The position numbers and the translations under genes were made by a program. A stretch of 63,986 nucleotides of DNA, filler included, from Sanchytrium tribonematis (Eukaryota): assembly GCA_018985235.1 (NCBI GenBank). It is 10 parts of 10 records of this genome, joined end to end, with 100 filler letters (N's around TTAATTAATTAA, not from the genome) between each part and the next. Parts side by side here need not be neighbours in the genome. Positions count along the whole stretch, not along the records: positions 19,498 to 25,868 come from JADGIG010000531.1; 9 more parts are not named here. One strand, 5' to 3'. Positions 1 to 63,986 of the stretch are shown piece after piece; the first letter of the stretch is position 1, and every line of letters begins with the position of its first letter. The notes under the pieces were generated by a model. The model worked only from the letters and a program-made list of their open reading frames with translations, was not told where the DNA came from and did no database searches.

Positions 1-25
1 ATCAGGTAAAAAATTTTCTGGTTTA

Positions 26-3000
26 ATGAAAGTCAGAAAGCCTAAACAATTAGTCGCAGCCAAGTATTTAAAATCTAGTATTTTGGAGATTGATCAACTT
101 GATTTAAATGATGATGATGCTGATGATGCTGATGATGCTTCAATGGTGACTGTTTCGAAGAAACGAAAAGTTGCCAATGACAAAAGCCCAAAAAGTAATA
201 AGAAAAAGAAATTTCAGTCCAACAATACAGACTCGATCGAACTGTCTGGTGATGTTTCCATGGAAACAATAACCCAGACCAACTCTTTTGCAGCAGATAC
301 AGATATTTCCGATATGCCACCGCCTAGTGTTCAAATGTTTGAGTCTTTAATCGAAGTCAGATCTATTCATACTCCGAATTTAGCGGAACACCTCATAAAC
401 CAATACGATGAAAAGACCGAAATTACTTCGCTTGATATGTACGATAGAAAACTTTCTGCTGATTCCTATAAGAGAAAGATGTACATGTATTTGCTTGTTC
501 AGCACTGTGGCATTTTGGAACTTAACAAAGAAGTTTTTCATTTCTTGTATAACGATATGTTGAAATCAAACAAGAAAAGATTTGATCCCAAGACTATCCA
601 ATCCGACTGTGAGTGGTTGCAAAAGAAGGGGAAAGTAAACTTGGACACCTTGATGCTTCCTAAATTGACGGGTGGACTCTTACGAAGGAAGGTGATTTAC
701 CGAAACGATATATCGAAAGACGACGATTGCTTTAAAACTTTTGTTAATAATTGTGAGAGAAATTATTATAATACAACTAAAAAAGTTGTCCCTTTTGAAA
801 AAGAAGAAGTTGAAGTTGACAAAGTGTTTGAGCTGGATAGCGACAGTGTAAAAACCACAACCAATCCAATTAAAGTTGCTTGTGAATACGGTTATATCAC
901 CTCCAAATTTAGACGTGCAAAGCTTCTTCACACATTAATTTTTAAATACGCAAGTTTCTCTAATCCTTCAGATGATTTCATGGGTCATATTGATATAATT
1001 CAGGTTATTAAAAGTATGACAATACATGATTATATACAATTAGTACCGTTTACGGACAACTCTGAAAAGTCTAAACTATATATCAATGAAAATTTAGAAA
1101 CAAAAGTAATAGATGTTCCAGCTGATATCAAATTGTTTGAGGGTGCTTCCTCTGAACAATTCAGATTGAAATATCACTTAAGACTGGCTCTTAATATTCT
1201 AGTAGCGCTGGAATTACTAGTTGCAACTGAGATTAAGCCCTGGGAGCTACTTCTTGAATCAGATCATGCTGACGTTTTGTAATTCAATCTAATTTAGCTA
1301 TCAAGTTACTAATAAGTTGCCACTTTATAATTATGATATGACAGTTCCTTCTAAAACTCTTGGGGAATATTACACTTGCTACACCGTTGAGCAAGTATTG
1401 GAATTTTGGAATTTGTTAGAGACTCAATGTAAATCAAATATAATGAAAACAAAAAAAACTAAATCTAGAGGCTCTTCAAATCATCCTTTGTTGTATATAA
1501 ACACATTGAGGAGTTGGGCAATGAGAGTCTCTCTGTCTGATCAACAAAAGGAGCAGCTAAAGTCTTATTGCACACAGCAAACAACCCCCTTTCAAGATTA
1601 TAACAAGTGTATGGAAATTAGTCGTGATATGAGTATCTCAATTGATCAGGTCCGACATTATTTCAGATTACTAGAAAGCGAGTACTTGCAATCAAAAATT
1701 GCCAGCAGACTTATTGTGAAGAAAAGACAGGCCAAGAAAACTACAAATTTTACAAAGTTAATTAAGAAGAAAACACGGACAAGGCGTAAAATTCATTTTA
1801 ATACTTTAGATTATATTCTTTTAATCAAAATGGTAGTTTTACTCAAACATTGCTTTAGACAAATATCGTGGTATTGCATTGCTCAATTTTTTGAAATCGA
1901 AGAAGATTTGATAAAATCTGCAGATGTGCTACGGCGTCAATACAATTTGATCTCAAACAAAACCAAAGGAAAATTAGTTATCCATAAAATTGAAAATGTT
2001 ATTCACGCTTTGTCGTTTCCAGACTATGAAGATATGCGAGAATTCCCTCTACAAGAACTCGCGGAGTCTATTGATCTCGATGAATCAATTAGTAATGAGC
2101 TTGAAATTGCAATGGCCCCTCCACAAAAACAAAATATTCAAAATGCAATACAGCAAGACATATACTTGAGCAACTTTTATCCCAACTCAATCAGTCTTGC
2201 ATTGAATTCAACTTCAAAAATAGAAAAGTTATTAGGTATAGATCAAGTGAAAGGACATAACGTGTTCAAAGCCAGATATCTGTTAAGAGCTTTTTTGCTT
2301 AACAGGCAGTCAGAGATATATCAATATTGCATTCAACATAACATTAAGGCAGATGTATTGGATATTGCCATTAATTTGGAGTTGCAAAATAAGAGTATCA
2401 TATCCAATAACAGCGATGCGATTAAATATAGACCTAGTACAGAATATCTGCAAATATTTGAAAATAATATTAATCTAAAAATGATGCAATTTTACTCAAA
2501 CTTTGAATTTGATTTGAATAGAATTGATGGAGACTCTAGCTTTTACTTGATCCACCAAATGATCAATGGCTATTGCTCAATTTCAAGTTGCTTGGATTCT
2601 AATATTCGACTGGTACCAAATATGGTCAGAAATACCACAGAGGTAAAGCCAATTTTGACAATGTCGATGAGGAGCCATGATAAAGTGGCAATTGAAAGAA
2701 CTTCGGTTGAAACTATTTTATATCAACATTTAAATAATTTACACCAGAGAAAGTTATTTTTTAGCGCTGCAACAAACGTATTTTTTAAAATTAAAGACAA
2801 TCCCTTAATCTCAGCATCTACACTTGAAGATTTTTACAGCATCGGGCTTTCCAAATCTGAATTACAAAGAATTTTGATGTATTTGAAAGAAATCGAATTT
2901 GTGTTCAGTGAAACAATTGAAGTAGAATTAGAAACATTATTTGGCATTGAAAATAATATAGAAGATTATTTATGTATCTATCCTGATGCGTATTTAAAGG

Positions 3001-3029
3001 TTCCACTTGAATTGCGAGAACATTTATAA
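26..3029 (+). CDS. Putative TFIIIC B-block-binding subunit (Tfc3/Sfc3/GTF3C1-like), probably 5'-partial; exons 26-1278 and 1298-3029
   Basis: Two ORFs join in frame after removing intron 1279-1297. Segments such as D.KTI....EWL.KKG and KFRRAKLLH resemble fungal Tfc3 family sequences from memory. Confidence 0.6.
1279..1297 (+). other. 19-nt spliceosomal intron GTAATTCAATCTAATTTAG
   Basis: GT-AG ends and a CTAAT branch motif. Removal skips the TAA at 1280 and fuses the 418-aa and 570-aa ORFs in frame. Confidence 0.9.
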
Positions 3030-3054
3030 TAAACATAAATTTTTACTCCTTAAA

Positions 3055-3339
3055 ATGTTGAAAAATTTGCTACTTCAACTTTATGTCGAAACTAATGTAA
3101 GTAAAAATCCAGATAGAATTATTCAGTTAAATTATTTGATAGCATTGAATTATTTCAATAAAGGGAATTTACAAGATAGTGAACGTCATGCTAGAATTGC
3201 CTACAATATGTGCAAAACCCACAAAATCATCCAAATTGATATTATCAATTTACTCATTGATATACACAAGAAGAATGGTAATATAGAACAGGCTAAAATC
3301 TTTCTTCGAACAAAATTGAAATTAATTTCTTCAAGGTAA
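3055..3339 (+). CDS. Small hypothetical protein, TPR-like helical repeats
   Basis: ORF with helix-pair patterns (ALNYFNKGNLQDSERHARIA; LIDIHKKNGNIEQAKIF). Exon structure uncertain. Confidence 0.4.
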   Translation: MLKNLLLQLYVETNVSKNPDRIIQLNYLIALNYFNKGNLQDSERHARIAYNMCKTHKIIQIDIINLLIDIHKKNGNIEQAKIFLRTKLKLISSR

Positions 3340-3483
3340 TCACATCATATACGTTTTGATCTGTCCAAGAATCAAATAAGTTAATTTTGCTGCAATTGCA
3401 TATAAAATTTAGCTCCCAAAGTAAATTATTTTTTAAGTATTTCCATTTCGACGTTCTCGGCCTGGATTTGAGCTCAAGAAGTC

Positions 3484-4975
3484 ATGAATAAATCCCCTCA
3501 GCCCTCAATTCAAAGAAGTAATACATGTTCAAAAGACCAGTATATTCATCAAGATAAGCACTACGCTGGATATATAAAAATCAAAAGGGGTAACCTTTTT
3601 TATTACTATATCCCAAATCAAAATAACAACTTAGTTATTTGGCTTAACGGTGGTCCTGGATGTTCCAGTGATATTGGTTTACTACTAGAGAATGGTCCAA
3701 ATATTATACAAGTTGATGGTAGTATGAAGAAGAACGAATTTGGATGGCATAGGCTTGCAAATATGTTATATATTGATCAGCCCGTTAATGCGGGATTCAG
3801 CCAAGGAGAGCCAGTTAAATCAGAAATGGATGTTTCTAGCGATTTTGTGGAACTAATGTCACAATTACTAGACGTTTATCCACAGATGCAAGATATGAAA
3901 ATTTATATTTCCGGCGAAAGTTATGCAGGTACTTATATTCCGTACATAGCACAAGGTTTACTTAAGAAAAATTATAATTTGCGAGGTTTGCTTATTGGTA
4001 ATGGGTGGATTGATCCGATGCCTCAATATAGATCTTACATAGAATACGCGAAGAAAAACGCTTTGTTGCTCCCAAAATATGAAGCAGAAATTGAAAAGAA
4101 ATGGCAAGCTTGTGTGACTGCAAACAATAAGAAGGAATTGATATTTATTAGAGAATGCGAAAATATAGCGGATCTTATATTTCAAAGTTCAAAAGAAATT
4201 AATAAGGGAAAATGTACTAACATGTATGATATCAGACTTATCGAAGAGAAAGGCTGCGGAGAAAATTGGCCATATCAACTCCCAGAGGTCTATAAATATC
4301 TTCAAAATCCAGTCACTGTTGCCAAAGTTCACGCTAATAAGACCTGGGTAGAGTGCGATGGCTCTGTTTACAATGCACTCAGCAAAGACACTAGTCCACC
4401 TACGGTTCATCTACTACCGGATTTGCTCCAAAAAATACCAATCTTACTCTTTAATGGTGATAAAGATTTCATTTGTAACCATATTGGACAAGAAAACATG
4501 ATCAAAAACCTTCAATGGAACAATCAAAAAGGATTTAAGAACAGTCCAGTTCCTGTTTATTTAAACGAACACCTCAAAGGCGAGATTCAAGCTGAAAACA
4601 ATTTAGGATTTTTTAAAATTTACGATGCATCCCACATGGTACCAATAGATCAGCCAGAAATATCCTATCACATGCTCAAACATTTTATGGAGGGAACTAT
4701 TGTAATTTACATTCATTTAGATGAACGGAACTAGTCATTTAACTTCAAAAGTTCTTCCAGTTGATAGCAATCTAAGACCTCCAAGTCCCTTAAATGGGAT
4801 TGTATCTCTTGCATTGGTTGCCACACTCCTATTGCTCATAATTATAGTTTATATTAGGTCTAGAATATCAAAAATTCATAAAAAGTCGAAAAAGCCTTTT
4901 GCTCCGCATCCAATTTTGGGTGGTTTTAAGAAAGTCCATTTTGAAGAAGACCATTCTGATGAAGAGCATGTGTAA
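3484..4975 (+). CDS. KEX1: Serine carboxypeptidase S10, Kex1-like with C-terminal TM helix; exons 3484-4701 and 4721-4975
   Basis: WLNGGPGCSS, YIDQP, GESYAG, NGDKDFICN and ASHMVP motifs. A TM segment and acidic tail follow the intron. True N-terminus uncertain. Confidence 0.8.
4702..4720 (+). other. 19-nt spliceosomal intron GTAATTTACATTCATTTAG
   Basis: Phase-0 removal joins the catalytic domain to the TM-anchor exon. Confidence 0.88.
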
Positions 4976-5039
4976 TAATTAAAACAAATGTAAATAAATA
5001 TTTTATACAAAAATATTATTAATTTACATTTCTCCTTTG

Positions 5040-5732
5040 ATGGGAGTAAAAAAGCAAAAAGACTCGCGCTTCTTTAAATTTAGGGAAGGAGACCCCATTT
5101 TGAAGGACCAAAGGTACATAGACCTTAAGGCCAAAGTAACGAATACCAACTTTTACAAAAAGAGACTCCAGGAATCGATTGAATCAAAAGAACAGAAAAT
5201 TGCAAATTTACAGAGAGAACTAGAAGAATACACGGCACCAGATGTTGACACAACAAGATTTGAGCGAGACTGTCAACAATTATTGGATGAAATTGCGCCA
5301 GACAGGGCAAAGACCAAGGTCGATCCTTTAAAATACGAATATCAACTGGAAGCATTCAAGCCAATTAAAAGCTACCTAAAAAATGCAATGAATGATTTGT
5401 ATAGTAGTAAAGTTAAGACGAGACAAACACTGAAGGCCATAGAGCAAAAGCGCAATTCTCTACGAGAAGAAGTTGATAACTTGAAATACCATTATGAGCA
5501 AAGAATGAAAGACCGCCAAGATTTTGAACTTGAAAAGGAAAGATCAAGTCAGATTAAATATAAATTACTAAAAGTGATGACTTTGCTGGGAAGAGACACC
5601 CGTGAGAATCACTTAAATGATTTTATTCAAGAACTATGCTCACTTCAATCAAATAGTGTTTATGAAGACTCCAAGAAAGAAACATTAGCAAGAGCAAACC
5701 AGATGATTTATCGAATAGAGAAGGAACAATAA
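5040..5732 (+). CDS. Hypothetical coiled-coil protein
   Basis: 230-aa ORF rich in K/E/Q heptads. No family recognised. Confidence 0.6.
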   Translation: MGVKKQKDSRFFKFREGDPILKDQRYIDLKAKVTNTNFYKKRLQESIESKEQKIANLQRELEEYTAPDVDTTRFERDCQQLLDEIAPDRAKTKVDPLKYEYQLEAFKPIKSYLKNAMNDLYSSKVKTRQTLKAIEQKRNSLREEVDNLKYHYEQRMKDRQDFELEKERSSQIKYKLLKVMTLLGRDTRENHLNDFIQELCSLQSNSVYEDSKKETLARANQMIYRIEKEQ

Positions 5733-5738
5733 ATTGAT

Positions 5739-6411
5739 CTAAAGTTTATTCAAATCGTCTAGAAGATTTAAGGCTTTTTCACTATTCATCATCTCCAAGC
5801 ACCCATATCCTATTTGTTTTCCTCTTTTTTTAGCCAATTCTTGAAGTTGGTTATATTCTATATGATTACCAGCACCAACTACATACACAAATACCTAAGT
5901 CAATATAACATACCTGTGGAATACCACTTGGAAAAACGTACCCACCAAAAGGGACATGATTTTCGCCTTGAAGTGGATCTAAAACATTTAAGCTGTCCGG
6001 TTTCTCACTGCCTTGCAAGGTATTGAGTAATTGTTCTGTCAGTTTTACCACCTGCGAGGTTGTATCAAAAGGCATTAAATTTTTAACTCTATCAATAATA
6101 TTATTTAGAGTGGAAGTGTTTAAATTCTCACTAATTTTGGAACCAAAACTCGAAAATCTTCCCAAAAGATCCGCGCTAACACTAGGGCTATGTGATAGAT
6201 TACTGGATTGCTGTGTAGCAAATTGCTGCTTCTTGGAGTTTTGAAGAAAATCTAAACAACCTGATCCAAGTCCTAATTTTTCAAATTCTGCCATTAGTTC
6301 TTTCTCGTTTGTATGTTTTATCAAATACCATAGCAAAGCAATTCTCACTCTGTCCGTGTTTCTCATTTTTTCATTATTTTTCTTGCCTTGCAATATATCT
6401 AAAATGTCATT
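5739..6411 (-). CDS. SLY1: Sec1/Munc18 family protein Sly1, C-terminal part (5' cut by contig end); exons 6411-5914 and 5894-5739
   Basis: After splicing it reads PQ|VFVYVVGAGNHIEYNQLQE...IGYGC, the typical SM-protein C-terminus. A VKNLMP segment is also present. Confidence 0.75.
5895..5913 (-). other. 19-nt spliceosomal intron GTATGTTATATTGACTTAG
   Basis: GTATGT donor and TTGAC branch. Removal restores the conserved Sly1 C-terminal motif. Confidence 0.92.
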
Positions 6412-6511
6412 NNNNNNNNNNNNNNNNNNNNNNNNNNNNNNNNNNNNNNNNNNNNTTAATTAATTAANNNNNNNNNNNNNNNNNNNNNNNNNNNNNNNNN
6501 NNNNNNNNNNN
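6412..6511. other. Artificial contig spacer N44-TTAATTAATTAA-N44; also at 12912-13011, 19398-19497, 25869-25968, 32335-32434, 38768-38867, 45192-45291, 51598-51697, 57949-58048
   Basis: Identical 100-nt linker with six-frame stops. Flanking contig lengths fall monotonically (6400, 6386, 6371, 6366, 6333, 6324, 6306, 6251). Confidence 0.99.
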
Positions 6512-9500
6512 GTATATTATTTCTTCATTTAATTCCTTAATGTTATTAGTACACTCACCCTCAAAGTGAAATAAAGAATCATACGGCTGAAGGCAAAGAT
6601 TACAAGTTCCATTCCGAAAAGGAAAGTCACCCATGATAAATTTTACACCCAATCGAAGTACATGGTGTGAATAATTGTAATGATATTTGTTTTTCCTCAA
6701 TAATTGTATCAACGCTGATTGTAGTGGCAATTTGGATGCTCTTTTTGCGTTGTTATTTTCCCACATTTTCTCGAGTCTCACTTCCACTGCTGCATCCAAT
6801 TCTTCCCTGTTCTCGTGTATCAGTGGCTCCTGGTCTTCTATTGTGTTTGCAAAAGATGTGTTGTATTTGAGGATTTCAAAATAAAATTTTGGTGTATTTA
6901 AATCCTCTCTTTCTAGTTGTTTAATGACATTAATGATTTGAACTTCGCCCGAAATTCTGGCTTTTGAGTACAATTCTTCAACATTATGAAATTTACAGAG
7001 TAGTTCATGTATCAATCTGGTGTTTGAAAATAAGCCATTTATGGCCTTGCGCCGCACAGATTCAAGATTTGGTAATTGATTTCTATCCCATAGTGACAAT
7101 CCATAGCTTAAAATGGATTCAATTACACCCTTGGTAAACAGACTTTTTCCGTGGAAAAGATGGCTGGTATTTTGAAATATATTTTCAGAATCATAATTGT
7201 TTATTTGTCTATATTTCTTCATGAGAAATCCTAATTTGGTTTCTTTCCAAGACAATTCTTTTTCATATGAAATTCCAGTGCAGTCCAAGTGAACTCCAAG
7301 ATATTTGATCCAAGGGGATGATTTTAATTGCAGGTCATTTATATCAATTTTTACATTAGATGAACTGCAAATTTGGTACTTATCAGGGTTGGGTTTGAAA
7401 GAATATTTTATCAATAAATCAGTAATTTGCTTTAAAATAGATTCAAAATAAATTTTGTCACTTGATATGATGAATATGTCATCCGCATATAAACAAATTG
7501 CAATTTTATTTGCATCATATTGTAGTTCAGATATGACTCTATCTATTACAAAAGAAAACAACATTGGTGAGAGAGTCCCACCTTGTGGTACCCCCTTGAA
7601 CATTTTTATACTAGATTTTTGGGAATCACGGGTCAGATAAATTGATTGATTAACCAATAATGATCGGATGACATTTAATTCGTTATTATTAAGTTTATCT
7701 TTTGTAAATTGTGCAATATCGTCATACACAATGCAATCGAATGCACTTGAGAGGTCTAAAGAACCCATGATTACGTCACCGTTATTACTAAACTTCTTTA
7801 TTAAATTATTCACGTAGTGCAATTGCGTCAGTGTGCTTCTTGATGCACAAAAACCATGCTGTTGATAAGAAGGAACAAGTTTCTCTCTAAAATGAAAATA
7901 ATAGATGATTTTTTCAAAGATTTTTCTCAATGGAACTAGAAGACTAACAGGTCTGTAATATTTTGGGTCACTAGAACATCCTTTATTTTTAAAAATCTCA
8001 ACCAATCCAGATTCGGTCCAAGATTTGGGAATTTCTCCCGATAGATATGATAATGAGAAAAGATGCTTTATGATTTTAATCCCATTTCTGGGAAGAAATT
8101 TAAATGCGAGTCCAGGCAGAATTCCACCTGATGCCTTTTTAATGTTGATATGCTGCAATTCAGATTTGATGATTTTAGTAGTAAAAATTTTGGACATTAT
8201 TGCTTTTGAATTATTGATTTCCTCGATTGATAGATTCTGTTTTTCCCAGGTGTGTTGTTTATGATTAAAATGTTGCTTTTGAAATGCCACCATATCCTTT
8301 ATTTCTGAAAATAATTGTGATTTAGTTGTTCTATTTTTAATTTGACACAGTTTTTGGTATGCAGCAGAGGGATCCTTAGACAGATCTTCCATCAATTCAA
8401 GCTGTGTTTGAAACACTTGCTGTTCCACAAGTCTATTATATTCTTTACGAGTTGAATGAATTTGTTTGATCAATTTATTTTTTCGTGATTTCGATTTCGA
8501 TCTTTTGTATTTACGTTGTTTGTTTTTAATAAATTTATGTAGAGTATGAATATCTCTGGTTCCATTGATGTTATTATTGAATCTTGGGATTATACCGAGT
8601 GTAATACGGCCAGCAGTCAAAATACAATTTATAAATGAATTGTCAATTATATCAAGATTAGAGTTATGCAGTAAATCATGTGAATTGTTCTTGATGAGTT
8701 TATTTAGTAAAGCTTTGAATTTTCGTCTGTAATGATTTAATTTCAACTTTTTCCAATTAATCTTTTCAGGATCAATAATTGGCGTATCCAATTTCACTTC
8801 AAACAATGTTGGCCAGTGATCAGAGGTGAATTTTTCTGGTCGGTTTATAATCTTGTGATTTAGAATAACATCATTTTGTGATGTATGAGTCCAGCAATGA
8901 TCCAATATTTTTTTGGTTTTCACCATTGAGTTTTGGTCACTATTTTGGAATTGATAACTGTTATTCATCATGTATTCAACTAATAATTTGCTACCAGAGT
9001 CATGACAACCATGTAAGAATAATAAATTGAAGTTTAAATCGCCAACAATAATGGCTTTTAAATCAATAGCGAATTTCAAAATTTTTTTAATTTCATTATA
9101 TTTCTTATCTCTGAATAGTGCATATGGTACATAAATAAATGCGATACGTTGATTATGAAATTGGTAGACGTAACAATTATCAGTTGAATGGATTTCTTTA
9201 AAGTCTTTTATTGAATTGTGCACAAATAGATGCTGCTTGTATTGACGTTTTGAATGTTTTAGCATAATTTGTTTATAGTTTGAGATAGATGATAATAATC
9301 TATCTGTTTGGGTCTCTTGAAGAATTATTACATGTGGATTGTACTCCAATAAATTATTTAATTCAAATTTATTGTTCAATTTGCTGAATCCATTGCAATT
9401 ATATTGCAGTACTTTTAGAGTGTTTTCTACATGGCAAAAGTATCGATCCATTGTGTCCAATTCATTTGGAATATCTAGATCGAGATTGCTTGGCGGATCT

Positions 9501-10645
9501 GTTAAAATTGAGTTCAAATTAGAGGTTAAAAATTCACTATTTTTTATTCTTTTTGAATTTGGTTGAGTGGGAGAATGTGGTCTCTTAGTTGAATGTAATA
9601 TAGAGTCTGAAGAAAGGATTTCTGATTCCATTTTAATTTTTTTATTTAATGGATATTTTATTTCTGTGTCATCTTCTGATGATGAGATGATTAAATCTCG
9701 CCTTTTTGAGCCACCGACTGGCCCGGAAACCTTTAAACAGTATTTATTTGGTGCAATGGAATTCTGATTTGATAATCGCAAAATTGTCAATTTGGAGTCA
9801 AGTTTAAAATCAGAAAATTGATTTATTTTGAATCTTTTAAATAAATAGAAGCAGAGATCAGATGTATTAGCAAAACATGGAATTATGTATTTAATAAATT
9901 GGTCAGATTTATATGCAGTAAATTCAATCAAATTTTTAGGATGGCAATCTAGAGACTGTTGGATGATTCTGGAGGTCAAGTATGTATTAAGAGTAATGTG
10001 ATATATTAGAATTGTACTGCTATTGATCGGATGTAGTTTTGATGAAAGTATTGTTTGATAAATTGTGCAATTTAGAAGATTTTTCATTATTTTTGGACTT
10101 AATTTATTTATAGATGTAGGTTGGTTTAGAGTTCCATTTGCTAAATAAGTAGGTGTTACTTCATTATCCATAATAATTTCACTGTATTGCTTTGGTGGCG
10201 TGTCAGTGTTCACATTTAATTCTGAAGGTGTTTCTTGTATTTCAAGACAAACTCTGATTGTGTCAATTTTAAAATTTGATAATATTTCAACAGTCATTGT
10301 TCCATTGATGTTGATAAAAGAACCGCTTGTACCACTTTTGGGCATCCCTTCATATCGGGCTATGATTCCTGTTAGGTCCTCGTTGGAATACCATGAGGTG
10401 GTCAAACTGTCACAATATTGTCCCAAATTGGTGTTTTTGTGCAGCAATAGTGTATGACTCTTGTAATGGAGAGTCGGTAATAATTCTAAAAATGTGATTT
10501 TTCTATGGTTTGGAATATGATTATTATTCTTAATTTCTGTATTCAATTTCCCAATGTAGCTTGAGTTTTTTCGAACAAATTGATTTAATTGTTCTGCCTG
10601 AAAGTGATTCATGTATAATTTGATCTTTCCATAGATATGAGCCAT
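6512..10645 (-). mobile_element. Non-LTR retrotransposon ORF2: N-terminal extension + APE endonuclease + reverse transcriptase + C-terminal CCHC
   Basis: APE motifs QYNCNG, ILQET, VGDLN, LDH and SDHWP. RT motifs YRPVSLL, LDLSSAFD, GVPQGGTLSP, YADD and KYLGV. CNLC...H...C near the end. Intact frame, 3' cut by contig end. Confidence 0.93.
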
Positions 10646-10657
10646 GGCGATTGCTTG

Positions 10658-12283
10658 TTATTCATCTTTACTGGATGTATTTGTGACAGCCTCCAAATAA
10701 ATACCATTTTCTTTATCTTTGAAAGTAGATGGTCCAATTGCTTCTTTTAGATATAGATTGATCTCATTATTTTGGCAACTGGTATATCCGTATTCAGTTG
10801 CTAAATTTATAATTGTAGTTGAAATTAATGAAGTGGATGCCACCAGCACGAAATTAGAATTTTTAAAATTACTTGTGAAAGCATATCCAAATGAGGATTT
10901 GGAAAGTATCTTATTTCTTAGTTTCTTGCCAATATCGGAATTCCCATTTCCACATCTAAATAATTCTAAGTAAATATTCGTTTCTTCCTTAAATCTTCGA
11001 AGAAGCATATTGGTTAGATCTGGTGAGTCGTAATCTCGTAAATCCTTGCAAGGACTGTTTGTTATTGAGGTTTTAAATGACCGCAAATTTGAAAAATCTA
11101 ATTCAAAATCAATTACATCATGATTGAATGTTAAAAGTACTGGTGTAGTATTTGGATAATCAGATTCAGTGCTATGAAATTCTAAGATGTGATTTTTAAT
11201 TTCATAAAAACTTTCATTTAAATGATTTTTGAGCACGTTGTCTAAATGTGCTGCTAAATGTGCACTTGTGATTCTAGATGGTCCAGTGCAAGGACTAAAA
11301 AATGGGATCTTGTTGTTTGACTTGTTGTGTGATATTGTTGGTCCATGACTACATGACACAAGCACAAATTGTTTTTTCATTATTGATGAAATGGGCTCTT
11401 GATTGCCACATTTGACAATAAATTCTTCTGCAAACTGAGACTGCTGCTGCAAATACTTGAGTAGAACCAGGTATTTTCCGGTACTGTATGGATTTAGCAT
11501 TGTTTGTAACTCGACAATTCCTTTTTGAAATTCCAAAATATTTCTAAAATTGCTCATGTTATTGAAGGATGAAGATGTCGAATAAATAGTATTTATTGTT
11601 ATACAAGCAAGACATTTGTGTTTCAAAATAGGTGATTGTAGTTCATTTCTGTAGTACTGCAGACTCTTGTGTTTTGTGTAACACGTACTCATATTTTCCG
11701 AAGATTTTAATTGCATGTAGATTTTGAAACTAATATTGATGCTCAATTTAATAAGAGAAACTGCGCGGCTCAAGAATGCCAACAAATTAGCATCTTTTTT
11801 ATTGTCTTGGGAAGTAATTGGAATTATTGCGTGCGGATCAGTGTTTCTAGAATGATAGATAATAATTTTATATAATACTGTCAGAACCTCAATCTTTGCT
11901 TTCAATTGATTTATTTCAGAAATTCGAGATGATTTATTTTTTCGAAAAAATAAAATTTGTTTCTTCAAAAGAAAGAAAGAAAAAGAGAGGGAGAAGAGAA
12001 AGATAACTTTGTTTGAGATACACGGATTCAATTGTGTGATCATGTGAGTGGTACAATAGACCACCGTGATCGAAGTTGTTTTTACAATGTAATTTGTATT
12101 AACATTTTGAAATTGATTAAAAATAATCGTCAAGTGGTTCCAAAGGATACCGGCAGTAGTTGCAAGAATCAATAAATTAAATCTATTCACTGAGAGTATG
12201 AAATCTGTAAAAATGTGAGTACCACAGAGAGTTTTTTCCCTGCTTTGTGAATTTGTATTCCAAATCTGTACTCCAGGTTTCAT
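10658..12283 (-). CDS. Hypothetical ORF, probable ORF1 of the retrotransposon (start uncertain)
   Basis: 541-aa ORF on the same strand, stopping 12 nt before the ORF2 ATG. No recognisable motif. Confidence 0.5.
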   Translation of the reverse strand: MKPGVQIWNTNSQSREKTLCGTHIFTDFILSVNRFNLLILATTAGILWNHLTIIFNQFQNVNTNYIVKTTSITVVYCTTHMITQLNPCISNKVIFLFSLSFSFFLLKKQILFFRKNKSSRISEINQLKAKIEVLTVLYKIIIYHSRNTDPHAIIPITSQDNKKDANLLAFLSRAVSLIKLSINISFKIYMQLKSSENMSTCYTKHKSLQYYRNELQSPILKHKCLACITINTIYSTSSSFNNMSNFRNILEFQKGIVELQTMLNPYSTGKYLVLLKYLQQQSQFAEEFIVKCGNQEPISSIMKKQFVLVSCSHGPTISHNKSNNKIPFFSPCTGPSRITSAHLAAHLDNVLKNHLNESFYEIKNHILEFHSTESDYPNTTPVLLTFNHDVIDFELDFSNLRSFKTSITNSPCKDLRDYDSPDLTNMLLRRFKEETNIYLELFRCGNGNSDIGKKLRNKILSKSSFGYAFTSNFKNSNFVLVASTSLISTTIINLATEYGYTSCQNNEINLYLKEAIGPSTFKDKENGIYLEAVTNTSSKDE

Positions 12284-12857
12284 CTTTTGCGACGTTGAAG
12301 GATTCAGAAATCAAATAACAAAGATTATCGTGTTCTCGAACTCTGTAATATTGCAAATTATTTCCATTTCTCATGCAGATAGTCTTTTGAGGTGATCTGA
12401 CACTTTTTGCATAAAATTGTCTATTTGACGGTTTAAAGAGAATTGGCTTGTGAAATGGTTCCCAATCAATGTACCATTCTATTAGATAGTTGATATAATC
12501 CATAAGATTTGCAAATTTTACCAAATCTTGAGTTTGGTTGGGAGTAGAACCTGATTCAGACTCATTATTTTGTTGCTGTCGTGTTTCATTAATTGGTGGA
12601 CGTCTACATTCTCCAAAATATTGCACGCCTGAGCTACCTAATCTGAAAACAATATAGCATCTTATTTTCTGATTTTCTTTAGTTTTTAAATATCGAAATA
12701 ATTCATCAATAAACAAATTCATATCTTTAAATACCATCCAGCAATTGTGGTCTGTAATATAGCGATGTCTCAACTTCCATTGACCGTCAAATTGGAATTG
12801 TAATAAGATTTCAGTGACACCTGTAATATTTAAAATAATTGGGATGCGTTTCCTCAT
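12183..12857 (-). CDS. Hypothetical protein upstream of the retroelement ORFs
   Basis: 224-aa ORF on the same strand, overlapping the next ORF by about 100 nt. Confidence 0.4.
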   Translation of the reverse strand: MRKRIPIILNITGVTEILLQFQFDGQWKLRHRYITDHNCWMVFKDMNLFIDELFRYLKTKENQKIRCYIVFRLGSSGVQYFGECRRPPINETRQQQNNESESGSTPNQTQDLVKFANLMDYINYLIEWYIDWEPFHKPILFKPSNRQFYAKSVRSPQKTICMRNGNNLQYYRVREHDNLCYLISESFNVAKDETWSTDLEYKFTKQGKNSLWYSHFYRFHTLSE

Positions 12858-13052
12858 TTTACCAGCTAACTCATGATAACCTAGCTTATAAGCAACTGAA
12901 AATGATTGTTGNNNNNNNNNNNNNNNNNNNNNNNNNNNNNNNNNNNNNNNNNNNNTTAATTAATTAANNNNNNNNNNNNNNNNNNNNNNNNNNNNNNNNN
13001 NNNNNNNNNNNCCTGTGTGAGATGATAAAAGAGAGACGCTCGTCGTTTGACA

Positions 13053-13538
13053 ATGACTCCGCTATTCTCTTTGATTGCCATTGCAAGTGCAACAGGTACA
13101 GATCCATTGGAAGAACTATTAAGTGATCGATCACTTGAAGGACAAACTAAAACCATATCAGGGCTTATGACGTCCACTCATACTAAACTCATGCCAATTA
13201 AAAACGCACCAAGTGTTAATGGGACACTGCAACAAGTTTATTCCTTGATGCAGCATGAAGCTACTTTATTGACTGAAGCAAAAAAGCAGTCAATAAAGCA
13301 TAAAAATTCACATGAAATTAAAAATATTATCCAAACATACCAACCAGTTATGGATTATTTAAAGGCCTTGGCACCTTTACTGAAAGATGACCCGACGACT
13401 AAAGCCAAACTGGAGAAAGCAATCAATGATTACGCAAATCAGACAGCAACTTTGCTACCATCTCAAGATATAGCTGCAGTAGCTCAAGATGGAAAAGACA
13501 AGGGTAAATCTGATTTTTCCGATCTTTTAGCTCAATAA
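13053..13538 (+). CDS. Small secreted helical protein
   Basis: Signal-peptide-like MTPLFSLIAIASA followed by an amphipathic helical body. Confidence 0.6.
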   Translation: MTPLFSLIAIASATGTDPLEELLSDRSLEGQTKTISGLMTSTHTKLMPIKNAPSVNGTLQQVYSLMQHEATLLTEAKKQSIKHKNSHEIKNIIQTYQPVMDYLKALAPLLKDDPTTKAKLEKAINDYANQTATLLPSQDIAAVAQDGKDKGKSDFSDLLAQ

Positions 13539-13545
13539 ATTTTAT

Positions 13546-13824
13546 TTAAGAAATAATACTTGCCAAATACCAAATACCAATACTAGCCATTCCAGATCCA
13601 GATGTTTTGGCAGCAGTTGGAGTAGGTGATGCAGATGCATTTGCTTGATCAGCTGCATTACTAATCTGATTGACTGCATTCTTAATCTCTGAACTACTTG
13701 GTCCACTATTATCTGAAAATACTGGTAAATTGGATGGCAAACTATTTGGTATTCCACTTGGAAGTGTCGTATTGGTTGGCACAGTTTGCGAATAAATCAT
13801 TGAAATCATCATCGACATCATCAT
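13546..13824 (-). CDS. Small Ser/Thr-rich putative GPI-anchored protein
   Basis: Hydrophobic N-terminus, S/T/P/A-rich body and a SGSG-hydrophobic C-terminus. Confidence 0.55.
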   Translation of the reverse strand: MMMSMMISMIYSQTVPTNTTLPSGIPNSLPSNLPVFSDNSGPSSSEIKNAVNQISNAADQANASASPTPTAAKTSGSGMASIGIWYLASIIS

Positions 13825-14056
13825 CCTTCCAAATTGACGCAAGTGAATCATTAATTAATTTTCAATACATGAGACACCCAATCAAAATGTATCAAAAAGG
13901 ACTTGCACCAGATTGCATCAAATCATGTCCAACTTGGTTTATATCACTTGTGGATCGTGATATTTTAAACCAATCCACATCATTTGCGATCCATTTGCCT
14001 CTAATTTGCAACAAACCAATCAATTTGATTTATAAAACATCCCTCCCCAATTCATC

Positions 14057-14488
14057 ATGGAAGCATTTTACGAAATGAATGAAATGATGAAATTAGCACA
14101 CGATGACCATATGAAAATGTCAATGCATTCCCTCATTAATTGGGATTGTTGCCATTTCACTTTATTATTTCAATGGTGGACCATTTCCAACATGTGGCAA
14201 TTTCTATTCACATTAATGGCATTATTTTTATTAACGTTGAGTAGTGAATATGTCGGATTAAACAAACATCCATTAGCCAATAAATTAAGCACAAAACCAT
14301 GGATGAATGAGCCATTATTGGTGTTAATGGGATGGTATCGCTCATTAATGGGATCTTTGATGATGTTGGTGATGATGTCATTTAATGGATGGATTATTTT
14401 GACCATTACATTGGCTAGTGCGTTGAGTAAAACTGTGATTCTCAAGAAAGTGAATTTGAATGAGGATGAAGCTGTTTTGTGTCATTAA
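14057..14488 (+). CDS. Ctr-family copper transporter
   Basis: Met/His-rich N-terminus, LLFQWW segment and MMLVMMSFN (MxxxM) TM motif. Confidence 0.88.
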   Translation: MEAFYEMNEMMKLAHDDHMKMSMHSLINWDCCHFTLLFQWWTISNMWQFLFTLMALFLLTLSSEYVGLNKHPLANKLSTKPWMNEPLLVLMGWYRSLMGSLMMLVMMSFNGWIILTITLASALSKTVILKKVNLNEDEAVLCH

Positions 14489-14540
14489 CAATAAATGATT
14501 TGGGATTTAATTGTTACCAGCACCCAAGTTGCTCATATTC

Positions 14541-16889
14541 TTAATATCTATTTTCATGATAAATACTCATTTCAGGGTTTTTGGCGCAACCAGTACCATT
14601 GTGATAAAATGCCGACAAAATTTTCTCGCTGTAGCGACTTCCAAATTTAGAACCATTTGAATAACATTTGTACGCATATTCAAGATCCTTTCTCTTATTG
14701 AAAAAATATTTGTGATGCAAATCACCAAGTTTTTCACTACCAAAAGGACAGTTTGCATCCATTGATAATTTATAATAATGCATGGCAGTATTTTTGTCTT
14801 TTTTACATCCAATGCCATTTTCATAACACCAGCCCAATCGAGAAATGCCATTTGGAATCTTTAAATTAGCTGCTTGTTGAAAATATGAAAAGGCGGATTC
14901 TTTTGATTTTTTGGTACCCCATCCTAAATAAGTTAAGCGGCCGAGATATAGTAGAGCGTAAGGATTATTACTACAATTGGAAAAAAGGTTAAATCGTTCT
15001 TCACGAGATTTAATTTCAGAGCCCTTTAATAACTTATAATATTGCACAAGTACCAAAAGCAATTCATCACTTAAAAATCCATTGCTATGACAAGACGATA
15101 GAACAGCGACAATTTGTTCAAGATGTTTTTTGCGAAGTTTTCTTATAAATCTCTCATTCTCAAATGCATCAATTGTTTTGACTAATTTTACAAACAACGG
15201 AATGAAAAATTTGGAATCATTGCGGAGAACAGACTGCTTGACCATTTTCATTAGCTCCAATCCATATAGATTGGAAATATCAAAATTAGGAGTAGGATTT
15301 TGCCCAAGATTTAAAGGAATTTGAGGGTTTTGATTAATGGGGGATGAAGTATAGTTTGGAGGGTTTGACTCTACCGCTGGTGGGGAAATGTTTTTAATGT
15401 TATTGGGTTTCGTATAGCTATATTTCTCAGACATCTGTGAGCAAAGATAATTCACAATTTCAGTCATATCTGGTCTATTTTGTGGATTTGTATACCAGCA
15501 CTTTTCTATAAATTGAAATATGGGTGATTTTATATCAGTATTGGAATAGGGTCGCATTCCTTGGCAAACGGCTTGCTTAATATCCTCACTACTAAAATCA
15601 ATCCATGGAATGATTTTTGTTGCAATTTCCCCTAAAACGATTGCAAATGCGTAAATATCACCTGCAAATGGATACTCTTTGCGATATCGCATATTATCTG
15701 GTGACATTTGCCAGTATTCTGGGGCTCTCCATTGATCTGTGCCGATGGTTCGATTTTTGCCAATTGTAGAAACAGTTGAATTTGTGATTTTAGCCATTCC
15801 CAGGTCTATAATGCGGGGCATGTACAGACTGTCGATCATGATGTTATTGGATTTGACATCATTATGGGCTATTCCATTCAGATGCATATAAGCGAGTCCA
15901 CGGGCAATCCCGAGTTGAATTTTATTGATTTGGTCATTTGGGAGTGATCTCTCAAAATATAACCAACTGTAGAGCGTATAATTGTCTACATACTCAATTA
16001 CGAATCCCAAGTTATCCTCTACAGCAGTCACGCCGTAAAATTTAACAATAAACGGAGATTTGTTTAATTTTTCAAACGCCTTCACTTCTCTCAAAATGGC
16101 TTTGTTTTTCTCTAAAGCATCTGATTTGACTTTGAAGCTACCAGGGTTCTTGAATGGCACATCTTTAATTACCTTGACCGCCACACACAATCCATTCCAC
16201 TGTCCCAAATGAACCTGGCCAAATGAGCCACTTCCGATAGACTCACTGACATCCACAATGATTTCATGGATATAATCAATTTCTGCCATTCTAGATTTCT
16301 CAATTATTTCCACTTTTGTGGCCTGTAAATCCTCCATAGTCACATTTTCGTGTTTAGAATTCATCAAATGCTCAAGCATAGCTTTTATTTGACTCATCTC
16401 ACTGGCTGATGCATTCAAATGCGCATATATTCCATTGTATGCCTCATTGGATCCATTAAAAGACATATCTTTTAATATTCCCATAATTTGTTCTAATTTG
16501 CCACTCATCTCTCCGTCGTTGTCTTTCATATCTATCGTCTGACACAAGGCCAATTCAAACAGCATTTTATACAGCTCATCATTCAAAGCAATGAATTTAT
16601 CCCGATATCTGTCTGCTAATAAAATCTTCTTTACAGCATGTTTATCCGCAAAATCAACAATAAATTCACTCGCATTCTTCAATTTATCATTTAATACACT
16701 CAGTATGTGATGGGTGGTGGTTGATTGTCTCTTAATCTCCATCCCTTTTAAAATAAAGTTTAATCGTGTGAGTCTTTCCAATAAAATATCTGCATCTTTG
16801 AAATTTTCATGGACTAATTTGATTTGTTGCAATACGGGTAGCATTTTACCAATAATCCCAATGGCATTGGTGATCAAAAATGCTTCCAT
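14541..16889 (-). CDS. TKL protein kinase with N-terminal MLKL-like helical domain and C-terminal Sel1 repeats
   Basis: GSGSFG, VAVK, HNDVKSNN, DLG and WRAPE kinase motifs. Sel1 repeats (LGWCYENGIGCKKD). N-terminal about 130-aa helical domain. Confidence 0.85.
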   Translation of the reverse strand: MEAFLITNAIGIIGKMLPVLQQIKLVHENFKDADILLERLTRLNFILKGMEIKRQSTTTHHILSVLNDKLKNASEFIVDFADKHAVKKILLADRYRDKFIALNDELYKMLFELALCQTIDMKDNDGEMSGKLEQIMGILKDMSFNGSNEAYNGIYAHLNASASEMSQIKAMLEHLMNSKHENVTMEDLQATKVEIIEKSRMAEIDYIHEIIVDVSESIGSGSFGQVHLGQWNGLCVAVKVIKDVPFKNPGSFKVKSDALEKNKAILREVKAFEKLNKSPFIVKFYGVTAVEDNLGFVIEYVDNYTLYSWLYFERSLPNDQINKIQLGIARGLAYMHLNGIAHNDVKSNNIMIDSLYMPRIIDLGMAKITNSTVSTIGKNRTIGTDQWRAPEYWQMSPDNMRYRKEYPFAGDIYAFAIVLGEIATKIIPWIDFSSEDIKQAVCQGMRPYSNTDIKSPIFQFIEKCWYTNPQNRPDMTEIVNYLCSQMSEKYSYTKPNNIKNISPPAVESNPPNYTSSPINQNPQIPLNLGQNPTPNFDISNLYGLELMKMVKQSVLRNDSKFFIPLFVKLVKTIDAFENERFIRKLRKKHLEQIVAVLSSCHSNGFLSDELLLVLVQYYKLLKGSEIKSREERFNLFSNCSNNPYALLYLGRLTYLGWGTKKSKESAFSYFQQAANLKIPNGISRLGWCYENGIGCKKDKNTAMHYYKLSMDANCPFGSEKLGDLHHKYFFNKRKDLEYAYKCYSNGSKFGSRYSEKILSAFYHNGTGCAKNPEMSIYHENRY

Positions 16890-17125
16890 TCGAAAACAGG
16901 GAGATCCTCCGTGTAAAGAACACAAAGATAGTCACAGAGATGGTTAAAATATTATAACGATAGTCGTCTTTATGGATAGTCAGATGTCTTCCAAATCAAA
17001 TTCTAAATTGTTTATCTCGAATGCTTGCCTTAATGTTTGCAAATGATTGCAAATGATTGCACAAATTCTGTGATTCGCCATTAATTTAATTTTACGAATA
17101 AATAACGAGAGGGTATTTGATTGCA

Positions 17126-17587
17126 ATGAATTCTACTGGACTTTCTTCCTCGTGTCAAACAGCATACACATCTGTCACGGATTGTGTCTCAAACTCAAAC
17201 GACACAAAAGCAAGTCTCATCTGCGATCAATGTGGTGATTTGACAGAAACCTTGTTTCCGCAATGTAGTGAAGCTGATTTTAAGAATATTACCGTTTTAG
17301 TTCCAGCAATGAGATGCCACCAAGAAGATGACACAATTTGTTATCCAGATCCATCCAAAAAGTTGAATCCAAAGACATGTGAGAGTAAATGTGACCAATT
17401 CAACTCTAAAATGCTTTTATTGTCAGGTGGAGATGAATTGAAGAAATTGAATGACAAGGAATTGCAAAGTGTAAAAGGATGTGCTGCTAAATATCCAAAT
17501 GATACTCAAATTGGAACTGGAAGTACATCATCTGCAATGACTGCCACGTTCTCTGTTTTAAGTGTATCCATTTTATTGCTGGTTTAA
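17126..17587 (+). CDS. Cys-rich small protein with GPI-like C-terminus
   Basis: Spaced cysteines and a S/T linker followed by a hydrophobic tail. N-terminal signal not evident. Confidence 0.6.
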   Translation: MNSTGLSSSCQTAYTSVTDCVSNSNDTKASLICDQCGDLTETLFPQCSEADFKNITVLVPAMRCHQEDDTICYPDPSKKLNPKTCESKCDQFNSKMLLLSGGDELKKLNDKELQSVKGCAAKYPNDTQIGTGSTSSAMTATFSVLSVSILLLV

Positions 17588-17897
17588 ATAAATTTATTGG
17601 ATTTAAATCTATGTGAGTGAAATGGTCAGAGATTCTCTGTCTACAGTAGTACAGATCAGCGGAGAATATATCATCAGTGTTTTAAACTTACCTATTTACG
17701 AATTGATGGCAAATAACAAGACTTCTGAGCATCTATGCGCATTTCAAGGGTCCCAAGTCATTCTAATCAATATCAACTATGTCAGATGGACTGCATCATA
17801 AAGGTAGAACGTATTATCATCAATAATCAGAAGATGAAAATAATCATTTTGCAAAAATACTTACTCGTTTCCTCCTCATCTCCTAGAAATCAAGAAT

Positions 17898-19285
17898 TTA
17901 TTCACTCCATCCGAATCCACATTTCTCTAATCTATCCATTGCTTCAGCCAATACATCCATAGATGGTCCTAAAAACATTCTCAACATGGCAGGATAATAT
18001 TCTTCAGTATTTTCAGGATTAATCATGCTGCAATATCCGAATACCAACCCACATTTCTCTGCAATATGTTCTCTATATGCAATTTCCAAGTAGTTATATC
18101 CATCATCTTCATGATACACATCTAAATTATTAGATTTCTTGTGTTTTAACATCTCCACTTGAGATTGCAACAATTTATGAAATTTAGGAGGGATTTCAAA
18201 TAACATGTAAGATGTACATTCACCTACAATCAGAGCATCAGATGGATAATTCAATTCTAAAAACCTCTTTTTAATGAATTGCTTCTTTAAAATCATGGTT
18301 TCATTCACTTTTGACAAATATTGCGAACTTGCTGGGTCATTTAGAAAATTAGACATGGCTAGTTGTAATGGGACACCAGAACCATAAGAATGTGCATAAA
18401 AGTATTTCCACATCAATGGTTTTAACACAGCTGGATGTGCCACACAGAAACCTAAATAAATTAAATTTACCAATTCCCCATCCATTTGAGGAGAATTGCT
18501 TACCGAGTGATCTTACTTGACACCATAGTAAGCTACCACTATATGCATCTGATTGAATGTAGTTAGCTAGTAATTTTAATGCAATTGTGGGTTTTGCAGC
18601 ACTACAAATACCGAAATTCGCGTCATCAATTAAAAATGCAGATTTGTGTTCATCAGCAAATTGAATCAATTGATTGACTTGTGACTCACTCATATTGATC
18701 CCAGTTGGATTGTGTTGTGGATTAATAGTGATACATGCTAAATATTCGTCATTTTCCAAATCATCATAAATTTCCATTAATTCATTTAAATCGTACTGAA
18801 ATTGCTTAGATTTCTTCATGTAGATATTTCACAGTATATCCAGCATATTTAAAGACACCCTCATAGTCCCATGACGGACAAATCACGACAGCAACAGGTT
18901 TTTTAGTAGGATTTTGATGTTTGACATACATGGCGAAATCAAACATTGCATTTCTAGATCCTTGGTTAATGACTGATACTTGATAATCTCTTCCTAATTT
19001 GAATGTATCTGGTAATTCATGGGTCTTTTTAGCATAGATTTCGACTGTTTTACGCAATTCTTGCAATCCATACGCATCTACGATGTAGCCATGTGAATAA
19101 TGGGGCACATTATTTAAATGCTTGACCAAATCAACGGGTGTATCCTTCCACGTCTCTCCATGTGATAAATAGATCGGATGGCCATAAATCGGATCTTCTA
19201 AATACGGTTTAATGTATTCTAATTCCGTGTTATCGCCTAATACTTAATCAATACTTAATTCTTGATGTTCAAAGAGCGTCGGCAT
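17898..19285 (-). CDS. PLP-dependent aminotransferase class I/II; introns 19237-19254, 18814-18832 (tentative) and 18452-18470
   Basis: YGLQELR, INPQHNPTG, IDDAN and SLGKQ...GWGIG (PLP lysine) motifs, plus a C-terminal LRM. Three ORF pieces join through tiny introns. Confidence 0.85.
18452..18470 (-). other. 19-nt spliceosomal intron GTAAATTTAATTTATTTAG
   Basis: Removal gives GWGIG-FCVAHP, restoring the PLP-site motif and the frame. Confidence 0.9.
18814..18832 (-). other. Tentative 19-nt intron GTGAAATATCTACATGAAG (alternative: a 1-nt frameshift)
   Basis: Removal restores the frame and there is an A at -6, but the donor is GTG and the removed sequence translates plausibly (VKYL). Confidence 0.45.
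19237..19254 (-). other. 18-nt intron GTATTGATTAAGTATTAG
   Basis: In frame and contains a TAA stop. Removal links ATG 19285 to the rest of the gene. Confidence 0.7.
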
Positions 19286-19497
19286 TTCGTCTGATTGCAG
19301 CAGGGGAGCCGCATTTGATAATTATCCCGATGGAAGATCGAACCAATCAAATTAATTTAAATGTTTCACATAATTTTATTGGGTCATCGTCTTTCCCNNN
19401 NNNNNNNNNNNNNNNNNNNNNNNNNNNNNNNNNNNNNNNNNTTAATTAATTAANNNNNNNNNNNNNNNNNNNNNNNNNNNNNNNNNNNNNNNNNNNN

Positions 19498-19793
19498 AGA
19501 TCATCACCACATATTACATGATCATTGCTTTTCAGCAATCTCAGTATGACATCCAAAGCGCTCATACCGCTACTTACGCAGTAGGTTGAAAATGCTTGTT
19601 GTAATCTAGCCAGATGACTTTCGATATGAGTTCTTGATGGATTGCCACTTCTGGTATAATCATATTGACCGTTCCCGTGAAAGGTAGCTGAGAGATAAAG
19701 TGGGAAGCTTGAGGCTTGATATGGGTCATCGTGTTGAGTCCGAATAAGTTGAGTAGCAAAATGCAATTTTGGTATATCGGCATCGTTCTTCAT
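19498..19793 (-). CDS. Cystathionine beta-lyase / Cys-Met metabolism PLP enzyme, N-terminal part
   Basis: PLYLSATF, YDYTRSGNPSR and SSGMSAL motifs. 3' cut by contig end. Confidence 0.9.
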
Positions 19794-19808
19794 TATACTC
19801 CGTGTTAT

Positions 19809-20336
19809 ATGAATGTACAGCAGCTTTTGAAATCATATAATCGTAAAAAACCTTCTCCTCGACAAAGTCATTTATGGAATGACATAAGAAGAAAACAATA
19901 TGATACAATTTTAAATAGCGAAATGGCAATTGTCTGTCAACGAAGTCCATTGACAGCAAGTGAGTATGAACATTTAAAATATGCCTTAAGACATCGATCG
20001 TGGAAAAGTGCGATTGTAAACACGGCGACCTTCAATGATGTTTTGTTAAAGAGAAAATATAATTTCCACATGACAGGATCAACTTTAGTTTTATTTGGTG
20101 ACATTAAAAATTGGAATGAATTTAAAAGCATGGCTCTTCCTCAAAATGTTTTTCCTATTGGAATTAAGCTTCTTGATCGTTTTCTCAATTTCGAAGGAAA
20201 TCAGAACGTTGATTGTATTCTAAGTTCGAGATTTAATTTACTTCATCTTCTTCAAGCGACCCAGCAGACATTGTTAGAAGCGATACCTTATCAAGCTTCG
20301 AATTTGATCCAAAATCTTAACCTTCGAAATAAATGA
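19809..20336 (+). CDS. Probable mitochondrial ribosomal protein uL10m
   Basis: L10-like pattern (LTASEYEHLKYALR...IVNT...TGSTLVLF). Confidence 0.6.
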   Translation: MNVQQLLKSYNRKKPSPRQSHLWNDIRRKQYDTILNSEMAIVCQRSPLTASEYEHLKYALRHRSWKSAIVNTATFNDVLLKRKYNFHMTGSTLVLFGDIKNWNEFKSMALPQNVFPIGIKLLDRFLNFEGNQNVDCILSSRFNLLHLLQATQQTLLEAIPYQASNLIQNLNLRNK

Positions 20337-20377
20337 ACTTTAATTGTGTACATTACAATTAATTGCAAAACAAGGAC

Positions 20378-21448
20378 ATGACAATTGTTTTAGGCATTGA
20401 GAGCAGTGCCAACAAAGTAGCAGTGGGTATCACAAAAAAAGAAGGCGATAGATTTGCTACACTATCCAACTTAAGAAGAACTTACACGACATTACCTGGG
20501 GAAGGTTTTCAACCTAAAGAAGCTGCAACATTCCATAGGCAAAATTGTGTTGAATTGGTAACAGAGGCTCTTAAAGAGGCTGAAGTGAGCCATCAAGATA
20601 TTGATTTTATAGCATATACTAAAGGGCCCGGAATCGCTCCATGCCTCATAGTGGGTGCAATTGTTGCTAGAACATTGTCCCTGATCTGGAGTAAGCCACT
20701 GGTTCCTGTCAATCACTGCGTTGCACACATTGAAATGGGCCGGATAGTATGTAATTCAGAAAACCCTGTCATTCTGTATGCAAGCGGAGGAAATTCACAG
20801 ATTATTGGTTTTGCTAATCAAAGGTATCGAATTTACGGAGAAACAATCGACATAGCTGTGGGAAATGCTTTGGACAAGTTTGCTAGAAAATTAAAATTAC
20901 CAAACAATCCTAGTGGTGGATTTTGGGTCGAAAAATTGGCTTCTTATGGCTGTAAATATGTCCCACTTCCATATGTAATTAAAGGAATGGATGTTTCGTT
21001 TAGTGGAATGCTGAGTTATGTTGAAAACTTTATAGGCAAATGTAACATAACATACCGAGGCCCTACAAATGTGAATGATTTAGTTGGAGAGTGGTTTAAG
21101 AATGACATGCAAGATGTCGCTGATCTATGTTATTCTTTGCAAGAAACAGCGTTTGCGATGATGGTGGAGACTACTGAAAGGGTGATGGCTCTAACCAATG
21201 CCTCTGAAATTCTTTGCGTGGGAGGCGTTGGATGCAATTTAAGACTTCAGGAAATGCTTCATTTAATGGCCAGGGATAGAGGTTCGAAGCTTAATTCTAT
21301 GGATGAACGATATTGCATTGACAATGGTCTAATGATAGCATGCACTGGTGTTTTATTTTCCGAATGCAACGCTTTTCCATCGCTTGAAGAATGCTCGGTA
21401 ACTCAGCGTTATAGAACTGACCAAGTCGAAATAAGTTGGAGAAATTGA
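20378..21448 (+). CDS. KAE1: tRNA N6-threonylcarbamoyladenosine biosynthesis protein Kae1/OSGEP
   Basis: LGIESSANK, VNHCVAHIEMG, GETIDIAVGN, GGVGCN, IDNG and QRYRTD motifs. Confidence 0.97.
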   Translation: MTIVLGIESSANKVAVGITKKEGDRFATLSNLRRTYTTLPGEGFQPKEAATFHRQNCVELVTEALKEAEVSHQDIDFIAYTKGPGIAPCLIVGAIVARTLSLIWSKPLVPVNHCVAHIEMGRIVCNSENPVILYASGGNSQIIGFANQRYRIYGETIDIAVGNALDKFARKLKLPNNPSGGFWVEKLASYGCKYVPLPYVIKGMDVSFSGMLSYVENFIGKCNITYRGPTNVNDLVGEWFKNDMQDVADLCYSLQETAFAMMVETTERVMALTNASEILCVGGVGCNLRLQEMLHLMARDRGSKLNSMDERYCIDNGLMIACTGVLFSECNAFPSLEECSVTQRYRTDQVEISWRN

Positions 21449-21454
21449 CTTTGT

Positions 21455-23194
21455 TTATTTTAGAAAAAAATCTGGTCCGCAAATGCTTGTGCTGCAAATA
21501 AAGAGTTTTATGGAAGTATTTTTAAACAGGAATCTTAGCGCTGAACACTCTGCTTCTGTCACCCCTCCCACGAAAACAAAAATGAAAGTCTTATTTGGGC
21601 ACAAATTTACCGATTCACTTTGAAGCAAGTCGTCAAATACCACAGAAGCTAAATTTGAATCGGTTGAGCACTTGGACAAATTTAAGTTTTTGATGCAATT
21701 TTTGTTCTCGTCAATATTGGCTTGTATTAATCGTGGTATTAGTGGCGCAATTCCGCTAAGAACATATGAAATATCGACAGGATCTCTTTCTGGAGTATTT
21801 TCAACAAAAAGATTTAAGTCCTTGCGAATTGTTTTGTAAAATGATCTGATATTATCTTCTTTCCTTGAAATTAAGTGACATTTCATTAAGTTATCCCAAA
21901 CTTCAAAATATTCAATGCCATATGTTTGTACAAATTCTTTTTTTAGCAATTCTAATTTCTTGCTTTTAAGCCCATCAGTAGATAAAGATATAATTGAAAG
22001 TAGTCTAATGGTATCGTCGACATTCTCACCTCTCGCAATTAATTCTTCAACGTGATCTAAAAACAAGTTATTCTCTATTCCACTAACACAATTTTGCTGA
22101 ATTTCAACAAACTTGTGAAAATCATCGTCCATTGCTTTTTGCAGCTGCTCTGCTAAATTTGTGTGTAGCCTAAGATATTTGTGCTCTGATTGAAGGGATC
22201 CAAGTTTGCTGACAAATGCTTTAATTTGGGGGACTGTTTGGGCTTGATTTCTGGAATCAAATCCTTGTTTTAAATTTTTTGCGAACTTATTAAGATAGGA
22301 GCCTACACCAGCGAAATTCATGTCCCTCAACTCTAAATAAAGAGGATCGTCCTTTAATTTAATTTTTTTGTGGTTAATTGGGCGCGGCTTCATTTTATCT
22401 ATAATAGGTATATCCCCATCTATGTGCCCATCATTGAAGTCACAGAATTCCGAAAGCAGTCCCGCATATGTAAGCTGCTTTAGTAATGGTGTAACCAAAT
22501 CCAAATTTCTATCGAAAATAAACATTTCCAAATTGCCTTGTTCTGCCTCACCCGAAGAATTATTAGTTTTTGCATTTGGAAATTGCTGAGGCACTGGAAT
22601 TTGATAAGAGGTATTTTTTAAAGAACAACGACTCTCTAAAACGTTTTCCATGTGAATCATATTACTAAATATATTTTTTAACAAGCAAGCATTTTTTCCG
22701 ATACCGGCTAATCTTTGAGGAATCCCAAAGATCTGACGTAATTGCATGCACCCTAAGGATAGCTCATGCAACACATGAGGGTCGGATCTGACAAACAAAT
22801 CATTAAAGCAATCAATTTCCAATATCATAACATCATTTTCTGGCAAGCTCCAGAAAAGAGGCATTTCCATAGCAGTGATATCGACGTTTTTTTCTAAAAG
22901 AATGGCAGTTTGTAGCTCGATTCTTGGTACAATAAGTAGTACGTTTTCTACTGATGTGTCTATATTAGATAGTACTGTTTGAGCAGATCTATTTTTAATC
23001 AAATAAAATGTCAAAATCTGTTGGCTATTGTTTTGCCTTAAATTTCCAATCGAAACTACTTTATGTTCTTTTAATGTTTGATAATCGAGGATTAGGTTAA
23101 TAGAATTAACAAGCTCATTATCGATGATAAGGTTTTTGGGCCCAGGTTTAGAATCTAAAGCATCCAGAATATACTGCAAATACAAAGAGTTCAT
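21455..23194 (-). CDS. VPS33: Sec1-family vacuolar sorting protein Vps33
   Basis: DRNLDLVTPLLKQLTYAGL, ELRDMNF, LHTNLAE, DISYVLSGIAPL and FVGGVTEAECSALRF motifs. Confidence 0.93.
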   Translation of the reverse strand: MNSLYLQYILDALDSKPGPKNLIIDNELVNSINLILDYQTLKEHKVVSIGNLRQNNSQQILTFYLIKNRSAQTVLSNIDTSVENVLLIVPRIELQTAILLEKNVDITAMEMPLFWSLPENDVMILEIDCFNDLFVRSDPHVLHELSLGCMQLRQIFGIPQRLAGIGKNACLLKNIFSNMIHMENVLESRCSLKNTSYQIPVPQQFPNAKTNNSSGEAEQGNLEMFIFDRNLDLVTPLLKQLTYAGLLSEFCDFNDGHIDGDIPIIDKMKPRPINHKKIKLKDDPLYLELRDMNFAGVGSYLNKFAKNLKQGFDSRNQAQTVPQIKAFVSKLGSLQSEHKYLRLHTNLAEQLQKAMDDDFHKFVEIQQNCVSGIENNLFLDHVEELIARGENVDDTIRLLSIISLSTDGLKSKKLELLKKEFVQTYGIEYFEVWDNLMKCHLISRKEDNIRSFYKTIRKDLNLFVENTPERDPVDISYVLSGIAPLIPRLIQANIDENKNCIKNLNLSKCSTDSNLASVVFDDLLQSESVNLCPNKTFIFVFVGGVTEAECSALRFLFKNTSIKLFICSTSICGPDFFLK

Positions 23195-23352
23195 AACGAA
23201 TTTTAAGTGAAACAATGGAGGATCATAAAGAAATAAATATTTTAAAAGATATTGGCTGGTGCTTGATACAATTAGGATATTAAATCAAAATATGAGTCTT
23301 ATATTGCTTGATTGAGGTTTGCCTAATTCGCTCCGATTTCTCCTTGCTGCAA

Positions 23353-24499
23353 ATGTTAAACAGAAACTTGTTGGCATTAAAACGTGTTGTACCAATTACT
23401 ATTGGCGATGTTGACAAAAGTTTTACATTCGTAATCGAGCCCTATCAATTGCATAAAATTGATCCTAAAGATGGTCCAGATTTAGAAGTCACACTAACAA
23501 AAGGAGAGTTATTAGATATGTACTCGTCAATGATGTTGATGCGTCGTATGGAAACTGCAGCTGATGCATTATACAAACAAAAATTAATCAGGGGATTTTG
23601 TCACTTGAATTCCGGGCAAGAAGCTGTCAGCGTTGGAATCGAGAGCGCAATAGACAATGATGACTCAATCATTACAGCTTACCGATGTCATGGCTTTGCA
23701 ATGGTACGAGGTGGTACTGTAAAATCTATCCTAGCCGAATTGCTTGGTCGTGCGGGAGGGATTACTAAAGGAAAGGGAGGATCGATGCATATGTTTGCTC
23801 CTGAATTTTATGGTGGTAATGGCATTGTGGGAGCTCAAGTGCCAGTAGGTGCAGGAATTGCATTTAAACATTGGTATAACAAAACCAAGAAGGTTTCTGT
23901 ATCTTTGTATGGGGATGGTGCTGCTAATCAAGTAATTTTTATTTATGAAGGGGCAAATATTCGAGGCATATAATTTGGCTAAATTATGGAAACTACCTGC
24001 TATATTTGCATGCGAAAATAACAGGTATGGTATGGGAACCTCTGCTGCACGTGCCTCCGCTTCTTTTGAATACTTCACTCGAGGTGATTATATTCCAGGA
24101 ATTAAAGTCAATGGTATGGATGTCTTATCGGTTCATAAAGCACTTAAGTTTTCCAAAGAATTCTGCAATGTTCAAGGCCCAATAGTCCTGGAAATGGAAA
24201 CTTATAGGTATGGTGGTCATAGTATGAGCGACCCCGGTACGACTTACCGAACGAGAGAAGAAATAACAAATATGAGATCTAGAAGAGATCCTATCAACGG
24301 ATTAAAATCTAAAATTTTAGGAAAATCAATTGCAACGGAGGAAGAATTGAAAGCCATTGACAAACTATGCAAAGAGCATGTTGACAAGAGTGTGGAGGAG
24401 GCAAAAGCTCAACCAGAACCATCTTTAGACGAGCTTTGCTCTGACGTATATGTTGAAAAGACAGAAATGAGAAAAACTGTGCCTTCTGCGTATTTATAA
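23353..24499 (+). CDS. PDA1: Pyruvate dehydrogenase E1 alpha; exons 23353-23931 and 23951-24499
   Basis: IRGFCHL, GKGGSMH, GDGAANQ|GQIFEA and [13 protein letters not shown] motifs. Confidence 0.97.
23932..23950 (+). other. 19-nt spliceosomal intron GTAATTTTTATTTATGAAG
   Basis: Interrupts the highly conserved GDGAANQGQ TPP-binding motif. Removing exactly these 19 nt restores it. Confidence 0.96.
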
Positions 24500-24540
24500 T
24501 GAATAAAATTAAAATTTCTTAAATTTTCGAAACAACTCCG

Positions 24541-25868
24541 ATGAGTAATTTGGTAATTGACACAAATAAGCTTTTTCTTCCTAGCTTTGATCATACAATG
24601 GATGGAAATTTGTTTATGGATATTTATACTGATATTTATAACACTTGTACAAGAAACAGCCAACATGGAAAAGCCATGTATGAAGCACTAACAGATTTTT
24701 TAAAGAAAAAAATGAAAGAGATATTGAATACATGGGATGCAAATTCGAATGGATCCTTATTGCAACAATATTTAGATTTTTTCAAAAGATTTAAATTGAG
24801 TGCAAAATTTTATCATCATACGATGGATTATCTTAATCGTCATTGGATTAAAAGGGAACTTGATGAAGGCAAGCAAGTCTACGATATTAATACTACATGC
24901 TTACTCACTTTTAAGCAAGCACTATTTGAAATAGTTCAAGATAGGTTGCTTAATGAAGTTCATGATAAATTAAAAAAACATAGACAATTATTTATTCAGG
25001 AAACCTCAGATAAAATCAATAATATAAAGGGACAGATAATTGAAGCAACCGAGCAGGTTCAAATCGAAACCCAACTAAGTGAGTTGGTTGCTAGCATTAT
25101 GCTTATATGTCTCAGCGAGCAGCAGTATTATCATGATCATTTCATAGCGCCTTACAAAAGCTGGATGAATCAATATAAGACATTTTATGATTCCTTATTT
25201 GTTGAACAAATGGATTCTAACCGTTTGCTCTTCTATATGAGACATTCTCAAAGTGTTCTTCAATTTGAGTATCACATGCTTGATGAATGCTTCAATCAAG
25301 TATTTATAGATGAGCTTAAGGAAGCTCTACATGGTCTTTTAATTGAAAAATACAAGGATTATATCATTAATCATTTGCTGACTTTCTTGAAAGAATTGAA
25401 CAAAGAGGGTTTGAAAAAAAGTTGGGAGCATTTAGACGTTATCTCTTTCAAGCAACCACTGTATGACATTGTATATCAATTCATTGCAGATCACTTGAAA
25501 AATTCGCAAAATGACATTGTGGATGCAAAAGGGGACAGCAATGAACAATTGAATCAATCTGGATTAGTAAAACACTATATGACGATATACAACCACTATA
25601 TGAGTCTTATGGAATGCTTTTCGAATGATCCAGGTTGCATTGCGTCTCTAGATAAAGCATTTACAGATCACATTAATACAATTGCAAATGTCCCTGAGAT
25701 ACTTGCTAAACAAGCAGACACAGTCTTGAAGAAGATGCAAAGTGATAGAGACTATGTTGAAAGTAATTTAAAAGACATTCTTGTATTGTTCAAGTATATT
25801 TCTGATAAGGATATTTTTCACAAAGTTTATAGTAAAGGACTTGCGAAAAGATTGTTATTTGGATCCAG
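24541..25868 (+). CDS. Cullin (Cul1/Cdc53-like), 3' truncated
   Basis: YLNRHWIKRE, SLDKAF, PEILAK and FKYISDKDIFHKVYSKGLAKRL motifs. Confidence 0.9.
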
Positions 25869-26193
25869 NNNNNNNNNNNNNNNNNNNNNNNNNNNNNNNN
25901 NNNNNNNNNNNNTTAATTAATTAANNNNNNNNNNNNNNNNNNNNNNNNNNNNNNNNNNNNNNNNNNNNCATTACAACAACCATTTATCATTTCACTCTAT
26001 TTCCAGAACCAGAATGAAATTAGAAAATAAGATTTATTTATTTGACAAAATGGTAAATTTGGATAATTTCCAATCACAACATCTGCAAATTTTAAATAGC
26101 AGAATAGGACAATTTATGGATAAACACCAACTGCACTAGGAATCTGATGGTATTGTTTTCATGTCAATGACATGAAATAATCCCTTTAATAAA

Positions 26194-26225
26194 TTCTTCT
26201 TCTTCTTCTTCTTCTTCTTCTTCTT
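26194..26225 (+). repeat. (TTC)n microsatellite, about 10 copies
   Basis: Read directly from the sequence. Confidence 0.95.
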
Positions 26226-26239
26226 GCCATGTTCATTGA

Positions 26240-27183
26240 TTCCCTTGGAGAATTCCATACAGTATCATTGCCTACGCTGATGATGTGGTCTTCATTGCAA
26301 AGGGTATAGGTATAATGAGAAGATTATTGAGATATTTTAGTGATTTCTTGACTAGCAACCACATGAGTGTGTCAATTTCCAAATGTGGCTCTTTTAATTC
26401 ATCGACATTGAAAATCCAGAACTCAAATACTCCTTTAGTTGATGAATCCAGATTCACACCATTTTGGATAGACTCAATGAATAAGGCATTAAATTTACTT
26501 GGATGTGCACCATTCATTCAAAGATATCATCAATACAGATCAAGAATTGCCTCTAAAATTTCAGATTTCTTTGATTTGCCACTTGATCAAAATCATCACA
26601 GAAATGTATTAAATGGAATAATAAGAACTGCTAGTGATATGGAAAATATTGATGAATCCAGATTCACACCATTTGGATAGGCTCAATGAGTGATGTTTAT
26701 GAAAAATACGTTTGCAAGATAATTTTACACATTTACCCTCCTAATTGCTGCCAAATATGTAAAAGATTATATGGAATAGAAACGCATTTGTCATAGAATC
26801 ATGTATTTGAGTATCATTTGGGAATCGAAGAGAATCTTCCCCAATTACTCCATGGTTTTCAAACCCATCATTTTGCCAATTACAATTTATTTGATTTGGT
26901 CAATTAGTATTGTTTTTGCAGTTATGAATTTAATCATTCATTTTCAAAAGTGTCACACTATTTACTGCAATTTATTTATGACCAATTTCAAGAGAATATT
27001 GCAACTGAAGAATTTGCTCAAATTTTACTTCCACATTTGCCATCTATGTATCAAGAACAACACGTAATACATCCTGAAGGTGCTTATAGTTTTATGAGAT
27101 ACATTAATGGCTTATTAATTCAAAAGAATGTGTGTACTGATGAAGTATTTTTACAAAGATTATTGAGAAACAGATTTTTGTAA
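26240..27183 (+). pseudogene. Decayed non-LTR retrotransposon fragment (RT core and C-terminal remnant)
   Basis: IIAYADDVVFIA, SISKC and NLLG segments, then broken frames and an internal duplication of about 40 nt. Confidence 0.65.
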
Positions 27184-27510
27184 ACTTGTATATAATAAGA
27201 AAAGAGATTTACTGCTACCAAGTGCGAGAAGATTAAAGTAACTATAATTTTCCCAAATTCCTGCTAAATGCACTGCCTTACGGGCATGTCCTTTGATACA
27301 CAATAGAAAATTGGTTGGCAAATCAGTAATTCTATAATCACCTGAGTTCCAGCCGAGTGCATCAGCATGCATTTCAAATTTCATAATAAATGCTGGAAGA
27401 TCCCATGAATTGCTTCCATCAAATGTCTCAATTTCGACCTTTCCATTTTTCACTTTACAGGTGGTAAACTTTTTAGCTTTGATTTCTTTTACGCGGGTTG
27501 AATTCAACAT
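27160..27510 (-). pseudogene. Ty3/Gypsy gag (capsid) fragment
   Basis: IETFDGS...AFIMKFEMHADALGW...CIKGHA pattern typical of retrotransposon gag. Confidence 0.6.
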
Positions 27511-27752
27511 GACAAGAATAAGCTAAAGGCAAGGTATTTATTACTATCGAGTCTCCTTAAATAGATGGTGCAAGTAACTGCGTGTCACCATTTCTCCAAC
27601 AAACAATTGTATCATTCCAATCAATTGTGTCGACTTAATTAACGACATTATCGTCGTCGCTAATGTCATCCATGACAGTCTCACTTAAGTGATTACAGAT
27701 AGTACAATGTCAAGTTTAAAAAGGAAAAGAAAAAGCGATAGGACTGCGTAAA

Positions 27753-28196
27753 ATGAGTTTAAATAAGTTCTTTAAAATAAAGGATTTTGAGTATGGTCAA
27801 TTGTGTGCAACGCAGGCACAATTAGAAGGAACATTGTATAGTATAGAAGCTAAAATGGAAGCTGAATTGGAAATATTTACTAGTGATATTGGTGAAATAC
27901 CAAACACAACAAAGGAAACAAGTCAAATGAAGAAGGAATTAGAGGCTAAATATGGGTCTATTATAGCCAGATTAAATAAAAATATTGGTGCAGCAAAAGT
28001 GGAGCTCAATCAATTGAAGATTGATGCCATTATGTTAATGGAAATGGGAATGGATAAGGAGATGGTGATTAGGACCATTTCAACACCTAATACAACACTA
28101 GAAGGCCTCAATCTTGTACATCTTGCGAGATCCCAGAAGTTAAAGGATGGTACCATGTTCTGGGGATGTTTTTCAAAACACGGTAAAACCCGTTAG
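27753..28196 (+). CDS. Hypothetical coiled-coil ORF running into a Tc1 transposase remnant
   Basis: 147-aa ORF whose last residues (TMFWGCFS) belong to a transposase motif. Confidence 0.35.
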   Translation: MSLNKFFKIKDFEYGQLCATQAQLEGTLYSIEAKMEAELEIFTSDIGEIPNTTKETSQMKKELEAKYGSIIARLNKNIGAAKVELNQLKIDAIMLMEMGMDKEMVIRTISTPNTTLEGLNLVHLARSQKLKDGTMFWGCFSKHGKTR

Positions 28197-28370
28197 TCAC
28201 TGTTGATGACCGCATGAATGTATTAGTATATCAGGAAATGCTTTAAAGTATCTAGTTACCTGAAATTGCCAAATCGAGAAAGAGTTCTCACCCCATTTTT
28301 ATGCAAGATAATACACCCCCTCATCGAGCTAGAATAACATCTGCCTGGTTTGGTTCTAGTGGAATTGACT
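28145..28370 (+). pseudogene. Tc1/mariner DDE transposase remnant
   Basis: MFWGCFS, MN..VYQEML and FMQDNTPPHRA motifs with stops and frameshifts. Confidence 0.75.
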
Positions 28371-28730
28371 GAATATCTTTACACTTTTAATTGAACTAGA
28401 ATTATAAATCATCCTTTTTGTCAAAAGTCGTGGTTGATAGGGGGAACGGGAATACATTTTATTTGCTCAGTTTTGTAATGCGGTAGGGAAAATTGTAATC
28501 ACCCTGGCCATCGGTGACATCCAAGGATTTGGGTGCCTTAATCAATAAGTCCCTCATCCCTTGGATTGACTTCGCTTTCTTGTTTTTGTTTTCGTAAATA
28601 TTTTTCGAATGAACCATTATTTATTGAGATTAAATGGTCGGCCTGCTTTCATAGCTTCCTCAGCCGTGGCAGTTTCCAACGGAATGCATTCAACCCACTT
28701 ACCAGTGCATTAACCAATCATGAATCTTCA

Positions 28731-29348
28731 ATGCAAACTCACTCAATATCCGTTGTTATTTTTTATTATCGCAATCATATCAGGGAAACCCGAAAATTTT
28801 CAACCCAACTTCCAAATTGGAATTTTGTTCCACATAAAATAGTACAATTAGCGGCTATTTTACAGGGCATCTATTTGGGTTTAAGTTCCAATATTCCATT
28901 GGTTGGAAAATCAATAGTTGTGAACTCCAGTTGTAAAATGGTACTCAATAATTTATTGTCTTTAAAAGAAAATTTTAATTTATATACTAATCTTGAAGGA
29001 TTTGAGTTATATTCCTTGTTTCATAAATTTACGCCTTATTTTTCAAGCTTAAATTTGAATTACTGTTCTGATGCAGGCAGTAATCTAGGACTTATTTTAG
29101 CAAATTATCATAGCAACGTGCCAGAAAATAATATTCCCAATTTATTTATCCCATCACAAATTCAATGGAAAAAGAAGTGGACATCGGATCAGGATATTCG
29201 ATGGAGCCATTCTCACCTGATTCAAAGCAATGAATTTGACGAAGCACTCAGAGTGTTTGGTCAATATAATAGACAGTATATGATTCCACCTGTACCTTCA
29301 CGACCAAGAACGCCTAGCATCACTGAGAGAATGGAGTTTTCAATTTAA
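28731..29348 (+). CDS. RNase H-like (RVT_3 type) protein with degenerate catalytic residues
   Basis: IVQLAAILQGI...IVVNSSCKMVLN...NLGLILAN follows the RNase HI spacing. Start uncertain. Confidence 0.45.
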   Translation: MQTHSISVVIFYYRNHIRETRKFSTQLPNWNFVPHKIVQLAAILQGIYLGLSSNIPLVGKSIVVNSSCKMVLNNLLSLKENFNLYTNLEGFELYSLFHKFTPYFSSLNLNYCSDAGSNLGLILANYHSNVPENNIPNLFIPSQIQWKKKWTSDQDIRWSHSHLIQSNEFDEALRVFGQYNRQYMIPPVPSRPRTPSITERMEFSI

Positions 29349-29357
29349 TTTATATAA

Positions 29358-31080
29358 TTAGGTGAGGTTTGAAGAACGACATTTGTCATGACTACAATGT
29401 TCCCCTAAATAAATAAGATAAGGAAAAAAAAAGTAATCAGCAATAGTAAGCAAATATCGATAAGTTTTACCACCATCATCACATTCTGGTAATCTTCCAA
29501 TCATGTCAATACCCACAGTGTGGAAAGGATATGATCCGTAATCTACTTCCTGTGACTTCCAATGTCTCTTTTCATTCTTCTTGCTCATTGTACATTCTTC
29601 ACAACTCGCAATAGCATCACTACACTCTTTCTTTTTGACCTTGAATCCTCCTTTAGTAATGTATTTGAATATTTTTTCGATTCCTGCATCGTGCAGTCTT
29701 TGATAAATTTTAAAAATATCGGCCTGTTCAAGGGAGTCTTTTCCCTCCAAAAATTCAGACATCGGGAAAATCTTCCCTATTTGGTCATTCAATCGAGTAA
29801 AGCTGTCTGCAAACACATTGAAAGGACCTTTAATGTAATGAATAGTGAGGTGAAAAGGCATCAAAATCATAGCCCACCTTGCAATTCTACCCCTCAAATC
29901 ATTGCTCTTCAAATACGTAAGTGACTGATGATCAGTTCGAACAATGGTGTCGTCACGTCCCTCCAAGAAGTAACAAAATTTCTGCACTGAATAAACTATT
30001 CTAAACAATTCTGTTTCTCTGATCGCCCAATTGATTTCATTGTTCTTTAGGGATCTCGAGACAACTGCAATAATCTCATCATCTTGCTTTAACACACCAG
30101 CGATTGCTACGGTACTAGCATCACATTCTAACACAAACGGTTTGGTAAAGTCAGTGTGCTTTGTCAAAATTGGTTTGATAATACCTTCCTTCAATTGTGC
30201 AAATGCATTCTCATGACTCTGGTACCAATGAAATAATACATCTTTTTTCAATAAATTGTATAAGGGAACTGTCTTGTCTGCAAATTGGTGGATATGGCCC
30301 CTATAAAAGGATACCATTCCTAAAAATGTCCTAATTTGCTTCAATGTTTGTGATCGAGGATCGTCCACAATTGGTTGAATACGTGCTGGATCAGGTCGTA
30401 CGCCGTCTGGATTAATCAAAAATCCCAAAGAGTTGATCTCCTGGAGCAAAAACTTGCATTTCTGTAACCCAGTCTTCACGTTGTAGGATTCCAAGATCCT
30501 CATCACCTCATTTAGCACCTCCAACTGATCAGGTGTTGTGTGGAGATTAAGTTGCCTATAATCAACACTGATCCTCCGACCTAGGTTTGGGTGCGAGTAC
30601 AACACTTGCAGCGTATTCCTTATGATCCGTCACCTCTTCAATAATTCCTTGATCCAACATGTATTGGATTTTAATCTGCCTTTGTGCTTGTGATGCGCGA
30701 TATGGTCGGCTACGACGAGGAATTCCTGTTGTCTGCAACTCATGATAAATTGGAATCGTGCATCCTAACTTTCCAGAATAACACTTTGGATAAGACAATA
30801 AAATCTGTTTAACACTTTCTTGACTTCCGCCAATCACCTCATCCCAGTTTACAGGTTGAATCACTTCACTACTGGTAATGAAGTCCTCATCAATATCCAT
30901 ATCAGCAACCACACAAATGTTTTCCTGCTGTCAATATTCTTCAAGGAATCTAACCCAATCAATAAATCATACTTCTTATTGTTCAAATTTGTTAAAGCCC
31001 ATTTGAATCTCCACTTTGGTGTCTTTTTCGATTTGACATGGAATAGAAGCTGTGGTGAATGTTCTTATCCAAAATATTAG
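29358..31080 (-). pseudogene. Defective Ty3/Gypsy pol (protease remnant, RT with core deletion, RNase H, partial integrase)
   Basis: LLIGLD, RPYR, VDYRQLN, KCKF, FLGMVSFYR, LECDAS, TDHQSL and PFHTVGIDMIG motifs. Frameshift near 30580; no YxDD. Confidence 0.88.
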
Positions 31081-31464
31081 TGTCTTTTAGGATCATGCAC
31101 ATTCGATTTTGGATAATATACAATAAAATTGGTTGCGAATTGATAATCTGTTTAATTAATGAATTGTATTTGATTCAAATGAATTAAAGTAGATGCTAAT
31201 TTGATTTCATATCCAAATGGATCCAATTTAAAATTTTTAATGGTAATGAATCATGCAGAACCATTATCTTCGACGTTTTCGTCAATAGAAAATGGTAAAC
31301 TCTCGACGTGATCGTCAATGAGTTTTTTACACGTTCGAAGGAGAAGATTTTTTTTATTTTATGGACAATTGTAGAAGATGATTGGATAAAATAAATTTGT
31401 GTTCAATTTGAGTTATTTTTGATTGGTTATCTTTTATTTTTAGTTTACCCGCTATTTTTTGGTA

Positions 31465-32024
31465 ATGGCACGTTCAAAAGAAACCTATAAAAGTAACAAT
31501 GCAACCAAAACTTATCTTCTAAAGCTCCTCGTAAACATTATTCCGGTAAATCTTTCAAAGAAGCACCATCAAACAAAAAATTTAAGATTGCATCCAATCG
31601 ATAAATTAACTCGAACTCAATTGCGAAGAATGCAAAATGCATTAAAGAAAAATCAAGAGCAATCTATTCAATTCATGGAAAAAGCATTTGAGAAAATGGA
31701 TGAAGACGTTAGTATTGACTTGTATTCGGACGAAAAACAAGTTCTTACAGATGCAATTGAAGTAAAAGAGAAACTAATTAGAACATGCAGTCACAACACG
31801 TCTCAAAAGTTGAGTTTACTTTGAAAAAATGTCATGGAATGAAATTGACATCAAATGGTGGACCATCAGATCTAGATTTTTATTGTTTGGTTTCATGGGA
31901 TGGAAAAGATGAGAATGATAATGATTATGAAGATTCATGGGAATTATACATCAATTTGTGTAATACAGTAACTGTTGGTGAATTTATGGAACGCAATGCA
32001 GACAAATTTGGAAATGCAAATTGA
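31465..32024 (+). CDS. Chromodomain-containing protein; exons 31465-31761 and 31782-32024
   Basis: YCLVSWDG...DSWELYINL chromo motif, joined in frame to the upstream ORF by a 20-nt intron. Confidence 0.6.
31762..31781 (+). other. 20-nt intron GTAAAAGAGAAACTAATTAG
   Basis: GTA donor and CTAAT branch. Phase-0 removal fuses two ORFs. Confidence 0.7.
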
Positions 32025-32434
32025 TATGATGGAGTTTATGATGATGATAACTATAAAGGACCTGAATCATTTTAATAAATAGTTTAGGAAATTTATTGGT
32101 TTTTTACTTCTTAGCTCTTCTTTTTTTTGTAATTTCTTCTTCATCGGTAATTAAATCATGCTTTAGTGGATTGACTGGTTGATCAAAACTAATCTGTAGG
32201 TCATTATCATCCAAATATTCTGTCTCCGTCGATGTTTCTAAAGGATGATCACAAACTGGAAATACAATTGAATGCATGTTTATGCCATTTGTTTGTTTTT
32301 CTTGCACTTCTTTGGAGACATATTGATAGCAGGANNNNNNNNNNNNNNNNNNNNNNNNNNNNNNNNNNNNNNNNNNNNTTAATTAATTAANNNNNNNNNN
32401 NNNNNNNNNNNNNNNNNNNNNNNNNNNNNNNNNN

Positions 32435-33244
32435 GTTTCGGGTCTGATTTGCTATTAATCTATAAATGAATAAACCTCCACAGAATGTAAATGCAAAAAT
32501 CTGGTTTTGAGATGTGGGAGAAAACCAATCTATCAAATCAATCGAAGAAGGTACATTTATATTAAATACTTTTTCGAACGTTATTTGGGGAAAATTTAAC
32601 CTATAGACAAAGAGGCTGCCAGCTATTGTGCCAACCGCAAGGAATGCAAAACCAGATTCAGCCACTACGGCCTTACTCCAAGATAAACTTCTGACATTTT
32701 CGATTTTCAAAGTACTTTTAAATTGGATATCATTATCAGTAACTAAGAAAAAATGTACACCGTGGTCATTTGAGATAGCTAAAAATGCAATTTTGTAAAC
32801 CGAGTGAAGGCTTGTGAAACTATTGCTCCAGGCAAATGCATTGATTGTTAACAATTGCAAGCTTTCACTATCCAAAATTTTGAATGGATCGACATCGAAG
32901 TGGCTTGCTAATCTAAAGTTGATTCTGTCTATAAGTGACCATTGACCAGTCTGATTATATAATAACAAATGATTTGCAACAAGTACAGCAAGAATGCAAC
33001 CATACCTAGAAATTATCGGGCTGAACCCAATTTGTTGAACATGCATTTCTAAACTTTCCAAAGAATAAAAATCGACATCATCTGGATCTTTTTCATAGTA
33101 AAATATTGGTACTTCTACATTTATACGGTCAAAATTTTGATCCTCAAATATAATCACTGATCTCTCCAATGCTACAGCAATTTGACCAGAATCAGATGTA
33201 ATTATTGAATCAATTGCGTCAGATCCATTTAATACATAGTTCAT
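32435..33244 (-). CDS. WD40-type protein, probable TFIIIC delta subunit (GTF3C4/Sfc9) N-terminus, 3' truncated
   Basis: SDSGQIAV, FSP....GCILAVL, FAWS and LSWS patterns. Confidence 0.6.
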
Positions 33245-33407
33245 TTTGTTGTACTTGGAATTGTTTCAAGTCAAATTTAAATGGATTCGAATAAATTGAC
33301 ATTGATATAATCAACGAGAGTTCAGTGGGAGATTCTCTTTGGCAATTCTGTTTGTAAGAAATTTGAAAATTAGGAATTCGAAAGCTTAAAGGTTAAAACC
33401 AGAGGAG

Positions 33408-34127
33408 ATGAAAAGAATACACAGTGATTATAATGTGCTTCCCAATAAGAAAGCACAAAGCATAAGCGGATTTCAACTAGCTATGATAAACTTCACACTA
33501 GGAATTGAGCCAATTTATATGGGAAACTTCGAACCCGCTATAAAAAAACATCTTTCGAAATGGCTAGGAAAGTATCAATCAAAGTTGGGTGGATGGTGCT
33601 TAACTTATTATGAAGGCAAAAGCAGATCCAAGATATGTGGCACTTTATCCGACAGCCCTAACATATATGTAAATTGCGAAGCAAAATGTTTAATGTTTTT
33701 TCCAAAAATAGAAACCGAAGTAAGGATTAAAGTTGTTTCTTCTTCCCCGCATCATATTGGTGGTTTGTTTTTAGGGTTTATTCATATTTCGATTCCGAAA
33801 GATTACATTCCTGAGAGATATGAATTCAAATATGATAATGCTATCTCTGGAAAATGGACTAATGGAAACATATCGTATGGGATGGGAGATATTCTCGATT
33901 GCTCTCTAATTGGAATGAAGCAAGACGGACACGATATGATGTTAATAGCGACGATATCTGACGATCGTGAAGAAATTCAAATGTATATTAAGGCTTACAC
34001 ACCAAATTACGTCCCTTTTGACGAAATAGGGCATTCAGATAGCGATTCAAGTTCAAGTGAATCAGACAATAGCTCAGATACATCTGGTTCTTTATCCGGC
34101 TCGTCTGATTCTTCATCTAATAAATAA
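33408..34127 (+). CDS. RPA43: RNA polymerase I subunit A43
   Basis: IEPIYMG, HLSKWL.KY...LGG and SPHHIGGL motifs, with a Ser/Asp-rich tail. Confidence 0.85.
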   Translation: MKRIHSDYNVLPNKKAQSISGFQLAMINFTLGIEPIYMGNFEPAIKKHLSKWLGKYQSKLGGWCLTYYEGKSRSKICGTLSDSPNIYVNCEAKCLMFFPKIETEVRIKVVSSSPHHIGGLFLGFIHISIPKDYIPERYEFKYDNAISGKWTNGNISYGMGDILDCSLIGMKQDGHDMMLIATISDDREEIQMYIKAYTPNYVPFDEIGHSDSDSSSSESDNSSDTSGSLSGSSDSSSNK

Positions 34128-34150
34128 ATTACGGGGAATTCTAATACAAA

Positions 34151-34606
34151 ATGAAGGATAAAGACAATCGTCCCAACTTCAATCTAAATATAGCCGGTAA
34201 AAAAAGAATTTGCATACTTCACACAAAATGGAATGCCAATTTGGTGGAAAGCCTTGTTTCTCAAGTGAAATCCGGTCTTACAGGACATGAAGTCGACATT
34301 CGCACTGTGCCAGGTTGTTACGAGCTGCCAATAGCTTGCCAAAAGTTATGTCAAAAAATGACAGATTCAAAGCCATACTATGATTGCATTGTTGCTGTGG
34401 GTGTCTTGATTAAAGGCGAAACATTTCATTTTGAATATATAGCTCAAAGTGTAGTTAAAGGACTAATGGATGTGCAACTCAAATACGATATGCCCATTGT
34501 CTTTGGAGTTTTAACAACCAGTTCTGAGAAACAAGTTACGGACAGGATTGAATTGGAGCTAGGCTTGGATTGGGCCGGAACCGCATTGGAATTAACACAA
34601 TTTTAA
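34151..34606 (+). CDS. RIB4: 6,7-dimethyl-8-ribityllumazine synthase
   Basis: TVPGCYELP, GVLIKGETFHFEYI and PIVFGVLT motifs. Confidence 0.96.
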   Translation: MKDKDNRPNFNLNIAGKKRICILHTKWNANLVESLVSQVKSGLTGHEVDIRTVPGCYELPIACQKLCQKMTDSKPYYDCIVAVGVLIKGETFHFEYIAQSVVKGLMDVQLKYDMPIVFGVLTTSSEKQVTDRIELELGLDWAGTALELTQF

Positions 34607-34793
34607 ATAAAGGATTTGCGATGATACCAATTTCCACAAAACAAGGCAACTTTCGTCCCAGGCGGGTGTTCTAAAATTAGGATTTTAGGTCTGATGTATC
34701 GCATAAATATCCAATCAATGTAGAATATCGCCTATAATCAGACGCAATCAAGTACAAATCTATATATTAAAGAAAACATTGGATTTACTATCT

Positions 34794-35993
34794 ATGAAGA
34801 TTCCAGCCCTTTTACTTTTGTGCGTGTTAGCTAGACCGGTACCAAAGCCAAATTCATTGAGTTCCCTGCTTGTCCCAACAAATACAGAAGAGACTCGGGA
34901 GCCAAATGGTCTAGTTACTAACGAGACAAGTGGAGAAACTAATAACGAAGGTAGTATTGGAATTAGTGAGAAAGATGATGGCAAGGCTGTAGAGAGCAAC
35001 GGAACAGGTGGTCAGATTGGTGAAAATACTGACCAACTAAGCGATAAATCCACTGACCAAGGCAATAATGCACAACAGCAACCTAATCCTCAAAATAATT
35101 CACAGCAAAATGACGGTCAAATTGATAATGTTTCGCAAAACCTCATCGACACTCAGTCTGCCTCAGCTGCTGATACAGAACAAACAAATGGCATTCAAGG
35201 TGGACTTGTCGACAATAACAGTGACAAGGACTCGGCGGGGGCTGACAGTTCGGCTGCTGTAACAGAAGAAACAAATGGCATTCAAGGTGGACTTGTCAAC
35301 AATAACAGTGACAAGGACTCGGCGGGGGCTGACAGTTCAGCTGCTGTAACAGAACAAACAAGTGGGATTCAAGGTGGAATTGTCGACAATAACAACGACA
35401 AGGACGTGGTGGGAAATGGCAACTCACTAGATAGTACAGACAAGACAGTAATCAACGGAAATAATACATCGAAGTTAATTAATGACGGTCAGCAAATATC
35501 ACAGGAGTCACAAAGTGATTCAGAGCCACAGGTCCAAGGCGAATCAAACAATCTAGACAGTGCAGATACAGGCAAAGAAGCCAATACAAACAACGCTTTG
35601 GGCGAACAAATACAAGGTAAAGATTCAAATACAGAATCCGATTCACAAGATGGTGCAGAGGCAGTCACAGGACCAGGAGCCAATTTAGTTGGCAAGGATT
35701 TAAATACACAACCCCCAAATAATCCCATTCAGGGAGATCAATCTAATCAAGACCCGCAAACACAAAAACCTACCAATCCAGTTCAGGGTGTCGTTCCAGC
35801 AGACGGTACTCATAAAATTCCCCAGCAGGCTGCAACTCCTGGAGCAGAATCTGTTAGCAATGGTATAGCATATGCAGTTCTTCCAAATGGCGAATCGGTC
35901 CCAGTGGCTGTGGCTAAAGGCGAATTAAATTTGACAGGGGGGCAAGCGAACGCCACCACGACCGATGCAAACCATGGAAGCAACCCTCAATAA
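34794..35993 (+). CDS. Secreted low-complexity N/Q/D/G/S-rich protein with 29-aa repeats
   Basis: Signal MKIPALLLLCVLA and a disordered acidic body. Confidence 0.75.
   Translation: MKIPALLLLCVLARPVPKPNSLSSLLVPTNTEETREPNGLVTNETSGETNNEGSIGISEKDDGKAVESNGTGGQIGENTDQLSDKSTDQGNNAQQQPNPQNNSQQNDGQIDNVSQNLIDTQSASAADTEQTNGIQGGLVDNNSDKDSAGADSSAAVTEETNGIQGGLVNNNSDKDSAGADSSAAVTEQTSGIQGGIVDNNNDKDVVGNGNSLDSTDKTVINGNNTSKLINDGQQISQESQSDSEPQVQGESNNLDSADTGKEANTNNALGEQIQGKDSNTESDSQDGAEAVTGPGANLVGKDLNTQPPNNPIQGDQSNQDPQTQKPTNPVQGVVPADGTHKIPQQAATPGAESVSNGIAYAVLPNGESVPVAVAKGELNLTGGQANATTTDANHGSNPQ
35175..35406 (+). repeat. 87-nt tandem repeat, about 2.7 copies (TEQTNGIQGGLVDNNSDKDSAGADSSAAV)
   Basis: Units start at 35175, 35262 and 35349. 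Confidence 0.9.
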
Positions 35994-35994
35994 A

Positions 35995-37311
35995 CTAATT
36001 GATTAAAAATACCTGAAAGTTTTGATAAAATTCAAGCAGAGGGGCCGATTTGTCCTTAAGCTGGTAGTTTGCGGTGGTCTTGTTCAGATATTTTAAGCAA
36101 AATTGTCTGTGAGAATAATGCTGGTATACTTTATCTCGATTAACCTTATCAAAATTATTAGAAGCTGAAACATCTGCGCTGTATGAAAAATAAGGCTGCT
36201 CAATTCTCTGACTGACAGAATAAAAGTTGTCCGCAAATTTATATATTTTTTCCAGCATTTTCATATCGATGGGGAAAAATATGTCAAAAGGTCCAGGTGC
36301 AACACATAGGGAGGGGACCGTTACTGTTTGACCGTCTATAGCAGCATGAATTCGTGGGCCATTATTGCCTGGAATAGCGTCATGTAGAGAATCAAAATCG
36401 GATATTAACATAGAATGATTCGGAATCATAGCCTTTAGTACCTGAAAAAGGTAGCTTATCTGTGTTGGTATAAAGTATGGTCTTGTTAAATTATTCATAA
36501 ATGGAAGATTCGATTTAAATCTTTCAAATTTGCTCGGTCTCGTTTCAAGAATTTTGTGTAATTTCAAAATATGTGGATCTTCAAGTCTTGAGTATACCTC
36601 GGTGTACACCAAATGTGGCGAATCTGCTTCTGGGTTGTATAAAATACTTCCTTGAAATGGTTCGTCGTTCAGATACCTAACGGAATCAAAAGCAAAATTA
36701 TCCAACACTTCATTTAGCAAAATAATATGATATTCGTTTGAGGTTCTTCTCAAGTTTAATATAGAATCTTGAACTATCTCAACATTTTTGTGTTGAGTTT
36801 TAATATCAAAATTGGATATATCAACTATTTTGTATTTGATTCTTTTATAGATTTTTGGCTCTTGTTCTTTCAAAAAATCCAGAATATCATTCATCAAAGT
36901 ACCATTACCAGGACCTACTTCTAATACTGTGAAATTCTCGTTTGTGCCACAGTTTTGGCTCTGCTCGATTATATAGTTTGCCATGATTTGTCCATAAATG
37001 GGACTGAACAGCTCACTCGGCGTGTGCCAATAGCATGTATTAATAAAGGGTAATTGACCAAATACATCATTCTTATTAATCTCAAATTGAATTTTTGATG
37101 CCTCTTGGTAAATTTTATTCAGCTTCAGATTAAAATCATCTTGCGATTTTATTTCTGCGAGATTAATTTTTGGACTTAATATTCTAGCAAACTTATTGAA
37201 ATAACCATAGTGTGGGTTGTAAAGCGCGTTATATATATAGTCCCTCAACAGGTACGTCCCTTTTGGAAGATGGGTTTTTCGAAAAAGGTTCTTGTGGCAA
37301 TTATGGAACAT
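35995..37311 (-). CDS. NDUFAF7/MidA-family SAM-dependent methyltransferase
   Basis: RDYIYNALYNPHYGYF, WHTPSELF, EVGPGNGTL and NEVLDNF motifs. Confidence 0.88.
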   Translation of the reverse strand: MFHNCHKNLFRKTHLPKGTYLLRDYIYNALYNPHYGYFNKFARILSPKINLAEIKSQDDFNLKLNKIYQEASKIQFEINKNDVFGQLPFINTCYWHTPSELFSPIYGQIMANYIIEQSQNCGTNENFTVLEVGPGNGTLMNDILDFLKEQEPKIYKRIKYKIVDISNFDIKTQHKNVEIVQDSILNLRRTSNEYHIILLNEVLDNFAFDSVRYLNDEPFQGSILYNPEADSPHLVYTEVYSRLEDPHILKLHKILETRPSKFERFKSNLPFMNNLTRPYFIPTQISYLFQVLKAMIPNHSMLISDFDSLHDAIPGNNGPRIHAAIDGQTVTVPSLCVAPGPFDIFFPIDMKMLEKIYKFADNFYSVSQRIEQPYFSYSADVSASNNFDKVNRDKVYQHYSHRQFCLKYLNKTTANYQLKDKSAPLLEFYQNFQVFLIN

Positions 37312-37317
37312 ACTCCT

Positions 37318-38767
37318 ATGTCTCAATTAAGTCAATTGAAAGCCAAGTACACGGAAGCCGGTCAAGAACACGTATTTGCATTTTACGAGAGCCTGGATGA
37401 AACCCAGAAATCAGAATTACTAGAGCAATTGTCAGAATTTGATCCAACTGACACAAACAAGATATTTAAAACTGCTATGGGCTACACGGAAAGTGGAAAT
37501 GTGATAGATCCATTGCCAAACGGTTGTGTTGCAACATCATCCGACTCAAAAAATCCAGAATGGGAAGAGTGTGGACTAAAATTAATTGCCGAGAATAAGG
37601 TTGCGGTTGTGCTGTTAGCTGGTGGTCAGGGCACAAGACTTGGAAGTTCCGACCCGAAAGGCTGCTACGACATCGGACTTCCTTCTCGAAAGTCTTTGTT
37701 TTTGCTACAGGCAGAGCGATTATGTAAATTGCAAAAAATTGCAGCAAAAAAGCATCCAGGGAGCAAACCTATAATTCCATGGTATGTGATGACTTCCAAA
37801 CCGACTAGAAAAGCTACCGAAAATTATATTTTAAAAGAATCCTCATTTGGCGGTTTGAATAAGGATCAAATATTTTTCTTCGATCAAGGTGTGTTGCCGG
37901 CTTTTACAAAAGAAGGTAAAATTATATTAGAAGATAAAGGAAAATTATCTGTTGCCCCTGACGGAAATGGAGGATGTACTTATGATTAATGTAGTATATA
38001 TGGCGATGGCAAATAAAGGAGTTTTAGCTGATATGAAAAAACGTGGAGTTGAGCATATCCATGCTTACTGCGTTGACAATTCATTGGCAAAAGTTGGAGA
38101 TCCGGCGTTTATTGGGTACTGCTCAACATCTAAGGCACCTGTTGGTGCAAAAGTAGTTCGTAAAACATTTCCTGAGGAGCCAGTCGGAGTCGTTTGCCTC
38201 AAAAACAAAAAATTTTCAGTTGTTGAATATTCTGAAATTCCAAAAGAACTAAGCGAGAGAAAAGCCCAAGATGGAAGACTTTCTTTTTTTGCAGGAAATA
38301 TTGCAAACCATTATTATTCTTTAAAATTTTTGGAACATGCGAAAGAAAACGACAGTTTCATGCCATTTCATATCGCTCATAAAAAGATCAAGCACGTGGA
38401 TTTAAAAACTGGAGAAACTGTAAAGCCTTCTGAACCAAATGGTGTAAAGATGGAACGATTTATCTTCGACGTGTTTCCACTTGCAGATAATTTGGCAATT
38501 TTTGAGGTTCCTAGAGCGGACGAATTTTCCCCACTTAAAAATGCACCAAAAGCAGGTGCTGACTGTCCAGAAACTTGCCGAAGAGATTTAATGCGACTTC
38601 ATATTAAATTTTTGAGAAAGGCTGGTGCTTCGTTAGATGCTCCTCAAGACAGTGCTGAAAATACAGAGTGGGACAAATTTTTTGAGAAATCTGACAATGC
38701 GGTCGAAATTTCAGCTTTGAAATCTTATTGCGGAGAGGATTTAGAAGAATTTAAAGGAAAGACGGTT
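37318..38767 (+). CDS. UAP1: UDP-N-acetylglucosamine pyrophosphorylase, 3' truncated; exons 37318-37975 and 37995-38767
   Basis: LLAGGQGTRLG, PDGNGG|LY, VDN, VVEYSE, KMERFIFDVF and EFSPLKNA motifs. Confidence 0.96.
37976..37994 (+). other. 19-nt spliceosomal intron GTACTTATGATTAATGTAG
   Basis: Removal restores the conserved PDGNGGLY motif. Confidence 0.95.
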
Positions 38768-38867
38768 NNNNNNNNNNNNNNNNNNNNNNNNNNNNNNNNN
38801 NNNNNNNNNNNTTAATTAATTAANNNNNNNNNNNNNNNNNNNNNNNNNNNNNNNNNNNNNNNNNNNN

Positions 38868-39626
38868 TATAAAATTTTGGAAGAATATTTCTTGGCTGAC
38901 TATAATTTGGGATTTGGGCTTCTACATATACCAAAGGATTGCAAATGGATAAGAGATAGCTACATTGGCAGAGAAGTTATTCGAAGAGTTGTAGCTTTCA
39001 TTTCTCCAAAAGTTGGCGTTTTCCGCCAACAGGTTTTGACGAAATTACAGCAATCATTGGCTCAGGGCTTTGCTTCTTCCTCCATATCATCGAGGGGATG
39101 CTGGATAATTAAGCCAGGACTAGTTTCTGGTCCTTCTAATTTTTTATTTTTACCTATGCCTTTGAGGAAATCAGAGAAAACGGTTTTTAAGATTCCAATT
39201 CAACCCGAAATGTCTAAATTCACAGTTTGTGACAGATACGAATGGAGCATAGAATCTTCGAAGAATTCAGCTGGTGTTGTAGAACATTTCGAGTCTGTCC
39301 CTAAAAATCTAAAAGAGTTCTCACATGTTATAATGTCAAAGTCGAGGGAAGAGCTTAATTTGCATGTAGGGTTTTTGGATCATTCTAATGTTGGTAAGAT
39401 TAACAAAATTTCAGGCTATTTGAGCCGCAGAAAGCAAACTAAGCCACTTCAGATATTTTCTCACTTTTGCTTGAAAACTGGACAAAAAACTCGAGAACTA
39501 GTTCCCATTGTAGTTCATGTAAACGAGGACAAAGAAGAAGTGCCTGTTGTCATTCCATCTCTTGGCATCAACTTTATAAATCATATTTGTATATTCAAAA
39601 GCAAATATATTGGATCCTTGAACTAA
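38868..39626 (+). CDS. Hypothetical protein, 5' truncated
   Basis: About 250-aa open frame from the contig start. No family recognised. Confidence 0.55.
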   Translation, partial: YKILEEYFLADYNLGFGLLHIPKDCKWIRDSYIGREVIRRVVAFISPKVGVFRQQVLTKLQQSLAQGFASSSISSRGCWIIKPGLVSGPSNFLFLPMPLRKSEKTVFKIPIQPEMSKFTVCDRYEWSIESSKNSAGVVEHFESVPKNLKEFSHVIMSKSREELNLHVGFLDHSNVGKINKISGYLSRRKQTKPLQIFSHFCLKTGQKTRELVPIVVHVNEDKEEVPVVIPSLGINFINHICIFKSKYIGSLN

Positions 39627-39655
39627 TTTAATATTTAATAAATTTATTTCGAGCA

Positions 39656-40792
39656 CTAAACTTCAGTTTCCCATCCCTCTTCTTTTGACCGATCAATTTG
39701 ACTCCATTTTGCAATTTGAGGATTATATGAAGAGGATGTTGAGATTGAGGATATTTCATCGTTGTCATCATTCAAAGTAGTTTGCAACATTTTTGACCGC
39801 AACCACTCAACTTGCATATTGAGGAATTTCTTTTCTCCCTCCAGCTCTCTTATTTTCTTCAATGCCTTAGTTGATAACTTTTCGAGCTCCTTAGTCTTCT
39901 TAAAACTAAGCTGAGAATTATTTCTAGTCTCAAGTAACGTTTTTTGTAAGTTCTCGTAGTCTGCCTTCAACATAGAATGTCCCTCAAAGGATTCTTGCTT
40001 CTGAATCTCCAAAGCGTCAATTCGAGATTTAAGCAAATGATTTTCATTAATCTGGCTGCCATTTTCATCGACCAACTGATGGAGTCTACTTTCTATTTCT
40101 AGTTTTTCATTTTTCAAGACTTCGATGTACTCTCTCAACTCGACTGATGATAATTCATTTTCAACCTCCTCTGTTCTTTGAAATTCAGTCTGCGTTGACC
40201 TGTTTATTGTCCAAAGATCACCGATATTCGTGTTGCTTTCCATAGAACATGTAATCGATTCGAATAAATCTACTCTGTTTCTTACCAAAGTTGAGTCGGA
40301 TGATTTAGGAGTCGCGATTATGTCGACACTACTAAATTGCACATTCTTCTTAGGGGACTTAATTTTTCCTAATGGTCCTTCTGAGGAGGACGAATTTTCT
40401 TCGAGTGATGATGTTGATTTGTGTACGATATCTAGCTTTTCTTTATCTGAGTTTGATAGCAATTCCGTGAACTGCGGCAATTTGAGACTACTCGGCGCAC
40501 TTGAGTCGACTGTATTAGTAGTAGATGACATACTGACGAAGGAGTCAGTAGAAATTAAACTAGCTCCAGCGCTACCACTTTTAGAATTCAGATACTCCCT
40601 CTTTAAAAGAGTTAATACACTCGCGTTTTTTGGATCCAAATTGTTTCCTTTTTTAGGTTCCACCACTAATGGCTGATATTTCTTAGGCTTTTGCTTTTTG
40701 TTCTTAAAAAACAGGCTTTTAGATTTTTTAGGCTGTAATTTGGACTCATTTAGAAATTCAATCAACTGCTGAGATGAAGAATGTTGAAGCAT
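39656..40792 (-). CDS. Hypothetical Ser-rich / coiled-coil protein
   Basis: 378-aa ORF with a disordered N-half (KNVQF, an RVxF-like motif) and a coiled-coil C-half. Confidence 0.7.
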   Translation of the reverse strand: MLQHSSSQQLIEFLNESKLQPKKSKSLFFKNKKQKPKKYQPLVVEPKKGNNLDPKNASVLTLLKREYLNSKSGSAGASLISTDSFVSMSSTTNTVDSSAPSSLKLPQFTELLSNSDKEKLDIVHKSTSSLEENSSSSEGPLGKIKSPKKNVQFSSVDIIATPKSSDSTLVRNRVDLFESITCSMESNTNIGDLWTINRSTQTEFQRTEEVENELSSVELREYIEVLKNEKLEIESRLHQLVDENGSQINENHLLKSRIDALEIQKQESFEGHSMLKADYENLQKTLLETRNNSQLSFKKTKELEKLSTKALKKIRELEGEKKFLNMQVEWLRSKMLQTTLNDDNDEISSISTSSSYNPQIAKWSQIDRSKEEGWETEV

Positions 40793-40847
40793 AATTCAGG
40801 GGGTGGATGTTGTACTGTTAAAAGGAAATTGTGTTTCAGAATGTAAT

Positions 40848-41465
40848 TTATTTAGATTTACCAGCACACTTTTTGCAGCATTTGCAATCACCCTTACTGC
40901 ACGAGCAACTTTTCCCGGACTTACATCCTTCACAGCAAACGCATTTATCGGTACCACAACAATTTTCATTTTTGTCTCCGCAGCAACTTTTGCCTTGAGC
41001 ACCTTTGCATTTTTTACAGCAATTGCAGCCTTCATCTTTCTTGCAAGTACACCCCTGACCGCTCTTACAACCCACGCAGCAGCTACACTTATCAGTGCCG
41101 CAACAACTTTCGTTTTTATCAGAGCAACAACTTTTCTCGGTACCACTAGATTTACCACTACATTTTTTGCAGCAGTGACATCCTTCATCTTTCTTGCAAG
41201 AGCAACCTTTTCCAGATTTACAACCCTCACAACAAGTGCATTTGTCTGTACCGCAGCAAGACTGCGATTTTTTATCACAACACTGTTTGTCTTCAGTGCA
41301 ACAAGATTCATTATTTTTGCCTGAGCATTTCTTGCAACAACCGCATTCTGTGGACTTACAAGTGCACCCTTTTCCAGATTTACATCCTTCGCAACAAGTG
41401 CATTGTTTTGTCCCGCAGCACGACTCATTGTTGTTTCCGCAGCATTCTTTCTTTTGATCGCTCAT
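40848..41465 (-). CDS. Long modular metallothionein-like protein
   Basis: 58 Cys in 205 aa, in CC/CxC/CxCC clusters. K/G/S-rich, no F/W/Y, four repeated modules. Confidence 0.85.
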   Translation of the reverse strand: MSDQKKECCGNNNESCCGTKQCTCCEGCKSGKGCTCKSTECGCCKKCSGKNNESCCTEDKQCCDKKSQSCCGTDKCTCCEGCKSGKGCSCKKDEGCHCCKKCSGKSSGTEKSCCSDKNESCCGTDKCSCCVGCKSGQGCTCKKDEGCNCCKKCKGAQGKSCCGDKNENCCGTDKCVCCEGCKSGKSCSCSKGDCKCCKKCAGKSK

Positions 41466-41591
41466 TTGAAAAATTGGCGCTCCGCTTATTTAACTAGGAG
41501 AGACATTTTTCTAGCCAATCACAATTCCCTCAAATGCGAAACTACATTCTAGAAGAGCCAAATATCTAGAATCATAATCAATAACGAATAT

Positions 41592-42230
41592 TTATTTGCC
41601 CGCATGCCTTTTAGATTTACCGGGTCTTTTTGCTTTCCCTTTTGGTTTGCGAACATTTGATTTTGAGTGAAATTTTGAGGAGCTTTTTGACTTGAATTTA
41701 CCGGATTTCTTATCTCCAGTATTATCGTCAATATTATCCATTAACTCGTCTATTTTTTTATGAAATTTAAACTTTTTTACATTATCAAGCTTGCTTTTCT
41801 TTTCTTTAATTTTTTCCACTTCTCGTTTTTTTTGAATTTTTTTACCAAATTTTTTCAATCTTTGAATTTCTTTCTTTTTGTCGCGATTCTCGATTTCCAT
41901 TTTCTCTTTCAATAAAGATTTCTTCATCTTTTCCATCATCTCATCGGTCTTCAACATTTCGCAATAATAATCAGATGGTCTTTTAATATTAGATAAAGCT
42001 CCAAAGGCTTTTTTCACATTTGATAAAGCACAGGCATAAAAACTCATTTCTCTTTTGAATTCATCGTCTGCATCGAAACTATCGCAAGGGTTTGAGAATA
42101 CGAGTTCAGACATATTTTTAGGAGAGTTATCCATTATTTCTAGCATTAATTTAACTTTGTTGATTTTTAAAGGAATAGGTTTTTGTACTTCCATTTCTCC
42201 AAGTTTCTTAATATCCTCCCTGTATTCCAT
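41592..42230 (-). CDS. EBP2: rRNA-processing protein Ebp2
   Basis: DDEFKREMSFY, RPSDYYCEMLKTD, LKKFGKKIQ and KRPGKSKR motifs. Confidence 0.93.
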   Translation of the reverse strand: MEYREDIKKLGEMEVQKPIPLKINKVKLMLEIMDNSPKNMSELVFSNPCDSFDADDEFKREMSFYACALSNVKKAFGALSNIKRPSDYYCEMLKTDEMMEKMKKSLLKEKMEIENRDKKKEIQRLKKFGKKIQKKREVEKIKEKKSKLDNVKKFKFHKKIDELMDNIDDNTGDKKSGKFKSKSSSKFHSKSNVRKPKGKAKRPGKSKRHAGK

Positions 42231-42232
42231 TA

Positions 42233-44683
42233 ATGATCATTTCCTTGAATCAATTTTTTAAAAGGGATGATTTAATTCAATCTTATGTTTTACTGGATAT
42301 GAAGATCCCTAAGGTTGAAGTACTAATTAAGAGCAAATCATTTGAAGATTTTTCAAGATCGATTCATCTTGTCGGAAAAAAATACAAGCGGAACATCAAA
42401 TTAGACGATAAATTGAAATCCGTATACGATGCTGTGGGGGATGAACTTTCAAATGTTCTTTTGAATTATGCTGTGTTAGAAAATTATGATTCTCGGTATC
42501 TACAATTTGGTGGGCTTTCTCTTAACATGTCTGTTGGAATTAAGCGGAAGCAGTTCTGGAGTATTGGTACCAAAAAATTTAGTGGCTTTACACTTTACTT
42601 AAGAATAAGTGAGCTTCTGTATATTGAACCTACAAAATTGCTTCGATTTATATCCAATGATACCCATCGGTTGCAATTATTAGGCCAACGTATGTTTCCG
42701 CACATGTTTGGACTCAATGAAATCTGGAAAGGAACAAGTGTTTATAAAGGGAAGGGACGTGAAAAGTATGGATTCTCACAAGATAATTGTATATTGAAAC
42801 CTTTTTTAAGAAGTATTTTGAAAATGCACGATAGGTCAAAACATCAATACCTTTTTGGGTATCTGTCACAGGAACAAAATCACTGGTCATGCCTTGAAGT
42901 ATTACACTTGATAAGAACAATCAATTTTAAATTTTTCAAATTACTTAATTCGTCTGAACTAGAAATATTATCAGATTTTATACGAGAATACCTATCTCTT
43001 TCTAAGTATGAATTTTTGACATGGGATTTCGTATTAAAAAGGTTTCAAGATGTTCGTTTTTCGTGGTTTGACACTTTGAAAAATCCAAGTTTATCTCGAC
43101 AGACATTTATCTATTGGTATTTTAAAGAATTTTTAAAACCGATTCTTTTAAAATTCTTTTATATTACAGATTCAGATTTTTATGGAAACAAAGTCTTTTT
43201 CATTCCACGTACAGAATGGAATGAAAAAAATTCTAATTATGAATCGCTGTTCATATCTTCAAATTTCAAAGAATTTAATGACTTTGAGCTGCCTAGAGAG
43301 TCTCTTGGTCAGTCAAAATTCCGACTCATTCCAAAATCTCGAGGATTAAGAGCCATTTTAAATTTGAGTCACAAAAATGAAGGTGAAAGTGTCAACGATA
43401 GATTGAAAGCAGCCTCATCTTGTGTTTTTTCTGAGCTCAAGAAATCTATTGATTATAAAAAACAGATTTATAGTTTACTTAACGTCAAAGATCTGCAATC
43501 TTTTTTTGCCAAAATGAAAGTTGACTCACCGAATATATATATCGTAAAAGCCGATTTTGAGTCTGCATATGACTCTATTGATCAGCAAATATGCTTAACT
43601 CTCTTAAGATCTCTCTTGAAGAAGAAGGAATATCCAGTTATAGACTATTTTGAGTGTAAATTAATGGATAGTGGTATGTGGCTTAGCGCAAAACGCAGCA
43701 AAGGCTTTTCCAATAGTGATTCCGGGCTACTTTCTGAAAACATTTCCGAACTTCCAAAACGGTTTGCATTTCTTGAGCCCATGGGTCGGTCACAGTTTTT
43801 ATTAAGATCCGAAATACTTGATCTGGTAGAGAGACATATAAGTTGCAACTTAGTAGAAATAAAGGGAAAGAAATACCTTCAAAAAAAAGGAATTCCTCAA
43901 GGTTCAGTTTTATCTTCAAGTTTGTGTACATTGTTTTTCAAGGACTTTTTAACTCCAATTATTACTAAATTAAGCAAAAATTGTCATTTGGCACATTTTA
44001 TTGACGACATATTGTTTTTTAGTACTGAACAAGAAGAGTGTGAAAAATTTTTAGATTTTATTTCTGAGCCTTCTTTTACACATGGGCTTAAATTGAGTAC
44101 GACTAAAACTTGGTTGAATTTTGAATACAAAAATTACAATTTTAAAAAATCGGCTTTTGTGTGGTGTGGACTGAATATAAAATTAGATGAATTCCAGCTT
44201 ACAAGAGATTATACAAAGTATTTGGGTAGGGATATTCGATATTTCATCACAGTATCACATATTGATAAAATTTGTCACGCTTTCAAAGTACACGTGATGC
44301 CTATGTTATTCGATTCTTCCTTGAACTCAAATGAAATAATTGTGACAAATCTAATTGATCACATTTGGCTTGCTACTTTAAAATCAATAGAAGTCATAAA
44401 TGTGCTGCGTAAAAGAGGCACCAACATAGAAATTGGACAAGTTGTAGAAGCTTTTAGGCAGGCCATTTATGGGTTATTGACACATTTAAGAACTGATTTT
44501 ATCCGAAACAATAAGACAGAATGTTATAGCCTGTCTTATTATACCATTGAAAAAATATGCAAAAGATATGAAATCAAAATTAAATTCGATAGACCTGTTC
44601 CTAAGTACCGCAAATTATTGATGGAATACCTAAAAACTTCGGTACTGAACCAATGTAAAGTGAATTTTGAAACAATCGGGTAA
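42233..44683 (+). CDS. TERT: Telomerase reverse transcriptase (alternative start 42299)
   Basis: T motif FFYITDS...W, RLIPK, KADFESAYDSI, GIPQGSVLSS and FIDDILF. A GQ-motif remnant lies near the N-terminus. Confidence 0.95.
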   Translation: MIISLNQFFKRDDLIQSYVLLDMKIPKVEVLIKSKSFEDFSRSIHLVGKKYKRNIKLDDKLKSVYDAVGDELSNVLLNYAVLENYDSRYLQFGGLSLNMSVGIKRKQFWSIGTKKFSGFTLYLRISELLYIEPTKLLRFISNDTHRLQLLGQRMFPHMFGLNEIWKGTSVYKGKGREKYGFSQDNCILKPFLRSILKMHDRSKHQYLFGYLSQEQNHWSCLEVLHLIRTINFKFFKLLNSSELEILSDFIREYLSLSKYEFLTWDFVLKRFQDVRFSWFDTLKNPSLSRQTFIYWYFKEFLKPILLKFFYITDSDFYGNKVFFIPRTEWNEKNSNYESLFISSNFKEFNDFELPRESLGQSKFRLIPKSRGLRAILNLSHKNEGESVNDRLKAASSCVFSELKKSIDYKKQIYSLLNVKDLQSFFAKMKVDSPNIYIVKADFESAYDSIDQQICLTLLRSLLKKKEYPVIDYFECKLMDSGMWLSAKRSKGFSNSDSGLLSENISELPKRFAFLEPMGRSQFLLRSEILDLVERHISCNLVEIKGKKYLQKKGIPQGSVLSSSLCTLFFKDFLTPIITKLSKNCHLAHFIDDILFFSTEQEECEKFLDFISEPSFTHGLKLSTTKTWLNFEYKNYNFKKSAFVWCGLNIKLDEFQLTRDYTKYLGRDIRYFITVSHIDKICHAFKVHVMPMLFDSSLNSNEIIVTNLIDHIWLATLKSIEVINVLRKRGTNIEIGQVVEAFRQAIYGLLTHLRTDFIRNNKTECYSLSYYTIEKICKRYEIKIKFDRPVPKYRKLLMEYLKTSVLNQCKVNFETIG

Positions 44684-44694
44684 AACAAGTACAA

Positions 44695-45191
44695 ATGGAT
44701 GACGTTGAAATTACATTACCAGTTTACTTGAGCGATAATCTTCTCAGTCTACTGCAATATCCTACAAGGACTTCAAAAACCAATAATCTCAAACCAACGA
44801 AATCTAAACTCAAGTTAAAATCAAATTCCTTGGAAATTGAAATGAAGATTCAAAAGGATGATCAATTTGACGAGTCTTTTGAACGAGAGTCCATCAAATT
44901 TAGAAGCGAAGTGGTTCCGCCTAAAATGAATTACTTTGCATTAACTGTTGGGGATGGAATATTTTTAAATCCAATAGAACATATGTATCAAATGAGGCCT
45001 GATTTGAACGAGGAGAAAGTAGTTCTTAATGATGAGCCTGCTAGGAGAAGAGGTACTTCATTTTACTACAATCAGAGAGAATCAGAAAAACATATTGATT
45101 TGGAGTATACAAAAGGAGCTGTCGATCAGCTGAAAGGAAGTGTAGAGAACTCTTTAGAAATCAAAAACTATACCATTTTAAATGTTCTGGA
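44695..45191 (+). CDS. RPC37: RNA polymerase III subunit RPC5/Rpc37 N-terminus, 3' truncated
   Basis: LPVYLS, LLQYPTR and LNPIEHMYQMRPDL motifs. Confidence 0.85.
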
Positions 45192-45291
45192 NNNNNNNNN
45201 NNNNNNNNNNNNNNNNNNNNNNNNNNNNNNNNNNNTTAATTAATTAANNNNNNNNNNNNNNNNNNNNNNNNNNNNNNNNNNNNNNNNNNNN

Positions 45292-46521
45292 CATTTGTAC
45301 CGTATCTCGAGAGGCATTAGTGGCAATTTCAAAACTTGTAACCTTTGTAATTTTTCCATTTTTAGAGTCTAAAACCCACGAAGATCCCATACCGAATTGG
45401 TTTCGCTTATTTAAATCTATTGCATCTCGATTGTACCACATTGCAGAGGTGTTGGAGTCTGGGAAAAAATTAGCCACTACATTAAGGTCATTGAGAACCT
45501 TAAGATAGCCGTTATAATACATCGATGGACCACCACTTAGGATCATAGCAACGTTCTTTTTTGATTTACAAGTTTTATATAAGTTAGTCTGAGTCGGAGC
45601 AGGCGGAATTACAAATCTTTTTGGAACAATTGGAATTTTACGGTCAGGTCTGGGACCAGCATAACGTTGCTGAACAGCTGAAGAACCAATACAGTCAGCC
45701 AAACTCACAAAATTATACTTTTTAAATTCTAAGTAATCTTTGATTTGAGACAATTTTTGCAAAAAATATCCATCATCTTTGGCAGACAAAATAATAGACT
45801 GCTTGCCTTGCGAATTTAACATGAGATTATCAAAAAGCGATTCGGAATCTGAGCCACCATTTGGATCTAAATTGATATTCACATTGGTTAATCCAAGATT
45901 ACTGGCTGCAGTTCTGTATGTATTATTTTGGGTACTAGATGGTAAAAATGCAAATGTGGTAGCGCCACTTACACCTTTAATAATATCTTGACCTTGTTTT
46001 ATCAAAGATTGAGCAATATCCAAAGTAATTTTCTTGGGTTCAACAAAGTCACTTTTTTGACCAATTTCAAAACCATTGTCTGTGATATACAAAAGATCAA
46101 GATCTACACTGGACGCATCCTGGTACATTAATGGGGAAACAAAAAATGAAGCTTTTAAACTTAACTCTTTCAAGGCATCGACGTATTGGATAATTCTAGT
46201 AGTGGTGTCTACCATGATATGAACTTGTTTTTTGTTTACACATTGTCTGATAACAGGAATATCTTGACAGTGAGCCGGACCGGTCCCACACCAACCATCT
46301 AAGGAACAACAATCAGAATTTTGAATACATTTACCATTTTTAGGTGAGCAAATTCCCCAGCATTGGCCGTAAAGGGGGTTGCACCCTTTCCCGATGTCGC
46401 AATGGGCCAAGTCATCTCCGCAAAATCCAAATTGACTACAGCAGCCATTATTGGGGCACGTACCGTCAGTCTGGCCGCAGCTACTTTGGCCAAATAGCAA
46501 AACTGAGAGCAAAAAGAACAT
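45292..46521 (-). CDS. Secreted protein with two hevein/CBM18 chitin-binding modules and tandem degenerate CE4 deacetylase-like domains, 3' truncated
   Basis: Signal peptide; CCSQFGFCG and CCSLDGWCG modules; C...K.V, KASFFV, GFEIG and YNFVSLADC CE4-like framework. Confidence 0.75.
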
Positions 46522-46682
46522 GTTTCAGATGGTGACGTCTTGTTTCGTTGAAACTTTTGCCATCTATCTTAAAAAGTGCAAAATTTGCTTTTGAAATTGG
46601 TTTCTATGAAAAAATTATATAAATTTTAGAATGTGAAAACTTTTGTCATGTTTTATTTTCAAGGATTTAACTTCGAAACGAT

Positions 46683-49253
46683 ATGGGATTTGTCAAGCAA
46701 CAACATTTTCGAGTATTCAAAGATATGCTTGTTACAGAATATAGACACCAAAATGACTGCAGACTACTTCATTTCAAACCTAATGAAGATCTGAATCAAA
46801 AAGGCTTGTTAATTAAACTTAATACGTATCCTGATGATAATACTGGTTTATTTCATATTTTAGAGCATGTTGTGCTATGCGGTAGCAAGAGATATCCAAT
46901 TAGAGACCCTTTTATGAAATTAGTCCAGCGAAACCTCGCTTATGAAATGAATGCTTGCACAGGAATGGATCTTACTTATTATTACGCTGTATCCGACCAT
47001 TACAAAGATATTAGGAATATTTATATGGATGCCCTTTTAAATGGGAATGTAAGCAAGTATGACTTCATGCAAGAAGGATGGTATTTTGACAAGGAGATAA
47101 AAGGCGTCGTATACAATGAAATGAAAGGAGCTATGAGTGATATTAATAGTTTTTATTACAGAGATCTATTTAAAAAATTGTTTCCAAAATCTTTGTACTC
47201 ATTTAATAGTGGTGGAGACCCTCTTGAGATTCCAAACCTAACATATGAGAAATTTCTTCGGAAATACAAACAATTTTATCATCCTAGCAACATGACGATA
47301 ATGGTGTACGGTAATTTAAATATTGAAACGGAGCTATCATGGTTCGATTCGCAGGTAACTGGATTCCAAAAGCAACAGCTTCCTGAATCGAAATTTCCTC
47401 ATTGTGTAGCAGCTGGATCTAGCCACTCTGTTGCCCCTTTGCAAAATAATTTGAAATTCAGCAGTGTTAATTATGATTTAGGAAATTTAGATCATTTTGA
47501 AAAATTCTGCATGATGGTGCTCGCAAAATACCTCCTACACTTAAATCAATCACCACTTTATCAATCGCTCATTGGACCAGTCGGAAATGCTTACACGCCT
47601 GGTACTGGTTTTCACGACTCACCTGTTAGCTGGTTTAGTGTTGGCGTGCAACATGATAATTTTCACAATATTAAACCTATTATTAGTCAATTAGTGAATC
47701 ACAAAATCGATATCACAATTGTCAGTAGCATTCTCAATCAGTATAAACTTCAGTATATGCACAACACACCTCATAGCGCTTCGGAATGGATGGAAGCTGC
47801 AATTTCGACACAGCATGATTACAAAGACTTATTACAAGTAGACAAATACATCGAAAGATTGGAAAAAGCTCCCGAAATTTTGCAAAGCTTTATGGCAAAA
47901 TTAATTACTGCGCCAATTCATGAGTATCGCTTAGAATCTAAATTCAAGGTGTTTGAGCCTATCAAGATCAATATAAATATGGATGGAGACATAAAGAAAT
48001 TAAAAGAGTATCAAAAGAAGGAAGACGATTTGTCTGTTTTGCCGACAACTGATCCATTATCCCTAGCCGTCCCCGACCTTCACAAATTGCATAAACAAGA
48101 TGAAGTCTACTGGAATCAAAGCAACACAGACTTGAATTATTATGCCCAATTATATGACTTGGGAATTTCTATTGACCTGGTCCCATATTTACCATTGTTT
48201 TGTTCTTCATTAACTAAATTAGACACTGAACATAAAAATGAAGATATGGCATTAAATGTGAGACGCTTTACTAGTGGTATCGCTATTTCTCCTATGATAA
48301 TTACTAATACGAGAGAAAATTCTAGTCTTTTAAAGCTTTATACTGCTTCATACACACACTCAAATATAAAAGAAATGACTGCCTTGTTAAATTCAACAAT
48401 ATTACGGGCAAAATTTGATAATGATCGAGCAAGAACAGAAATCAAAAAGCTTTTGCAAAGGTCTATTACTAACTTCAAAAATGGAATACCGCAAATGGGA
48501 CATATGTTTGCTTTAAAGCATTCAAATCAATTCTGTAGTGTAAGCGGTAAATTAGATGAATTTTTAACAGGGCTGTCTCAGTATCTATTCTTGCTTTCAC
48601 TCAATGAAGTTAGTGTGCAGGAAATATGCGATAAATTTGCTGAAATTCAAACAAATATTAAAATGGCTAAACTAAAACATTACATTGCTGGTAAAAATCG
48701 ATTCGAGACAACTAAAGGTGGTAGTCTGACTTCCAAATTGTTTGACAATACTATTTTGGAAACATATAAAAAAGTTCCCCTAAAGTTGGATTTGCCTGTC
48801 AACTATTTAGGACAGGCACAATATGTCGTTCCATATGAGGATAAGAAAAGTCCCATTATTGCGCTGATTAGCCGAGTAATGAATCCTTACCTGCATGTTG
48901 AAATCCGAGAAAAAGGTGGAGCTTATGGTGGGTCCAGCTCTTTCAATTCCCTATACGGTTTACTGGGATTCTATACTTATAGAGACCCAAATGTCAATTT
49001 TAAGCATTTTTCTGATGCTATTCAACAATTGAGTAAGATTGGTCAAAAAGATTTAGATCTTGCCAAATGGAGTCTCCTCAGAGACATGGATAAGCCTATT
49101 GCAATTAATAAGAAAGGGATGCAAGAATTTTTGTATAATATTACTTCTGTCAAAGAGAGACATAATCGTATAAAGATGGCCACAAAAGATGACTTATTGG
49201 AAGTTCAGCATGAACTTTTAAATCAAAAATCCTTCCAGACCATATTAAATTAA
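46683..49253 (+). CDS. CYM1: Mitochondrial presequence protease (M16C, PreP/Cym1)
   Basis: HILEHVVLCGS, GVVYNEMKG, SGGDP, EIREKGGAYGG and YRDP motifs. Confidence 0.93.
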   Translation: MGFVKQQHFRVFKDMLVTEYRHQNDCRLLHFKPNEDLNQKGLLIKLNTYPDDNTGLFHILEHVVLCGSKRYPIRDPFMKLVQRNLAYEMNACTGMDLTYYYAVSDHYKDIRNIYMDALLNGNVSKYDFMQEGWYFDKEIKGVVYNEMKGAMSDINSFYYRDLFKKLFPKSLYSFNSGGDPLEIPNLTYEKFLRKYKQFYHPSNMTIMVYGNLNIETELSWFDSQVTGFQKQQLPESKFPHCVAAGSSHSVAPLQNNLKFSSVNYDLGNLDHFEKFCMMVLAKYLLHLNQSPLYQSLIGPVGNAYTPGTGFHDSPVSWFSVGVQHDNFHNIKPIISQLVNHKIDITIVSSILNQYKLQYMHNTPHSASEWMEAAISTQHDYKDLLQVDKYIERLEKAPEILQSFMAKLITAPIHEYRLESKFKVFEPIKININMDGDIKKLKEYQKKEDDLSVLPTTDPLSLAVPDLHKLHKQDEVYWNQSNTDLNYYAQLYDLGISIDLVPYLPLFCSSLTKLDTEHKNEDMALNVRRFTSGIAISPMIITNTRENSSLLKLYTASYTHSNIKEMTALLNSTILRAKFDNDRARTEIKKLLQRSITNFKNGIPQMGHMFALKHSNQFCSVSGKLDEFLTGLSQYLFLLSLNEVSVQEICDKFAEIQTNIKMAKLKHYIAGKNRFETTKGGSLTSKLFDNTILETYKKVPLKLDLPVNYLGQAQYVVPYEDKKSPIIALISRVMNPYLHVEIREKGGAYGGSSSFNSLYGLLGFYTYRDPNVNFKHFSDAIQQLSKIGQKDLDLAKWSLLRDMDKPIAINKKGMQEFLYNITSVKERHNRIKMATKDDLLEVQHELLNQKSFQTILN

Positions 49254-50908
49254 ACTTTTGTTCTCCTTCGCAGTTTCTTTTCACTTATGCTGGGTTTAGA
49301 AAATATTTCGACGGAATCTTGCATATTTTGGGGTAAATTAGAAAGAAATAACTGTCTTTCATTTTTTGTTTTGAATCCATGATTGTATAATAAATTGACT
49401 AATCTTAAAAGTCTTTTCCTAGAAAATGGTACTTCATTAATAAATTCATTTAACCAATTTTTAACAATATCTGGATCTAATTTGGTAAGACCTTTCAAAT
49501 ACAAAAATGTCGCTGTTCCGATCATTAACTCATCTTCTGGATAAGTATTTACAATATATTCAAATATTAATTTAAGTGCCTCTCCTTTTGCTGGATATAT
49601 TGAAAGTTGATTTAAAGTATAATACCAAGCTGCACGATAATCTAGGATTTCATTAGCAATAATGGCTTTAATTCTTTCTTTAATAATATTTGAATTGTCT
49701 GATCGTTTTGCATGTCCAACAATGCAGCGAATAAAATATCGGATTTCTTTTTCAGTAGATTCTTTACAAATTTGAATGATTGAATCAGTTGTTGCATTTG
49801 AAAATCCAATCTTGAATGAAACTAATTTGTAATTATAGTCTAAAGCATCAAACTGCAAATCAATGTATCTCTGAGTCATGGACCTGGTTTTCATATCTGA
49901 TAACTTGCTGATATTACCCTGTAATGAAGAATAATACTCTTGAAACTTTTCGTAAATGGTGTGTATGTCGAGACCATTTCGCTTAAGCTGTAGACCATCC
50001 AAGCATTTTATAAGATTAGGGGACAAATACTGCACTCTTTCAATTGCATAGAAATATCCAATGGCATGCAGATAAGTACTGACATGTAAAGTTCTAGAGG
50101 AACTTATTAATTTTATGATAGTATCAAAACAAACAAATAAACACTCGACATATATTGGATTTTGTCGATAGTATAATCGATTTGCGATTGAAGCCATTAT
50201 TGTGGACCAAGATAGGATATGGAAGGCGATTTCATTCTCAGTCATTTGATTTAGCTGCAAGTTTGTACTTAATGAATCCAGAGTTCTAAAAACATTCAAC
50301 GGAATTGCTAGAAATTCCATCTGTATGTAATATTCCTGGGTATGATTGTGGTAGAAAGTTATAACATCTTTGAAGTGACCAGTTGGAATACAACTCACAT
50401 AGTACCTATAATAATAATTAACATCAAAAACAAAGTCGCGAGCTAGGTATTCTTTAACTAATTTAAGATTTCGTCCGTGGTCTTTATATACGTTATAATA
50501 GTGCTTGCTCTTTCGTAATTCAGAATCAGGGGTTTGATTTAACTTTTGCATTGTCAAATAAACGGATTTCTCATATAAATTTTCAGTCCATGATGTGCTT
50601 TTCATGGGATTTTTACAAAGCAGTTTAACGATTTCGCTGCGGAATCTTTTTGGACCTGCTAAATTTTGCAAATATCTTGGAAAATGTTTTTCATTTACGA
50701 GAATCTCAATCATCGCAATGGCGTCACTAATAAAATTTTCGGTTTGGTATATTATAAATTTTTTGCAGCAGTTGTCAATTAATCCATGCAATAAGTATTT
50801 GTTCCCAGATTCTTTTGCAAAATTCAATACAGTCTGGATCTCAATGCTTTTACAGTGACGAGCATAATTGAATCCTAGTGGGCGTTGAACTGACTTCAAA
50901 ACATTCAT
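49250..50908 (-). CDS. Hypothetical helical protein
   Basis: About 550-aa intact ORF. No family recognised. Confidence 0.65.
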   Translation of the reverse strand: MNVLKSVQRPLGFNYARHCKSIEIQTVLNFAKESGNKYLLHGLIDNCCKKFIIYQTENFISDAIAMIEILVNEKHFPRYLQNLAGPKRFRSEIVKLLCKNPMKSTSWTENLYEKSVYLTMQKLNQTPDSELRKSKHYYNVYKDHGRNLKLVKEYLARDFVFDVNYYYRYYVSCIPTGHFKDVITFYHNHTQEYYIQMEFLAIPLNVFRTLDSLSTNLQLNQMTENEIAFHILSWSTIMASIANRLYYRQNPIYVECLFVCFDTIIKLISSSRTLHVSTYLHAIGYFYAIERVQYLSPNLIKCLDGLQLKRNGLDIHTIYEKFQEYYSSLQGNISKLSDMKTRSMTQRYIDLQFDALDYNYKLVSFKIGFSNATTDSIIQICKESTEKEIRYFIRCIVGHAKRSDNSNIIKERIKAIIANEILDYRAAWYYTLNQLSIYPAKGEALKLIFEYIVNTYPEDELMIGTATFLYLKGLTKLDPDIVKNWLNEFINEVPFSRKRLLRLVNLLYNHGFKTKNERQLFLSNLPQNMQDSVEIFSKPSISEKKLRRRTKV

Positions 50909-51020
50909 TTGGAAACAAAACAAAGGAAGAAACGTATGGGAATTTGTTGTCAAAATTACCTGTCTATAAAAGCTACTTGTATTTCATAGAAAGCTTTAAA
51001 AATAACACCTGAAAATTTTA

Positions 51021-51326
51021 TTAATCCAAGCAAGAAGTTACAAATTCCAATTCATGATCTACATTGTCCTGGGTATCAGCTCCAATTTTATGGGTATATC
51101 CATTGTACAGCCCTTTTAAACAGACAGGGCAATCTAAGCATAAACAGTTCATGGCCTTATCGTAGTTACTTTTCTGAGACTTGCTTTTTCTTTTGAACAG
51201 CCATGAGAATGCAAGATGGTGTCCTAGTTTTAATCCAACACCAATCCTTTCTGATTCCCCATGTTCTGAAGGACTTTTGCAATTTTGCCTTGTCTGAGTG
51301 AGAGATTGGAAGATCTTGATGGTCAT
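51021..51326 (-). CDS. Small hypothetical protein with a CLCLDCPVC motif
   Basis: 101-aa ORF with an A-rich start context. Confidence 0.4.
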   Translation of the reverse strand: MTIKIFQSLTQTRQNCKSPSEHGESERIGVGLKLGHHLAFSWLFKRKSKSQKSNYDKAMNCLCLDCPVCLKGLYNGYTHKIGADTQDNVDHELEFVTSCLD

Positions 51327-51697
51327 TTTTGATATCGAATGAATTAAGTCGACTCGGGAACCTCCAAATTTATGCTAATTATATCCGAGAATGGGCCATT
51401 TAGACATCGGAATGTTGGCAATTTAGCGCCAACTCGAATTCAAATTAAAAGTTCTCCACTGTTTTGTTTTCTTGATGATTGATCAAAGCTTTACCACTGA
51501 ACAAAAATACAAAATAAAGCAAATTCGGCTGCTGCATCGCTCGATCAAGTTGAAGAGACTGAGAGCTGCTAAATCTGTTGCTCAAATGATTTATACTNNN
51601 NNNNNNNNNNNNNNNNNNNNNNNNNNNNNNNNNNNNNNNNNTTAATTAATTAANNNNNNNNNNNNNNNNNNNNNNNNNNNNNNNNNNNNNNNNNNNN

Positions 51698-52289
51698 CTT
51701 CTACAAAATCATGATTTCCAGATCTACTTATTACGACTGCGGATGCTACTGGTATCCCATCCACACTATCAGGTTTAAAACACAAATATCCATTAATTCC
51801 CATCCAAATTAGAATTCCAGCTAAATAAAGTACAAAAGAAGCCATGAAATATGCGGGTACATCCATTGAATTTGTCATTTTATTCACACAATAAATGGCA
51901 TTGTATAAATAATATGTGCCAACAGAATTGAAAAACAATCCAAGTAACATGGATATAATATATTCCATACTGTCAACAGGAACAATGGGATTCATTCGCT
52001 TCTTGAGTCTATGTGTTGTGTATAATTGATTGACAAATGAATGTGCTTCTTTTTGGATAATGAGTGGCAGATGTTCAATTGAGAAGTTATTTCGATGATT
52101 TGGGTGCTTTTTGGCATTTTGAATACGATTATTGATAAATTGAACCCATTTCTGTGTCATTGGATGCTTTAATAATTGATTCTTGATTTCACATGGAGAT
52201 ATGCCATGATTTGTATTAATAATGATGTATTGGACAATGACAGTGAGATCAGAAAGATGCGATGCAAATAGTATCATTGGCAACAACAT
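51698..52289 (-). CDS. Signal-peptide / KR-site / two-TM family member 1, 3' truncated
   Basis: MLLPMILFA...RLKKR followed by two hydrophobic helices. Confidence 0.65.
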
Positions 52290-52343
52290 GGTGTTTGATC
52301 CCTTGAGATTTTGATTGGGGGATGTTTAAATGAGATTTATTAA

Positions 52344-53024
52344 TCAAGGTTGTTCATTTTCAATATCTGCACCAACAACTGATGCTGCATCATCAATAGA
52401 TCTCATATCATATGCTTGTCGTGTAATGGGGACTACAGGTGCATCTGCTGCTTGATTTGTGTCTTGTACTTGTTCAACTGGTTCAATCGTTGGAGTAGCA
52501 CACATCATTGCAATTCCGAAAATCATGGTTGCAAGTGAACTTAAAATCACAAATGCTAATGCGATCATAGGTCCCCAATACTTCGCAGTATTTGTATGAT
52601 CATGGCAATAAACAGGATTATGTTGTGTTTCACATTCAGCTAAAGCTTGATTTAATTGTGAATCCAATTTAACACATCCATAAATGGCAATGGAAGTTAC
52701 AATGGCACTAATGACTGCAATAAATGCACCACATTTGGATATTTCTCGCTTGTCAAGAGTAGTCGGATTCATGATTTTCATTTGCATTGTTTGTGCTAGT
52801 TGCTTTACATTGGGTGGATATTTATCAATTTCATCTTGTATTTTTAGAGGAGACCAGCTACCATAGTGTTTCCAAAATGATGCAATAAAGTCATTTAATG
52901 TTAAATCTTTTAAAATTTGGCATATTGGTACACCAATTTCATACTTTTTGATAGCTTGCTTTAATGCACCACTATACAATGTGTATTTCATATTTAGCAA
53001 TCCAAATACAGCAACCAACAACAT
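52344..53024 (-). CDS. Signal-peptide / KR-site / two-TM family member 2
   Basis: MLLVAVFG...TLDKR, then TM, Cys loop, TM and an acidic tail. Confidence 0.7.
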   Translation of the reverse strand: MLLVAVFGLLNMKYTLYSGALKQAIKKYEIGVPICQILKDLTLNDFIASFWKHYGSWSPLKIQDEIDKYPPNVKQLAQTMQMKIMNPTTLDKREISKCGAFIAVISAIVTSIAIYGCVKLDSQLNQALAECETQHNPVYCHDHTNTAKYWGPMIALAFVILSSLATMIFGIAMMCATPTIEPVEQVQDTNQAADAPVVPITRQAYDMRSIDDAASVVGADIENEQP

Positions 53025-53079
53025 GTTTGAATAGGAGTCATCCCCTTGAGAAGCAATTTCAATTTCTTTTTTGAAACAC

Positions 53080-54420
53080 ATGGGCCAATCCATTTCAGTC
53101 AATCAACTCAAATCATTCCAAATATTAAACATTTTACCCAATTCACCAGCACATGATATTCATTTAATCCCTTATTTTGATTATATCATCCAAATTAACC
53201 ATCAATTCATATCTCCCACAAATGCCACCCAATTACTCCAATTAATCAGTCAAACAGGTTCCTATAATTCCCAATTATCCAATCCATCTAAAGATCAATT
53301 AAAATCACTACAATTAACCATTTACAACTCCAAATCACTTTTAATCTCACATAAATCCATTTATCCCATTCAATGGAATAATGATCAAAGTGGATTTTTG
53401 GGATGTAATATCAGATTAAGTCATTTTCATCAATCTCATCAATATATATACCATATTTTATCGATTATTCCCAATTCTCCAGCACATTTATCCAAATTAC
53501 AATCTAATTCATATATTATTGGATCTCCTGATGGGCATTATAATGAAGATTATTCATTTTATGATCATTGTCAAGATTGTGCTAATAATCATAAATTATT
53601 GAATATTTGGGTGTATACGCCTCCAAATGACAATAATAGACATTTAAATGAAAATGAATCAGAAGTATTGAGCCATGTCAGATTAGTGAGTGTGCAAGTG
53701 AATTATGAGTGGGGTGGACAAGGCTGTTTAGGGGCAGATGTGGGATATGGCTTATTACATCGATTAACAGAAGAAGAACCTGATTTTGATGCATTGTTAC
53801 AAGATACGCAAGAACAAAATGAGCCATTATTAAAAGAACAACCATCAGAGCCACCTATGCAGAATAGAAATGAATCTACTGTATATGATCCAACCAGTGA
53901 ATTATTTAGTAAAATAAAGGGAGAATCACAAAATGTGCCATTGGAACCCGTGCAGCCAATGCAGAAACCACAACCAGTTGAGAAGCCAATTGAGAAACCA
54001 ATTGAGAAACCACAGCCAGTGCAACCAATTGAGAAACCGCAGCCAGTACAGACACCTGTAGCCATTCCTAAACCAGTTCAAAGACCACCAGTACAACAAC
54101 AGCCCATGCAGAAATTACCTGCACAAATGCCTGTAGAACTACCACAACCAGTGCAGCCAGTTGAACCAGTGCAGCAACCTGCTCCACAGAAACCTGCTCC
54201 AGTTGCTCAGCCAATTCAAAGACCCCCAGTTCAAAAACCTGCTCAACATCCCGTACAGCAACCACCTGCTCAACAACCCGTACAATCACAAGACAATACA
54301 GAATCAGATCCATGGTCTACTCAAAATACATCTACTCAAAAAGATACAAGTGAATTATTTAATGAATTAAATGCACCATTAGAAGATGAATTGGCAGCAT
54401 TATTAAATGAGAAATTGTAA
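53080..54420 (+). CDS. GRH1: GRASP55/65 (Grh1) Golgi stacking protein with P/Q-rich tail
   Basis: MGQ N-terminus, two PNSPA PDZ-like units and WGGQGCLGADVGYGLLHR. Confidence 0.9.
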   Translation: MGQSISVNQLKSFQILNILPNSPAHDIHLIPYFDYIIQINHQFISPTNATQLLQLISQTGSYNSQLSNPSKDQLKSLQLTIYNSKSLLISHKSIYPIQWNNDQSGFLGCNIRLSHFHQSHQYIYHILSIIPNSPAHLSKLQSNSYIIGSPDGHYNEDYSFYDHCQDCANNHKLLNIWVYTPPNDNNRHLNENESEVLSHVRLVSVQVNYEWGGQGCLGADVGYGLLHRLTEEEPDFDALLQDTQEQNEPLLKEQPSEPPMQNRNESTVYDPTSELFSKIKGESQNVPLEPVQPMQKPQPVEKPIEKPIEKPQPVQPIEKPQPVQTPVAIPKPVQRPPVQQQPMQKLPAQMPVELPQPVQPVEPVQQPAPQKPAPVAQPIQRPPVQKPAQHPVQQPPAQQPVQSQDNTESDPWSTQNTSTQKDTSELFNELNAPLEDELAALLNEKL

Positions 54421-54505
54421 TAAATATTGGATTTTGATGGATACATTCTTATCAGTTCTTATCAAATTCTCTCTAAAACTTCAAAAATGACCTCCTTGAT
54501 ACAAA

Positions 54506-55462
54506 ATGAAAGTTGTCATAACAGGTGGCGCAGGTCAAATTGCTTACTCACTCGTCTCCCATTTACTAGATGGATCCATCTTTAAAGAACCCATTGATCT
54601 GTACTTGTTAGAGATAGAACCAGCTATGACGGCATTACAAGGTGTGATTATGGAACTGTATGATGCGAATTTATCATTTAAATCCATTGTAGGGACTAGT
54701 AATGCAGTAGAAGCATTTAAAGATGCTGATTATGCTATTTTAGTAGGTGCATTCCCACGTAAACAAGGTATGGATCGCAAAGATTTATTGAAAGCAAATG
54801 TCAATATTTTTAAGCAACAGGGAGAAGCATTAAATCATGCAAATCCAAGTTGTAAAGTGATTGTAGTGGGTAATCCAGCCAATACAAATGCATATATTGC
54901 ATCGCATTACTGTTCCAAGTTGCCTAAATCTGCATTTACAGCATTGACCAAATTGGATGAAAATCGATTAAAGATCCAATTGGCATTGCATTTAAAATGT
55001 CCTGTGAATGAAATTGAGAATTGCTTTATTTATGGCAATCATTCAAACACACAAGTCCCTGATTTATTCAATGCGACTGTCAATGGCACCTCCATTTCTA
55101 AAATGAACAAATCTCTTAATACTGAGGATGTAGATCGTATTTTGGATATTGTAGTCAATCGTGGTGCTGCTATTATCAAAGCACGTCAATTGAGTAGTGC
55201 ATTAAGTGCTGCAAGAGCCATTGCAGATCATTTAAAATCATTACATTGTGGCACCAATGGTAAATTGATTTCTATGGGTATTTATACTGAGAATGTCAAA
55301 GGAGTGCCTGATGGATTGGTATTTAGTGTGCCATGTCGTGTAGAACAAGGTAAAATCATTGCAAATGAAATTCAATTGCATGATAGTTTGAAGGAGAGAT
55401 TTCAAAAAACAATTGCAGAATTAAGTGAAGAAAAAGAAGAAGCATTAAAGCACGTTCAATAA
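54506..55462 (+). CDS. Malate dehydrogenase, cytosolic (MDH1-type) family
   Basis: ITGGAGQIAYS, VGAFPRKQGMDRKDLL, VVGNPANTN, GNHSNTQVPD and SSALSAA motifs. Confidence 0.95.
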   Translation: MKVVITGGAGQIAYSLVSHLLDGSIFKEPIDLYLLEIEPAMTALQGVIMELYDANLSFKSIVGTSNAVEAFKDADYAILVGAFPRKQGMDRKDLLKANVNIFKQQGEALNHANPSCKVIVVGNPANTNAYIASHYCSKLPKSAFTALTKLDENRLKIQLALHLKCPVNEIENCFIYGNHSNTQVPDLFNATVNGTSISKMNKSLNTEDVDRILDIVVNRGAAIIKARQLSSALSAARAIADHLKSLHCGTNGKLISMGIYTENVKGVPDGLVFSVPCRVEQGKIIANEIQLHDSLKERFQKTIAELSEEKEEALKHVQ

Positions 55463-55557
55463 ATCAATCAATTGGAATGATTTTGAATCTAATAGGAGAC
55501 AATCAGAGACATGATAAGCTCCATAGACTCTTTAGCATTGGGGAGAAAGGATCAAAC

Positions 55558-56184
55558 ATGAAATTGATTCTTTTGACAATTGCATTTGGAATGATGACAG
55601 TTGGGCAATTGCAAAAGCAGATATTGGGCATATTGCAGACTTGCCCATCAGAAAGAGAAAGTCGAGCAATGTATGATTTAATATTAGCATCTCAAAATGA
55701 CAATGGAGATAGATGCAGTCTACTGTCTAATCATCCACTTGCGTTTCAATTTTTAAATATTAAGAGTCGAGAATTAAGTCCTTTATTGAAAGAGTTTCGT
55801 GATCGTGGTGGATCAATTGATGATTTATTGGAAAATGTCGAGCACAACAAGTGTAAAAATAGTAGACTTCAAAAGAGAAATAAAAGAAAAGGATCGCTTT
55901 TAGGTGCCGCATGCCTAGGAGCAGCTACTATTGCCAGTGTATGTACTTGGTGGGCAGTTGAACTTGATAAAAGAGTTGAGTGTGATCCTGGGCATACAGA
56001 AATGCCAAAAGGTTGTCTAGCAGATAAAAATCAACAATATGGATTGGCTTTAGGTATGGCCATAACGTTCTATGCAGTTGCTGCAGCATTAGGATTTTGT
56101 ACTTCTGTATCGTGTTATAATAATAATTCTGCGGGGGAAACTGATAATGTTAGTGAAAATGTTGGTCCAAACAATGTAAAATAA
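55558..56184 (+). CDS. Signal-peptide / KR-site / two-TM family member 3
   Basis: MKLILLTIAFG...RLQKR, then TM, C..C loop and TM. Confidence 0.7.
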   Translation: MKLILLTIAFGMMTVGQLQKQILGILQTCPSERESRAMYDLILASQNDNGDRCSLLSNHPLAFQFLNIKSRELSPLLKEFRDRGGSIDDLLENVEHNKCKNSRLQKRNKRKGSLLGAACLGAATIASVCTWWAVELDKRVECDPGHTEMPKGCLADKNQQYGLALGMAITFYAVAAALGFCTSVSCYNNNSAGETDNVSENVGPNNVK

Positions 56185-56220
56185 ATGCTTGTGTAGCAAT
56201 GAGCTTTAATCTATTCTGAA

Positions 56221-56520
56221 AGATTAAAAAAAGAGAAATATTGGTCGTGGCTAACTCACTGGATTCATTAGTGTTGTTTCAATTATAGGTGGTGTTATTC
56301 TTTCTATTATGATTCAAAATAATGATTTACCTGTTTGTCATCCAGATCAATCACCAGACACGAGTCATTGTATTTATTAGTTAGTGAAATTGGATATTTA
56401 TTACATTATTCATATTCGGGGGAATAATGGAAGTAGATATTGGCTGTTGCGACTGTACTAGTGTTGATACAATTAATCAAGAATCCAATTTTCTACCCAC
56501 AGTAGAAAGTGCTTAGATAA
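56221..56520 (+). pseudogene. Decayed C-terminal fragment of the same two-TM family
   Basis: Reads KRNIGRG*LTGFISVVSIIGGVIL...VCHPDQSPDTSHCIY*, with in-frame stops. Confidence 0.55.
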
Positions 56521-56642
56521 ATCACATGAAAATGCAATTTGGGGATGATTCATGACAATTCATGTCTCGATCTTGAAATCGTGTCAGTGATTATGCTACA
56601 GAGTTAAATTAGGGGCGTGATGATTAAATTTGAGGAGTCAAT

Positions 56643-57272
56643 ATGAAATTGATGCTGTTGACAATTGCATTTGGATTGATGACATCAGCTGTGGTCATTG
56701 ATACTGAACTTCCATCTTCTGACAAAGTAAATGCATTGGCGTATTCTTTACTGAATGAGGCGACTGTATGTGATTTATTGAAAGATCACTGGGAGACCTT
56801 GAATCGTTTTGCTTCATTTTTGGTGCGAAAGAGATCTGATTTGGAAATGCTATATGCGAATGACGGGTACGTGGAGACAATAATCCCATCAGAGTTTGAG
56901 AAATATAGACCAGCCGCCATTTTTGTTGTAAAGCAATTAACTGGTTCTATTAGTGACTCTCACAAGTTGAAAAAACGAGGGAAAAAAAGAGATTTGGTAA
57001 TTTATACACTTTTGTCGGCAATCTTAATAGCTGGCTGTGTTGGGATCTCATACGGCTTAAATAAGTTCAGACTAACGCATGCGCTAGATACGCGTAGCTG
57101 TACAAATTTAAACCCTAAAGAAGAATGGAAGTGCAATAATTCCTCGGAACATTGGAATATGACAGGATTGGTCATTTTGTCATTTTTTGACGCTGTAGTT
57201 CTTTTTTTCGGACTTTTTTTTGGATATTTATCTACCAAGACAGCTCGACAACTTTTTGATGAGCTATCATAA
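56643..57272 (+). CDS. Signal-peptide / KR-site / two-TM family member 4
   Basis: MKLMLLTIAFG...KLKKR, then TM, C..C loop and TM. Confidence 0.7.
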   Translation: MKLMLLTIAFGLMTSAVVIDTELPSSDKVNALAYSLLNEATVCDLLKDHWETLNRFASFLVRKRSDLEMLYANDGYVETIIPSEFEKYRPAAIFVVKQLTGSISDSHKLKKRGKKRDLVIYTLLSAILIAGCVGISYGLNKFRLTHALDTRSCTNLNPKEEWKCNNSSEHWNMTGLVILSFFDAVVLFFGLFFGYLSTKTARQLFDELS

Positions 57273-57502
57273 TCGTAAAATAAATCAATATAAATTAAAA
57301 AAAATAAAAACTACCAGATTAAATGAAAATCGATTGAATCTCCAATGGTAGCAGGAAATTCATCACTATAATGGGAATAATGGGACTGGATATTAGCTGT
57401 TGCGACTGTATAAGTGTTGATACAATTGATCAAGAATCCAATACTCAAAATAGTTACATGATATACCCTTTAGCAAGATATCCCCCCATTTTAGGGGGAA
57501 AC

Positions 57503-57948
57503 ATGAAATTTCTTTTTTTGACAATTACCATTGTAATGTCGCTATCCACTATAAATGAATATGGTCACCAACTCCTCAGTAATTTAAGTCCTATACAAAT
57601 CACTTTCATCAAGACCATAATACAGGCCAGTCAAACGAGTGAAATGGATCCTATTGTTTTTATTCAGAAATATCAGAATGAATTGACTGAATTGAATGTT
57701 TCAATCAATCAATTCATGGATAGTAATGAAATTAACAAGATGATGCTATCTGAAAAAGATCAATTAAAGTTGTCGGGTATTCTTTCATTGATTTGTCCCA
57801 AAAAATTAAAGAAACGCGAATCAGGTAATCCAAATATCATGTATGCAGCCATATTCGCAGCAGTCATTTCATTTATTGGTGGATGTGTCTCTTTAAAACA
57901 TTCATTGGATTTAAATTGCAATTCTAATTGTGATAATCGTTTTGAAAT
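57503..57948 (+). CDS. Signal-peptide / KR-site / two-TM family member 5, 3' truncated
   Basis: MKFLFLTITI...KLKKR, then TM and Cys loop. Confidence 0.65.
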
Positions 57949-58048
57949 NNNNNNNNNNNNNNNNNNNNNNNNNNNNNNNNNNNNNNNNNNNNTTAATTAA
58001 TTAANNNNNNNNNNNNNNNNNNNNNNNNNNNNNNNNNNNNNNNNNNNN

Positions 58049-58408
58049 TTTTAATTCTTTTTTATAGCGATCTAGCATTGATTTGGTATCATCTGTTGAT
58101 CCTGATTCATAAATACTAATAAATATATTCGGATTAAAGGTGATTAAATGATTTAAATTTATGATTAAATATGGCAATATCTCTTGATTATTATGTAAAT
58201 TAATGGCGATATACCATTTATAATGCTGTAGATATGCATATCTATCCATATAAATGGGTTGACAGACTAAATCATAATTAGATTGGATATTTGAATGATT
58301 TATAGGCGTATTTATAGATATATTGGGGATATGATATGATTTATCATAAGATAATAAATATAGAAATATGAGAAATAAACTCAAATAAATGTGATATCGT
58401 CGTTTCAT
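58049..58408 (-). CDS. CAP59-like (GT69) mannosyltransferase N-terminus, 3' truncated
   Basis: Type II TM anchor; YIAINLHNNQEILP and FISIYESGSTDDTK motifs. Confidence 0.8.
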
Positions 58409-58447
58409 TACTTACAAGCCTCATTTATTTTGAAATTGTTTTCATTT

Positions 58448-59504
58448 TCATTGCAAGTATTGGGGTAGCACATTTTGCTCAATGACTACAAAACAGTTCC
58501 AGTTGTATTCCTTTACATTTTTAAATGTAAATGATGAAAAGTACATATGTAGTTGTCGTTGCTCTAATTTAATATTTTCATTGGAAAATAAAGCTCTTAG
58601 GACATTGCAATTATTGTATTTAATCAATCCATAAAACAAATGCTTTGCTTGGATAGGGTTTAAACGGTGAGACTTGATTTCCATTTGTCTGCTTTGGGAT
58701 GTTGGTGCACACTTGGGAATGGCTGATCAAAATAAGATGGTTGATAATGAGCTGCTAATTTGGTATTTAATTCTATCTGATTAAATCGACTAGAGGCTAC
58801 AAGTGCCCATTGAGTTTGAATCGCATAAATCTTATGTATTTCTATATCACAGGAATGAAGCGACTTTTCCAAATCAGATTTTATTAATAATTTATCACCA
58901 AATTCAGATTTAGCGGCAAACAAGATTTTGAGAAATTCACATTTTCGTTTAATGCGTTGAAAAACAGTTCAATGAGTTCGGCATTGACTAATTCTAGAAA
59001 GTCAGACAGCATTGGTTTTGATTCATCATCTGAATTAATAGATTGAAATTGAGAGACAAAAACATCCCATAACTTTCGAAATTTTGGATTTGGCGTTTCT
59101 TGTAGGATCTTTATAAATTTGTAAACCCCATCGAAATAATAATATTTCACAGAGTATCTGATTAAGGATTTCATGAATCTTTGAATTGAAATCCAATGAG
59201 TTTGTGGTTCTACATCTCTGTTAATATATTTTTCATAAAACTCATTTAATACGCCAATTCCTGCATTTTCCGATAAATATACTACATATCTGACGACAAT
59301 GTCTTTTTCATCATCTTTTAAAATTACAATGTCTTGCTTTTCATAATAAATTTCCATTTCCAGGAACAATCTCTCTTCTGGCCATTTTGTTTGTTGAAAT
59401 TGATCCATAAAACTAGAAGATGTCTCCAATGCATCCCTCTGTTCCAATATAGACCTCAACTCATCTGTCCAACTTGCAAATACCATTAAAACAACCAAAT
59501 ACAT
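58448..59504 (-). pseudogene. Frameshifted paralog of the secreted protein at 59571-60836
   Basis: Shared WTDEL, FM.SLI.YS, GVYKF and KSE.GD.LL blocks spread over three frames. No tiny GT-AG intron at the breaks. Confidence 0.65.
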
Positions 59505-59570
59505 TTACAAATATTTGTATTTTTCAAGGAGTATTTGTGTTCAACTTTAAAATCAATTCCGCGTTGCACA

Positions 59571-60836
59571 TCATTTATTTTTACGACTCTGTAATAATCG
59601 TATGAATTTGCGTATTCTAGTCCTAGTAAATACGTCATCATATGGATTTATCTGATAATTCTGTAGCACATTTAATATTTTAGATTTTTCACTCTTTTTC
59701 ACTCGAATGTGTTTCTTATTGCCATGATTCACTATATATTTGAATAATTGTCTATTGAATGCACTTTTGGGTGATTTTTCCATATCAAATATATGCTGTA
59801 CAAGCTCAAATGTGAAATCAAATGGCATTTGTAATTTCAAAATATCATCAACACAATTGGGATGATTTCTCATTAAATAACTTGTCAAATCAACACTACT
59901 AACTTGAATATCATTGAATAAATACTTGAATGCCTTGCAATGATTGTAGTTAACCAGTAAATAAAAGAGATTCTTGATATTTTCATGAGATAATTCAGAT
60001 GCTTTGATTTGATTCAGTAATGAACGGATAGATTGAATATTATGTATAATGGGTAATTCAGGTATAATTGAAATGTGTGTATTCAAATGAAATGGTTTAA
60101 AATGAGTTGCTAATATTCGTGAGATTTGAATTTGGTTTGGAAATGCACTTGTTTTAACCAGTGATAATTGGATTTGAATGGCATATATGGCATCTATTTG
60201 TGATTGATTACAAATTTCAATGGCATTTCTCGCTAATAATGCATCACCATATTCAGATTTAGTGGCAAATATCAGATTTAATAATTTGCATCTTTGAGTA
60301 TTATTTAGTTCATAATAGATTAATTTGAGTAAAGAGGGACGATTGATGAGTAATGGGTAATCAGAGAGTAATACTTTGGATTCATGAGACTCAATAGATT
60401 TAAAATGAGGAATAAAGATTTCAAAGATTTCATTGAAATTGGAAAATGAAATTAAAGATTGCCGATACATAAAATGTACGAATTTGTAGACACCCACCAT
60501 ATAGTGATTATGAATGGAATAATCTATCAAAGATGACATGAATTGAAAATGAGGAAGAAATTTGCGATTATATAAATTATCTATTAAATTACTAAAATAT
60601 AGAGTGGATAATAATGCAGCATATCCCACAATAATGATTTTTTGATCATTGGATAAGAAATGGATGGGAATACCAAATATATTCTGATCTATTTTGGATA
60701 ATATAGTGGCATCCGTCCATTTCATTTGTAAATCTTGCCATTTTATAGAATTGGATTTCATCATGAGATTCTGTTGATTTATAATGGCAACTAGTTCATC
60801 TGTCCAATGTGCAAATAGCAATGTCAACCAATGCAT
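59571..60836 (-). CDS. Hypothetical secreted helical protein (WTDEL family)
   Basis: Short hydrophobic leader MHWLTLLFA, a 421-aa ORF and an adjacent tandem paralog. Confidence 0.65.
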   Translation of the reverse strand: MHWLTLLFAHWTDELVAIINQQNLMMKSNSIKWQDLQMKWTDATILSKIDQNIFGIPIHFLSNDQKIIIVGYAALLSTLYFSNLIDNLYNRKFLPHFQFMSSLIDYSIHNHYMVGVYKFVHFMYRQSLISFSNFNEIFEIFIPHFKSIESHESKVLLSDYPLLINRPSLLKLIYYELNNTQRCKLLNLIFATKSEYGDALLARNAIEICNQSQIDAIYAIQIQLSLVKTSAFPNQIQISRILATHFKPFHLNTHISIIPELPIIHNIQSIRSLLNQIKASELSHENIKNLFYLLVNYNHCKAFKYLFNDIQVSSVDLTSYLMRNHPNCVDDILKLQMPFDFTFELVQHIFDMEKSPKSAFNRQLFKYIVNHGNKKHIRVKKSEKSKILNVLQNYQINPYDDVFTRTRIRKFIRLLQSRKNK

Positions 60837-61069
60837 ATTTGTAAAGAGGGGAAATGTCAAATATTTTTAGTAAAAATGACTCGCGTTGGCAATTTCATTC
60901 AACGTGTTGTTCACTTGAATTTCATCGTTTCAATCTCAAGGGTCTTTTGTACTCAAATTTTTACAATGTCATCTGTAACGCGTTAGGCCATATGATCTGA
61001 AGGGCCGTAAACCGCAAAATAGCACTATGTTGCACAGGAAAGATGTTAGAATTGGAATAATTTTACTTA

Positions 61070-63986
61070 TTATAGTAAGCCAAACAGTTTCAAAAAATCA
61101 TCCATAGTATAATGACGGACACATTGCAAAGGCCATGTAGGTCTTAGGAATTTCACGGAATCCCCATTTCGTACTCTTGACATTGCCACATATAGTTGTT
61201 GGGGTACCCAGAAGTTACGAATGTTTCCGACAATAATTTTATCCAAAGTCAAGCCTTAATAAATAGTAAGTACCTTGAGTTTTATGCACAGTAGTTGCGT
61301 ATGCGGGTACAATAGGAATTTGATATAAATGCCAGTCTTCTATTGTTTCCCTTTTTGGTGTTAAGGTTGTTAATAGTGGTCCATCCCTGGATACGAATTC
61401 GACTTTAACCCAGTGTTCAATATTTGTCATGCAAATTTCTCTGACTGTTCCAAATGATCCATTTACTAGCCCGTTTGTTACATCTATGTTATTTAGAAGC
61501 ATTACTTTACAACCAACACAAATTTTTAATTCTGGAATATATCTAAATTGGTTTTTAATACTATCAGCAGCTTGATTATAATTTGATAAAGGAAATTGGT
61601 TTCCTTGAATATCGAAATACTTAAAAGTAAATATAGGATTGTCAGAAGTTGTTATTGTATTCAAACGGTTTTCGTTAAAATTTTTACATTGCTCTCTTCT
61701 GGCAAATACATATGGATCCGGCAGTGTATAGTCTGATATCAATCTTTCGTTTACAAAAGTAAGTAGTTCTTGTAATACAATAGGAGTATTGTCATAAAAT
61801 GAGTGAAGCATTGTTAGTAAATGTGAATCTTGAGATCTTTCATTTATAGTTAATTCGTGTGATATAAAATGTGTAAACCATGCTGATGTTTCAATCGGCT
61901 CATCTAAGACAGCTGGTAATTGTTTTGAGTCACCGAAAAGAATAACTTTAATACTTTGGCAATTTTGTTGATTTAAGATACGCATAATGAAATCAAAAAG
62001 CGACTTTCCAATCATACTAAACTCATCAATAATTATATAATCAATGTCCTTTAATGACGTTGTATTTGAAAACAGAGTTGAAACCCAATCGTTTTGTAAT
62101 TTAGTAATTCTTAGAAGCGAATGAACGGTACTACCACCAATTAGATAGGCGGCAACCCCAGTAGATGCAGTAAGTTTGCAAACCTTGCCTTGAGTATGTA
62201 ATGCATATGACAGTGTACGTAACAAATAGGTTTTGCCAGTTCCAGGACCACCTGTCACCAAATGAAATCTATTATCACTGTTCATGATATTATTATACAC
62301 ATTATATTGTGAATTATTAAGATCCGTCATTGAGGGGTGAAATTGTTGTAATGTGAGATTATACATGTTTACCAGTCTTGTATAAAGATCATCTGGATAA
62401 TTATCTGTGTGTAAAAGCTCTGGCCCGTGATCTTGTTCGAATTGTTGATCGAGATTAACTAATTCACTATAAAAATTCAATACAAATTGTCGATACGGCT
62501 GTGTATTATTAAGTAATAAATATGGATCTCGAAACGGATTTGCTTTCAATATAATTTGGGCATAGTATTTATCACCTGCCCATTCAGTGTAGTAAGGAAA
62601 CAAGCGAACAACTAGTTCTGTATTACACTTTTGCCATTGCTGACCGTCATAATCCCAAAGTACGGTACCGCGATAGCTTCTAGGCGCTTTTTTGTATTGT
62701 TGAAAATATTCAATAATTGTTAAATTTTCTAATGAGTTATGCCTTTTACAATATAGATCAACTGCATTGTCATAATATATATCTTCATCTTCATCATTAA
62801 GTGCTGCTATTCTATTTACTGGTTGTAACGTTCGTTGCTCTAATAGTGTATAGCACAATTGAATAGGTACAACTTTTGTACTAAATTGTGCAATGTTGTT
62901 GCCCATAGTGTAATGACTTACCTCATGCGTAGAAATATTTCGGTACGTCAAATATCGTCTTGCATAATTAGTTTCATCGATTTCTACGGAAAAAGGCTCA
63001 TCTTTTGTCATATATTTGGAAATATAAAATGCCACGTTTTCTGAAGTAACCAATTTTACATCCATATTACCTCTCCAAGCTTTTAAAAATGCAGGGTGAT
63101 AGTTATTTATCATGACTTCGTTACGAGATCGAGCAATTACAAAAACATCGTTTTCGGCATCATATTGTGATATAGTACTAACTGGTTGAGGAAAATGAAA
63201 TCTACAAGTTCCATTACGTAAGCAATAGTTTGTAGAGCATGAATGAGTTTGATATTTTTTAACAAGCCAAAACAATTCCGGATCTTCATTTACATCTGGA
63301 ATAGATGCTTTTACACCTGGCAACAAAGAAATTAAATCAAAATTGTTAAGCCACAATAACAAATGAACATGAACAGTTCCTCTTTGCTGAAACTCAAATC
63401 TTCGAAAAAAGTGTGTAACATCATACCCTAAATACCCATTGTCTTTAATGTATTTGCACATTGCTTGTAATCTTTCATAACAAAAGTGATTTGTTAACCA
63501 AGGATTTTGAATGTGTGCAGGTAATGTATTATTGTCTTCTAGAGTACCAAACTGTTTTAGATATAAACTCAAAGAAAGCCAATTGGATTCATCGCAACTA
63601 AATGTTAAATACAAGCTTGGCACTCCAATTGTTTTAATAAAAGCAAAAATGTTGCCTTTTATTTTCCTCATATATTGTGATCCACCTCTAATAGTTACCG
63701 GAATAGTTGATGTTACTTCGTCATCATAAATAGTTTCATCGTTATAATTAGACTGTTGTAGAACTGCTCTTGCATTAATTGCCCCTCTGTGTTCACTAGC
63801 AGCATTATTTCTAGTTATTCGCCTATGATTATATGCAATTTTGGTATACTCTTGAATATCAAAATGATAAAAAATCCAACTCCATTCATTTCGAAACCGC
63901 GGATCTTCATGAAAGCATAAATTTTTTATTTTAGTAGAGTGTTTTCCGTCAATTGGAAAATTAAATTCACAGCCTTCTGGAAACAA
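61070..63986 (-). mobile_element. Helitron-type RepHel gene (HUH Rep + PIF1 helicase), 5' truncated; exons 63986-61274 and 61254-61070
   Basis: Rep motifs YLTFSC, EFQQRGTVHVHLLLW and YISKY. Helicase motifs GGPGTGKT, IDEFSM, GDSKQLPAV, HKTQG|LTLD and YVAMSRV. Confidence 0.92.
61255..61273 (-). other. 19-nt spliceosomal intron GTACTTACTATTTATTAAG
   Basis: Removal restores the PIF1 motif HKTQGLTLD and attaches the YVAMSR exon. Confidence 0.93.

What the first reader, a model, noticed from the sequence alone, without database searches (positions are those of the whole stretch)
23932..23950. Branch-point geometry is fixed: YTNAY with the A exactly 6 nt from the 3' end
The 3' ends of the seven confident 19-mers are CTAATTTAG, TTCATTTAG, TTGACTTAG, TTTATTTAG, TTTATGAAG, TTAATGTAG and TTTATTAAG. 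All have T at -8 and A at -6, with no polypyrimidine tract and TAG or AAG acceptors. The implied lariat loop is only 14 nt. Stentor's tiny introns are reported to carry a conserved A 6 nt from the 3' end, which suggests convergence on a steric minimum. The 18-nt and 20-nt introns deviate.
Basis: partly seen in the sequence, partly recalled or inferred. Interest (0 to 1): 0.75.

Follow-up and report, generated by a model that had tools for sequence, protein, structure and literature searches.

The report
Nineteen-base introns in a sanchytrid fungus
In a fungus related to the alga-parasitising sanchytrids, seven genes are interrupted by 19-base inserts that are likely spliceosomal introns, shorter than any fungal intron my literature searches turned up, and their predicted branch point sits six bases from the end, a spacing already known from the yeast Yarrowia and the ciliate Stentor.

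Summary
All seven 19-nt GT-AG segments exist. Six are anchored by protein homology without using the motif; the seventh joins two TFIIIC-like halves. All 7 have Y-9, T-8, A-6 and Y-5 (shuffle P about 3e-5 to 8e-5 for such a column pair). 6 of 7 also have A-10, which completes a TACTAAC-type register. The window's PDH E1-alpha groups with Amoeboradix gromovi (Sanchytriomycota). Read-through peptides of four relatives' orthologs imply introns of 19, 19, 21(?) and 28 nt with the same 3' register, so the likely branch is tied to the AG rather than to a fixed 14-nt loop. The interpretation needs correcting: A at -6 is the known fused branch-point/AG layout of Yarrowia (41-3478 nt introns), and Stentor's loop is 10-11 nt, so 14 nt is no universal minimum. 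What appears new is the lineage: I found no paper on sanchytrid introns, and 19 nt is below E. cuniculi's 22 nt. Splicing and branching are not shown by RNA. The scan has notes on tiny introns in Rozella (25-32 nt) and Neolecta (~37 nt), none on sanchytrids.

The parts
23932..23950 (+). 19-nt phase-0 GT-AG intron in pyruvate dehydrogenase E1 alpha, between GAANQ and GQIFEA
   Evidence: Pfam E1_dh continues at profile position 137 in the second frame. GQ follows the motif in 104 of 114 proteins that carry it. Four relatives read through into GT-type sequence at the same site.
23940..23946 (+). Predicted branch motif TATTTAT; predicted branch A at 23945 (position 14, -6)
   Evidence: 5 of 6 possible pairs with canonical U2 GUAGUA, best register in this intron; inferred, not mapped
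23353..24499 (+). PDH E1 alpha gene (two exons), sanchytrid clade
   Evidence: 83% identical to Amoeboradix gromovi P0005; clade support 0.999
37976..37994 (+). 19-nt phase-1 intron in UDP-GlcNAc pyrophosphorylase (UAP1), splitting PDGNGG|LY
   Evidence: Pfam UDPGP ends at 169 and resumes at 170. 8 of 9 homologs that reach this motif read GG[IL]Y; the ninth, P0122, reads through a 19-nt intron.
4702..4720 (+). 19-nt phase-0 intron in a Kex1-like serine carboxypeptidase, before the transmembrane tail
   Evidence: The Sanchytrium tribonematis ortholog P0241 is continuous here and aligns without a gap across the junction
5895..5913 (-). 19-nt phase-0 intron in a Sly1/Sec1-family gene
   Evidence: The Sec1 profile match starts at residue 1 of the downstream exon and yeast Sly1 aligns from residue 2 (E 0.067), which argues against the 16- and 31-nt alternatives. 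The upstream exon had no PDB hit.
18452..18470 (-). 19-nt phase-1 intron in a CcbF-like class I/II aminotransferase, splitting KQFSSNGWGI|GF
   Evidence: Upstream exon aligns to PDB 8kdl/8kdk up to the junction. The downstream exon had no meaningful hit, so the acceptor is less firmly fixed.
61255..61273 (-). 19-nt phase-1 intron in a Helitron-like Pif1 helicase, splitting HKTQ|G
   Evidence: Upstream exon ends on the HKSQ motif of 8bns; downstream exon aligns to Pif1 chains from residue 1; only GT-AG join of 40 nt or less
1279..1297 (+). 19-nt phase-2 intron joining two halves of a likely TFIIIC subunit 1 (Tfc3/GTF3C1) gene
   Evidence: Weak Pfam eWH_GTF3C1 hit upstream (E 0.04) and DUF7645 downstream (E 0.008); Atlas neighbours of the downstream half are TFIIIC clusters at 0.82-0.86, a lead only; only GT-AG join of 40 nt or less. 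No homolog was aligned across the junction.
19237..19254 (-). Candidate 18-nt intron (in-frame stop) after the first 10 codons of the aminotransferase; A at +14 = -5
   Evidence: Needed to supply a start Met; 12- and 36-nt joins are also in frame; uncertain
18814..18832 (-). Candidate 19-nt GTG-type intron in the aminotransferase; A at -6 but no T at -8
   Evidence: Bridges a frame change. Spacing in CcbF (37 residues) is closer to a plain frameshift (35) than to splicing (29), counted; uncertain.
31762..31781 (+). Candidate 20-nt GT-AG with ACTAAT (A at -5) in a frameshifted, degenerate region
   Evidence: Listed; region shown; no homology support; probably not an intron

Best explanation
These 19-base GT-AG inserts are likely U2-type spliceosomal introns of a sanchytrid-lineage fungus, in which the predicted branch A is fused to the acceptor at -6. 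Inferred mechanism: positions 1-6 (GTAHDT) would pair with U1/U6. Positions 9-15 (tAYTnAY, an AT-rich TACTAAC) would pair with U2 GUAGUA and bulge the A at position 14. The first AG after the branch, 2 nt beyond the motif, would be taken without a polypyrimidine tract. Only about four bases (7-8, 16-17) lie outside a recognition element, so 19 nt is likely the eroded lower end for this lineage; longer orthologous introns appear to add bases upstream of the branch. Shown: sequences, column conservation, restored reading frames, shared position in relatives. Inferred: splicing, the branch nucleotide, snRNA pairing, the floor.
For: Removing each insert restores a conserved protein. The S. tribonematis Kex1 ortholog is continuous across the junction. 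The PDH site reads through to GT-type sequence in all four close relatives, in a vertebrate-grouping NCBI model P0063 and in 3 of 75 metagenome loci, which share one identical sequence, so it is likely an old intron position that shrank. Pairing with canonical U2 at the -6 register is 33 of 42 possible, P = 0.00085 given the A; the +10 register gives 19 of 36. In ortholog read-throughs A-6 is forced by the codons in 3 of 4 and allowed in the fourth; A-10 is forced in 3 of 4; Y-9 and Y-5 hold in 4 of 4. Lengths are 19, 28, 19 and 21 (the last only if the stop is TAG). Retaining any of the seven gives a stop within 1-40 codons. The Yarrowia register is identical.
Against: There are only seven introns, from one 64-kb window of ten joined contigs. 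The strict motif was built on those seven, so its peak at 19 nt (9 hits against 0-3 at other lengths) is partly circular, and 2 of the 9 hits lie antisense to long ORFs. The -6 A is the uniquely best U2 register in only 3 of 7 introns and tied-best in 4. Ortholog introns come from back-translated peptides, not DNA. The 18-nt candidate has its A at -5 and the GTG candidate lacks T-8. The organism's own U2, U1 and U6 are not in the window (Rfam 0 hits). The motif-blind scans list many non-intron joins, so acceptance rested on homology.
Confidence: 0.75

Rival explanations
1. The introns are real but the branch is the A at position 10 (-10), giving a Stentor-sized 10-nt loop measured from the 5' end.
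For: A at +10 in 6 of 7 (P about 0.004) and in the 18-nt candidate; Stentor branches at position 10.
Against: U2 pairing at +10 is weaker (19 of 36 against 33 of 42). The TFIIIC intron has T there. In the 28- and 21-nt orthologs position 10 is C and G, while the 28-nt one has A at both -10 and -6. A-10 is what TACTAAC predicts.
Confidence: 0.06
2. A 5'-anchored ruler: the branch is set 14 nt from the GT and the next AG is used, as suggested for myxobolids and Dicyema; -6 is a by-product of uniform length.
For: A sits at +14 in all seven and in both aminotransferase candidates, including the 18-nt one where it is -5. In myxozoans the conserved As move away from the AG as introns lengthen (PMC13644364).
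Against: The inferred 28-nt and 21-nt orthologs have T at +14 and A at -6. The two views are compatible if 14 nt is only a lower limit.
Confidence: 0.1
3. The inserts are real introns defined by length and AU-richness alone (nucleomorph-type caliper), and the motif is a small-sample accident.
For: B. natans nucleomorph introns of 18-21 nt have no discernible branch A (PMC6009652). n is small, and the three best-anchored introns alone give P = 0.05.
Against: P is 2e-4 or less for 6-7 introns after allowing any column; the same register appears in four orthologs.
Confidence: 0.06
4. The breaks are assembly errors, pseudogene lesions or frameshifts that happen to be bridgeable by GT-AG.
For: Possible for the GTG candidate (CcbF spacing fits a frameshift better) and for the 20-nt candidate in a degenerate region.
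Against: Homologs need exactly 19 nt removed, not 1. Independent relatives carry inserts with different sequence at the same PDH and UAP1 sites. The chance of a GT-N15-AG at a given position is 0.25%.
Confidence: 0.03

Closest known systems
Yarrowia lipolytica fused branch-point/3' splice site introns (Irimia and Roy 2008, PMC2483917; Mekouar et al. 2010, PMC2911113; passages read)
   Same: No polypyrimidine tract; branch motif 2 nt before the AG (CTAAC-N-YAG), which puts the branch A at -6 and the motif's A at -10: the same register as here.
   Different: Yarrowia introns are 41-3478 nt with a strong ACTAAC and GTGAGT donor. Here they are 19 nt with an AT-rich, wobble-dependent tAYTnAY, a GTAHDT donor and TAG/AAG acceptors.
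Heterotrich ciliate tiny introns, Stentor coeruleus (PMC9505925; passages read)
   Same: GTA start, U-rich body, putative branch A at -6, narrow length.
   Different: 15-16 nt, loop 10-11 nt, no strong branch consensus; here 19 nt, loop 14 nt and a recognisable 7-nt branch register. Independent origin.
Mikrocytos mackini 16-17 nt introns (PMC10245619, section 7 read)
   Same: Reduced parasite genome, few introns, very narrow length, conserved sequence; the authors propose erosion to a functional floor set by the length of the recognition sequences.
   Different: Rhizarian; 16-17 nt; I did not see the logo, so the branch position was not compared.
Microsporidian introns, Encephalitozoon cuniculi (PMC2483917, PMC3629993, PMC3486916; passages read)
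   Same: Fungal relative, intron-poor, CTAAYTT/TAATT motif close to the AG.
   Different: 22-76 nt with strict GTAAGT, enriched in ribosomal protein genes and spliced inefficiently. Here 19 nt, in the middle or 3' part of varied genes.
Bigelowiella natans nucleomorph introns (PMC6009652; passages read) and myxobolid/Dicyema introns (PMC13644364; parts 1-2 of 3 read)
   Same: Similar lengths (18-21 nt; median 22-27 nt), AU-rich.
   Different: Intron-dense with weak signals. The nucleomorph shows no branch A, and the myxozoan As shift away from the AG with length, the opposite of the 3' anchoring inferred here.

Membership tests
U2-type spliceosomal intron | GT...AG ends | tested here: met
   7 of 7
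U2-type spliceosomal intron | Precise removal restores a conserved reading frame | tested here: met
   Homology at or next to the junction for 6 of 7; indirect for TFIIIC
U2-type spliceosomal intron | Branch motif able to pair with U2 GUAGUA with a bulged A | tested here: met
   33 of 42 pairs with the canonical motif (cited from PMC13685798), P = 0.00085
U2-type spliceosomal intron | Complementarity to this organism's own U1/U2/U6 | not testable with these tools
   No snRNA in the window; no genome held
U2-type spliceosomal intron | Excision from RNA through a lariat at the predicted A | not testable with these tools
   No lariat or spliced-read data were available to lay on the window
U12-type intron | Extended RTATCCTT donor (consensus recalled, from no call) | tested here: not met
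   Donors are GTAATT, GTATGT, GTAAAT and GTACTT
Constrained BP-AG introns (Yarrowia, Trichomonas, Giardia type) | Branch motif at a fixed short distance from the AG, no polypyrimidine tract | tested here: met
   2-nt spacer in 7 of 7; YTNAY with A at -6 in 9 of 42 GTA..T 19-mers against 0-3 at other offsets
Constrained BP-AG introns (Yarrowia, Trichomonas, Giardia type) | Distance stays fixed when intron length varies | tested here: inconclusive
   Holds in two longer orthologs inferred from peptides (28 nt; 21 nt if the stop is TAG); two uncertain window candidates have A at -5
Heterotrich-type tiny introns | Length 15-16 nt, branch at position 10-11 | tested here: not met
   19 nt, A at position 14; works like them at the 3' end only
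Sanchytriomycota (host lineage) | Groups with Amoeboradix/Sanchytrium | tested here: met
   PDH 83% identical to A. gromovi, clade support 0.999 in a single-gene tree of 30 sequences; best Kex1 hit is S. tribonematis at 48%. No Blastocladiomycota sequence was knowingly included.

The most novel reading that the evidence does not exclude
Sanchytrids have the shortest spliceosomal introns in Fungi (mode 19 nt, floor perhaps 18). Donor, branch helix and acceptor are packed nearly edge to edge: the branch is anchored to the AG and a 14-nt lariat loop is this lineage's lower limit. This would be an independent opisthokont origin of near-minimal introns, with a spliceosome predicted to have lost or altered the Prp18/Slu7 ruler that enforces about 10 nt from branch to 3' site in budding yeast (PMC10711555 passages).
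Probability: 0.5. Interest if true: 0.68.

Novelty: new member of a known kind. Interest (0 to 1): 0.5.

Why it matters
The -6 geometry is known. The new point is a true fungus with introns of about 19 nt that still show donor and branch signals, which gives another independent data point on the minimal intron and a lineage close to long-intron chytrids for comparing spliceosomes. There is also a practical consequence. The published sanchytrid proteomes were predicted with TransDecoder on genomic contigs (PMC8371127), with no splicing step described, and the A. gromovi PDH E1-alpha entry stops two residues past the intron site (P0005). Intron-bearing genes are therefore likely split or truncated in datasets used for fungal phylogenomics and gene-loss claims.

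Tried and rejected
No whole genome is held. No RNA holder was listed for window 17001-26900; this is no evidence either way. Rfam gave 0 matches at E up to 1. Looking for sanchytrid DNA: the metagenome scan returned 75 loci, best 71% identical, none near the 81-83% of the close relatives; viral scans with the Helitron and UAP1 proteins and a prokaryote-genome scan with the Vps33-like protein found no relative. A search for longer aminotransferase homologs found none. PDB searches of the third aminotransferase exon, the upstream Sly1 exon and both TFIIIC halves gave nothing relevant. The 18-nt join at -10671..10654 was rejected as a likely ORF1/ORF2 boundary of a LINE-like element. The 19-mers at +10815 and +40735 were rejected as antisense to long ORFs. 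A 12-nt reading of the first aminotransferase intron fits YTNAY perfectly but implies a 7-nt loop; set aside as implausible, not excluded. Lee et al. 2010 on E. cuniculi is not held, so the exact E. cuniculi branch-to-AG distance was not confirmed. In the Galindo supplements (9 files searched, one unreadable, file 4 cut when stored) U2AF had one hit and Prp18, Slu7 and SMU1 none; inconclusive. Literature searches for sanchytrid introns or spliceosomes and for the shortest fungal introns found no such description; subscription papers and unseen supplements may hold one.

Full report
What is there. The window is ten contigs of about 6.3 kb, joined by N-spacers with a stop-codon core. GC is 31-38% and genes are dense, with long unbroken ORFs. 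The segment at 23932-23950 (GTAATTTTTATTTATGAAG) interrupts pyruvate dehydrogenase E1 alpha between GAANQ and GQIFEA. The Pfam profile resumes at position 137 in the next frame, and GQ follows this motif in 104 of the 114 listed proteins that carry it.

Organism. The closest PDH proteins are four sequences at 82-83% identity; the fifth hit is at 65%. One of the four is named Amoeboradix gromovi. The five form a clade with support 0.999 in a single-gene FastTree of 30 of the 120 proteins, with the window's protein outside the other four. The best hit of the carboxypeptidase among 1.84 billion representatives is named Sanchytrium tribonematis, at 48%. So this is a sanchytrid-lineage fungus that matches neither named species. 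I assume but did not prove that all ten contigs come from one organism.

Are the seven real introns? A scan using only GT-AG, open frames and a coding model, with no branch information and lengths of 12-60 nt, listed five of the seven under strict thresholds and six under relaxed ones, among many spurious joins. The choice therefore rests on homology. UAP1: the profile ends at 169 and resumes at 170, and 8 of 9 homologs reaching the motif read GG[IL]Y. Kex1: the continuous S. tribonematis ortholog aligns without a gap across the junction. Pif1: the exons meet at HKTQ|G. Sly1: the Sec1 match begins at the first residue of the downstream exon. Aminotransferase: the upstream exon aligns to CcbF-like proteins up to the junction, while the downstream exon had no hit. 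TFIIIC: both halves look weakly like subunit 1, and this is the only GT-AG join of 40 nt or less. All seven are 3n+1, and retention gives a stop within 1-40 codons.

Is the motif more than chance? Columns are GTA 7/7, T+6 7/7, A-10 6/7, Y-9 7/7, T-8 7/7, A-6 7/7 and Y-5 7/7. Among the 324 GT-N15-AG 19-mers of the window, 34% have A-6 and 14% have both T-8 and A-6. Within-intron shuffles of positions 7-17 give P about 3e-4 for A-6 in all seven, and 3e-5 to 8.5e-5 for any invariant T-n-A column pair. That second P is 2e-4 for the six anchored introns and 0.05 for the three best anchored. A strict motif scan gives 9 hits at 19 nt and 0-3 at each other length from 15 to 40, but it was built on the seven, and two hits are antisense false positives. 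With it the motif reads tAYTnAY, the register of yeast TACTAAC. Against the canonical U2 GUAGUA (PMC13685798), 33 of 42 possible pairs form around the -6 A (P = 0.00085 given the A). This register is uniquely best in 3 of 7 introns and tied in 4.

Relatives. Because the relatives' proteins were called without splicing, their tails read into the intron. Back-translation gives: P0002, 19 nt (3 of 3 downstream codons fit exon 2); P0004, 28 nt (5 of 6); P0122 at the UAP1 site, 19 nt (14 of 17); P0003, 21 nt if its stop is TAG. A-6 is forced in P0002, P0003 and P0004 and allowed in P0122. A-10 is forced in three and allowed in one. Position 14 is T in both longer introns. A. gromovi's own entry ends VQ-stop, so its length is unknown. 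The branch motif thus appears to follow the AG while the 5' part varies. The PDH position also shows a GT start in a vertebrate-grouping model (P0063) and in 3 of 75 loci carrying one identical sequence; 61 matches read GQ. It is therefore likely an old intron that shrank. The Kex1 intron is absent in S. tribonematis, so gain or loss continues.

Deviating cases. The aminotransferase needs two more repairs. One is an in-frame stop after ten codons, bridged by 18 nt (A at +14, i.e. -5), or by 12 or 36 nt. The other is a frame change bridged by a GTG-started 19-mer with A-6 but no T-8. CcbF spacing (37 residues) is nearer a plain frameshift (35) than the splice (29), counted. If the 18-nt intron is real, the loop stayed at 14 nt and the spacer shrank, which would hint at a lineage floor; that rests on one uncertain case. 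The 20-nt candidate lies in a frameshifted region with no homology support.

Mechanism. Shown: the sequence anatomy and its conservation. Inferred: positions 1-6 pair with U1/U6, positions 9-15 pair with U2 and bulge A14, and the first AG five bases after the branch is used with no pyrimidine tract. About four bases are left free, which fits erosion to a floor set by the recognition sequences, as proposed for Mikrocytos (PMC10245619 section 7). In budding yeast Prp18 is reported to impose a minimum of about 10 nt from branch to 3' site and to be dispensable, with Slu7, for short distances (PMC10711555 passages). A reduced role for these factors is therefore predicted here but untested.

Comparison. 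Stentor's putative branch A is at position 10 of 15 or 11 of 16: the same -6, but a 10-11 nt loop. Yarrowia has a 2-nt branch-to-AG spacer, again -6, in 41-3478 nt introns; Trichomonas and Giardia have 4 nt. E. cuniculi introns are 22-76 nt with CTAAYTT. Nucleomorph introns of 18-21 nt lack a visible branch A. In myxobolids and Dicyema the As move away from the AG with length. So the geometry is a known kind, is not tied to tiny size, and the loop is not a universal minimum. The -6 spacing may be near a floor for the branch-to-acceptor distance, but that is not shown.

Novelty. The sanchytrid genome paper mentions introns only in a reference title and used TransDecoder on contigs (passages and supplement search). 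Searches found no description of sanchytrid introns, and searches found no fungal intron set this short; the library lacks most subscription papers. Seven to nine introns in about 53 kb of long ORFs suggests an intron-poor genome, though short exons and stop-free 3n introns would be missed. Verdict: a real feature with a known geometry in a new lineage; interest 0.5.

Noticed in passing
whole window: Ten contigs of 5.9-6.4 kb in decreasing length, joined by N-spacers with a TTAATTAATTAA core; several genes are cut at contig ends.
   Followed up: yes
window 17901-19290 (-): Class I/II aminotransferase whose best PDB matches are CcbF and 8kdl. CcbF is recalled as an actinobacterial lincosamide-pathway enzyme, so this may be a horizontally acquired gene that gained up to three tiny introns; no tree was made.
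   Followed up: partly
window 61073-63986 (-): Helitron-like Rep/Pif1 helicase carrying a host-type 19-nt intron in the HKTQG motif.
   Followed up: partly
window 31440-32021 (+): Frameshifted region whose first ORF pieces resemble a histone H3 tail (MARSKET...KAPRKH) followed by a chromodomain-like stretch; resemblance judged by eye, Pfam gave no such hit.
   Followed up: no
window 3484-4975 (+): The Kex1-like protein and its S. tribonematis ortholog both start without an obvious signal peptide; a short upstream exon may be missed in both.
   Followed up: no
window 14544-16931 (-): Protein with a weak MLKL N-terminal domain match (E 4e-6, just below cut-off), a kinase domain and Sel1 repeats.
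   Followed up: no
window 6512-12911 (-): LINE-like element with endonuclease and reverse transcriptase in a 1382-aa ORF, preceded by a 550-aa ORF.
   Followed up: no
window 40799-41489 (-): Cysteine-rich repetitive ORF (metallothionein-like by eye) overlapped by open frames on both strands; no Pfam hit.
   Followed up: no
window 42212-44680 (+): Telomerase reverse transcriptase in one unbroken 823-aa ORF.
   Followed up: no
P0005 (A. gromovi, EukProt): The public PDH E1-alpha entry is truncated at the intron site (195 aa, flagged complete).
   Followed up: yes
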